This document shows positions 1 to 43,900 of a stretch of DNA of 43,900 nt, in pieces (the stretch's first letter is position 1; each line of letters starts with the position of its first letter). A program made the translations under genes and the position numbers. Origin of the DNA: Nitrospirota bacterium. GTDB taxonomy: Bacteria; Nitrospirota; Nitrospiria; JACRHA01. The stretch covers positions 1 to 43,900 of the forward strand of contig JACRHA010000109.1 of assembly GCA_016234185.1 (NCBI GenBank). Reading direction: 5' to 3'. The notes below the pieces were generated by a model. That model did not search any database. It was not told where the DNA came from and saw only the letters and a program-made list of their open reading frames with translations.

Positions 1-51
1 AAATTGAAGTGAAGACATACCGAAAATGCGAACCCGAACCCGATTATTTCC

Positions 52-169
52 ATAACCCTTGGCGATTGTTTTGCCGCTGTCCTTTGCCATAAGCATGGAT
101 TATTCTTTGCTCACAGGAGAGAAGGATTTTAAGAGGCTGAGAGATAAGGTTAAGGTTGAATGGATGTGA
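52..169 (+). pseudogene. C-terminal fragment of a VapC/PIN toxin with a +1 frameshift
   Basis: Reads ITLGDCFAAVL, then one extra T near 85, then AISMDYSLLTGEKDFKRLRDKVKVEWM*. This matches the PIN C-terminal pattern (S/T)LxDxxxxAxA...LLTGD. Confidence 0.65.
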
Positions 170-456
170 TAATAAGAAATAGGGGAAGCGTCCCTGAACC
201 CTCAAAAGAAACTACGGGAATGGTAGGGATGGTTGATAACTCAGTACTGAAACATGAACAAGAAAACCTTTTTTTCTTGCTACGGGTTAGTTTTTTCTCT
301 TGACAGGGTGCCTTTTAATGGGCGTCCCCTTTAACTTCCTGGGAAGATGCAAGGGCGTATATGGTTGTTAGGATGAGAATCTTTGCCTTAGGGGTTTCAA
401 GTTTTATAAAATGCGTTAAATCTGATATAATTTTCTTAAACAAAAGGAGAAACATA

Positions 457-705
457 TTGACTACAGGGATAAAGCGCAAAGAAGACCTCATCAGGGTCAA
501 GCAATATATAACCGATACTAAGGGCCATAAGGTGGCTGCGGTTATCGAAATTGAGGAGCTTATCAGGCTTAAGGCAATGGTAGATATTATACCCACGTCA
601 GAAGCCTGGCTTTACAAAAACAAGGAAGCCCTTGAGAGCGTCCGCAGAGGGCTTAAGAATGCTGCTAAAGGCAGGATATCGAAACTCAACATTGATGAAC
701 TGTAG
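457..705 (+). CDS. Putative antitoxin, partner of the downstream RelE-like toxin
   Basis: AGGAG at 445 precedes an in-frame TTG at 457. 82 aa, YITDxxGxKxAAVI N-terminus, 11 bp upstream of the toxin gene. Confidence 0.6.
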   Translation: MTTGIKRKEDLIRVKQYITDTKGHKVAAVIEIEELIRLKAMVDIIPTSEAWLYKNKEALESVRRGLKNAAKGRISKLNIDEL

Positions 706-716
706 AAGAATCCTCA

Positions 717-1010
717 TTGTTTGATATCTATCTCACCGATGAAGCCCAAGAACAATTAAACCGGCTTAAGACTGACAAAGGACTTTCCAAAAGGTACAAG
801 GCAGTCAGGAAAGCCCTCCAATATCTTTCCACAAATCCAAGACACCCCGGTCTGCAAACTCATGAGTTCACATCCCTCAAGGGTCCGAAAGGGGAGAAAG
901 TCCTTGAGTCTTATGCTGAACAATCCACGCCGGCAGCATACCGAATCTTTTGGTACTACGGTTCTGGCAAAAACCAGATCACTGTTATCGCAATAACTCC
1001 ACATCCATAG
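717..1010 (+). CDS. RelE/ParE-superfamily toxin-like protein
   Basis: 97 aa. F-D-I-Y-L-T-x-x-A N-terminus, NPRHPGLQTH, YRIFWYY...ITVIAITPHP C-terminus. Confidence 0.7.
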   Translation: MFDIYLTDEAQEQLNRLKTDKGLSKRYKAVRKALQYLSTNPRHPGLQTHEFTSLKGPKGEKVLESYAEQSTPAAYRIFWYYGSGKNQITVIAITPHP

Positions 1011-1147
1011 AGAAGTCCTTCGTATTCCCCACCCTTTGTCCCGGCATAAGAACAGCCATCACCCATCATGCGGCCTTTGGGGAATTCAGCGGCTTCGATA
1101 TCCAATTCAAATTCTTAAAATATATAAGATGTACCTCAACCTACCCT

Positions 1148-1485
1148 GAAGAAGAATCGGACCAACGTATCATAAAGGGGTGGATATTTTGTCGGTAAAG
1201 TCCTCAAAGAAGCAGAGGATCGACGCCTCCGGCACCTCAAGCAGCGGCGCTCCGGAAAAATCATCAGCAAGATCACCAAAAAAAGAATGTAAGAAACAAA
1301 AGGTAATCATCGTGGAAGGTACAGGGCGGGAGCAAACGGAGGAAAGTGAGCGCAACCCGTCCGAGATCGCCTATCGAAGCAGGGAAGAACTTGGACTCTC
1401 CGGGGCAAAGATCGCGCGTCATCTGGGCGTGAACACATCAAGCATCAACCGGGCACTTGCGCGATCGGACGCAACGTACAAATAA
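1148..1485 (+). pseudogene. Frameshifted C-terminal half of an IS200-like/RAYT (Y1) transposase with a terminal HTH domain
   Basis: Across frameshifts: SDQRII..GYFVGKVLKEAE...ITKKECKKQKV..E.QGGSKRRKVSATRSEIAYRSREELGLSGAKIARHLGVNTSSINRALAR. The N-terminal HUH domain is absent. Confidence 0.6.
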
Positions 1486-1550
1486 GCATCCAGAGAACCA
1501 ACGTCCCCCAATGTTTCCAAGATCAAGATATTTTCCTAACTGCCTCCCCT

Positions 1551-1598
1551 TTCTATAAATTAGTTTCCCTGATTCTATAAATTAGTTTCCCTGATTCT
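1551..1598. repeat. 22 bp tandem duplication (TTCTATAAATTAGTTTCCCTGA x2, plus TTCT)
   Basis: Exact copies at 1551-1572 and 1573-1594. Includes the stop codon of the 1582..1851 ORF. Confidence 0.9.
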
Positions 1599-1851
1599 CC
1601 TTTCCTTTCCAATACCCTGGATTAAAAGGGCAGTTGGCATGGGGACAGATGACGCATACCTTGCTATGATAGATAATGGCCATCCATATCAGGAAGGCGG
1701 TAAGTGCGATAGATAGGAGCGGATGGATAAGCCAGAAGGCCCACGCCCCGGCAAGAGCGAAGATAATCCCGATTACAGCAACGAATATCCCCTCTCTCTT
1801 AGTCAAGAACCGTGGTTCCAAGCCTTTTTTTCTTTCAATGTTTAATTTCAT
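1582..1851 (-). CDS. Small two-TM membrane protein with a C-terminal CxxCPxxxCP motif
   Basis: 89 aa, two hydrophobic stretches, HSKVCVICPHANCPFNP. Confidence 0.6.
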   Translation of the reverse strand: MKLNIERKKGLEPRFLTKREGIFVAVIGIIFALAGAWAFWLIHPLLSIALTAFLIWMAIIYHSKVCVICPHANCPFNPGYWKGKENQGN

Positions 1852-2006
1852 AAGATATGTTTTCTGTAGTATTGTTATACGTTTATTATTATACTATAGA
1901 TATTATTCCGAAAAAGGAAAAAATATAGCATTGATCCTTAAAAAGCATAAAATGTAATTAAAGGTAAAAATTAAGATTTTATGCTACTGTTGATTCAGTA
2001 AATTGT

Positions 2007-2035
2007 TTGACATTCAGGCCATTTTTTTATATAGT
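2007..2035 (+). promoter_or_regulatory. Sigma70 promoter of the rib operon
   Basis: TTGACA-17 bp-TATAGT, 41 bp upstream of the ribBA start. Confidence 0.7.
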
Positions 2036-2076
2036 TCTGAATAGATAGATATACCCTTAATCTAGGAGATGTTCCC

Positions 2077-3279
2077 TTGAAATTCAACACAATAGAAGAG
2101 GCGATTCCCGACATAAAAAAGGGGAAGATGGTTATTCTTGTTGATGATGAGGACAGGGAGAATGAGGGTGATCTTGTAATGGCGGCAGAAAAGGTAACGT
2201 CTGAGGCGATAAACTTTATGGCCAGGCACGGACGCGGGCTAATCTGTCTTGCCCTTACAGCAGAGAGGGTTGATGAGCTCCAGCTTCCACAGATGGCAAC
2301 GGATAATACTGCCACATTCGGGACGGCCTTTACCGTATCTATTGATGCCAGAGCCGGCGTTACTACAGGCATTTCGGCTGCAGACCGGGCACACACAATC
2401 CTTGCCGCTATAAACCAGAAGACCAAACCTTCGGATCTTGCGAAACCGGGCCATATCTTTCCTTTAAGGGCGATGAGGGGCGGTGTTCTAAAGAGGGCGG
2501 GTCAAACGGAGGGATCTGTGGACCTTGCAAGACTGGCAGGACTATACCCTGCCGGGGTGATATGCGAGATTATGAATGAAGATGGTACTATGGCCAGGGT
2601 GCCGCAGCTTATGGATTTTTCGAGGCAGCACCACATCAGGATTATTACGGTTAAGGATCTTATAGAGTATAGGATGAAGAGGGAATCCTTTGTCAGGCGG
2701 GCGGCATCTGTCTCTCTTCCCACGGTCTATGGGGATTTTAAGGCTATTATATATGAAAACGATATTGACAACGAATCGCACCTTGTGCTCCTGAAGGGAG
2801 AGATTAATCCTGATGATCCTATACTTGTGAGGGTACACTCGGGGTGTCTGACAGGGGACGTCTTCGGCTCCAAAAGGTGCGATTGCGGTGAGCAACTACA
2901 CAAATCTATGGAGATGATAGCGAAAGAGGGACGCGGGGTTATCCTCTACATGCATCAGGAGGGGAGAGGGATCGGTCTTTTAAACAAGATCAAGGCCTAC
3001 AGCCTTCAGGATGATGGTATGGATACTGTTGAGGCAAACCTGGAACTCGGCTTCAAGCCTGATCTGAGGGATTATGGGATCGGCGCCCAGATACTGGTAG
3101 ACCTCGGAATCAGGAAGTTGAGGCTGATGACGAACAACCCGAGGAAGATAGTGGGGCTTGAGGGTTATGGCCTTTCGATATTAGAGAGGGTCGCAATTGA
3201 GATGCCTCCCCATGAAAAAAATCTCCACTATTTGAGGACAAAGAAGCAGAAGATGGGGCATATCCTAAATAAGGTATAA
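2077..3279 (+). CDS. ribBA: Bifunctional DHBP synthase / GTP cyclohydrolase II
   Basis: [61 protein letters not shown] with TTG start. Confidence 0.97.
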
Positions 3280-3303
3280 AGCATAGAAGTCGAAGGAGAA
3301 ATT

Positions 3304-3771
3304 ATGCCAAAGATAGTGGAAGGTTCGATTATAGGAAAGGGGTTACGATTCGGTATTGTTGTAAGCAGATTCAACGACTTTATATCGGATAAACTCTTAG
3401 GCGGCGCTGTGGATGCCCTGACAAGGAGTGGGGCAAAAGGAGAGGACATAGAGATTGCCAGGGTGCCTGGGTCCTTTGAGATCCCCCTTGTTGCCAAGAA
3501 GATGGCCCAGACAGGGAAGTATGATGCGATAATCTGTCTTGGGGCAATCATAAGGGGCGCGACCCCACATTTTGAATATCTCTCCGCAGAGGTAACAAAG
3601 GGTATTGCCCAGATATCATTAGACCTCGTCTTCCCTATAGCATATGGGATCATAACTTCAGATAATCTTGAACAGGCGATAGAACGGGCCGGCACTAAGT
3701 CGGGCAATAAGGGATGGGATGCGGCACTCTCGGCTATAGAGATGGTGAATCTCTTTAAGAACCTGAAATAG
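3304..3771 (+). CDS. ribH: 6,7-dimethyl-8-ribityllumazine synthase
   Basis: [33 protein letters not shown]. Confidence 0.97.
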
Positions 3772-3800
3772 AAACGTATTGTAGACAGATGGTATCTGGC

Positions 3801-4259
3801 ATGAGACTAAGGAGGAAGGCAAGGGAATATGCACTACAGCTTCTATTTCAGTTCGATCTTAGCAGGGATGCCGAGGGGCTTTTTGATGGCTTCTGGCAGG
3901 AAAAAATCCTCCCTCTCCAGTTGATTGAGTTTACCGATATGCTGGTTAAAGGGGCTATAGTGCACCTTGCCATGATAGACAGGATGATCATATCTAATGC
4001 GGAAAACTGGAGTCTCGACAGGATGGCGATAGTCGACCGGAACATCCTTAGGCTTGCAATCTACGAGCTGTTGTATCTGGATGATATCCCTTCAAAGGTA
4101 ACTATAAATGAGGCGATCGAGATATCAAAGCGTTTCGGGGCGGAAGAATCCGGCGCCTTTATCAATGGGATCCTTGACAGGATAGTTCAGTCTGATGAGA
4201 GGTTGATTAATAAGGCGGGAGGCATTAAGAGGATCGTTGGTACGGGTGGTGGCTCTTAA
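3801..4259 (+). CDS. nusB: Transcription antitermination factor NusB
   Basis: RRKAREYALQLLF, DRNILRLAIYEL, INEAIEISKRFG, FINGILD. Follows ribH. The start could be 3789. Confidence 0.95.
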   Translation: MRLRRKAREYALQLLFQFDLSRDAEGLFDGFWQEKILPLQLIEFTDMLVKGAIVHLAMIDRMIISNAENWSLDRMAIVDRNILRLAIYELLYLDDIPSKVTINEAIEISKRFGAEESGAFINGILDRIVQSDERLINKAGGIKRIVGTGGGS

Positions 4260-4725
4260 AGAGAAGATAACCAGGATAAGGTTTGACATAATCGTTCTTG
4301 GTTTCCTCAAATATGTAAGACCGTTAAAGGGCATCCTGGCTAATATCGACTGGATATATTCCGGGGCTATATCAAGGATGATCATAGAGGAAAAGATTTC
4401 GGGTTCGGGGGGTGAGGCGCTACTGATGGCTACCGGAGATAAGATGAAGACCCCGAGGGTTCTCCTCCTGGGCATGGGAGAGACGGCAACGTTTTCCTAT
4501 AATACTATCCTTAGATTCTCCTCTGAGATTACCGACAGACTGAGGGAGTTAAAATTGGTTGGTGGTGCATGTGAGATTCCTGATCTCCCAGGGTCAAGAT
4601 TGGACAGAACCAGATCCTTCGATACCTTTATTTCCGGATTTACGGGAGATAATACCATGGATATAACTATGCTTGTTAAGGATGATGAAACGGCTGAAGA
4701 ACTGGAGGAGAGGATCCCTATATGA
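4237..4725 (+). CDS. Hypothetical protein resembling a stand-alone peptidase M17 N-terminal domain
   Basis: RPLKG...DW..SGAISRMI, RVLLLGMG. Overlaps both nusB and purB. Confidence 0.6.
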   Translation: MVRVVALKEKITRIRFDIIVLGFLKYVRPLKGILANIDWIYSGAISRMIIEEKISGSGGEALLMATGDKMKTPRVLLLGMGETATFSYNTILRFSSEITDRLRELKLVGGACEIPDLPGSRLDRTRSFDTFISGFTGDNTMDITMLVKDDETAEELEERIPI

Positions 4726-6017
4726 TAGACAGGTATTCGCTCCCTAAAATGAAGGCGCTTTGGGAGCCTGAAAACAGGTTTAAGGCCTGGCTTAAGGTGG
4801 AGATACTGGTTTGCGAGGGACAGGCAAGCATAGGGATGATACCTTCCGGTGTGGCGGAGAGGATAAAAAATAAGGCCCGGGTAGATGTAAGGCGGATAGA
4901 TAGGATAGAAGAGACGGTTAAGCACGACGTAATAGCCTTTTTGGGTTCCATATCAGAAGGTCTCGGGGACGATGCCAAATATATCCATAAGGGGGTTACT
5001 TCTTCCGATATCATAGACACGGCCCTGGCGCTGCAGATGAAGGAGGCCGCAGATATTATCATTGATGACCTGAGGCGCCTGCTTCAAATTTTAAAAGACA
5101 AGGCAATAAAATATAAGGAAACAGTGATGATAGGCAGGTCCCACGGTATACACGGGGAGCCGATTACATTCGGTTTTAAGATGGCCCTCTGGTATGAGGA
5201 GGTTTGGAGGAATTTTAAAAGGATGGAGGTTGCAAAAGAGGCCATAAGCTACGGAAAGATATCCGGTGCCATGGGGACGTTTGCGCACCTTCCGACTTCG
5301 GTGGAGGAATATGTTGTGAGAGGGCTTGGATTAAAGCCGGACCCTATCTCAAGTCAGATAATACAACGTGACCGGCATGCCCAATATTTAACCACCCTTG
5401 CAATAATTGCGGGCAGTATAGATAAGTTCGCTACAGAGATCAGGCACCTCCAGAGGACAGAGGTGCTTGAGGCGGAAGAGTTCTTTTCCGAGGGACAGCG
5501 TGGTTCATCGGCAATGCCCCACAAGAGAAACCCCGTATCATGCGAGAACCTATCGGGTCTTGCAAGGATCGTCAGGGCAAATTCCATTGCCTCCCTTGAA
5601 GACATACCTCTATGGCATGAAAGGGATATAAGCCATTCCTCTGTCGAAAGGGTAATTATACCTGACAGTACTGTTATTATGGACTACATGATTAATAAGT
5701 TTTCAGACATCCTTGATAAACTGATAGTATATCCTGCCAATATGAAGAAAAACCTTGAACTGACCGGAGGGCTTATCTATTCAGAGAGGGTAATGCTCGA
5801 GCTTCTCAAGAAGGGTTTGGATAAAGACACGGCATACAGGAAGGTCCAGTCCCATGCAATGGCAGCGTGGAAGGGGACCGGAAAGTTTCTGAGCCTGCTG
5901 GCAGATGATCCGGAGGTCAGGAGATATCTAACATACGAGGAGATAACAGGCTGCTTTGATAATGGATATTATCTAAAAAATATAGATGAGATATACCGGA
6001 GGGTATTTGGAGGGTAG
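4722..6017 (+). CDS. purB: Adenylosuccinate lyase
   Basis: MIDRYS, KHDVIAF, GRSHGIHGEP, GSSAMPHKRNP signature. Confidence 0.97.
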   Translation: MIDRYSLPKMKALWEPENRFKAWLKVEILVCEGQASIGMIPSGVAERIKNKARVDVRRIDRIEETVKHDVIAFLGSISEGLGDDAKYIHKGVTSSDIIDTALALQMKEAADIIIDDLRRLLQILKDKAIKYKETVMIGRSHGIHGEPITFGFKMALWYEEVWRNFKRMEVAKEAISYGKISGAMGTFAHLPTSVEEYVVRGLGLKPDPISSQIIQRDRHAQYLTTLAIIAGSIDKFATEIRHLQRTEVLEAEEFFSEGQRGSSAMPHKRNPVSCENLSGLARIVRANSIASLEDIPLWHERDISHSSVERVIIPDSTVIMDYMINKFSDILDKLIVYPANMKKNLELTGGLIYSERVMLELLKKGLDKDTAYRKVQSHAMAAWKGTGKFLSLLADDPEVRRYLTYEEITGCFDNGYYLKNIDEIYRRVFGG

Positions 6018-6212
6018 ATCCCCACGGGCACGCCCGTGAGTATCTACCCAGCGAGCAAGGCGAGCATGAGGGGGAGGCTCCGATGCGGCTTTCGCCATCG
6101 GAGGGGGCGACGCAAGCCCCTTTAGATCTATCCAGCAAGCAAAGCGAGCGTTGAGGGGGAGGCTCCATCAGGCTTTGCCTGTGGAGGGGGCGACGCAAGC
6201 CCCTATAAATAG
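6018..6212 (+). repeat. Modular intergenic palindromic element, copy 1 (hairpin plus two tandem units)
   Basis: CACGGGC-AC-GCCCGTG hairpin, then two units CCAGCRAGCAARGCGAGC..GAGGGGGAGGCTCC-[hairpin]-GGAGGGGGCGACGCAAGCCCCT at 6048-6121 and 6132-6204. Confidence 0.9.
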
Positions 6213-6226
6213 AGGAGGATGTCTAA

Positions 6227-6472
6227 TTGAAGGCTCATGTGTATGTTACCTTAAAGAGGGGGATCCTGGATCCGGCGGGAAAGGCCGTTTTGTCCTCTCT
6301 GGAATCGCTGGGATACAAGGGTATATCGCAGGTAAGGATCGGGAAGTATATGGAGATAGACATAGAAGGTCGGTCAAAGGATGAGGCGGAAAAGGATATA
6401 AAGGATATGTGCGAAAGACTCCTCGCAAATACTACCATAGAGGACTATTCTTTTGAAATGGATGATAAATAA
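6227..6472 (+). CDS. purS: Phosphoribosylformylglycinamidine synthase subunit PurS
   Basis: VYVTLKRGILDPAGKAV, VRIGKY, MCERLLANTTIEDY. GGAGG RBS with TTG start. Confidence 0.95.
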   Translation: MKAHVYVTLKRGILDPAGKAVLSSLESLGYKGISQVRIGKYMEIDIEGRSKDEAEKDIKDMCERLLANTTIEDYSFEMDDK

Positions 6473-6481
6473 GGATGCTTG

Positions 6482-7675
6482 ATGAGCCTTGAAGGACGAC
6501 TGGAAGATCTGGGTCTTCCGGATATCTTCCAGATTATCGGTTTGAGTAAGAGATCAGGGGCTTTGACCATAGTGAGGCAGGAAGGGACAGGGAGACTTGT
6601 CTTCTGCCAGGGTCAGGTCGTTTATGCCAGCTCTGATAATAAAAGCAGGCTTGGTTATACCCTTGTAAAAAAAGGTCTTATTTCCAATAAGGACCTTGAG
6701 AATGCCTTGAAAACCCAGAAGTTGAAGGGCGTTAAAAAACCTATAGGCACGATCCTGCTCGATGCCGGTGCGATAGACAGGAACACACTTGAAAAGGAGA
6801 TAAAAAACCATGTTGTGGAGGTGGTAAGGGATCTTATGACATGGGAGAGCGGTTCCTTCCACTTTGAGCTTGGTGATCTGGTAGAGGGAGATGTTGCACT
6901 CAAATCTGGTATCAATCCGGAATTTCTCCTCCTTGAGGGTGCAAGGATCACGGATGAAGAAGAGAGAGAGAAGGGGAAGGCTCATGAGGTCAAGGCTCAG
7001 AGTCGGGTGATCAAAGAGAAGGAGATATCCGGAAGTACAACTGCCGAAGAGGAGAAAACAAGGAAGGAGGCGAAACCCGGAGCAGAGACCGAACCCGTTA
7101 CTGCTCAGTCTCAGACTAAACATTTACCGCAGGGGAGGAAGGACCTTGTCCTCCTCACATCAATGATCGCAGAACTCTCCGGACCGTCGACAAGCAGTGA
7201 GATCACACTTCTGATCCTCAGGTTTGCGAGTGAGTTAATGAATAGGGCGGTGCTCTTCCTGGTAAAGAAGGAGTATATTGCGGGACTTGGCCAGTTCGGA
7301 ATTGTATTCAAGGAGGGGTCTGCGGATGTCAGGATAAGGGATGTGAAGATCCCGCTTAATGAAGAATCCTTACTCAGGGATGTTATAGAAAAGAAGACTA
7401 CGTTTAAAGGCCAACTTCCTTCCGGAGGATGGAATGACTATCTTGTTGAACAACTCGAATGTGAAAGACCTCTGGAGGTATTCGTATCCCCTCTGATCAG
7501 CGACGGGAAGGTAATAGGACTCCTTTACGGTGACAATTTCCCTAATCGGGAAAGGATCGCTGAGACTGACGGACTTGAGGCCTTTATTAAAGTTTCAGGT
7601 GTGGCATTTGGCAAGGTGCTTCTTGAAAGGAGATTGCAGGAAACGAGGACACCGGAGCCGTCTGCAGGGAGATAG
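6482..7675 (+). CDS. DUF4388 (PATAN-like) + MshEN-like + GAF-like signalling protein
   Basis: MSLEGRLEDLGLPDIFQII...SGAL (DUF4388), RLGYTLVKKGLI...LENALKTQ (MshEN-like), C-terminal RAVLFLV...LLYGDN. Confidence 0.8.
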   Translation: MSLEGRLEDLGLPDIFQIIGLSKRSGALTIVRQEGTGRLVFCQGQVVYASSDNKSRLGYTLVKKGLISNKDLENALKTQKLKGVKKPIGTILLDAGAIDRNTLEKEIKNHVVEVVRDLMTWESGSFHFELGDLVEGDVALKSGINPEFLLLEGARITDEEEREKGKAHEVKAQSRVIKEKEISGSTTAEEEKTRKEAKPGAETEPVTAQSQTKHLPQGRKDLVLLTSMIAELSGPSTSSEITLLILRFASELMNRAVLFLVKKEYIAGLGQFGIVFKEGSADVRIRDVKIPLNEESLLRDVIEKKTTFKGQLPSGGWNDYLVEQLECERPLEVFVSPLISDGKVIGLLYGDNFPNRERIAETDGLEAFIKVSGVAFGKVLLERRLQETRTPEPSAGR

Positions 7676-7733
7676 TTTTGAGTTGTGAGTTTAAGAGTAA
7701 ACAGATAAGATAGAAATGGGGGGCTCACAGCAA

Positions 7734-8105
7734 ATGGAAAAAAGAGTTCTGATAGTTGAAGATTCAACTGCAATGAGATCCATGATTGCCTCTACAGTGG
7801 AAGAGATGAAAGGATATGTAACAGTAGAGGCGGCAAACGGCTTTGAGGCATTAAGAATCATACCAAAGGAAAGATTTGATCTGATTATAACTGATATAAA
7901 CATGCCCCATATAAATGGACTTGAGATCATATCTTTTGTAAAGAATCATCCCTCCTTTAACACTATCCCCATTATCATTGTAACCACTGAGCAGTCAGAA
8001 GAAGACAGGAAGAAGGGTATTTCCCTTGGGGCATCTGAATATATTATAAAACCATTCAATCCGGATCATCTTAAAAAGGTAGTAAAGAAGGTATTGGGAG
8101 GATAG
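7734..8105 (+). CDS. cheY: CheY-like single-domain response regulator
   Basis: VLIVEDS, DLIITDINMP, IVTT, YIIKPF. Directly upstream of cheA. The start could be 7716. Confidence 0.88.
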   Translation: MEKRVLIVEDSTAMRSMIASTVEEMKGYVTVEAANGFEALRIIPKERFDLIITDINMPHINGLEIISFVKNHPSFNTIPIIIVTTEQSEEDRKKGISLGASEYIIKPFNPDHLKKVVKKVLGG

Positions 8106-8114
8106 GGCAAATTT

Positions 8115-10130
8115 ATGGGATCAGAGTCCTTAAGTTCCGTTATCGCTGAAGCTGAAGAGATAATCGACGGATTAAATCAGAATCTCCTGGCCATGGAGGC
8201 ATCTGATAAATCTAACGTAAAGCCGGATCTTCTAAATAGCGTCTTCAGGGCGGCACATACCTTAAAGGGTATTTCGGGTATGGCTGGACTTAAGAATGTT
8301 TCAGATCTGAGTCACAGGATGGAAGAACTCCTGGACGGCCTCCGCATGGGCCGCTTGAGACTTACCGGTAAGCTCCTTGATACGCTCTTTGAATCAGTCG
8401 ATACGCTGAGAAGATTGATGGAGATGGCAAGTTCCGGTTCAGGGGATGATATGGATCTTGCCCCTGTACTGAAAAAGATCGAGGCAGCGGCTTCCAGCAG
8501 TCCGGATAAGGGGCCTTCTTTCGCCCCTGCCGGGGTTGAATTGAGCCAGGACATCTATAAGGTACTTACCGAATATGAGACGCACAGGCTTAATGAAAAT
8601 ATAAAGTCAGGAATGGGCCTTTATGAGATTAAGGCAAGGTTCAAGTTTGAGAGCTTCGATAAGGATCTGGTTGACCTTAATAAAAAGCTGCAGGAAATAG
8701 GAGAGATAATTACCACGCTCCCGTCAACAGGGATGTCGCCTGAATCGGGCATCGAATTTAACCTGATAATAGGCACCGGCAAGGATCATCTAAGCATACA
8801 GAATGCCCTTGATGGGGAACCTGTTGAGATCTCGGTGATAGGAGGAGGCAAAATAAAGGCGGCGCAGGCAGAGAAGGACGAGGAGACCCCTCCGCAGTCT
8901 ATCCGGGGAGATGCTACCGAGTCTATCAAAAGTCTCGCAAAGACCATTAGGGTGGATATAGCAAAACTTGACAGCCTCCTGAATATGGTGGGCGAGCTGG
9001 TCCTTACAAAATCGGTAATCAGCCGTATCAGCAAGGATCTGCTCAGGGAGGGGGAGAGGGCAATAGATGTATCAGAACTCCAGAAGACATCCCAGGATCT
9101 TGACAGAAAGGTGAGCATGCTGCAGGGGGAACTGGTAGAGGCCAGGATGATCCCCATAGGTCAGGTCTTCGAAAGGCTGCTCAGGATCGTCAGGAAGATC
9201 TCTAAAGAACTAAACAAGGAGGTTACCCTCCTGATTTCAGGTGAAGAAACAAAACTGGACAAGTCTATGGTAGAGGAGATAGCCGATCCCCTTATGCACC
9301 TGGTCAGGAATGCAATCGATCACGGGATAGAGGGAAAGGAGGAGCGCCTCAATGGAGGAAAGCCTGAGGCCGGGACCATTAAATTGTCTGCTCAACAGAA
9401 AGGTAACAGCGTTGTTGTGGAGGTTGAAGATGACGGCGCAGGGGTTGACCTTTCGAAGGTATATAGGAAGGCCCTCGAGCGGGGATTATTAGAGGAAAGT
9501 AAGGAATACGGCCAAAAGGAGCTTTTCAGTTTCTTGTTCCTCCCGGGTTTTACTACAAAGGAGGAGGCCACAGATGTCTCCGGAAGAGGGGTTGGCCTTG
9601 ATGTGGTGGCCAAGAACATAGGGAAGCTTGGCGGTATGGTGGATATGGACACAGAGCTTGGAAAAGGGACAAAATTCACCCTGACGCTCCCTATTACAAT
9701 GGTAATCATTAAGGCCCTGATAGTAAGTGTAGGGGGGGAGACCTTTGCCATACCCATAAATTCTGTCTCCGAATCGCTTATGATCAAAAAGAGCGATATC
9801 AGGACCGTGGAGAAACATGGTGTTATCCAGCTCCGTGACCGAACCCTCTCACTCCTCTGGTTGAGGGAGATATTCGCTCTTCCCTCCAAAGAAGAGGGCG
9901 AAAGGATATATGTTATAGTTGTTGGGCTGGCAGAAAAGAGGCTAGGGTTGATAGTCGATGCCATAGAAGGCCAGCAGGAGGTAGTTATTAAATCTATAGG
10001 GAAGATCCTGAAGGATATCCCCGGGATTGCAGGCGCTACGGAGCTGGGAAACAGAAAGACCATTCTTGTCCTTGATATAGGCGCCCTGATAGATGAAGCA
10101 ACCTCGGTATCTTCAAGGCCGGTCAAGTAA
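8115..10130 (+). CDS. cheA: Chemotaxis histidine kinase CheA
   Basis: HPt FRAAHTLKG, IRVDIAKLDSLLNMVGELV, HLVRNAIDHGIE, DVSGRGVGLDVV, C-terminal CheW-like domain. Confidence 0.96.
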   Translation: MGSESLSSVIAEAEEIIDGLNQNLLAMEASDKSNVKPDLLNSVFRAAHTLKGISGMAGLKNVSDLSHRMEELLDGLRMGRLRLTGKLLDTLFESVDTLRRLMEMASSGSGDDMDLAPVLKKIEAAASSSPDKGPSFAPAGVELSQDIYKVLTEYETHRLNENIKSGMGLYEIKARFKFESFDKDLVDLNKKLQEIGEIITTLPSTGMSPESGIEFNLIIGTGKDHLSIQNALDGEPVEISVIGGGKIKAAQAEKDEETPPQSIRGDATESIKSLAKTIRVDIAKLDSLLNMVGELVLTKSVISRISKDLLREGERAIDVSELQKTSQDLDRKVSMLQGELVEARMIPIGQVFERLLRIVRKISKELNKEVTLLISGEETKLDKSMVEEIADPLMHLVRNAIDHGIEGKEERLNGGKPEAGTIKLSAQQKGNSVVVEVEDDGAGVDLSKVYRKALERGLLEESKEYGQKELFSFLFLPGFTTKEEATDVSGRGVGLDVVAKNIGKLGGMVDMDTELGKGTKFTLTLPITMVIIKALIVSVGGETFAIPINSVSESLMIKKSDIRTVEKHGVIQLRDRTLSLLWLREIFALPSKEEGERIYVIVVGLAEKRLGLIVDAIEGQQEVVIKSIGKILKDIPGIAGATELGNRKTILVLDIGALIDEATSVSSRPVK

Positions 10131-10240
10131 TCCTCATCTGTACCGTTCAATTTAACAAAAAAATTACATCCCCTTAACACAATATTAACTGTAAGGCTAT
10201 ATACTAGTAGCATCAGACCATAAAAGATGAGGTTGGTCAG

Positions 10241-10900
10241 ATGAATAATAATTCCGGGATTGAAGAGATTGATGTATTGCGGAAATCCAGGGATTTTCTT
10301 CAGACTGTCATAGACAACATTGCTGACCCGACAATGGTGACCGATGTTAACTACCATATAATCCTTGCCAATAAGGCACTCAAGAAGATCTTCGATAGGA
10401 GGGACCCTGTAGCCGAGCATCTTAGTTGCTTTGAGGTCATACATCGCCTGGACAGGCCCTGCCCGGTTGTTTGTCCGGGGTCATACCCCTGTCCGGTGAA
10501 TGAGGTCATTTCTACCTTGATGCCTTCAAGGGTAGTGCATACCCTTCACGATTCATTGGATAATGAAATCTTTATGGAGATAATGGTCTCCCCTATTTTT
10601 GACGAGACAGGGGAGATTGTTAAGATTGTTGAGTCTTTCCGCGATATCACTAAGTATATTAAAGAGGAGGAAAAGCTGGAAGATCTTGTCTTTGATTTTC
10701 AGAATGCCCTTGCTAAGGCCAGGAGGTTGGCTGGCCTCCTCCCTATCTGCATGACATGTAAAAGGATAAGAAGTGAGAAGGGGGATTGGGAGAATATTGA
10801 GGTTTATATAAGGAATCACTCTGAGGCCGAGTTTACCCATGGTCTCTGCCCGGAATGTGAGAAGAAGATATATGGTTTTCGGAACGAAAGGGAACAATAA
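10241..10900 (+). CDS. PAS domain protein with a C-terminal LPICxxCK...THGxCPxC Cys-rich domain
   Basis: PAS/PAC (IILANKA...CFEVIH..PC..CP...RDIT), coiled coil, GLLPICMTCKRIR...FTHGLCPEC. Confidence 0.85.
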   Translation: MNNNSGIEEIDVLRKSRDFLQTVIDNIADPTMVTDVNYHIILANKALKKIFDRRDPVAEHLSCFEVIHRLDRPCPVVCPGSYPCPVNEVISTLMPSRVVHTLHDSLDNEIFMEIMVSPIFDETGEIVKIVESFRDITKYIKEEEKLEDLVFDFQNALAKARRLAGLLPICMTCKRIRSEKGDWENIEVYIRNHSEAEFTHGLCPECEKKIYGFRNEREQ

Positions 10901-10920
10901 GGTTGCAACCGTCAGCCCTG

Positions 10921-11037
10921 TTAATATAATACCCTCTTTAGGTAAAGTCCCTGGGGAGGGAGATTTGTCACAGCCATCCTTGGGTCTCTTGATCTGAGGA
11001 TCCCGGCCGCATCTTCCGGTCTTATCCTTCCCCTTCC
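10921..11037 (-). repeat. 117 bp duplicate of the truA 3' end (direct repeat of 12092-12208)
   Basis: 94 bp identical (10944-11037 = 12115-12208), with 5 mismatches in the terminal 23 bp. Encodes GRGRIRPEDAAGILRSRDPRMAVTNLPPQGLYLKRVLY*. Confidence 0.95.
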
Positions 11038-11482
11038 CCTGGTGGTACAATTAACCGATTCAGGGGGGTCTCCGGTGAGTAACAAACCTGTGACATTCTC
11101 TGTAACAAGAAATGATGGGACATTAGATGGTGGAAAGAGGTCTGCTGCTGTCAACACAGATCCTCAAGGCAAGGCCCAGGTAACCCTTACCCTCGGTTCC
11201 CATGCAGGATCAGGGGAGAATCAGGTAGAGGCAACATTCCCTGGAAACACAGGACCTCCTGTCACCTTTGTGGCATCTGGTGTCATACCTGGCGATCCCT
11301 TAAACACCTCCTTCTCAGGTATCGTCTTAACAAACACTAATCAGCCTGTCCCAGGCGCTACTATCTCTATCCAGGGGACAACACTTATCACACAGACAGA
11401 TAGCCAGGGGCAGTTCAGATTAACTGGTGTGCCTGTTGGTGCCATACATCTGATCATGAACTTGGACAGTGGGTATCTATAG
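11038..11482 (+). pseudogene. Internal fragment of a large surface protein (Big_1-like Ig domain plus carboxypeptidase-regulatory-like domain)
   Basis: LVVQLTDSGGSPVSNKPVTF...TDPQGKAQVTLTLG, SGIVLTNTNQPVPGATISIQGT...TDSQGQFRLTGVPVG. No RBS or signal peptide. Begins at the truA-repeat junction. Confidence 0.7.
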
Positions 11483-11515
11483 GTACAGGATCAGTTACAG
11501 AGGATGGTATAAAGA

Positions 11516-11746
11516 TTATGATGCCTTCAATACCTGCGTTTTTACAGGCAAAACCTTTGAAGGTCTTCTCTCGCCCCTGGCAAGGTAGTTTAATATCTCA
11601 AAGCCTATTATGCTTCCGTCCTCGGCAATAGAGTAGATAATCTCCTTGCCAACATCGCTTTCCTTGCAATAAACCTCCTTCTTATTGCTGAAGCGGACAT
11701 GAAGGGCATTGCCTTTTTCGTCATACACTATCTTGATTGGCTTCAT
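11516..11746 (-). CDS. DUF2283-family protein (putative antitoxin)
   Basis: IKIVYDEKGNALHVRF...DGSIIGFEIL. Overlaps the upstream gene. Confidence 0.8.
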   Translation of the reverse strand: MKPIKIVYDEKGNALHVRFSNKKEVYCKESDVGKEIIYSIAEDGSIIGFEILNYLARGERRPSKVLPVKTQVLKAS

Positions 11747-12041
11747 ATACTGTAACCCCCTTTTTAATTTTGTCGGTTAAGTAAGACGTAATTATAAAAC
11801 CCTCTCCGTCAAGATGACGGCAAACAACACAGAGAAAATATTTATCGTAAGGAGCATAGTAAAGATATACTTTTTCATCCTCTTTGCTGAGTCTGACATA
11901 AACAGGATTCCTTAATGTTTCTTTAACCTGCTCCTCCAGCCCAATTATTGATTCATGTTTGCCTGTGATATAATCCCAATGTCGTTTAGTTACCCTGATG
12001 CGCTGACCGAATTTAGAAAACGTCTCTATATAAACGGACAT
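11721..12041 (-). CDS. DUF4258/RelE-like ribonuclease-fold putative toxin
   Basis: RIRVTKRHWDYITGKH, ETLRNP, LYY...LCVV....GFIITSYLT. Paired with DUF2283. Confidence 0.7.
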   Translation of the reverse strand: MSVYIETFSKFGQRIRVTKRHWDYITGKHESIIGLEEQVKETLRNPVYVRLSKEDEKVYLYYAPYDKYFLCVVCRHLDGEGFIITSYLTDKIKKGVTVYEANQDSV

Positions 12042-12091
12042 GGCTCTATTATAACTGAATATGAAACTTTATACAGTTTACATCCTATCTG

Positions 12092-12829
12092 CTAATATAG
12101 TACCCTTTTTAAGAAAAGTCCCTGGGGAGGGAGATTTGTCACAGCCATCCTTGGGTCTCTTGATCTGAGGATCCCGGCCGCATCTTCCGGTCTTATCCTT
12201 CCCCTTCCTGCCTCAACGAGTGTCCCGATAATTCGTCTTACCATATGATGAAGAAATCTGTCGGCCTCCAAGGTTATAATGATTTCTCCGGAAGACCTCT
12301 TCATTTTTATGGCCTTGAGATTGCAAAGGTTTTTCTTCTTATCCTCATAACGTGAGGATGAGTAGGCTGAAAAATCATGCAGGCCCAAAAAACATAATGA
12401 TGCCTTGCGCATGATATTTATGTCGAGAAGATCATGCAATTGAAATGTATAATTCCTCCTAAGGCTGGATATATGCCCACCATCTATGATCCGATATTCA
12501 TATACCTTTCCTTTTGCAGAATACCTTGCATGGAAGTCATCCGGTACAACTTCTACCCGAAGTACCGCTATGTCGGCCGGGAGGAGGGAGTTAAGGGCCT
12601 TTCTCCAGCTATCCGTATCAAGCCTGGAGCAATCCTTGAAACTTGCCACCTGTCCTGTCGCGTGTACACCTGCATCTGTCCTGCCTGCACCAATGAGGGG
12701 GAGATATGACCCTGTGATCCTCTTTGTGACATCCTGGATTGTACCCTGGATAGTCGGCAGATCCGGTTGATACTGCCAGCCATGGTAGTTTGTCCCGTCA
12801 TACTCAATAAGCAATCTTATATTCTGCAT
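12092..12829 (-). CDS. truA: tRNA pseudouridine(38-40) synthase
   Basis: IEYDGTNYHGWQYQ, GAGRTDAGVHATGQV, FHARYSA, FLHHMVRRIIG, PPQGLFL. Confidence 0.97.
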   Translation of the reverse strand: MQNIRLLIEYDGTNYHGWQYQPDLPTIQGTIQDVTKRITGSYLPLIGAGRTDAGVHATGQVASFKDCSRLDTDSWRKALNSLLPADIAVLRVEVVPDDFHARYSAKGKVYEYRIIDGGHISSLRRNYTFQLHDLLDINIMRKASLCFLGLHDFSAYSSSRYEDKKKNLCNLKAIKMKRSSGEIIITLEADRFLHHMVRRIIGTLVEAGRGRIRPEDAAGILRSRDPRMAVTNLPPQGLFLKRVLY

Positions 12830-12848
12830 CTATGGTTCAGATCTTTCT

Positions 12849-14408
12849 TCAGGAGGGGATTTGACCCTGCTTGTTTTTGATATACTCCCTGATGCCTTCT
12901 AAAAGGGCCTCTGCTATCTTCTGCCTGTAATCATCCTTTCTGAGAAGAGCTTCCTCATAGGCGTTGCTGATAAATGAGACCTCAGCTAAGATACTGGGCA
13001 TATCTGTATGTATAAGGACATAGAATGGCGCCTTCTTTACCCCAAGTTTTACTATATTATACCTCTTATCCAAAATCCCTGAGAAGGATTCCATTGTAAG
13101 GTGGGCGAATTCGAGCGACATTTCTGTGGTAAAATCCTTTGCAAGCTCCTTTAGTATTGCCTGGAGATAGTTTACATCCTCTTCCGATGTAGAATTCTCT
13201 CTTGCTGCAGTAGCCAGGGCCCTTTTGTCAGAGGGGGCTCCCAGGAGATAGACTTCAACACCCCTTGTATTTTTCTTAGGGCTCGAATTTGCATGGATAG
13301 AGACAAATAGCTCCCCGTTGCTTCCATTTGCCAGACGGCTTCTTTCGTCTAATGGGATAAATAGATCTGTATCCCTCGTCATTATGACCCTCTTCCCCAT
13401 TTTCCTGATGATCATATCCCTTAGTCTAAGCCCGATATCCAGGACCACCTCTTTTTCAGTAAGCCCGCTCTTTCCGATGGCGCCAGGGTCCTTGCCGCCA
13501 TGCCCGGGGTCTATTATTATCGTATCTATCTTTTGTGCCGGCTGACTGCCGACCATTTTATCTTTTTTTGAAGGGGGTTCCTCAGATGGCTGTAGGGTAT
13601 TCTTCTTATTGGTATCTTTGCTGAATATGTCTATAACGATCCTTGGCGGCGAGGGAAGGGGGAAGGCCTTGAATTTTTTCAGGCCATCAAGCCAGAAGGA
13701 GATGGCAATTGCATCAGGCCCCGTCTCTGAGACCTGAACCTTTTTTATTGTAGAATCACTAATCAACTCGATTTTGTCCTTAAGTTCTTTGCCTACATAA
13801 AGGTTATAGAGGTTCAGGGTAACCCTATCTTCAGACGATGCGGCATGGTCGAACCTTACCAGGGTATCCAGATCCAGGACAATCCTGGTATATTTTTGAT
13901 GTGACCAGTATCTGATATCCCTTGCCTCTGCCCTGCCCTTAACATCAATATCCTTTGTCCCTTCATCTCCTCCATTTTTTTTGGCGATTTCTTCTATCCT
14001 GTTTATCTCTGTCCGGCTAAGCTGATATAGCTCTGAGTCGGGATAATCTGTGGTCACATTAGAGAACAGTTCTTTTGCCTTTAGGAGATCCGATCTCTTT
14101 CCGGAATACCTGTATAGTCCGAGGTAAAGCCCCGCGGCATGGAATAGCGATTTTTCTTTAAGTCCGCTCTCATTGGTTACAACGGAACTGTTAAGGGAGA
14201 TAAATTTTCTTATGCATTCCTCCCAGTTTTTCCTGTACTTCTGCTTATTTTTAGACTCTCTCAGGCTGTTTTCGCATGATGCTGCTGCATTAAACCTTGT
14301 TTGGGCAGACCTTTTGGAGACCTGTGTTCCTTGTGAGTCCCGGGTATATGGAGAGAGGATGGTTATGATAATAAGGCACAGAATTGTTTTTTGAATCATT
14401 CTTTTCAT
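12849..14408 (-). CDS. amiC: N-acetylmuramoyl-L-alanine amidase (signal peptide, TPR-like, AMIN, Amidase_3)
   Basis: IIIDPGHGGKDPGA, EKEVVL, FVSIHANS, SILAEVSFISN, AMIN-like TRIVLDL and PRIVIDI. Start placed at the ATG before the hydrophobic signal. Confidence 0.9.
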   Translation of the reverse strand: MKRMIQKTILCLIIITILSPYTRDSQGTQVSKRSAQTRFNAAASCENSLRESKNKQKYRKNWEECIRKFISLNSSVVTNESGLKEKSLFHAAGLYLGLYRYSGKRSDLLKAKELFSNVTTDYPDSELYQLSRTEINRIEEIAKKNGGDEGTKDIDVKGRAEARDIRYWSHQKYTRIVLDLDTLVRFDHAASSEDRVTLNLYNLYVGKELKDKIELISDSTIKKVQVSETGPDAIAISFWLDGLKKFKAFPLPSPPRIVIDIFSKDTNKKNTLQPSEEPPSKKDKMVGSQPAQKIDTIIIDPGHGGKDPGAIGKSGLTEKEVVLDIGLRLRDMIIRKMGKRVIMTRDTDLFIPLDERSRLANGSNGELFVSIHANSSPKKNTRGVEVYLLGAPSDKRALATAARENSTSEEDVNYLQAILKELAKDFTTEMSLEFAHLTMESFSGILDKRYNIVKLGVKKAPFYVLIHTDMPSILAEVSFISNAYEEALLRKDDYRQKIAEALLEGIREYIKNKQGQIPS

Positions 14409-14496
14409 AGCTATATGACGGTTAAAATAAATTAGCTTAACTCCTATCCTTATGTCAATATCGTGCTGCCGGGTATCTTCCGAGTATCTTGGCTCC

Positions 14497-14524
14497 TTGA
14501 CAGAAGCATGCAAAAGACTATAAT
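14497..14524 (+). promoter_or_regulatory. Sigma70 promoter upstream of hemB
   Basis: TTGACA-16 bp-TATAAT. Confidence 0.75.
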
Positions 14525-14567
14525 CTATACTAAGAGATTAAAAACTCAACTACTATTTTATATTAAA

Positions 14568-15542
14568 GTGAATTTTCCAATTTACCGGCCAAGAAGACTA
14601 CGTAAGACAGAAGACTTAAGGAGGATGGTCAGGGAGACAAGATTGTCTGTAGATAATCTTGTCTATCCTATGTTTGTCGTATGCGGGAAGGGGAAAAAAG
14701 AGGAGATTGGGTCTATGCCGGGGGTTTTCAGGTTTTCCGTAGACATGCTCACAAAAGAGGCCCAGGAGGTAGCCGGTCTTGGAATTCCTGCGGTAATCCT
14801 ATTCGGGATACCAGACAGAAAGGACGAAACCGGTTCCGAGGCCTTAAACCCGAAGGGGGTTGTGCAGGAGGCAGTGAGGGCCCTGAAGGACAAGGTACAT
14901 GGCCTGACAGTTATAACAGATGTTTGTATTGATGAATATACATCCCACGGTCATTGCGGTCTGGTTAAAGACGGGCAGATTTTAAACGATCCTACACTTG
15001 AGATCCTGTCCAGGATGGCCCTCTCCCACGCAGAGGCGGGCGCTGATATGGTAGCGCCGTCCGATATGATGGATGGGAGGGTAGGTTCAATAAGGAAGGC
15101 CCTCGACGGCAACGGCTTCCATGATATACCTATTATGTCGTATGCCGCAAAGTATGCTTCCTTATTCTATGGCCCTTTCAGGGAGGCGGCAGATTCAACG
15201 CCAAAGTTCGGCGACCGGCGCTCATACCAGATGGATCCGCCGAATGCCATAGAGGCATTGCGGGAGGTGGCTCTGGATATTGAGGAGGGGGCCGATATTA
15301 TCATGGTTAAGCCTGCCCTGGCATACCTTGATATAATATACCGGGTAAAGAATGAGTTTAACTATCCTGTGGCCGCATATAACGTAAGCGGGGAGTACTC
15401 CATGGTCAGGGCTGCTGCAAATTCAGGCTGGCTCGATGGTGATAGGGTAATGATGGAGATCCTTGTTTCTATCAGGCGGGCAGGGGCCGATCTTATTCTT
15501 ACCTATTTTGCCAGGGATGCGGCCAGAATCTTAAATAAATAA
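14568..15542 (+). CDS. hemB: Porphobilinogen synthase (ALA dehydratase)
   Basis: [52 protein letters not shown] start inferred. Confidence 0.97.
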
Positions 15543-16486
15543 TGAAAATCATCCATAATTTTCCGGATACACCTATAGGAGGCATTAAGAAAGGGCTTAC
15601 CTATCCCGTTATTACAATAGGAAACTTTGATGGCCTTCACCTGGGCCATCAGGTGATAATGCAGTCTGTGGTGAAAGAGGCAGGGATAAGGGGGGGTACA
15701 GGCATTGTGGTTACATTTGAACCCCATCCATTCAGTCTGCTCGCATCTGATAGACCCCTGAAGCTCCTGACATCTTTTGATGAGAGGATGAGGCTCATAG
15801 AGGGGCTTGGGATAGATATGGTAATTTGCGCCAGGTTTGATGAGAAATTTGCACATCTGTCTCCCTATGAGTTTGCTGCAAATATCCTTCATGGGGAGAT
15901 AGGCGCAAAGGAGATATATGTCGGGGAAGATTTTGCATTCGGCTACAAAAGGAGCGGAAAGATAGACGATCTAAAAAGGTTCGGGAGGGAATTCGGTTTC
16001 AAGGTAGATACGATCATGCCTGTGATATTGGACGGGGAGAGGGTAAGTTCATCGAGGATCAGGGGACTTATCGGGGACGGAAGGGTAGGGGAGTCTGCAA
16101 GGCTCCTTGGGAGATATTACTCTATAGAGGGTCTGGTTGTTGCGGGAAAAAACAGGGGCAAGGATCTGGGTTATCCAACGGCAAATGTCAGGCCGCCTGA
16201 TGAGATGATACCCAAAGATGGTGTCTATGCTGCAAAGGTCACCATTGATGCGACATCGATGGATGGGGTTACCTATATCGGGAATCAGCCTACATTCGGT
16301 ATAAATGAAAAGATGGTGGAGGTGCATATCTTCAACTGCGATAAAAATCTATATGATAAGAGCATCAGAATAACCTTTATCGAACATATAAGGGATGATG
16401 TGACCTTTGAAAACAGGGATCTGCTTATAGGGCAGATTAAGGACGATATCAGACGCGCAAAGGAACTGCTTCTTTTTAAGGGATAA
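15542..16486 (+). CDS. ribF: Bifunctional riboflavin kinase / FAD synthetase
   Basis: TIGNFDGLHLGHQ, TFEPHP, VSSSRIR, LGYPTAN. Confidence 0.96.
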   Translation: MKIIHNFPDTPIGGIKKGLTYPVITIGNFDGLHLGHQVIMQSVVKEAGIRGGTGIVVTFEPHPFSLLASDRPLKLLTSFDERMRLIEGLGIDMVICARFDEKFAHLSPYEFAANILHGEIGAKEIYVGEDFAFGYKRSGKIDDLKRFGREFGFKVDTIMPVILDGERVSSSRIRGLIGDGRVGESARLLGRYYSIEGLVVAGKNRGKDLGYPTANVRPPDEMIPKDGVYAAKVTIDATSMDGVTYIGNQPTFGINEKMVEVHIFNCDKNLYDKSIRITFIEHIRDDVTFENRDLLIGQIKDDIRRAKELLLFKG

Positions 16487-16507
16487 ACAGGGGTATCAGG
16501 GCAAGCT

Positions 16508-17983
16508 ATGTCAAGGGTATTAAGTAGTATGCGTTTAGAACCGATTATAAGTAAGGTGAAGGGGGAGATCGTAAAAAATAGTCTGATTTCGGCGGGGGAT
16601 AGGGTTGTTGTCGCCCTCTCAGGGGGCCCCGATTCTATGGCCATGCTCCATATATTGACAGGGCTTTATCAAGAGCTGGACATAAGCCTACATATTGCCC
16701 ATCTGGATCATCAGTTCAGGGGCATTCAATCCCAAAAGGATTCGGAATTCATAAGAAGCTATGCAGATAGGTTATGCCTCCCTGCCACTATTGAATCGAT
16801 CGATGTGCCTTCTTTTGCAAGGAAGAATCGCCTTTCCGCCCAGGCGGCTGCAAGGGAGATCAGGTATAAATTTCTCTTTAAGGTGGCCAGGGAGGTTGGG
16901 GGGACAAAGATAGCCCTTGGACATACCTCGAACGACCAGGCAGAGACTGTACTGGCCAGGCTACTTAGGGGGGCCGGCTCCAGGGGGCTCTCGGGTATCC
17001 CGGTTTACGGTAGGGGGATGATAATCAGGCCGCTCCTCTCTGTATCAAGGGCGGAGATAATGGATTATCTGAACCAATCAAATATCCCTTTCCTTAATGA
17101 CCCGACAAATGAGAAACCGATCTATCTCAGAAACAGGATAAGACATGAACTGCTGCCGTTTTTGGCTGAAAGATATAGCCCCGGCATATACGATATCTTA
17201 AACAGAGAGGCCGAAATATTATGCAGGGAGAATGAATTCCTCTCCCAATATGCATCCGGTATCCTGGATGATATTATCAGTGATAGTTCGGCAGGCTCAC
17301 TAGGGGAGGGGGGTCTTGAGCTTGATCTTGGACTTTTTTCAATGCACCATATAGCTGTCAAAAGGCGGGTGATCCTTGAGGCCGTGAGGCGTGTCAAGGG
17401 GGATATTGATAATATCAGTTTTGTTCAGATCGATGAGACCCTCCGGATGGCGGATAACGGAAGGACAGGGGCTGTTATAATATTCCCTGGCCGGGTCAGG
17501 ATCAGAAGGGGATATAACCGGATTATTGTATCCCTTGGTGGGGATTTAGTCCCCTCATTAAGGCAGTCTGCTTTGTGTATTGGCGAAGTGCGGACGCTTG
17601 TCTTGCCTGTACCAGGAAGGGTCTCTCTGAAGCCATCATTAATGGAGATAGAGGCCTCAATTATGGAGGGTCCCTGTATCTATAGCGGAGGGGCCGGCAA
17701 AGGCGCCTCCTTTGATCTTGAAATGTTTTCTTCTCCTCTCTTCATAAGAAACAGGAGGAGGGGGGATATCCTTTATCCCCTTGGGATGGGCGGAAAGAAA
17801 AAGAAACTGCATGATATATTTATTGATATGAAGATACCCCTTGAGGAAAGAGGGGGGATACCCCTGCTAGTATCTCCGGAAGGGATCCTCTGGGTTATGG
17901 GTGTAAGGCAGGACGAAAGGTTTAAGGTCAGGGATAATACAAAGAGGACACTCCTGGTAAAAATTCTGAGGGGAGGAGATTGA
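16508..17983 (+). CDS. tilS: tRNA(Ile)-lysidine synthetase
   Basis: VALSGGPDS, AAREIRY, GHTSNDQAET, IIRPLL, RNRIRH, TilS C-terminal domain. Confidence 0.96.
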   Translation: MSRVLSSMRLEPIISKVKGEIVKNSLISAGDRVVVALSGGPDSMAMLHILTGLYQELDISLHIAHLDHQFRGIQSQKDSEFIRSYADRLCLPATIESIDVPSFARKNRLSAQAAAREIRYKFLFKVAREVGGTKIALGHTSNDQAETVLARLLRGAGSRGLSGIPVYGRGMIIRPLLSVSRAEIMDYLNQSNIPFLNDPTNEKPIYLRNRIRHELLPFLAERYSPGIYDILNREAEILCRENEFLSQYASGILDDIISDSSAGSLGEGGLELDLGLFSMHHIAVKRRVILEAVRRVKGDIDNISFVQIDETLRMADNGRTGAVIIFPGRVRIRRGYNRIIVSLGGDLVPSLRQSALCIGEVRTLVLPVPGRVSLKPSLMEIEASIMEGPCIYSGGAGKGASFDLEMFSSPLFIRNRRRGDILYPLGMGGKKKKLHDIFIDMKIPLEERGGIPLLVSPEGILWVMGVRQDERFKVRDNTKRTLLVKILRGGD

Positions 17984-17984
17984 A

Positions 17985-18524
17985 ATGTCAGAGCGCATCT
18001 TTGGAAAACCGATAATAACACAGGTTGAGATGCAGAGGAGGATAAAGGAACTAGGCAGGCGTATATCGATCGATTATGAAGGCAAGGATCTGCTTGTGGT
18101 CGGTGTATTAAAGGGTGCCTTTGCCTTCTTTGCTGACCTTATAAGGGCTATAAGGCTGCCGGTAAGGGTCGATTTTATAATGGTCTCGAGCTATGGGGTT
18201 AAGAGCAAGTCTGCCGGAAGGGTAAAGGTGATATCTGATCTTACGGCAGATATAGCAGGACAGGATGTGCTCATTGTTGAGGATATTGTTGATTCCGGGC
18301 TTACTGTCAACTCCCTAAAGAAGAACCTCCTTTCCCGCAGACCCAAATCTCTTAGGTTCTGTGCACTCCTGGATAAGCAGGAGAGGAGAAAGATAGATGT
18401 TGTGATCGACTATGTGGGCTTCAAGATACCGAATAAATATGTGGTTGGTTACGGACTGGATTATCAGGATAAGTATAGAAACCTGCCTTATATAGCTGTA
18501 CTGGAGAATGTTGATGAGGAGTAG
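17985..18524 (+). CDS. hpt: Hypoxanthine phosphoribosyltransferase
   Basis: VLKGA, VLIVEDIVDSGLT, VVGYGLDY...YRNLPYI. tilS-hpt-ftsH synteny. Confidence 0.96.
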   Translation: MSERIFGKPIITQVEMQRRIKELGRRISIDYEGKDLLVVGVLKGAFAFFADLIRAIRLPVRVDFIMVSSYGVKSKSAGRVKVISDLTADIAGQDVLIVEDIVDSGLTVNSLKKNLLSRRPKSLRFCALLDKQERRKIDVVIDYVGFKIPNKYVVGYGLDYQDKYRNLPYIAVLENVDEE

Positions 18525-18530
18525 GCGATC

Positions 18531-18755
18531 CTATTGCAGGGGCTCGCGCGCCCCCTCCACCGGCAAAGCCGAAGCGAGCATCCGGCTCGGCCGGTGCAAG
18601 CGCGGGGTGTGGGGGCATCGGAGGAGCCACTGCACCGCACGGGCCCCTACAGATGATCGTCGCCTCCCCCTCAACGCTCGCCTGGCTCGCTGGATAGATC
18701 TAAAGGGGCTTGCGTCGCCTCGCCCCTACAACTCAACGCTCGCTTTGCTCGCTGG
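18531..18755 (-). repeat. Modular intergenic palindromic element, copy 2 (two units, reverse orientation)
   Basis: Reverse complement of the copy 1 arms, with the same TAGATCTA junction between units. 40 bp identical to 39859-39898. Confidence 0.9.
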
Positions 18756-18896
18756 AGGTCCGTGTTACCTGATGCTATCTAAATATTGTCATACGTATAG
18801 AAAGTATGTTAGAATTTTTTCTAAAAGAATTTTTGGTGAAGAGCCTTGGCCTCGAGGCCGGGCAGGTATGATAAGATCATTTTTGGAGGAATTAGC

Positions 18897-20702
18897 TTGA
18901 AATCACGGAATAAATATTGGGTCCTCTGGGTGGTTGTCGGGTTATTTATGATACTCCTTTTTAATCTGTTTACGTTCATAACCCCGTCCCAGGAAGAGGA
19001 GCTGGTGTTCAGTGATTTTATGAATAAACTTGAGGCCTCTGAGGTTGCCGAGGTTGTTATCAAGCAGAATCATATTAGTGGTCTCCTGAAGGATGGGAAG
19101 AAGTTTAAGACCTATACAACAGATTATCCGGACCTGGTGAAGATACTTCGGGAAAGGCATGTCAAGATAGTTGCGAGGCCGCCTGATGAAAATCCATGGT
19201 ATATAGCTTTTCTGGTCACATGGGGGCCGCTCATCTTTGTAATAGCCCTCTGGTTCTTCCTGATGAGACAGATGCAGATGGGGGGAAATAAGGCGCTCTC
19301 TTTTGGAAAGAGCAGGGCAAGGCTTCTTGCTGAGGAAAAGAAGAAAATAACCTTTGCAGATGTAGCCGGGATAGATGAGGCGAAGGAAGAGGTCACCGAG
19401 ATCATAGAGTTTCTGAAAGATCCCCACAAGTTCCAGAAACTTGGAGGCAGGATTCCGAAGGGTGTTCTTATTGTCGGTCCGCCGGGCACAGGAAAGACCC
19501 TCCTGGCAAAGGCTATAGCCGGCGAGGCCGGAGTGCCTTTTTTCAGTATCAGCGGCTCTGATTTTGTAGAGATGTTTGTCGGTGTCGGGGCCTCAAGGGT
19601 GAGAGACCTCTTTGAGCAGGGAAGGAAGAACGCACCCTGCATAATATTCATCGATGAGATAGATGCTGTGGGCCGTTTGCGCGGCGCAGGTCTTGGCGGC
19701 GGACACGATGAAAGGGAACAGACCCTAAACCAGCTCTTAGTTGAGATGGATGGTTTTGAGACCAGTGAGGGTGTCATCCTGATCGCTGCAACAAACAGAC
19801 CTGATGTGCTTGATCCGGCCCTGCTCAGGCCAGGAAGGTTTGATAGACAGATAGTCGTTTCACGGCCTGATGTGAAAGGGAGGCTGGAGATACTCAATGT
19901 CCATACAAAGAAGATACCCCTTCCCAAGGATATGGATCTTGAGGTAATTGCAAGGGGGACACCAGGTTTTTCGGGAGCAGATCTGGAGAATCTCGTAAAT
20001 GAGGCGGCGCTTCTTGCCGCAAGGAAGAATAAAAAGGCTGTAGAGATTGACGACTTCGAGTTTGCCAAGGATAAGGTGCTTATGGGCGTTGAGAGGAAGA
20101 GTCTGATAATCAGTGACGCAGAGAAGAGGAATACAGCCTATCATGAGGCCGGTCATGCGCTTGTGGCCAAGATACTCCCCGGCACGGATCCTGTCCATAA
20201 GGTGACTATAATACCCAGAGGAAGGGCGCTTGGGGTTACCATGCAGCTACCCACGGATGACAGATATAACTATCCGAAGGAATATCTTTACAACACCATT
20301 GCCATACTCCTGGGCGGAAGGGTTGCAGAGGAGGTCTTCTTAAAACATATAACAACCGGGGCAGGGAATGATATCGAAAGGGCGACTGAACTTGCGAGGA
20401 AGATGGTCTGTGAGTGGGGGATGAGTGAGAAGATGGGGCCGCTTACATTCGGCAAGAAGGAGGAGGAGATCTTTCTGGGCCGCGAGATAGCCAAGCATAG
20501 GGATTATAGTGAAACTACTGCCATAGATATAGATAATGAGGTAAAGCGCCTTGTATTTGAGAACTATGAGCGGGCAAAGGATATAATTATTAAAAATATG
20601 AATGCCTTAAAGGGTATTGCTGAGGCGCTTTTGGAAAGGGAGGTGCTTGATGCGCAGGAGATCGACAAGATCATAAGCGAGGCAGCGCCATCTTTAACCT
20701 AA
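18897..20702 (+). CDS. ftsH: ATP-dependent zinc metalloprotease FtsH
   Basis: Two TMs, [36 protein letters not shown] precedes the in-frame TTG at 18897. Confidence 0.97.
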
Positions 20703-20817
20703 GATATGTATCTGCCATTTTAATTGAATTAAACTCCCTTCTGACAGGCTGATAATTGATGATTTGAAAAAGGTATAGTAATTAATAGTCTCGAAATGTA
20801 TTGACTTACCACCAGAT

Positions 20818-20903
20818 TGTCATCCCCGAATGTTTCTATCGGGGATCCAGAAAATGCATAAGAAAAGACTGGATTCCCGCCCAGAATCGTTGCGGGAATG
20901 ACG
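20818..20903. repeat. (C/T)GTC-tagged REP-like inverted doublet, copy 1
   Basis: TGTCATCCCCGA..TCGGGGATCCAG...CTGGATTCCCGC..GCGGGAATGACG. Confidence 0.85.
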
Positions 20904-20992
20904 TTTTTAAAGTATAGTAATGTTGTGATTATTATAAGACCGTTAATAACATAATTCCGGCAAAAACAATTTTCCGGGCGGAGAGAGGAGAT

Positions 20993-22189
20993 ATGGGTCA
21001 CGTAAGAATATTAAAGATGGACGATGTGGAATTAATGCTCTCAAGGCTCAAACGTGAAGGCATAACCCCGTCCCAGGAAGAGATCAATAAGATTATCCCC
21101 AAGAGATGTATCCTCCTGGTCGAGACCAGGAACCAGGATACGGTCAATATGCTTAAAAAAGAGATGCTCTTTCATGGTGGGTCAGCATACTATGGGGATG
21201 GAAAGGGCCTGCTCCTTTCCGGAAAACAGGATTCCTTCATGCTGCTCGCAGAGAGCATGGAGTTGATCGGCGGAGAGGTATCCGAAGTAGCCCTTGAGAT
21301 CAGGGATTCCATAGTCAGATTCTCAAGAAAGGATTTCGTGATGAGCGGTAGGGGTTTTAGTTTCGACCTTTCCACCAGAACCCATATAATGGGGATATTG
21401 AATGTAACCCCGGATTCGTTCTCAGATGGCGGTCTCTTCGTGGAAGAAGAAAAGGCTGTAGCCCATGCAAAAAAGATGGTAGAAGAGGGTGCAGATATTA
21501 TAGATATTGGAGGCGAATCGACAAGACCTGGCGCAAAGCCTGTTGCTGTGGAAGAAGAAATGAGGAGGGTCATCCCCTTGATCGAGAGGCTTTCAAGCGA
21601 GATAGACGTGCCCATTTCAATCGATACATACAAATCCGAGGTTGCCAGGGCGGCGCTTGAAGCCGGTGCAAGGATCATAAATGATATAAGCGGTCTCAGG
21701 TTTGATCAGGAGATGGCGGGCCTGGCAGCCGGGAAGGAGGCGCCTGTCATCATAATGCATATGAAGGGAACCCCACAAGAGATGCAGGATGCACCATCAT
21801 ATGATTCTGTTATGGGAGAGATCTATTCATTCCTGAAGGAGAGGATTGACTATGCAATCTCTGCCGGTATAAGGTATGAAAAGATAGTCATTGATCCCGG
21901 CATAGGATTCGGAAAGAAGGTCTCCGACAACCTTGTGATATTAGATGCAATAGACGAACTGAGAGGTCTTGGATGTCCGATACTCCTTGGTACATCGAGG
22001 AAATCATTCATAGGAAATATCCTTAGCCTGAACCTTAACCTCAGCCTTCTTCTCGAAGGGACCGCTGCTACGGCGGCAGCAGGGATATTAAAGGGGGTCC
22101 ATATCCTCCGTGTCCATGATGTGGGGCCTATGGTCCAGGTTGCCAGGATGATAGATGCCATAAGGAATAGCAACAGAGGTCAAGGCTGA
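20993..22189 (+). CDS. folP: Dihydropteroate synthase with an N-terminal extension
   Basis: IMGILNVTPDSFSDGG, IGGESTRPG, IDPGIGFGK, SRKSFIG, LRVHDV. Confidence 0.95.
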   Translation: MGHVRILKMDDVELMLSRLKREGITPSQEEINKIIPKRCILLVETRNQDTVNMLKKEMLFHGGSAYYGDGKGLLLSGKQDSFMLLAESMELIGGEVSEVALEIRDSIVRFSRKDFVMSGRGFSFDLSTRTHIMGILNVTPDSFSDGGLFVEEEKAVAHAKKMVEEGADIIDIGGESTRPGAKPVAVEEEMRRVIPLIERLSSEIDVPISIDTYKSEVARAALEAGARIINDISGLRFDQEMAGLAAGKEAPVIIMHMKGTPQEMQDAPSYDSVMGEIYSFLKERIDYAISAGIRYEKIVIDPGIGFGKKVSDNLVILDAIDELRGLGCPILLGTSRKSFIGNILSLNLNLSLLLEGTAATAAAGILKGVHILRVHDVGPMVQVARMIDAIRNSNRGQG

Positions 22190-22235
22190 GGCTGAGGCTG
22201 AGGAAATACTTAACCTTAACCTTCTTCCTCGACAT

Positions 22236-23072
22236 TTGCCTATTATGAAGATAGCGATTGAGACCATCCAAAATCTAAGGTGGCAGGATATACTGGATAT
22301 ACTCCTTGTTGCCTTTATAATCTACAGGCTGATATTGATTATAAAGGGGACACGGACATTTCAGGTGCTTGCCGGCCTTGCCGTACTCCTATTGGTCATT
22401 ATTGTATCCAGGTGGATAGAACTACGTACTATGGACTGGATCTTTACAAAACTCTGGTCCCAGATTGTAATTGTGCTTATCATACTATTTCATCCGGAGA
22501 TAAGAAGGGCGCTTGCACAGATAGGGAAGAACCCATTTAGCAATATTACACCTATGGAGGAATTTAAGACCCTTGAGGAGATTGTGAAGGCCTCTGTCTC
22601 TCTTGCAAATAAGAAGATAGGTGGAATTATTGTCCTTGAACGGGAGATAGACCTGAGGGAGATAGTGGAGATGGGGATACAGCTTGACGCAAAGGTCTCA
22701 AAGGAGATCTTAAACATCATCTTTCTTCCTCAATCGCCGATACATGACGGGGCAGTGATTATAAAAGGGAACCGCATTGTTGCGGCAGGCTGCTTCCTTC
22801 CCTTGAGTCTGAGCCCTGATATAAGCAAGATATTCGGTACGCGTCACAGGGCGGCCATGGGCATAACAGAAGAGACCGATGCAGTGGCAATAGCATTATC
22901 GGAGGAGATGGGGACGATTTCAGTGATAATTGGCGGGAAGATGACGAGGGAGGTAGACGCAGCCACGCTCCGGAGGATCCTCACCAAGATCTTCATTAAA
23001 GAGATGAAGAAAGATGGCCTGCCGATAATTCAAAGATTAAGAAATCTCTTCCCTGAAAGGACTGCAAAATAA
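22236..23072 (+). CDS. cdaA: Membrane diadenylate cyclase (CdaA/DacA)
   Basis: Three TMs, IHDGAVII, GTRHRAA, SEEMGTIS. Confidence 0.92.
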   Translation: MPIMKIAIETIQNLRWQDILDILLVAFIIYRLILIIKGTRTFQVLAGLAVLLLVIIVSRWIELRTMDWIFTKLWSQIVIVLIILFHPEIRRALAQIGKNPFSNITPMEEFKTLEEIVKASVSLANKKIGGIIVLEREIDLREIVEMGIQLDAKVSKEILNIIFLPQSPIHDGAVIIKGNRIVAAGCFLPLSLSPDISKIFGTRHRAAMGITEETDAVAIALSEEMGTISVIIGGKMTREVDAATLRRILTKIFIKEMKKDGLPIIQRLRNLFPERTAK

Positions 23073-23135
23073 TAGATGCAGACCTCAATGTACAAACCCA
23101 TTCAGTCATGGCAGGTATTAGGGGAGGTCTGATTT

Positions 23136-24233
23136 TTAATTGGAGGTATTTGAGAGCGGTGAAAATCCGTCGAGTCTGCTTATTCCGCCTATGGCTCCAA
23201 ACCACCTATATCCCTCCCTGTCTATGGCAACGGTAAAGAGGCTTTCTCCCACTAAACCATCTTTTTCCTTGAAACTACGCCATTTCTCTCCATCCATCAT
23301 GCTGACCCCTCCTTCGGTGGCAGCCCATAAGACTCCGTTCTTATCTATTGTGATGTCTGAGACGAAATTTCCTGCCAATCCATCTCTTACAGAGTAGTTT
23401 TTCCATCCATTTCCGTCAAACCTGCTTATCCCTGCACCCCATGTACCGAACCATTTGTTATTCTTTGAGTCTACTGTTATTGAAAGTACAAAGTTAGGAT
23501 TATATCCTTCAACTGATTTCTCGGGCTCCCGGGTGTGATACCTGCTCTTTACCTCTGTCCTTTCATAATCCCCTATCTCCTTTTTGTTTGCCCCAAGACC
23601 ATTTTCATGGTTATAATTTTTCCAAATCTTTCCGTCGAAGCTGCTTACACCTGCCTCTGTGCCAAACCATTTAATCCCAGTATTATCTATGGCCGCTGCG
23701 TATACCCATTCATCAGGTAGGCCGTCTTCAACTGAGTATGATCTCCATCCCCTCCCGTCGAATATACTCACACCCTTCCAATTTGCAACCCACATAGACC
23801 CGTCGCTATCCCAGACGATATCGTAGACATAGGGGTCAGCAAGGTCAGGGACTGTATATGTCTTAAAAGACTTACCATCAAATCTTGCCAGCCCTCCCCC
23901 ATGGGTCCCAATCCACTTGGCGCCGTCCTTGCCGATCTTAATCGTTGTTATTGCATTTGATATCAAACCGTTCTTCGCATCATACCTCTCTGTTATCCTG
24001 TCTTTTATCATGTCATATTTTAGGAGACCCTTATCAGTACCGACCCAGATAAAATTCTCCTCGAAGGCAAGGGCATATACATTACCATTTATCTGATAGT
24101 TGGTCCAGACAGGCTTCTGGGAATATAATGACCTATCCTGGTCCTTCTTTGCGCACCCTTGAAAGATAAAATAGGTAAGGATCAAAAATAAAAGAATGGA
24201 TATAAACTTGTAACCTTGGTAAGGATTGAACAT
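23136..24233 (-). CDS. Lipoprotein with two-component-regulator beta-propeller repeats
   Basis: Lipobox IFQG-C, repeated D..G.xWxGTxxGxSxFDGxxW..Y...DGL units. Confidence 0.85.
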   Translation of the reverse strand: MFNPYQGYKFISILLFLILTYFIFQGCAKKDQDRSLYSQKPVWTNYQINGNVYALAFEENFIWVGTDKGLLKYDMIKDRITERYDAKNGLISNAITTIKIGKDGAKWIGTHGGGLARFDGKSFKTYTVPDLADPYVYDIVWDSDGSMWVANWKGVSIFDGRGWRSYSVEDGLPDEWVYAAAIDNTGIKWFGTEAGVSSFDGKIWKNYNHENGLGANKKEIGDYERTEVKSRYHTREPEKSVEGYNPNFVLSITVDSKNNKWFGTWGAGISRFDGNGWKNYSVRDGLAGNFVSDITIDKNGVLWAATEGGVSMMDGEKWRSFKEKDGLVGESLFTVAIDREGYRWFGAIGGISRLDGFSPLSNTSN

Positions 24234-24303
24234 TTAAAGCCTTTTAGAATAAGTTTATACCCCACTCAGGAAGCATATGTCAAGCCGACGCACTAAGAAA
24301 ATC

Positions 24304-24393
24304 TGTCATTCCCGAATGATCCTATCGGGAATCTAGGTATATTTCTTCGAAACTTCAAAACCAGATCCCCGATAAAACATTTCGGGGATGACA
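24304..24393. repeat. TGTC-tagged REP-like inverted doublet, copy 2
   Basis: TGTCATTCCCGA..TCGGGAATCT...AGATCCCCGA..TCGGGGATGACA. Confidence 0.85.
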
Positions 24394-24492
24394 TCTTAGG
24401 GGTCGGGGATGGCATAAAACGCACTGCAATCCCTGTTCTTGTAATAATACTCTATTCCGTAGGGCAACGGTGCAGTATGATATAATAAAAAA

Positions 24493-25977
24493 ATGTGTTT
24501 TGATAATATCAACACTATTGCACTGAGGCCTCTGGTAGAATCAGATCTCTGTTTTAAATGTGATGTCTGTTGCAGGTTTATTGATAAAGAATCCCCGTTG
24601 CGGCCGTATTTTTCAAGGGATGAGATAGGGAGGCTGATTAATGCCGGGAATTCTCCTGTGCCATTCAAAAGGCTGGATGGCTGCAAGATAGATCTGATAC
24701 CTTATGGGAATTTGCATATTTGTCCTTTTTTCGATCCCGAAGAAAATAAGTGTACCATATATGAAATGAGGCCCCTTGATTGCAAGATATATCCGGTGGC
24801 TGTCATGAGGGCCTGTAATGAGGCATGTCTTTTTATCGGTCTGGACACAAAGTGTCCAATTTCCGAAGATGTGAGGCATGATGATGTCAGGTATTGCGCT
24901 GATTTTATCTCATCATTGGATGATTATGAGGCAGTCTTGGGCATAATTGGCGATTATCAGGAAGATGTGAAGGTCATCATATCTCTCGGAGGGGGACAAC
25001 GTCCCCCATACGTTCACCCATGTAGGGGCGACCCTGTGTGGTCGCCCAGGGCAGGCACACAGGCCTGCCCCTACGAGATCCCATCTTATCTCAAAAAGCT
25101 TAGCATAGAGGATAAGCCGGTCTTTGATAAATTCCTCTTCGGCACAAGCAGGCTATCATCCCATTCATTCATTGCAAATTATATCTGGGGAGACCTCCTT
25201 AGCTACTATTGGAAGATAATAGATGGATGCCTCTGTGTCTTTGCGGAATATGACCAAAACATATTTATGCCTATACCTCCGGCAGGCAATAATCCAGGGA
25301 CGGCATCTGCTAAGGCATTTGAGATAATGGCTAAGGTCAATAAAAACCCCTCTGTATCACGGATTGAGGATCTTGATGCTAAGGAATTAAAAGAGATCTT
25401 ATCGCCTGGATACAGGCATGCATTGAAGGGTTGCGAATATATTTACAGGAGGGATGATCTTGTATCGCTTAAAGGCAACCCCTATAAAGGGAAGAGGTCT
25501 TCAGTTAATCGCTTCTTGAGCCGTTTCAATTGTAGCTATGAGCCCTTTCGGACTTCTGATCTTGGTGATTGCCTGTCTCTATATATACGCTGGATGAAGG
25601 AGAGGTATGCGTCAAATCAGGATAATACTTACAGGCATATGCTCTATGATTCATATTCCGCGCACAGAAGGGCAATGAAAGATCATGATGACCTTGATTT
25701 GATAGGCCGGGTAGTCAGGATCAATGGGTATATGGCCGGATATACCTTCGGTTTCAGGTTGGGCCCAGATATTTTTGCAGTCCTGTCTGAGATTGTGGAT
25801 AGGACTGCCAGGGGGCTTCCTCAGTTTATCTTCAGGGAATTATGCAAAGGACTTGAAGGTGTCAGTTTCATAAACACTATGGACGACTCAGGACTTGAGA
25901 GTATAAGAAGGACAAAGCTCTCCTATCACCCAAGCATGCTTGAGCCATCTTATATAGTCGCCCTGGATATTGGATAA
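24493..25977 (+). CDS. YkgJ-type CxxCxxCC cysteine-cluster domain fused to a DUF2156 (GNAT-like) domain
   Basis: CFKCDVCC...CPFF....CTIYEMRPLDCKIYP, EYIYRRDDLVSLKG..YKGKR, INTMDDSGLESIRRTKLSYHP. Confidence 0.85.
   Translation: MCFDNINTIALRPLVESDLCFKCDVCCRFIDKESPLRPYFSRDEIGRLINAGNSPVPFKRLDGCKIDLIPYGNLHICPFFDPEENKCTIYEMRPLDCKIYPVAVMRACNEACLFIGLDTKCPISEDVRHDDVRYCADFISSLDDYEAVLGIIGDYQEDVKVIISLGGGQRPPYVHPCRGDPVWSPRAGTQACPYEIPSYLKKLSIEDKPVFDKFLFGTSRLSSHSFIANYIWGDLLSYYWKIIDGCLCVFAEYDQNIFMPIPPAGNNPGTASAKAFEIMAKVNKNPSVSRIEDLDAKELKEILSPGYRHALKGCEYIYRRDDLVSLKGNPYKGKRSSVNRFLSRFNCSYEPFRTSDLGDCLSLYIRWMKERYASNQDNTYRHMLYDSYSAHRRAMKDHDDLDLIGRVVRINGYMAGYTFGFRLGPDIFAVLSEIVDRTARGLPQFIFRELCKGLEGVSFINTMDDSGLESIRRTKLSYHPSMLEPSYIVALDIG
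24991..25074. repeat. GGGGGAC/GTCCCCC palindrome plus a GTAG-type REP doublet, in frame inside a CDS
   Basis: GTAGGGGCGACC-CTGTGT-GGTCGCCC A GGGCAGGC-ACACAG-GCCTGCCCCTAC at 25022-25074. Confidence 0.9.
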
Positions 25978-25985
25978 TTGATTAT

Positions 25986-26366
25986 CTAATCCTCGGCAAG
26001 GTGGATAATGATTTCCTTCTCGTTGATGAGCCAAATATCCAGATCCGGGTCTCCATCTAAGTTTCCTTCGGCCCTGGCTGTAAATTTATTAGGATCTGAG
26101 ATGGGTTCAATGGCAATCGTATAGTAATTTAAGGGTTGCATAGGCGAGAATCCTATTTCAGAGATGCTGTCGGAATAGCGATCATGGTCTGCGAAATACA
26201 TCCTTTCAAGCCTTACGATCTCTTTCAGTGCGAGCTGTGCCTCTACCTGTTTTGCCTTCTTTAAGAAATATTGATATATAGGGATGGCGATTCCCATCAA
26301 AATAGCGGTAATTAAGAGCACTAATACCAGCTCTATAAGGGTAAAGCCCTTATCTTTTCTCTTCAT
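25986..26366 (-). CDS. Type IV pilin (PilE/PilA-like)
   Basis: KG|FTLIEL prepilin site, E5, P22, KAKQVEA. 119 aa mature. Confidence 0.92.
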   Translation of the reverse strand: MKRKDKGFTLIELVLVLLITAILMGIAIPIYQYFLKKAKQVEAQLALKEIVRLERMYFADHDRYSDSISEIGFSPMQPLNYYTIAIEPISDPNKFTARAEGNLDGDPDLDIWLINEKEIIIHLAED

Positions 26367-26961
26367 TTTGACCTGATAGCTTAAACCTTTTCAGTAGATC
26401 CCTGATCTCCTTATTCTTTTCGGCAATCCTTTCCATTCTTTCAATCAGATCCTGCCTGTTATTTAAGCCATCTGAACTACTTAAATCCGTCAGGATCCCC
26501 TGGAGATCTGCCCCCACATCCCTCTCCACCCTCTTTATATTCATCATTGATTTGTCTATGTTTCCCAATAGCTGATTTAAGAGGTTGGCAAGCTCCTTCA
26601 GGTCATCTCCTTTTCTGAGTCTGATCCTCACTGAGAGGTCGCCGCCTATCACATCTTTAGCCGTCTTTTCAAACCTGTATATTGGGCCTGCAAGTTTATG
26701 TGTGATATATACACTTATAATAGCGAGGATAGAGATGCTTATGGCGATTGCAGGCCATATCCTTTCGCCCAGCACTATATACTGCATGGCCGCCTGTGCC
26801 TTCTCTTCAAGGGACGAGCCTGAGATGAGCGTTATTGCCGGCGGGAGAAAGAGGATTATGACTATCAGGAATGTATATGTGGCGAGGAGGATAGCAGTGA
26901 GGAGCGCATACTTCTTCTGGATAGGATGGATATAGAACCTTCGTCGTTTAAAAAGCCCCAA
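26350..26961 (-). CDS. Two-TM HAMP-domain protein with a short coiled-coil tail
   Basis: THKLAGPIYRFE...GDLSVRIRLRKGDDLKELA. GAGGGG RBS before the TTG at 26961. Confidence 0.8.
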   Translation of the reverse strand: MGLFKRRRFYIHPIQKKYALLTAILLATYTFLIVIILFLPPAITLISGSSLEEKAQAAMQYIVLGERIWPAIAISISILAIISVYITHKLAGPIYRFEKTAKDVIGGDLSVRIRLRKGDDLKELANLLNQLLGNIDKSMMNIKRVERDVGADLQGILTDLSSSDGLNNRQDLIERMERIAEKNKEIRDLLKRFKLSGQNEEKR

Positions 26962-26975
26962 ATATAAACCCCCTC

Positions 26976-27992
26976 TTAGATGGTCATTAATTTTTTTCTT
27001 AACAATAACATTTCCAGTGCAATAGACGCTGCCCATGCCAGCTTCTTAATGAAATCTATTTCGGAGATCCCCTTGCCGGACTTAATATTGTCCCCATATA
27101 AGATTGCCACGACCTGATCTTTTATTGTAAGGGGTATTGCAATTACCTCCTTTGGAAAGCGATCGTCAATCCTTTTCAGGAGGATCTGATTTCCCTGGGT
27201 AGCGATGAGTGGACCGCTATAAGGTTCTTTACTCTCAATAACGTCAAGGAAGATCGACGGCTGGTCAAGTCTGATCTCAAGGCCTTCCAGCGTCTCCTTC
27301 TCAGTATGAGACGGATGTGCCCTCCACCCTGATACAACCCCCTTCTTAACTATAAATATTATAGCCCTGTCAAGGACAAGGCCTATATTCTTCATCAAGA
27401 TCCCTATGATCTCCTCCCTCTCCTTTGTTTGAAGGAGGTCTTCCTTTGCTGTCTTGAGGTATGTGTCAAGCTCTTCAGGGGTGAGTTTCTTCTGTTCTGT
27501 TATATCCTCTTCTGTTAACCTCTTCCTCTCCTCATCAAGGATCGATATATATCGCAATTTCCTGCTCACCTGATAATATTTCTCCAGTGCAAACTGGATC
27601 CTTGCCTCTGCTGCAATAGATGTCTTGATTGCACAATTTGTCATAAAACCGATCTCATTTATCGCATCAAAATCTGTCGGGTCCAGCATGGCAACATGCA
27701 GGGTATTCTTCTCTTTTCGCAGCGGGATTATATTAAATTTTCTGGCCAGATCACGTGTAATGAGCCTTAATGCATCGGGATCTATCTGGTCAAAATCCTT
27801 GGGTCTTGCAAAGGGTATATTTAACCTTCTGCTTAAGAAGCCTGCAAGCTCCTCTTCGCTTAGATATCCAAGCTCTATGAGATTTGTGCCAAGGCGGCCG
27901 CCTACTGTAAGCTGTCTTTCAAGGACATGGGCAAGCTCTTCCTCTGTTATAAGGCCCTCCTTCACAAGAAGATCCCCAAGTTTTTCAGTCAA
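26976..27992 (-). CDS. MshEN/GspE N-terminal + GAF-like protein without an ATPase domain
   Basis: KLGDLLVKEGLI..EL..VLERQ, RLGTNLIELG, LHVAMLDP, C-terminal AILYGDN. No Walker A. The start could be as far as 28040. Confidence 0.85.
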   Translation of the reverse strand: MTEKLGDLLVKEGLITEEELAHVLERQLTVGGRLGTNLIELGYLSEEELAGFLSRRLNIPFARPKDFDQIDPDALRLITRDLARKFNIIPLRKEKNTLHVAMLDPTDFDAINEIGFMTNCAIKTSIAAEARIQFALEKYYQVSRKLRYISILDEERKRLTEEDITEQKKLTPEELDTYLKTAKEDLLQTKEREEIIGILMKNIGLVLDRAIIFIVKKGVVSGWRAHPSHTEKETLEGLEIRLDQPSIFLDVIESKEPYSGPLIATQGNQILLKRIDDRFPKEVIAIPLTIKDQVVAILYGDNIKSGKGISEIDFIKKLAWAASIALEMLLLRKKLMTI

Positions 27993-28065
27993 TTCTTCCA
28001 CCGTCACTAGTAGAGATGCATTATTTTTATAAATTATCATATTAAGGACTACAAAGACAATTAGT

Positions 28066-29871
28066 TTACTGTGGCGCTACCTCACGCCAGCTTACGACCT
28101 CCTTCTTTGGGTTACGCGCTATAAACATAAAATTTCGCATCCTGTCATCGTAGTTCAACGTAAGACCGATCTTTGCCGGATCATAGTTTACAGCATGGCC
28201 ATCAGGGCCAGGGATCAATATCCCTATATCAGCACTGACCAATGCCCCATTAACCGTTGTCTTTTTTTGCCCCACCTTATTTATTCCAAAGATGGCATTG
28301 CTGGTATAAATAAGGGTATCAATCTGTGATATCCCGGTAGTGAGATCAAGGAAGGAGCCGGCATACTCATTCGTTGTTATCCACTTATTTGATGTGTAGG
28401 TTTCAGGTGTATAAGCAACGACCTCGTCTCCCCCTGCAGGGGTTATAGTCCCTCCATTCTTGCATATAGTCCCATCACTGCATTTATAGTATCTTCGATC
28501 CCCAGAAGGTATACCTGAACTTTCCGTTTTTGAGTTAAATTCCTTAGCCTGCTTATCTATAAAATCACCGCCTCCGGTTGACGCAGTTGCCTTAGGTCTG
28601 TAATCCCCCATAACTACGTTTCCTCCGGCAGCCAGTGCTAATTTATCTGTGGATGCATCACTATATGTCACCGCCCCTGCCAGATAGATATTCCCGCCTG
28701 TATAGATATTCCCGGCCCCTTTCACGCACCCCTTTATAACGATATCGCCATCTACTACAATAGGACCATCTATCACGATGCAGGAGGCAGTGCCATCCAG
28801 GATCAGGTTGCCTGCATAGGTTTGACTTACCGTTGCAATGGTCGTTGCGCCTGCACCTCCGGAATATGTGCTTCCCGTAGAAACCCCTTTTATTGTTCCC
28901 CCGGTTATAGAGCTACCAGCGCCGTCTTTATAGGCCGCTGCCTGGGTCTTATAAATACTTAGGTCTTCTATCTTGGGCCAGCTTGGATTTCCGTTCGCAT
29001 CGAGTGGGAACCTTGGGTCAGAATAACCTGTGGTAATATCTATGGGCTGCTCATTATTCCCCTCTACTGTACTATAATCTCCATTACCATCAGAATATGC
29101 GCTCACAACCTTCGAATAAAACTTACCGTCACCATCCTTATCCGGATGACCACCGCTATCTACAGCCGTCCCATCAGCCGTTTGATAGACACCGTTGCTA
29201 TCTTTGAAGGGCGCATCCAGATTGGTAATGCCGGCGGTATAGATCTTCCCGTTGATAATTGAGTAGGCCTCATTCTCCTTTCTGATGGTCACACTTTCCA
29301 GGGAGACCACATCGCCATTTATCTGGGCATGACATAAGAGGCATTCGGTATTCTGGGTCAGAACACCATAGGGAAACTCAAAGGATGTATAGGAGAACCT
29401 GACTTTTGCTTCTACTGCCCTCTGAGGTTCATCAGGGTCCACTGACTGGTTGTTATTATTATCGTACCAGCCCGTTGAGATATAGGTCACGACCTTATCA
29501 CCAGTAGCAGGATCAGGGCCGTAGCCGGTCACTGCGACCTTATATCTGTTTTTTGCACCTGTATCAACATTAACCAGGAGAGCGGGAAGGGCCCCAAGGC
29601 CATTGATATAGTTATCCAGGGGTGTAAAACTTACGGTTGTGGCCGATCCAAAACCCGAATCGCGCCAGACGATATTGTTTGCCTTATCTATGCCACCTTC
29701 AGCAAGGAAGAGGAGGCGATTTGCCGACCGTTCGTTTCCCGTAATTGAGATCTCTGTGTTAGATAGATAAAGTGCGGAAAGCCCTATGGCAGTAAGGATA
29801 ACAAGGGCAAGGAGGGCTATTATCAAGGCAAAGCCATCATTATTTTTCAAGCTAATTTTTATCTTTTTCAT
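28066..29871 (-). CDS. PilX-like minor pilin with a large C-terminal domain and a CxxCH motif
   Basis: DG|FALIIALL (no E5, as in PilX), LFLAEGGI, CLLCH at 29329-29343. GAGGAG RBS. Confidence 0.85.
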   Translation of the reverse strand: MKKIKISLKNNDGFALIIALLALVILTAIGLSALYLSNTEISITGNERSANRLLFLAEGGIDKANNIVWRDSGFGSATTVSFTPLDNYINGLGALPALLVNVDTGAKNRYKVAVTGYGPDPATGDKVVTYISTGWYDNNNNQSVDPDEPQRAVEAKVRFSYTSFEFPYGVLTQNTECLLCHAQINGDVVSLESVTIRKENEAYSIINGKIYTAGITNLDAPFKDSNGVYQTADGTAVDSGGHPDKDGDGKFYSKVVSAYSDGNGDYSTVEGNNEQPIDITTGYSDPRFPLDANGNPSWPKIEDLSIYKTQAAAYKDGAGSSITGGTIKGVSTGSTYSGGAGATTIATVSQTYAGNLILDGTASCIVIDGPIVVDGDIVIKGCVKGAGNIYTGGNIYLAGAVTYSDASTDKLALAAGGNVVMGDYRPKATASTGGGDFIDKQAKEFNSKTESSGIPSGDRRYYKCSDGTICKNGGTITPAGGDEVVAYTPETYTSNKWITTNEYAGSFLDLTTGISQIDTLIYTSNAIFGINKVGQKKTTVNGALVSADIGILIPGPDGHAVNYDPAKIGLTLNYDDRMRNFMFIARNPKKEVVSWREVAPQ

Positions 29872-29921
29872 AGGAATTCTCCTCTTTCTATATTGGAATT
29901 GCATTCCATAAAATCTTTAAT

Positions 29922-32900
29922 CTAAGGTGTAGTAAATGTAATGGTGCTCGTCTTTACCGTTGTATCTGCACCAACTGTATAATTAAAAGTTATGGTAAAT
30001 GTTACACCCCGCATATCCACATCCTTGCCTTTAGTGTCCTTGAATGTCAGTTCGTTAAAGGTGTATGTTGCACCCTTGTTTATTTTTACTACCTTACATG
30101 AGGTAGTTGATATTGTGCTGCCTGATGAGGCCCTGGTTCCGCTCCCGCCACATTTATCGAATTCCCAGACATTGGTTCCTCCGCTGCAGCCTTTACTGGG
30201 TGGATTACCTTCTGATTTTATCTTGTCCAAAAATGCCCCGGCCTTATCCCAGGATATTGTCATGCTCTGGATAGTTGCAAAGTCTGAATGGTCGTTTTCT
30301 ACTATAAAACCTGCCTTCTCATGTCCACCACCACAGGTCCCGGAGCTCCCGGAGACATAGGTGATTAGGCCGCCGGTAGAGGTAATTGTAATATCCTGGG
30401 TCGCATTTACGGAAACCCCGCTGATTGTAATCTCAGCCTTTACCGTAACTGTACCTGTACCTGAACCGCTCGTGAGGGTAGATGCAGCGATGCCGGCAGA
30501 TGGGGTTACAGGGGTAGGGCTGATGGCAGCCCCCTGATTACCAGAGACAAAACTGAAACTCACCTGCGAACCAACAGGTGGTTGGGTAACTACCCCGCTG
30601 CTGTAAGTAGTCGCCGTTAATGTCGATGTGCCGCCCCCTCCGCCGCCGCTGCTTATATTTGTTGGGCTTGCAGAGAGGGTAATGCTCCAGGAGTTAAAAT
30701 CAACAGTAGTAGAGCTTGTGCCGCAAAAGGCTGCGGCATTGATGGTTGCTGTACCGGAAGATGTCCCGCTGGTAAGGGTTGTCGTGGCTATCCCGCTCGA
30801 GTTGGTCGTTGCGGATGTTGGTGACAATGACCCGCCTATACCCCCCGGGGTTGTTGTCAAAGAAAAGGTCACATTCTCATTTGCTATGGCATTATTCGTC
30901 TGCGAATCGGTAACAGTGGCGCTAATAGCTGATGTGCTGGTACCATTTGGCAGTATCCATTTCGGATTTGCAGAAATGACAACATTGCAGCTCTTTATTG
31001 ACAGGTCAAGTTCACCTTCCCCGCACGCGCCTACAGCGGTTATGCGGACCGTACCAGGGGTAGAATTATTGGCAGTAAATGTCGTAGTAAACTGCCCACT
31101 GGCGTTTGTCGTTCCGGATGAAGAGGAGAGGGAGCCTAATGAAGGGTTGTCAAGGGATAGACTGACAGGCGTAGAAGCAATGGGCAGACCTGTTGATGGG
31201 TCGATAAAGGTAGTTGTTACAGTGGTGGGGCCTCCCAACGGTACAGAGGATGGGCTTGCTAGTACAGTAACATTACACCCCGTAAACTGGACCTGCGCCG
31301 TTCCAACGCTATTCGCGCACTGGGCGGCATTCGATGGGACACTGGCGGTAATATCTGCTGTATGCGGATAAGGGCTGCTGGTTAGAGATACGCCTACCTG
31401 GCCGCTGATATTTGTTGTGCCTGATATAGTTTTTACCTGTGTGGATGGATTAAAGGTGCCCTCTGTGGTCACAAGGTCTATTTGAATGCCGCTCACCAGA
31501 TTGTTGCTGAGGTCTTTTAAGGTTGCCGTTACAGGCGTGTTGCTGGCGCCATCCCCCATTATTGCATTATATGTTGGCACTACAGCGAGGGAACATGTTG
31601 TAAATGGCACATTAACAAACCCTGATTTTGTGGTAGCAGGTTCTGTTGCCGTAATTGTCGCCGTTCCATCGCTGGTTCCAGATGTGAGTATTGTAGTGGC
31701 CTTTCCACCGGTTGTTAGTCCTGTTGCCGGGTTAAGACCGCCGCCTATCCCTGAGGGGCTGGTGGCTATGGAGAAATTGACTGCCGTATTATCTGCTACA
31801 GGCAGGCCGCACGAGTCTAAGAGCGTAGCAGTGATAGTGGACTTACTGATCCCATCAGAGGGGAGGGCGGCAGGAATTGCTCCTACTGTTACGGTGTTGG
31901 CAGGTCCGCTCGAATAATATACAGTTGTCAGACCGCTATAGCTCTTGCCTATTATGGTGCCAGTACCAATAACTGTTGCAGAACCGCCAACACCTGCGAT
32001 GTTATAAAGGGAGACCGATGCCTGCCCGCTGCTATTTGTAGTTCCAGTAGCAGTGGTAACCGAACTAAGATTATCAAAACTGCCCCCTGTTACAGCAAAA
32101 TTGATCTGGATTCCTGCAATTGGACCACCCTGGTCATCCTGCGTTGTTGCCGTAATAGTTGAGAATACACCTGCAAACGGGCACGATAGTGTCTGAGGGC
32201 TTGCAGAGAGCACCAGCGACGGCGAGATCACCACCTGTACAACAGGGTTCCTCGGATCTATTTCTGATGTGACCGTCATATCATGATACTTATAAGCGGC
32301 GCCATGAGCTGAGGCACTGTAATTCTCATCAACCCTTAATGTCTCTGCTGTTAATGTAACGGAAACCCTGCTTATGTTGGCTAACTCATTGGCAAGGGTT
32401 GTGGGGGTTGCTACTGCGCGGATGTCCCCATTATTATTTGTTACGGAGGTGTTTGACATATATAATGTCTTTGGTCTTCCACCATTGCCGGTAAGAAGCG
32501 CCGTGATCTCTCCCTGTTCTAATTTCCCATTGTTAGCAGTGCCTCCATTTGAGCCGTCATCACCCCACAGGTATTCATCAATAACCCCATTTCCATTTAC
32601 ATCCCTCTCCCCAACCTTTGAATCAATAATACCATCCTGATTCTTATCCTCCCTGATCCAGTATTGTAATAGCGGTATGGGACGCGTTCCATCGGGGTAA
32701 GGTTCAGGTCCCCTAACCCCTTCTGTCATTATGGGTATACTTTTGCCTGCCCCTGTAAAACTGCTGCCATTATTTGCTCCATTAAAGCCAAAGGGCTGGC
32801 GGTATAAGCGATAAAGATTAGGGTTTGTTGTGGAATTGGGATCAATGGTATTCATCCTGTCATTATTGTCAATTACTCCATCATCATTAGAGTCGAGGGT

Positions 32901-33326
32901 CCACCTGACGGTCTCTGCCCCGGTGCCTCCTGAACTATAATCTACGCCGGGATTATAGGCAACGACGCCTGAGGCAACTGCAGGGTTTGCAGGAACCTGA
33001 CCCGGCGATACGCCAGGTTTTATGGCCAAGAGAGAACCAGAGCTATCAATGTCGGCATTGAAGATTATTTCGTATGGGGCGGCCGTAACAAAGGTTACCT
33101 GGCCATTGACTGTATTTATGCCATATCCAGCCATTCGAATATCCCTTTCCAGATCAAAGATACCATTCCTTGTATTCTGCTGTAATTGGGTCAACTGGCT
33201 CTGTATTACCGATGATTTGTAATAAGAAGTATAGAGTTCATAAATGGCAGCGACAACGATACTGGAGATCACCAGGGTAATCATCAACTCAATTAGGGTA
33301 AAACCTTTTTTGTTAAGTACCAACAT
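29922..33326 (-). CDS. Giant PilW-like minor pilin fused to about six Big_1-type (invasin/intimin) Ig repeats
   Basis: KG|FTLIEL, LERDIRMAGY, pilin end DPRN, then repeats of STITAT..D..G.P....V.F...T..G.A...LTS. Confidence 0.88.
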   Translation of the reverse strand: MLVLNKKGFTLIELMITLVISSIVVAAIYELYTSYYKSSVIQSQLTQLQQNTRNGIFDLERDIRMAGYGINTVNGQVTFVTAAPYEIIFNADIDSSGSLLAIKPGVSPGQVPANPAVASGVVAYNPGVDYSSGGTGAETVRWTLDSNDDGVIDNNDRMNTIDPNSTTNPNLYRLYRQPFGFNGANNGSSFTGAGKSIPIMTEGVRGPEPYPDGTRPIPLLQYWIREDKNQDGIIDSKVGERDVNGNGVIDEYLWGDDGSNGGTANNGKLEQGEITALLTGNGGRPKTLYMSNTSVTNNNGDIRAVATPTTLANELANISRVSVTLTAETLRVDENYSASAHGAAYKYHDMTVTSEIDPRNPVVQVVISPSLVLSASPQTLSCPFAGVFSTITATTQDDQGGPIAGIQINFAVTGGSFDNLSSVTTATGTTNSSGQASVSLYNIAGVGGSATVIGTGTIIGKSYSGLTTVYYSSGPANTVTVGAIPAALPSDGISKSTITATLLDSCGLPVADNTAVNFSIATSPSGIGGGLNPATGLTTGGKATTILTSGTSDGTATITATEPATTKSGFVNVPFTTCSLAVVPTYNAIMGDGASNTPVTATLKDLSNNLVSGIQIDLVTTEGTFNPSTQVKTISGTTNISGQVGVSLTSSPYPHTADITASVPSNAAQCANSVGTAQVQFTGCNVTVLASPSSVPLGGPTTVTTTFIDPSTGLPIASTPVSLSLDNPSLGSLSSSSGTTNASGQFTTTFTANNSTPGTVRITAVGACGEGELDLSIKSCNVVISANPKWILPNGTSTSAISATVTDSQTNNAIANENVTFSLTTTPGGIGGSLSPTSATTNSSGIATTTLTSGTSSGTATINAAAFCGTSSTTVDFNSWSITLSASPTNISSGGGGGGTSTLTATTYSSGVVTQPPVGSQVSFSFVSGNQGAAISPTPVTPSAGIAASTLTSGSGTGTVTVKAEITISGVSVNATQDITITSTGGLITYVSGSSGTCGGGHEKAGFIVENDHSDFATIQSMTISWDKAGAFLDKIKSEGNPPSKGCSGGTNVWEFDKCGGSGTRASSGSTISTTSCKVVKINKGATYTFNELTFKDTKGKDVDMRGVTFTITFNYTVGADTTVKTSTITFTTP

Positions 33327-33357
33327 AGTTTTTCTCCAAATATGTCTGTACAATTAT

Positions 33358-33903
33358 CTATAAAATCCCTCGGTCCCTTATGGTTGCAAACTGGACACTA
33401 TGAATCTTGACAGGGTTCCCCGGATCTATCCACTCGACCTTGACTGAGATATCTTTTAAGGTAATATCCCCAAATCCGTCTGTTTGTTCTGCGGTCACAG
33501 TGATGGTTCTTTTAATTTTCATCGTCACGTTTCCTCCACTATAACCTGAGAGTGTATTGATATTTACATAGTCTGCATCGTTATTGAAGACATTGTATTG
33601 AGCGCTCCCATTATTAGCCCGAAGACAGTCTACCACCCCTGCAAGATTAGGATCCCCGCTTGCTATCTGGCAAGGTGCAGAGGCGTTTGCGCTCCTCATT
33701 GCATAAAAGGGGACATTCTTTGCCTGTTCTATCATATCGAGGGCGATGTTATTTGCCGTACTACCCCTTTTAACGAGGCTATTAGACATCATCTGTGCGG
33801 TATATAATCCTGAAATACCCAGAAGACCAATAGATAGTATTGCTAAGGCAATTAAGACCTCTAACAAGGTAAATCCCCTTTCGGTCTTAAATAGAATATT
33901 CAT
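33358..33903 (-). CDS. pilV: PilV-like minor pilin
   Basis: RG|FTLLEVLIALAILSIGLLG, ISVKVEW. Confidence 0.8.
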   Translation of the reverse strand: MNILFKTERGFTLLEVLIALAILSIGLLGISGLYTAQMMSNSLVKRGSTANNIALDMIEQAKNVPFYAMRSANASAPCQIASGDPNLAGVVDCLRANNGSAQYNVFNNDADYVNINTLSGYSGGNVTMKIKRTITVTAEQTDGFGDITLKDISVKVEWIDPGNPVKIHSVQFATIRDRGIL

Positions 33904-33920
33904 TGCATATCTCCTGATAT

Positions 33921-34421
33921 CTATGTCTTAATTGTCTGAACATATCCTGTTCTTGCTGTTATCTGAATCCTGTAGAGTTTCCCCTTTTGATTCGTAATAT
34001 CAATATTATGTGTATTGCTCGTAAAATTTTTCATCCTGCCGTCGGGACCGAAAACGCAGATATAGTTACCCCCTCCATCTGTCGGTAGATCTGACACCAG
34101 ATATGTTATCCCCGGAGGTAAGGTTTGTGCTGCCGACTCTGTTGCCCATACACCAGATCCGGTGTAGGCATTTCCTTTATCAATCTGATAGGTATTTGCA
34201 CTAGGGTCAAACAGCACCCTGAACTCCACCCCATTTGAGATAGACCTGTATCGGGCTGTTGTTAGCGCAGAGCTTAGGTTCCCTGATGCCTCCCTTATGC
34301 GAAGTGAAGGCAGCAACGCGATATAACTTGGAACTGCAATCATTACCATAATACCTATAATTGCCAGTACCACCATTAATTCTATTAAGGTAAATCCATT
34401 TTTGTTAGTTATGTATCGCAT
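33921..34421 (-). CDS. fimT: FimT/FimU (GspH-like) minor pilin
   Basis: NG|FTLIELMVVLAIIGI...VPSY, L..ARYRSI, F.PDG, I....G.V. Confidence 0.8.
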   Translation of the reverse strand: MRYITNKNGFTLIELMVVLAIIGIMVMIAVPSYIALLPSLRIREASGNLSSALTTARYRSISNGVEFRVLFDPSANTYQIDKGNAYTGSGVWATESAAQTLPPGITYLVSDLPTDGGGNYICVFGPDGRMKNFTSNTHNIDITNQKGKLYRIQITARTGYVQTIKT

Positions 34422-34434
34422 ACTTGCCTTTTAC

Positions 34435-34451
34435 TGCAATAAAGATGCCAA
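34435..34451 (-). promoter_or_regulatory. Sigma54 (-24/-12) promoter of the pilin operon
   Basis: Minus strand TTGGCATCTTTATTGCA = GG-N10-GC, fitting TGGCAY-N4-TTGCW. Confidence 0.75.
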
Positions 34452-34544
34452 TTATTTTACAATACAATTCTCATAGTTTATAATGAATTATAACGTAAAC
34501 AAGAAGAAATACAAGTAACTAAGGTCTGAAATAGGAGGTAGCAG

Positions 34545-34562
34545 TATGTAACTGATTACATA
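34545..34562. promoter_or_regulatory. Inverted repeat, candidate transcription factor or enhancer site
   Basis: TATGTAA-CTGA-TTACATA between the divergent fimT and degP promoters. Confidence 0.5.
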
Positions 34563-34594
34563 GTTTAAGGGGCAGGTTAATCCTGTCAAAAGGG

Positions 34595-34623
34595 TTTACT
34601 TTTCCTTTTGGGGATAGTATAAT
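34595..34623 (+). promoter_or_regulatory. Sigma70 promoter of degP
   Basis: TTTACT-17 bp-TATAAT. Confidence 0.6.
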
Positions 34624-34686
34624 TTAAATAACATTATGATTAAATTATAAATAATTCTGCAGATTTATATCATTTCGGAGGGATTT

Positions 34687-36186
34687 ATGAATAAGTTTTT
34701 ACACCGTAAAAGAATTAAAGGTCTTCTTCTCGCAATCCTCCTTATTGGCCTGGGTATCACAGCAGGGATGATCATATCTTCTGACCTCGGTCTGTTTTCA
34801 AGCGGAGAGGCTGTAAATGAAGGGGTTAGGAAGGTTTCAGTGCCCCTGCCATTTACAGGACAGAGTTTTGTTGATGTTGCAAAGACAGCAACGCCGGCAG
34901 TGGTAAATATATCAACCACCAGAAAGGTGGCGGGTCCCGGCAGATCCCCGCTTGATCCATTCTTTGAGGACCCCTTCTTTCGGCGGTTTTTTGGTGATGA
35001 GTTCCAAAGACGCGGGGTTCCAAAGGAGAGAAAGGAGCAATCTCTCGGATCGGGCGTTATCGTTGATCCGGGTGGGCTTATAGTGACGAATAATCATGTA
35101 GTCTCCCAGGCCGATGAGATAGTAGTCCTATTGTCGGACAGGAGGGAGTTCAAGGGAAAACTCATTGGTACAGACCCTAAGTCTGATATTGCTGTGGTAA
35201 AGATCGAGGCCAAGGACCTTCCATTTCTTGCGTGGGGTGATTCAGATAAGCTCCAGGTGGGTGAATATGCCCTGGCCATAGGGAATCCCTTCGGCCTGAA
35301 TCAGACGGTCACAGCAGGGATTATAAGTGCCGTAGGCAGGGCCAACGTTGGAATAGCAGAATATGAAGACTTTATTCAGACCGATGCAGCGATCAACCCG
35401 GGAAACTCCGGTGGGGCGCTCGTGAATGTTAAGGGGGAACTAATAGGTATCAATACAGCAATATTCAGCCGGAGCGGCGGTTATATGGGCATAGGCTTTG
35501 CTGTGCCGAGCAGCATGGCCAAGGCAGTTGTTGACAGCCTTGTTAAGTCGGGAAAGGTTGTCAGGGGATGGCTCGGTGTCTCGATCCAGGTGATAAGTCA
35601 GGAACTGGCAAAGGAATTTGGATTAAAGGACAATAAAGGGGTCCTTGTCAGTGATGTGGCGGCAAACAGCCCTGCTGGAAAGGGGGGGCTGTTGAGGGGA
35701 GATGTGATAACGGAGTATGACGGGAAGGTAGTTGATGAACCAAACCATCTGCGGAACATGGTTGCCCAGACCCCTATAGGAAAAAAGGTAAGGCTTAAGA
35801 TCATGCGGGATAAGAGGGAAAAGGAGATAGAGCTTGCCATAGGCGAACTTCCAGCGGAGGCCCAGGTGTCAGGGGAGGAGAGGTCAGAAGGAGTGGCCGG
35901 AAATGTATTGGAAGGACTTGAGGTTGCCGACATAACCCCTGATATTGCCAGGGAGCTTGGTCTTTCCAAGGGAGAAACGGGTGTGGTTGTGACAAGTATA
36001 ATTCCAGGGAGTCCGATAGAGGGGGCTGGATTGCAGGAGGGGGATGTGATAACAGAGATAAACAGGAAACCAGTGAGGAATACCAAGGACTTCGACTCAG
36101 TCGTTTCCCGGATAAAGGCCAATGAATCGGCACTTATCCTTGTAACAAGAGCGGGAAGAAAGAGCTTTATTATCGCAAAACCATAG
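34687..36186 (+). CDS. degP: HtrA/DegP-DegQ serine protease with two PDZ domains
   Basis: TNNHVV, DIAVVKI, QTDAAINPGNSGG, GWLGV, two PDZ domains. Confidence 0.93.
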   Translation: MNKFLHRKRIKGLLLAILLIGLGITAGMIISSDLGLFSSGEAVNEGVRKVSVPLPFTGQSFVDVAKTATPAVVNISTTRKVAGPGRSPLDPFFEDPFFRRFFGDEFQRRGVPKERKEQSLGSGVIVDPGGLIVTNNHVVSQADEIVVLLSDRREFKGKLIGTDPKSDIAVVKIEAKDLPFLAWGDSDKLQVGEYALAIGNPFGLNQTVTAGIISAVGRANVGIAEYEDFIQTDAAINPGNSGGALVNVKGELIGINTAIFSRSGGYMGIGFAVPSSMAKAVVDSLVKSGKVVRGWLGVSIQVISQELAKEFGLKDNKGVLVSDVAANSPAGKGGLLRGDVITEYDGKVVDEPNHLRNMVAQTPIGKKVRLKIMRDKREKEIELAIGELPAEAQVSGEERSEGVAGNVLEGLEVADITPDIARELGLSKGETGVVVTSIIPGSPIEGAGLQEGDVITEINRKPVRNTKDFDSVVSRIKANESALILVTRAGRKSFIIAKP

Positions 36187-36229
36187 GGTTATGGCGTAAT
36201 AAAATACAATAAAAAGGTGGTGATATAAA

Positions 36230-37249
36230 ATGATCTTAAGGGCTATATTTATTTTAATAAGTTCTCTGCTTGGATGGGCCCTCTTCTCTAATATAATGGA
36301 TCTGGCTGAAGGCGGCTATTTAGGTCTTTTTGCAGGTTTTTCTACAGGTGCGGTAGTCTTGTTGTTTGAATACCAATTAAAAAAGGTTGATATAAGGACC
36401 ATTTTAGGGGGTTTTCTGGGATTGCTCCTTGGGATCCTTTCTGCAAGCCTGCTAAGTTTTCTGAGCGGTTCCATTTTTAATGAGGATCAGTTCCTCTATT
36501 TTCCATGGAGGTTTTTCCTTCTTTTATCCTTCGGATACCTCGGGCTTGCCTTTGGCATAAAGGCCGGGAAAGAGTTTTCTCCTACGGAGATAAGGAGGAT
36601 GTTGAATGATACCCCGGCTGAATCTAACAAAAAGATCCTTGATACAAGCGTGATTATCGACGGCAGGATAGCCGACCTGTGCGAGACAGGATTCCTTGAA
36701 GGTGTATTTATAGTGCCCCAGTTTATCCTTCAGGAACTGCAGCATATCGCAGATTCCTCCGATTCTATGAAGAGGGCCAGAGGAAGAAGGGGCCTGGATA
36801 TCCTCCACAGGGTACAAAAGATGGCTGATATAAATGTTAATATAATTGACGAGGATTTTCCGAATATAAAGGATGTTGACTCAAAGATAGTTGCCCTGGG
36901 CAAAAAACTGGATGCCAAGGTTATTACGAACGATCTTAACCTGAATAAGGTGGCGGAGCTCCAGGGGGTCAGGGTGTTAAATATAAATGAGCTGTGCAAT
37001 GCCTTAAAGCCGGTTGTGCTGCCCGGTGAGAGCATGAGGGTTTTTGTCCTGAAGGAGGGTAAGGAGGCTGGTCAGGGCATTGCTTATCTTGATGATGGTA
37101 CTATGATAGTTGTTGATGAGGCGCGCAGGCTTATTGGAAAGAATGCCGATGTTGTGGTAACGAGTGTACTTCAGACCACGGCAGGGAGGATGATCTTTTC
37201 GCGCCTGAAGGAGGAGACTGAGAGCTCCATCTTGCAATCTGTAAGATAA
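36230..37249 (+). CDS. PIN/TRAM domain membrane protein (YacL family)
   Basis: Four TMs, ILDTSVIIDGRI, RGRRGLDIL, YLDDGTMIVV, QTTAGRMIF. Sits upstream of ispD. Confidence 0.92.
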   Translation: MILRAIFILISSLLGWALFSNIMDLAEGGYLGLFAGFSTGAVVLLFEYQLKKVDIRTILGGFLGLLLGILSASLLSFLSGSIFNEDQFLYFPWRFFLLLSFGYLGLAFGIKAGKEFSPTEIRRMLNDTPAESNKKILDTSVIIDGRIADLCETGFLEGVFIVPQFILQELQHIADSSDSMKRARGRRGLDILHRVQKMADINVNIIDEDFPNIKDVDSKIVALGKKLDAKVITNDLNLNKVAELQGVRVLNINELCNALKPVVLPGESMRVFVLKEGKEAGQGIAYLDDGTMIVVDEARRLIGKNADVVVTSVLQTTAGRMIFSRLKEETESSILQSVR

Positions 37250-37263
37250 ATGCAACCTACGCT

Positions 37264-37427
37264 GTTGTAGGGGGCAGGGCTTGCCCTACCCAGCGAGCAA
37301 AGCGAGCGCCCAAGGGGAGGCGACGATCATCTGTAGAAGGTAGTTCACAGCGAGCGGATGCGAGCGTTGAGGGGGAGGCTCCAAAGGCTTTGCCTTTGGA
37401 GGGGGCGACGCAAGCCCCTTTAAATAG
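37264..37427 (+). repeat. Modular intergenic palindromic element, copy 3
   Basis: GTAG-REP, a partial unit and a full unit ending GGCGACGCAAGCCCCTTTAAATAG. Confidence 0.9.
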
Positions 37428-37436
37428 GGTGAAGGA

Positions 37437-38138
37437 TTGAAGGTTACAGCGCTTATCCCGTCTGCCGGGATCGGGAAGAGGATGGGAACAGAAAGGCCGA
37501 AGCAGTTTCTTACTATCAATGGCCTTCCTATGCTTGTTTATACACTTAAGGTCTTTGATGTCCTTCCTGAGGTTGACGAGATCAATCTTATAGTCCATAA
37601 GGGAGATGAGGGTTATTGCGAGAAGATCATTGAAGGGTGTAAGTTAAAGAAGGTACTGAAGATCGTCTTTGGGGGTAAGACCCGTCAGGAGTCTGTCTAT
37701 AACGGCCTCAAAGAGATAAACGATGAGACCGGTATTGTAGTTATACATGATGCTGTCAGGCCCTTTGTTACCCCTGAAATAATAAGAAAGTCGATAAAGA
37801 CTGCCAGATATTCTGACGGCGCCGTAGCGGCAATACCCGTAAGGGACACCATGAAATACGCAGGAGACAAGGGTATTATAGAAAAGACCGTAAGCCGATC
37901 GAACCTCTGGCTTGCCCAGACACCCCAGGCCTTTAGACTGGAGATCATTAAGGAGGCATACCACAGGGCCTTTCTGGATAACTTCTCTGCTACTGATGAT
38001 TCCTCCCTGGTCGAGAGAATAGGCTATAAGGTAAAGGTGATTGAAAGCGCGTATTCCAATATCAAGATTACTGCCCCCGAGGATATAATTCTTGCCCAAA
38101 GGATGCTTGATAAAGTGAGCCCTGCCTTGGTGCTGTGA
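37437..38138 (+). CDS. ispD: 2-C-methyl-D-erythritol 4-phosphate cytidylyltransferase
   Basis: AGIGKRMG..RPKQFL, GGKTRQESV, IHDAVRP, QTPQAF, NIKIT. Confidence 0.96.
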   Translation: MKVTALIPSAGIGKRMGTERPKQFLTINGLPMLVYTLKVFDVLPEVDEINLIVHKGDEGYCEKIIEGCKLKKVLKIVFGGKTRQESVYNGLKEINDETGIVVIHDAVRPFVTPEIIRKSIKTARYSDGAVAAIPVRDTMKYAGDKGIIEKTVSRSNLWLAQTPQAFRLEIIKEAYHRAFLDNFSATDDSSLVERIGYKVKVIESAYSNIKITAPEDIILAQRMLDKVSPALVL

Positions 38139-38157
38139 TAAGGCCGTGGCCCGGGAG

Positions 38158-38667
38158 ATGATAAGAACAGGCATAGGATATGATGTTCATCGCTTCTGCA
38201 AGGGAAGAAGGCTGGTCTTAGGCGGCATTGAAATTCCTTTCGAGGAGGGACTTGCCGGTCATTCGGATGCAGATGTCCTGCTCCATGCCATGTGCGATGC
38301 AATGCTTGGCGGAATAGGAGAGGGGGATATCGGTCAGCACTTCCCGGACCATGACATACGATTCAAGGATATTTCAAGCATGAGGCTCCTTGAGGACGTG
38401 GCAGGGCTGCTAAAAAGAAGGGGATTTATATTGCTTAATATCGATTCGACAATAATTGCTGAAAGACCCAGGGTATCGGGCTTTGTCATGGGGATGAGGG
38501 AGAATATATCAGGCTTGCTGGGACTCGATATAGGGTGTGTAAATATAAAGGCGACAACGAATGAGGGCCTCGGTTTTATCGGAAGGGGAGAAGGGATTGC
38601 TGCCCAGGCAGTATGCACAGTAAGAAAGGCAGACTCTACTGATGATGCGGATCCTTCTTTAATTTAG
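38158..38667 (+). CDS. ispF: 2-C-methyl-D-erythritol 2,4-cyclodiphosphate synthase
   Basis: GIGYDVH, GHSDADVLLHA, DIGQHFP, KATTNEGLGFIGRGEGIAA. Confidence 0.96.
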   Translation: MIRTGIGYDVHRFCKGRRLVLGGIEIPFEEGLAGHSDADVLLHAMCDAMLGGIGEGDIGQHFPDHDIRFKDISSMRLLEDVAGLLKRRGFILLNIDSTIIAERPRVSGFVMGMRENISGLLGLDIGCVNIKATTNEGLGFIGRGEGIAAQAVCTVRKADSTDDADPSLI

Positions 38668-39421
38668 ACCTCAATTGGGCATTCTCAAGGGCTACCGATG
38701 CATAGTGGGCAAATACGGAGAGGAGTTCCAGGTCATATTCCGTAAAGGCATGCCTCTCATGGCTTAAAGAAGAGCAGTTAAGAACCCCGATTACCTTAAC
38801 GCCCAGGCTCAAAGGGACACAAAGGGAAGAGAATATATCGGCCTCCTTATCGATAAAGTTGATAAAGCGGCCCCCCTTTACCCTGCCTGGCAGGATTATT
38901 GGTTCTCCTGTTTTGGCTACCCATCCTGCTACCCCCTCACCTATCTTTTGGGGTTTGAAGAATTTTTCCTCCAGGCCTGATGATGCTGCAACAATAAGGG
39001 TTTCACCCTTTTCGTCAATAAGCATGATCGAACTTCTGCTTATCTTAAACAATTCGAGAACGGATTTTAAAAGCTTATCCAGCGCCTTATGGGGTTCCTT
39101 TTCCATGCTCACCGCTTCAACGGCCTTATGGAGAGTTGAGATCTCCTTGAGCTTTGTGTTCAGCAGTGATATTGTAACCTCTTGCTCTAATGTCTGGAGC
39201 TCTTCAATCCTCAATTGCTGGTTTAATTCCATCAGTCTCCGTTCTTTGTCGACCACATATAAGCAGAAGAGGACAGAAAAGATCCCCAGGAAGATAAGGA
39301 AAGTGCTTTTGCTTTCCAGAAAATAGGACAGGGCTATTACCGAGGTAGAGTAGACGGCTATTACCAGGATGGCGATAATCCAGAGTTCACGCCGCCTTTT
39401 TTCTATGTCCTTCCGTTTCAT
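38636..39421 (-). CDS. Two-TM membrane protein with a coiled coil and a GAF domain
   Basis: GEGVAGWVAKTGEP, SSLCVPL...IGVLN, FTEYDLELL...A.VALENAQL. No output domain. Confidence 0.85.
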   Translation of the reverse strand: MKRKDIEKRRRELWIIAILVIAVYSTSVIALSYFLESKSTFLIFLGIFSVLFCLYVVDKERRLMELNQQLRIEELQTLEQEVTISLLNTKLKEISTLHKAVEAVSMEKEPHKALDKLLKSVLELFKISRSSIMLIDEKGETLIVAASSGLEEKFFKPQKIGEGVAGWVAKTGEPIILPGRVKGGRFINFIDKEADIFSSLCVPLSLGVKVIGVLNCSSLSHERHAFTEYDLELLSVFAHYASVALENAQLRSKLKKDPHHQ

Positions 39422-39490
39422 CAGAGGTTGTTTTTTCTATGCAATGTTTTTTAAATGGCGGCCTATGGCAGCCGAACCAACCTGATCAGT

Positions 39491-39766
39491 TTACTGAAAA
39501 TAGACCCAGGGCTTCCTTTCGGCCAGATATCTGTCGCCAATATAATTGAGCCTTGCCCTGATCTTCTTAAATCCCCCTTTTTTAAGTTCATATGCCAACC
39601 CCTTTAATGCCTCATCCTGTGAAGGATAGGAATTGGCCGAGATATTAAGGCCCTCGTAATTAAAAGAAACAGAGAAGATACCTCCTGAGGCTGATATTGT
39701 AACAGACCTGTCAAAGTATCTTCCCTCATTATCAAAACCTTCCAGTTGGTAGATAGAAGAAGTCAT
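39491..39766 (-). CDS. Hypothetical protein
   Basis: 91 aa, GGAG RBS, co-oriented with neighbours. Confidence 0.7.
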   Translation of the reverse strand: MTSSIYQLEGFDNEGRYFDRSVTISASGGIFSVSFNYEGLNISANSYPSQDEALKGLAYELKKGGFKKIRARLNYIGDRYLAERKPWVYFQ

Positions 39767-39797
39767 AACGCGTACTCCATATGTTTTTGTTATGATG

Positions 39798-39902
39798 CTA
39801 TTGCAGGGGCTTGCGTCGCCCCCTCCACCGGCCAGGCCCGGTTGTAGGGGCGAGGCGGCGCCTCGCCCCTACAACTCAACGCTCGCTTTGCTCGCTGGGT
39901 AT
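39798..39902 (-). repeat. Modular intergenic palindromic element, copy 4 (single unit with a nested GTAG REP)
   Basis: Same arms. The centre is GTTGTAGGGGCGAGGCG-G-CGCCTCGCCCCTACAAC. Abuts the argB TAG. Confidence 0.9.
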
Positions 39903-40778
39903 CTACGAAACTATCTCTGTGCCGATACCTTTATCTGTAAATACCTCAAGGAGGATGGCATGGGGAATCCTCCCGTCGATAATGTGCGTCTTTTTTACGC
40001 CCCCTTCAAGTGCAGCAAGACATGACCTTACCTTCGGGAGCATGCCGTCGCTGATAACCTCATCCCGTATCAACTTTGACGTCTCCTTCTTTGAGAGGGT
40101 TGAAAGCAACCTCCCATCCTTATCCAGTATCCCCTTCACGTCTGTAAGGAATATGAGCTTCTCTGCCTTTAGGGCTGATGCAACTGAGCCTGCCGCAATA
40201 TCCGCATTTATATTGTAGCCCTTCCCTTCCCTGTCTGCGCCTATAGGGGCAATCACAGGAATGAACCTGTCCCCCTCAAGACAGGAGAGGAGCCTTGGAT
40301 CAACCTCCTCGACCTCTCCGGCCATCCCCATGTCAGGGGATCCTGCCTTATTTTTCTTTGGTCTATCCAGTTCAATCTGTCTTGCAGTAATCAGTCTGCC
40401 ATCCTTTCCTGTCAGACCGACAGCCTTTCCGCCATGCCTGTTTATTGCGGTGACGATCTCCTTGTTTATGGTGCCGCCCAGCACCATCTCGACTATCTCC
40501 ATTGTCTCCTTGTCAGTAACCCTTATCCCCTTTATAAACTGCGGTTCCTTTCCAAGCCTCTTCATCATTGAGGAGATCTGCGGTCCTCCTCCATGTACGA
40601 TTACAGGGTTCATCCCGACATATTTCATCAGTACAACATCCTGAGCAAATGTCTCCTTTAATTCTTCATCCACCATTGCCTTTCCGCCGTACTTTATTAC
40701 CACTGTTTTTCCAAAGAATGTCCGGATATAGGGGAGGGCCTCTATTAATATATCTGCTTTTTTTATCAGTCTATCCAT
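39903..40778 (-). CDS. argB: Acetylglutamate kinase
   Basis: [35 protein letters not shown]. Confidence 0.96.
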
Positions 40779-40814
40779 CGATTCTGTATCATGCATTTTT
40801 AAGCAATTGCAAGA

Positions 40815-40912
40815 TCCAAATTTCAAAGTTCAAGGTTTGAAACAATTAAAGTTCAAATGTCAAAGCTCAAAGTCCAAACATTTGGAATTTGGATTTTGAC
40901 ATTTATCATTTA
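40815..40912. repeat. Degenerate heptamer tandem repeats in inverted arrangement
   Basis: TTCAAAT GTCAAAG CTCAAAG TCCAAAC followed by ATTTGGA ATTTGGA TTTTGAC ATTTATC. Confidence 0.75.
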
Positions 40913-42289
40913 CAAAATATACCTTGTAAGGTCCTCATCCTTTATTATACCGGCAAGCTTCTCCCTTACATAGTTTGAATCTATCTTAAATTCCTTCTCT
41001 TTTGAGTCAGGGGCGTTAAATGAGATCTCATCCAGGAGCTTTTCGAGTATGGTAAAAAGCCTTCTTGCCCCTATGTTTTCGGCCCTCTCATTTACGGAGA
41101 CCGTTATGGATGCTATCTCTTCAATCGCATCATCTGAAAAATCAAGTTTGACACCCTCGGTCTCAAGGAGGGCTATATACTGTTTTATCAATGCATTCTT
41201 GGGTTCAGTGAGAATTCGTATAAAATCTTCCTTTACAAGGGATTCAAGTTCTACACGGATTGGAAAGCGCCCCTGGAGTTCAGGGATCAGGTCCGATGGT
41301 TTTGATACATGAAAAGCCCCGGCAGCTATAAATAATATATGGTCTGTCTTCACAACTCCATATTTTGTACTGACCGTAGACCCCTCAACTATAGGAAGCA
41401 GGTCTCTCTGGACCCCCTCCCTTGATACATCCGGACCGGCCCCCCTTTCCCTGCTTGCAATCTTGTCTATCTCATCAAGGAATATTATGCCTGACTGCTC
41501 TACCTTTGCAATGGCATCCCTTGTTACTTCATCCATGTCGATCAGTTTCTGGGCCTCTTCCTGGGTAATGGTCTTCAGCGCCTCCGGGACCTTCATCCTG
41601 ACCTTCTTCTTTTTCCCGGGTAAGAGACCCCCGAACATCTCCCTCAGGTTTATCTCGAGATCTTCCATCCCTATGTTGGATATTACACCTATGGGAAGGG
41701 TCTTGTCCTTTACCTCAAGCTCGACAAATCTGCTATTGAGCTTCCCCTCTGCCAGCTGCTGCCGTAATTTTTCCCTTGTATGCTCATAAGATTCCGGGAA
41801 CTCGTGGGTAACCGCTTCACCCCTTCCCTCAGTGAATATACCAGGGGGTGGTTTCATGGCAGGAGGAGGGAGCAGCAGATCCATGATCCTCTCTTCCGCC
41901 TGTTTTGCCGCCTTTTCCCTTACCTTCTCATAGTGTTCGGCCTTGACCATATTTACAGAGAGCTCAACCAAGTCGCGAATCATCGACTCGACATCTCTGC
42001 CGACATAACCGACCTCAGTAAATTTTGATGCCTCTATTTTCAAAAATGGGGCCTTGGCCAGTTTTGCAAGCCTCCTTGATATCTCTGTCTTCCCAACGCC
42101 GGTCGGCCCGCGCCGCATTATATTTTTAGGCAGTACCTCATCCCTCAGGTCATCAGAAAGCCTCTGCCTGCGCCACCTGTTCCTCAAGGCTATGGCGACC
42201 ATCCTCTTGGCATTATTCTGCCCTATTATATATTTGTCAAGCTCCTTAACAATCTCTTTCGGGACAAGACCCTCTACCATCTCCGTCAT
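40910..42289 (-). CDS. hslU: ATP-dependent protease ATPase subunit HslU
   Basis: [48 protein letters not shown]. Confidence 0.97.
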
Positions 42290-42849
42290 TACTTCAGCTC
42301 CTCTACGATGATCTCCTTGTTGGTATATATATCAATATCAGCGGCTATCAGCATAGCAGTTTTTGCGATAGTTGCCGCATCAAGATCAGAATGGGATACC
42401 AGCGCCCTTGCCGCAGAGAGCGCATAGGGCCCGCCCGACCCTATCGCCAGGATACCGTCCTCCGGTTCTATGACATCCCCTGTCCCTGATATGAGAAAAG
42501 AATGCTCCCTGTCTGCAATTATAAGCAGCGCCTCGAGCCTCCTTAATACCCTGTCTGTCCTCCAGTCCTTTGCAAGCTCAACAGCAGCCCTGGTAATGTT
42601 CCCTTTATACTCCTCGATCTTTGCCTCAAACTTCTCAAAGAGTGTGAGCGCATCTGCCGTTGCCCCGGCAAACCCGGTCACAATCTTGTCATTATACATC
42701 TTCCGCAGCTTCTTCGCATTATTCTTCATCACAGTCGTTCCCATTGTTACCTGTCCATCGGCTGCTATGGCGACCATTCCCTTATGCCTTATGCAGATGA
42801 CAGTTGTGCTGCGTATCCTGTCTTTATTTTCTCGTCTTCCTTTTTCCAT
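42289..42849 (-). CDS. hslV: ATP-dependent protease subunit HslV
   Basis: [33 protein letters not shown]. Confidence 0.97.
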
Positions 42850-43762
42850 GTTCTTTTCCTCGGGGATGGGTCTTGTCGTACACCTCCATTAGCTTGTCCA
42901 TGCTTAAATGTATATATTTCTGTGTCGTAGAGAGACTTGCATGTCCCAGGAGTTCCTGTATTGATCTTAGATCTGCCCCGCCATCTAAAAGATGGGTGGC
43001 GAAGGTATGCCTCAGGGTATGTGGTGTGGCATGGCGTATCATACCTATCCGCTTAACATATTTTGCTACTATACCCTCGATGCCTCTTGCTGTCAATCTC
43101 CTGCCGAACCTGTTGAGAAAGACAGGGTGTAGGGGGTAGGGTGTAGGGGATTCATGTATCATGTATCCTGTATCCTGTATCCTATTTACATATTCCGTTA
43201 TGGCCTTTATCGCCTTTGAACCTAGCGGTACGATCCTCTCCTTTTTACCCTTTCCCCTTACCCTTACCAGGCCGTCACCAAGGTTAAGGTCATCAAGGTT
43301 AAGGGATGCGAGCTCGCTCACTCTTATACCGGCAGAGTAGAATGTCTCGAGTATAGCCCTGTCCCTCAAGCCGAATTTCTCTTTGCCGTCCGCTGATTCC
43401 ATGAGTCTGATTGCCTCATCAAGCGTAAGAAAGGATGGGAGCATCTTTTCTCTCTTCGGGCTTGAGACCATCTTTGCCGGATTTATCTCTATGATCCCCT
43501 CCCTGTTCAGATATCTAAAAAAACTTCTCAAAGAGGCGAGCCTCCTGCCCAGTGAGTTTCTTGATTCGCCTTTTTTGTGGAGCTCAGCCAGGAACCCCCT
43601 GATAATTATATGATCTATAGCGGCAAGCCTGATAGCCCCTCCGTTTTTCTTAAGGTATTCAGAGAACATCCTCAGATCGCAGGTATAACCTTTTACAGTG
43701 TGTTCAGATGCCCCTCTCTCTACCTCAAGATATCTGATAAATCCTTCGACCTCTTTTTCCAC
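42824..43762 (-). CDS. xerC: Tyrosine recombinase XerC
   Basis: [43 protein letters not shown]. xerC-hslV-hslU synteny. Confidence 0.93.
43124..43184. repeat. Heptamer tandem repeats inside xerC
   Basis: AGGGTGT AGGGGGT AGGGTGT AGGGGAT TCATGTA TCATGTA TCCTGTA TCCTGTA TCCTA. Confidence 0.85.
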
Positions 43763-43787
43763 CTGAAAATACCTCTTTTATTAAAAT

Positions 43788-43881
43788 TGTCATTCCCGCA
43801 GGATTTTAGCGGGAATCCATTACACCCCCTACCGATTCAATCGTGGGGATGGATGCCCAATAGAAGCATTCGGGCATGACA
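43788..43881. repeat. TGTC-tagged REP-like inverted doublet, copy 3
   Basis: TGTCATTCCCGC..GCGGGAATCCA...TGGATGCCC..CGGGCATGACA. Confidence 0.8.
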
Positions 43882-43900
43882 GTTGTTAAATTGCCGGGTT

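Follow-up and report, generated by a model that had tools for sequence, protein, structure and literature searches.

A type IVa minor-pilin operon of a groundwater Nitrospirota bacterium with a predicted PilY1-independent tip module encoded on an exchanged cassette

We analyzed a 43,900-nucleotide stretch of DNA (the window) from a metagenome-assembled genome (MAG) of a groundwater bacterium of the phylum Nitrospirota, which is 85.5% complete and distributed over 184 contigs. As described in an earlier note on this DNA, seven tightly spaced open reading frames (ORFs) follow one another on the minus strand (25986–34421), with gaps of −61 to +25 nt between the longest ORFs. From upstream to downstream, they encode a GspH/FimT-like protein, a PilV-like protein, PilW, a PilX-like protein, a protein with MshEN and GAF-like parts, a membrane protein with a HAMP-like domain, and a small pilin; all genes and motifs located below lie on this strand. 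Core minor pilins are recognized by a class III signal peptide (Gly at −1), by a hydrophobic helix at the N-terminus, and by a Glu5 that only the distal subunit lacks. Four of the operon proteins carry the prepilin N-terminus G↓FTLxE (N_methyl, 35.1–35.9 bits), which reads G↓FTL(I/L)E in FimT, PilV, and PilW, whereas the translation of PilX reads G↓FALII, giving a mature N-terminus (FALII) without Glu5 (PilX_N, 29.0 bits; cut-off 25.5). At this pilus locus, for which another genome of the same genus (G377) has a canonical PilY1-type set in synteny, the four genes follow one another in a single operon in the H-V-W-X order, and the seven genes together make up a minor-pilin operon of type IVa. 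Except for N_methyl and PilX_N, every pilin-family hidden Markov model (HMM) match of these four proteins remains under the curated cut-off (GspH TIGR01708, 43 versus 80 bits; PilV TIGR02523, 39.1 versus 52.2; PpdB PRK10557 for PilW, 39.7 versus 120; GspK, 21.1 versus 130), so that the names FimT, PilV, PilW, and PilX rest on gene order, size, N-termini, and synteny. Pilus machinery is represented in the MAG by 7 T2SSE matches (5 over the cut-off), 3 secretins, and 1 prepilin peptidase, and two PilA-type pilins are encoded on contig C152.

The operon is preceded by a sigma54-type −24/−12 element (TGGCAT-N5-TTGCA, TGGCATCTTTATTGCA; 34435..34450), the single match to TGGCAY-N5-TTGCW in the window, where 0.02 matches are expected and 2 of 100 shuffles reach one; the element is identical in the corresponding G377 locus (L047). 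Sigma54-dependent promoters carry GG-N10-GC in a TGGCAC/TTGCW context some 12 nt before the transcription start and depend on RpoN together with an activator. Here, the GC of the −12 element is located 14 nt before the ATG, and a transcript from it would consequently be almost leaderless; rpoN, sought through the RpoN DNA-binding domain, was found in G377 but not in the 85.5% complete MAG. The sigma54 motif pointed out previously thus stands as a match rarer than chance, but its function is doubtful.

The first two genes encode minor pilins with Glu5, namely, the GspH/FimT-like protein (166 aa; 33921..34421; N_methyl, 35.1 bits) and the PilV/GspI-like protein (181 aa; 33358..33903; N_methyl, 35.9 bits). 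The next two are much larger, with deposited lengths of 1134 aa for PilW (29922..33326; longest ORF, 1143 aa) and 601 aa for PilX (28066..29871; longest ORF, 612 aa), which agree with the sizes noted earlier and amount to about 3 and 3.5 times those of the G377 counterparts. PilW is a GspJ-like modular pilin composed of a pilin part with an N_methyl match (residues 1 to ~365), about six Ig-like repeats (370–985), and a C-terminal beta domain (990–1134). The repeats are matched by Big_1 (107 bits over 5 stretches) and Invasin_D3 (90 bits), and the Pfam matches together with an AlphaFold2 (AF2) model delimit a Big_1/invasin-type stalk (30372..32219); the model reaches a pLDDT of about 80–90 over residues 370–1134 and <50 over 61–322, the pilin part being poorly modelled. 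A Foldseek search with the stalk retrieved generic multi-Ig proteins only. The Pfam model for PilW (PF16074) matches PilW of G377 but not that of the window. Nine full-length relatives (1104–1117 aa) display the identical Pfam set. The Ig-stalk PilW is possibly new.

Comparison with G377 delimits the part of the operon to which these large pilins belong. In a blastn alignment of the window with L047, positions 18691–27993 and 34351–37072 align in five blocks at 85–97% identity, and nothing aligns between them; the unrelated segments measure 6.36 kb in the window (27994–34350) and 8.34 kb in G377. The G377 segment encodes FimT, PilV, PilW (PF16074), a 174-aa PilX, PilY1 (1467 aa; PF05567, 48.9 bits), and a 251-aa Ig protein. 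Because G377 possesses the same locus and flanks, and has a canonical pilV-pilW-pilX-pilY1 set in place of the unrelated 6.4 kb of the window, the alignments indicate that the tip module was swapped as a 6.4-kb cassette beginning at about codon 24 of fimT and reaching as far as the pilX end, each allele being known from just one genome of the genus. Such a natural swap of the tip module itself is possibly new. Consistent with the upstream border, DNA similarity of fimT to G377 is confined to the first ~23 codons, and the remainder of the protein matches FimT of four other genomes carrying the cassette (E = 1e-24 to 5e-32), whose PilV proteins are 37%–44% identical to that of the window. These four carriers stem from a phylum sample of 401 genomes (the MAG and 400 others), in which the FimT-PilV-PilW(~1100 aa)-PilX(~600 aa) core occurs in 4 of the 400 others and is kept in every one of the 4 that hold a full-length PilX relative.

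No match to the C-terminal beta-propeller domain of the tip adhesin PilY1 (PF05567) was obtained in the operon ORFs or, at E ≤ 1, anywhere in the MAG, and a genome-wide phmmer search with the G377 PilY1 returned nothing among all ORFs of at least 60 aa; since the MAG is 85.5% complete and split into 184 contigs, PilY1 is best described as not found rather than absent. Of the 401 genomes in the phylum sample, 201 match PF05567, among them 60 of the 75 genomes of family f2 in the same class, whereas none of the 5 carriers of the large PilW/PilX set does; these carriers fall in only two lineages and hence do not amount to five independent observations. Nor is PF05567 matched in any of the 7 genomes of the family to which the four other carriers belong, three of these carriers being 91%–99% complete. 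Together with the canonical set at the same place in G377, this distribution supports the earlier claim of a minor-pilin set that does without a PilY1 gene and whose PilW and PilX bear bulky extra domains. A PilY1 encoded in the unassembled 15% of the MAG, or too divergent for detection, could still complete the tip and leave the big pilins as accessory adhesins, as the fragmentary assembly and the presence of PilY1 in the same genus would allow. However, this explanation is quite improbable: pilY1 of G377 sits within this very locus, which is contiguous without it in the window, the other carriers and their family yield no match, and a second minor-pilin set of the MAG, on C152, is likewise not followed by PilY1.

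PilX offers a candidate for the missing cap. Its AF2 model (pLDDT 88.9, pTM 0.86) comprises a helix (residues 12–72), a pilin sheet (97–163), a solenoid (163–577), and a last strand (585–598) and, as modelled, shows the ComZ-like layout, in which a beta-solenoid interrupts the pilin domain ahead of its last beta-strand. The top match of the model is ComZ itself (6qvi; Foldseek E = 4e-9; VIA Z = 15.0, 330 residues aligned), and ice-binding-protein folds match the solenoid (163–577) with Z = 12–13.7 and an rmsd of 3.1 Å over 193 residues; the overall rmsd between ComZ and the model is 12.4 Å, and the domain arrangement therefore differs. In the wider PilX family, 70 loci have enough upstream DNA for this comparison; one or more prepilin genes end in the 1.5 kb before the PilX-family gene in 54 of these loci, and two do so in 32.

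We consider it probable (about 0.7) that the operon supplies the minor pilins for the priming and the tip of a type IVa pilus, and that its genus-typical tip module was exchanged for a PilY1-independent cassette. According to this interpretation, pilV-pilW-pilX-pilY1, along with the small Ig-domain gene, would have been replaced by a module in which the GspK-like PilX, because it lacks Glu5, is the first-assembled, distal subunit, whose ComZ-like solenoid head would cap the filament. PilW, with its stalk of about six Ig-like domains and C-terminal beta domain, is the likely adhesin, and FimT and PilV would be members of the same co-adapted set. The four proteins are expected to assemble at the inner-membrane platform, in the manner of GspH-I-J-K and FimU-PilVWX, and to prime polymerization of the major pilin, for which the PilA-type pilins on C152 are candidates; the complex would end at the pilus tip, and there its solenoid and Ig stalk may take the role of PilY1. 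Alternatively, the products might form a specialized filament, either a short pilus for DNA uptake, on which PilX would be the DNA receptor, or a pseudopilus of type II secretion or polysaccharide export. ComZ, the closest solved structure, binds DNA and has been proposed to be a DNA receptor (PMC6561018), cyanobacteria have distinct solenoid-PilX sets for competence and motility (PMC13759059), the small pilin reaches the ComP_DUS model (28.4 bits; cut-off 27.3), and there are weak matches to the GspH, I, J, and K models. Nevertheless, a competence or secretion filament appears unlikely, given that the G377 allele is a PilY1-type set of type IVa pili, that the Ig stalk of the 1134-aa PilW points to display at the surface, and that separate GspG/I/J-like genes are located elsewhere in the MAG, on contigs C58 and C78.

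Under the preferred reading of a PilY1-independent type IVa tip, the three downstream genes would most likely couple c-di-GMP to the use of the operon products. The MshEN/GAF-like protein (26976..27992; 338 aa deposited, 354-aa ORF) matches MshEN (68.8 bits) and the c-di-GMP motif model NF053729 (62 bits; cut-off 38). The MshEN motif is defined as two 24-residue halves in tandem, separated by 5 residues, and both halves and the spacer are present at residues 4–56, at the N-terminus of the predicted MshEN fold; judged from these sequence features, the protein is likely a c-di-GMP receptor. It is 93% identical to its G377 ortholog and belongs to a family of at least 402 proteins annotated only as hypothetical. 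The next gene (26350..27036; start codon uncertain) encodes a membrane protein comprising a HAMP-like domain as well as a coiled coil, with an ortholog in G377 (203-aa ORF; E = 1e-109). Of the MshEN/GAF-HAMP pair proposed at the outset, the MshEN assignment holds, whereas the GAF_3 (18.1 bits; cut-off 27) and HAMP (22.9 bits; cut-off 25) matches are both below Pfam cut-offs. Contrary to the earlier note, the pilY1 position has not been taken over by signalling genes: the genes for the MshEN/GAF protein, the HAMP protein, and the small pilin are constant in the genus and lie downstream of pilY1 in G377 and hence do not replace it, and they are missing beside the cassette in all 4 other carriers.

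The small pilin (126 aa, Glu5, no Cys; 25986..26366; N_methyl, 35.4 bits) matches the PilA_Myxo N-terminus below the cut-off (69.6 bits), has an ortholog in G377 (E = 2e-73), and occupies the PilE position of the Pseudomonas operon; it is most likely a PilE-like connector pilin. Its description as aromatic-rich proved not to be distinctive: Phe, Tyr, and Trp make up 10.1% of the mature 126-aa protein, compared with 8.9%–10.3% in four other pilins of the MAG with the prepilin motif, 6.4% in the 181-aa PilV, and an average of 8.0% in ORFs of at least 200 aa. This short pilin, with a largest aromatic-free gap of 22 residues, would pass the published thresholds for conductive e-pilins, and the operon could, on that basis, be imagined to build a nanowire. 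Such a role is nonetheless hardly credible, as four of the five other pilins tested are its equals in aromatic content, the gene is conserved in the PilE position beside the PilY1-type allele of G377, and the wire role of e-pilins is itself disputed.

A further feature of the cassette is a single CxxCH motif in PilX (CLLCH, residues 177–181; 29329..29343), conserved across homologs. All 10 close homologs retain C177, C180, and H181 without exception, and CxxCH is found in 131 of the best 150 profile-search matches, in the context NN-x-N-C-x-x-C-H, most of the other 19 appearing N-terminally truncated. C..CH is present in all 141 sequences aligned over the site, a figure that leans towards the motif because the alignment profile itself contains it. 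In full-length relatives without the motif, all three residues are gone together and replaced by NN[YWQG]GW. The family includes about 2400 representative proteins at E ≤ 0.001, with record labels spanning Nitrospirota, Planctomycetota, Hydrogenedentota, Zixibacteria, Ignavibacteria, and others. PilX thus carries, by sequence, the conserved CxxCH of c-type cytochromes, and its invariance across a large unstudied family is possibly new; the heme-motif pilin of the earlier note is borne out as to a strikingly conserved motif, with heme binding itself putative.

Conceivably, the PilX motif receives covalent heme c in the periplasm before assembly, which would make the pilus tip a hemoprotein that is redox-active, senses redox state, O2, or NO, or uses heme as a structural cofactor. 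The invariance of the motif and its loss as a triplet are in line with this proposal, as is the N-terminal pilin-type membrane anchor, from which we infer that the domain faces the periplasm. Cytochrome c assembly proteins (PF01578, a family that also includes proteins other than heme lyases) are matched in 5 of 5 carriers (2 matches in the MAG and 3 in each of the other four), and TfcP of Myxococcus provides a precedent for a cytochrome c acting on a pilus tip complex (PMC8833165). Several observations nevertheless keep the proposal somewhat short of even odds. No distal His or Met is conserved among the invariant columns of 123 sequences, chosen as motif-bearing; in the AF2 model, the motif lies in a coil at the start of the beta-solenoid, which is not a cytochrome fold; and the profile reaches cytochrome c3 only at E = 0.62. 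The MAG contains only 1 six-frame ORF with at least 3 CxxCH motifs, the other phyla with the family are not known for extracellular electron transfer, and a metal site or a redox-active CxxC beside His would explain the conservation equally. A redox-active tip for mineral contact, as first suggested, has only one CxxCH as its basis and is speculation. Solenoid PilX proteins with the invariant N-C-x-x-C-H could, more tentatively still, constitute a large hidden class of heme-c-bearing tip subunits; if so, hemoproteins would stand at the extreme end of retractile type IV filaments in many environmental bacteria, where they would sense redox state or gases upon contact or exchange electrons, and the cassette swap would mark the heme tip type as a drop-in alternative to PilY1.

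The window operon shares with the FimU-PilV-PilW-PilX-PilY1(-PilE) sets of Pseudomonas and Myxococcus, exactly the set found at the same locus in G377, the order of the four minor pilins and a terminal small pilin in the PilE position, but it lacks PilY1 and has the MshEN/GAF and HAMP genes inserted before the last pilin. The MshEN/GAF-like protein resembles MshE/PilB ATPases in its N-terminal 53-residue double motif and MshEN fold and differs in having no ATPase domain and a C-terminal half that is GAF-like at 18 bits only. TfcP, like PilX, is a CxxCH protein from a minor-pilin operon (Myxococcus cluster_1) and acts on the tip complex; it is, however, a separate soluble periplasmic protein stabilizing PilY1, whereas here the motif is within PilX and PilY1 is missing (PMC8833165). 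The competence-associated ComZ of Thermus thermophilus, argued to be a tip pilin (PMC6561018), shares with PilX a GspK-like pilin domain, a large triangular beta-solenoid of ice-binding-protein fold before the last beta-strand, and a gene position after other minor pilins; sequence similarity between the two is not significant (E = 0.12), and the partners of ComZ are small pilins rather than an Ig-stalk PilW. Cyanobacterial solenoid PilX, proposed to fulfil the capping function of PilY1 (PLoS Genet 2026, PMC13759059), likewise carries a bulky solenoid at its apex and belongs to a core minor-pilin set that lacks PilY1; the phylum is another one, and the main text of that account describes no Ig-repeat PilW and has zero occurrences of heme, CxxC, cytochrome, Nitrospir-, and Planctomyc-. 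Because a beta-solenoid PilX standing in for PilY1 was published earlier (PMC6561018, PMC13759059), calling the window operon a new tip system would be an overstatement. Finally, in modular pilins, such as PilB and PilC of Streptococcus sanguinis and also CofB and TcpB of type IVb pili, an adhesive module is similarly grafted onto a pilin scaffold for display at the tip. These modules are of the vWA or lectin type, in monoderm or type IVb systems, whereas here six tandem Big_1 Ig-like domains and a C-terminal domain are carried by a PilW/GspJ-like subunit.

A search of public sequencing runs for this DNA listed a single DNA data set, a groundwater metagenome that may be the source sample, and no RNA data set. 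The operon lies in a 1.98-Mb metagenome-assembled genome of 184 contigs (G000; 85.5% complete, 3.1% contaminated) and consists of 7 closely spaced minus-strand open reading frames (ORFs), bounded by the end of a convergent gene (25977) and the start of a divergent htrA-like gene (34687). They encode FimT (33921–34421; 166 aa) and PilV (33358–33903; 181 aa), prepilins with weak matches to GspH and PilV, respectively (Pfam, NCBIfam); PilW (29922–33326; 1134 aa), with a prepilin N-terminus, a weak PpdB/PilW-like start, and five Big_1 stretches; PilX (28066–29871; 601 aa), with PilX_N and a faint GspK match; an MshEN/GAF protein (26976–27992; 338 aa), matching MshEN, the c-di-GMP motif model and, weakly, GAF; a HAMP protein (26350–27036; 228 aa in the longest ORF), with two predicted membrane helices and a HAMP match slightly below the cut-off; and a small pilin (25986–26366; 126 aa). 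The ORFs, the Pfam/NCBIfam matches, and the prepilin N-termini bear out the gene description in the earlier note. In the translations, FimT, PilV, PilW, and the small pilin carry the sequence G|FTLxE, whereas PilX reads G|FALII and lacks Glu5, a feature that it shares with the distal cap subunits GspK and PilX as described in the retrieved passages of PMC13759059.

A sigma54 motif (TGGCATCTTTATTGCA, 34435–34450), behind which the operon had been placed, is the single match in the window, where 0.02 would be expected by chance, and is conserved in a genome of the same genus (G377). However, its −12 element has its GC just 14 nt ahead of the ATG, so that hardly any leader would be left for a transcript, and the RpoN DNA-binding domain, matched in G377, had no match in the incomplete G000 (85.5%). 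Sigma70-like hexamers lie farther upstream, and the sigma54 motif is unproven as the operon promoter. Rfam, at gathering thresholds, and ARAGORN yielded no matches anywhere in the window.

Comparison with G377, which is 97% complete and has a syntenic locus (L047), revealed that the tip module has been swapped as a cassette. The window matches this locus at 18691–27993 and 34351–37072, in five blocks of 85–97% identity (blastn). The left shared flank comprises ftsH, folP, cdaA, a Reg_prop gene, a 494-aa gene, and the genes for the small pilin, the HAMP protein, and the MshEN/GAF protein up to its start codon; the right one comprises fimT codons 1 to ~23, the promoter region, htrA, and a PIN/TRAM gene. 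Between the flanks, the 6.36 kb of the window and the 8.34 kb of G377 display zero DNA similarity (blastn), and it is this combination of conserved flanks and unrelated segments that identifies the exchange. In G377, this stretch carries genes for FimT (189 aa), PilV (174 aa), PilW (359 aa; PF16074), PilX (174 aa), and PilY1 (1467 aa; PF05567 at 48.9 bits). A further gene, for an Ig-domain protein (251 aa; He_PIG/Big_9; L047 9238–9993), follows pilY1 and precedes MshEN/GAF, still inside the DNA that was replaced by the cassette. The cassette borders fall within the part of fimT coding for the conserved pilin N-terminus and at the start of the MshEN gene. Neither a mobile-element signature nor a long or transposon-like repeat was found there; fimT and pilW share just one 34-nt stretch of 82% similarity, in the regions coding for their pilin N-termini.

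The FimT of the window is closer to the FimT of other cassette carriers (E 1e-24 to 5e-32) than to that of G377 (only 3e-10), which argues that all four cassette proteins travel as one set. The two genomes thus offer a natural experiment, in which one genus holds two different tip modules at the same locus between the same flanks; this argues that the PilY1-type and the solenoid-PilX/Ig-PilW modules may be functionally interchangeable and move as co-adapted four-gene units.

Full-length relatives of the PilX occur in 4 of the 400 other sampled genomes of the phylum, all 4 in a single family (f18) of another class. The order FimT-PilV-PilW (~1100 aa)-PilX (~600 aa) is retained in all 4, and none of them has an MshEN/GAF, HAMP, or small-pilin gene beside the cassette. 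The PilY1 domain PF05567 is present in 201 of the 401 sampled genomes, including 60 of 75 in f2, a family of the window's class, and had no match in the 4 other carriers (89–99% complete) or in any of the 7 genomes of f18; with G000 included, carriers with a match number 0 of 5, a count representing only two lineages. The absence of PilY1 claimed earlier withstood a genome-wide search of G000 (85.5% complete), in which PF05567 had no match, nor did the G377 PilY1 when used as a phmmer query against all ORFs. In a tree of 11 close PilX proteins and 5 outgroups, rooted by midpoint only, the PilX of the window and the metagenomic P0002 and P0003 are sister to the clade holding P0004, the PilX of carrier G014; since the window's protein is not nested inside that clade, the donor cannot be named.

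Pilus machine genes were found in G000, together with a second pilin locus (L157; contig C152, 8532–18728), which encodes two PilA-type major pilins, a Wzy_C/TPR protein, a 290-aa ORF, GspH-, PilV-, and PilW-like pilins, a 486-aa PilX_N protein, and then a PocR-GAF-GGDEF diguanylate cyclase. PilY1 had no match at this locus either, and similarity between its PilX and that of the window is limited to the N-terminal helix (E 0.007).

The earlier note had signalling genes occupying the pilY1 position and an aromatic-rich pilin beside them. However, in G377 the orthologs of all three downstream genes coexist with pilY1, lying 3′ of it (MshEN/GAF 93% identical; HAMP, E 1e-109; small pilin, E 2e-73), and this arrangement marks them as constant parts of the locus rather than PilY1 replacements. 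In two further families of the window's class, a PilY1 match is located 2–3 kb upstream of MshEN/GAF on the same contig and strand (G321:C15 and G313:C96). Relatives of the HAMP and small-pilin genes are neighbours of MshEN/GAF in G000 and G377 and at 0 of 28 other loci. The small pilin occupies the place of PilE in the Pseudomonas operon, and its F+Y+W content (10.1%) is no higher than that of most other G000 pilins (8.9–10.3% in four of the five others tested), so that it does not qualify as aromatic-rich.

The MshEN/GAF protein contains both 24-residue halves of what we take to be the double c-di-GMP motif, separated by a 5-residue spacer, and passes NCBI's c-di-GMP motif model. It belongs to a family of at least 402 proteins, none of them named, one of which, from a "Nitrospiria bacterium," is 84% identical to that of the window; in the phylum sample, ~45 near-full-length places were found among the matches listed, several of them <8 kb from a PilB-like match. 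A relaxed regular expression for the double motif matched 12 of the 120 listed homologs, so binding of c-di-GMP may be limited to part of this family. The likely c-di-GMP reader in this operon offers a lead on how a cell with two pilin sets chooses between them, and the PocR-GAF-GGDEF cyclase of C152 could feed it. A CdaA-type diadenylate cyclase (DAC + CdaA_N; 22236–23072) is encoded 3 kb from the operon, placing synthesis of a second cyclic dinucleotide close by. On the plus strand, genes at 6479–10900 encode, in a row, a DUF4388 protein, a response regulator, a CheA-like kinase (Hpt, dimerisation, HATPase, CheW), and a PAS protein, which may form a chemosensory module for pilus control. Elsewhere in the window, the 3′ terminus of truA (12092–12829, minus strand) is present twice, as a 120-nt direct repeat of 96% identity (10918–11037 and 12089–12208). 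A Big_1/CarboxypepD_reg ORF fragment, a DUF2283 ORF (39.7 bits), and a 106-aa ORF without a family occupy the 1.17 kb that separates the copies, an arrangement resembling a small insertion that duplicated its target.

Nine full-length relatives of PilW (1104–1117 aa; 38–46% identical) all share its N_methyl and Big_1/Invasin_D3 architecture. Residues 370–985 of the PilW model form about six beta-sandwich repeats (pLDDT ~80–90), followed by a C-terminal beta domain (990–1134; pLDDT ~80), with the pilin part modelled poorly. Foldseek with this model returned generic multi-Ig proteins only (TM 0.2 or less), leaving the C-terminal domain unnamed, and an Atlas search with that domain returned just "hypothetical protein" clusters. 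Pilins with grafted adhesive modules are termed "modular pilins" in the retrieved text on Streptococcus sanguinis; our literature search on modular pilins found no Ig stalk on a PilW-like subunit, and a PilW with six Ig domains would be an extreme example of the type.

With E ≤ 0.001 as the threshold, a PilX profile built from 10 close homologs matched 2426 representative proteins, of which 417 also reached E ≤ 1e-10 and 14 reached E ≤ 1e-30; lengths among the best 150 of the 2426 are mostly 650–850 aa. Atlas clusters for PilX carry the name "hypothetical protein" only, one relative bears the public name "Nitrospirae bacterium," and a Pfam scan of 14 of the best 150 relatives gave no family at its cut-off. 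The AlphaFold2 model, based on a 123-sequence alignment, is confident (pLDDT 88.9, pTM 0.86), and its top match among solved structures is Thermus thermophilus ComZ (Foldseek E 4e-9; VIA Z 15.0 over 330 residues, rmsd 12.4 Å), followed by ice-binding proteins (Z 12–13.7; 193 residues at 3.1 Å, model residues 163–577), whereas the pilin PilA2 aligns to residues 47–161 (Z 6.0). The predicted architecture is that of ComZ, in which a GspK-like pilin accommodates an inserted triangular solenoid just ahead of its last strand. Loci of 113 relatives were collected by a 12-row alignment using the motif N[IVT][NE]CI[FLM]CH[AT], a motif-defined set that is therefore uninformative on motif-less members. 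Among the loci with enough upstream DNA, 54 of 70 have at least one upstream prepilin gene and 32 of 70 have two, typically encoding ~135 aa and ~210–280 aa.

The heme-type CxxCH motif of PilX (C177, C180, H181) is invariant in all 10 close homologs and recurs in the same context in 131 of the best 150 profile matches, most of the other 19 appearing N-terminally truncated. C..CH is present in all 141 sequences aligning over the site, a count that leans towards the motif, which the alignment profile includes; the region is unaligned in the remaining 23 of 164. In six full-length relatives, the three residues are lost together and NN[YWQG]GW is found instead. This conservation shows that the motif is not a chance occurrence. 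For the question of heme binding, natural controls are provided by the motif-less solenoid-PilX branch (P0013–P0015, of which P0013 is named Kiritimatiellae, P0133, P0144, P0149, and P0161), where the aromatic NN[YWQG]GW replaces N-C-x-x-C-H. We put the chance that this candidate site binds heme at about one in three: the motif is highly conserved and cytochrome c assembly genes occur in all 5 carriers, but no conserved distal His or Met was found, the modelled setting is a beta-solenoid, similarity to a cytochrome c3 site is insignificant (E 0.62), and multiheme proteins are scarce in G000. A fair alternative is that these residues bind a metal or act as a thiol-redox site. A role in electron transfer to minerals or partner cells is far less probable than heme binding itself, and the redox-active tip proposed earlier does not hold as stated. 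The literature searched, supplements excluded, contained no description of a CxxCH- or heme-bearing pilin or PilX, returning only TfcP papers and unrelated genome papers; its sole tie between a cytochrome and the pilus tip, in the retrieved text of PMC8833165, is Myxococcus TfcP, which is a protein in its own right and stabilises PilY1. A large unannotated PilX-like family, with no Pfam domain beyond PilX_N and a strictly conserved heme-type motif, presents a testable hypothesis, and heme binding, if true, would change the view of pilus tips in many uncultured phyla.

Collectively, the locus speaks to the question of how, outside Proteobacteria, a type IV pilus lacking PilY1 is primed and capped. 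The observation in the earlier note is largely borne out. Its interpretation is right in part, namely as to a PilY1-independent tip with adhesive modules in the pilins themselves, and wrong in part, on the signalling genes as a PilY1 substitute, the aromatic pilin, and the redox-active tip as stated. The available text of PMC6561018 places the ComZ architecture at the pilus tip by a steric argument, and that of a 2026 study (PMC13759059) proposes that cyanobacterial PilX solenoids perform the capping function of PilY1, so that the idea of a PilY1-free tip is already published. Thus, the "new" tip system is of the same kind as ComZ and cyanobacterial PilX but a different variant, with its four-gene core kept across the other carriers; what is new is that the cassette stands as an allele opposite a PilY1 set, that PilW bears an Ig stalk, and that a large family has a conserved heme-type motif.
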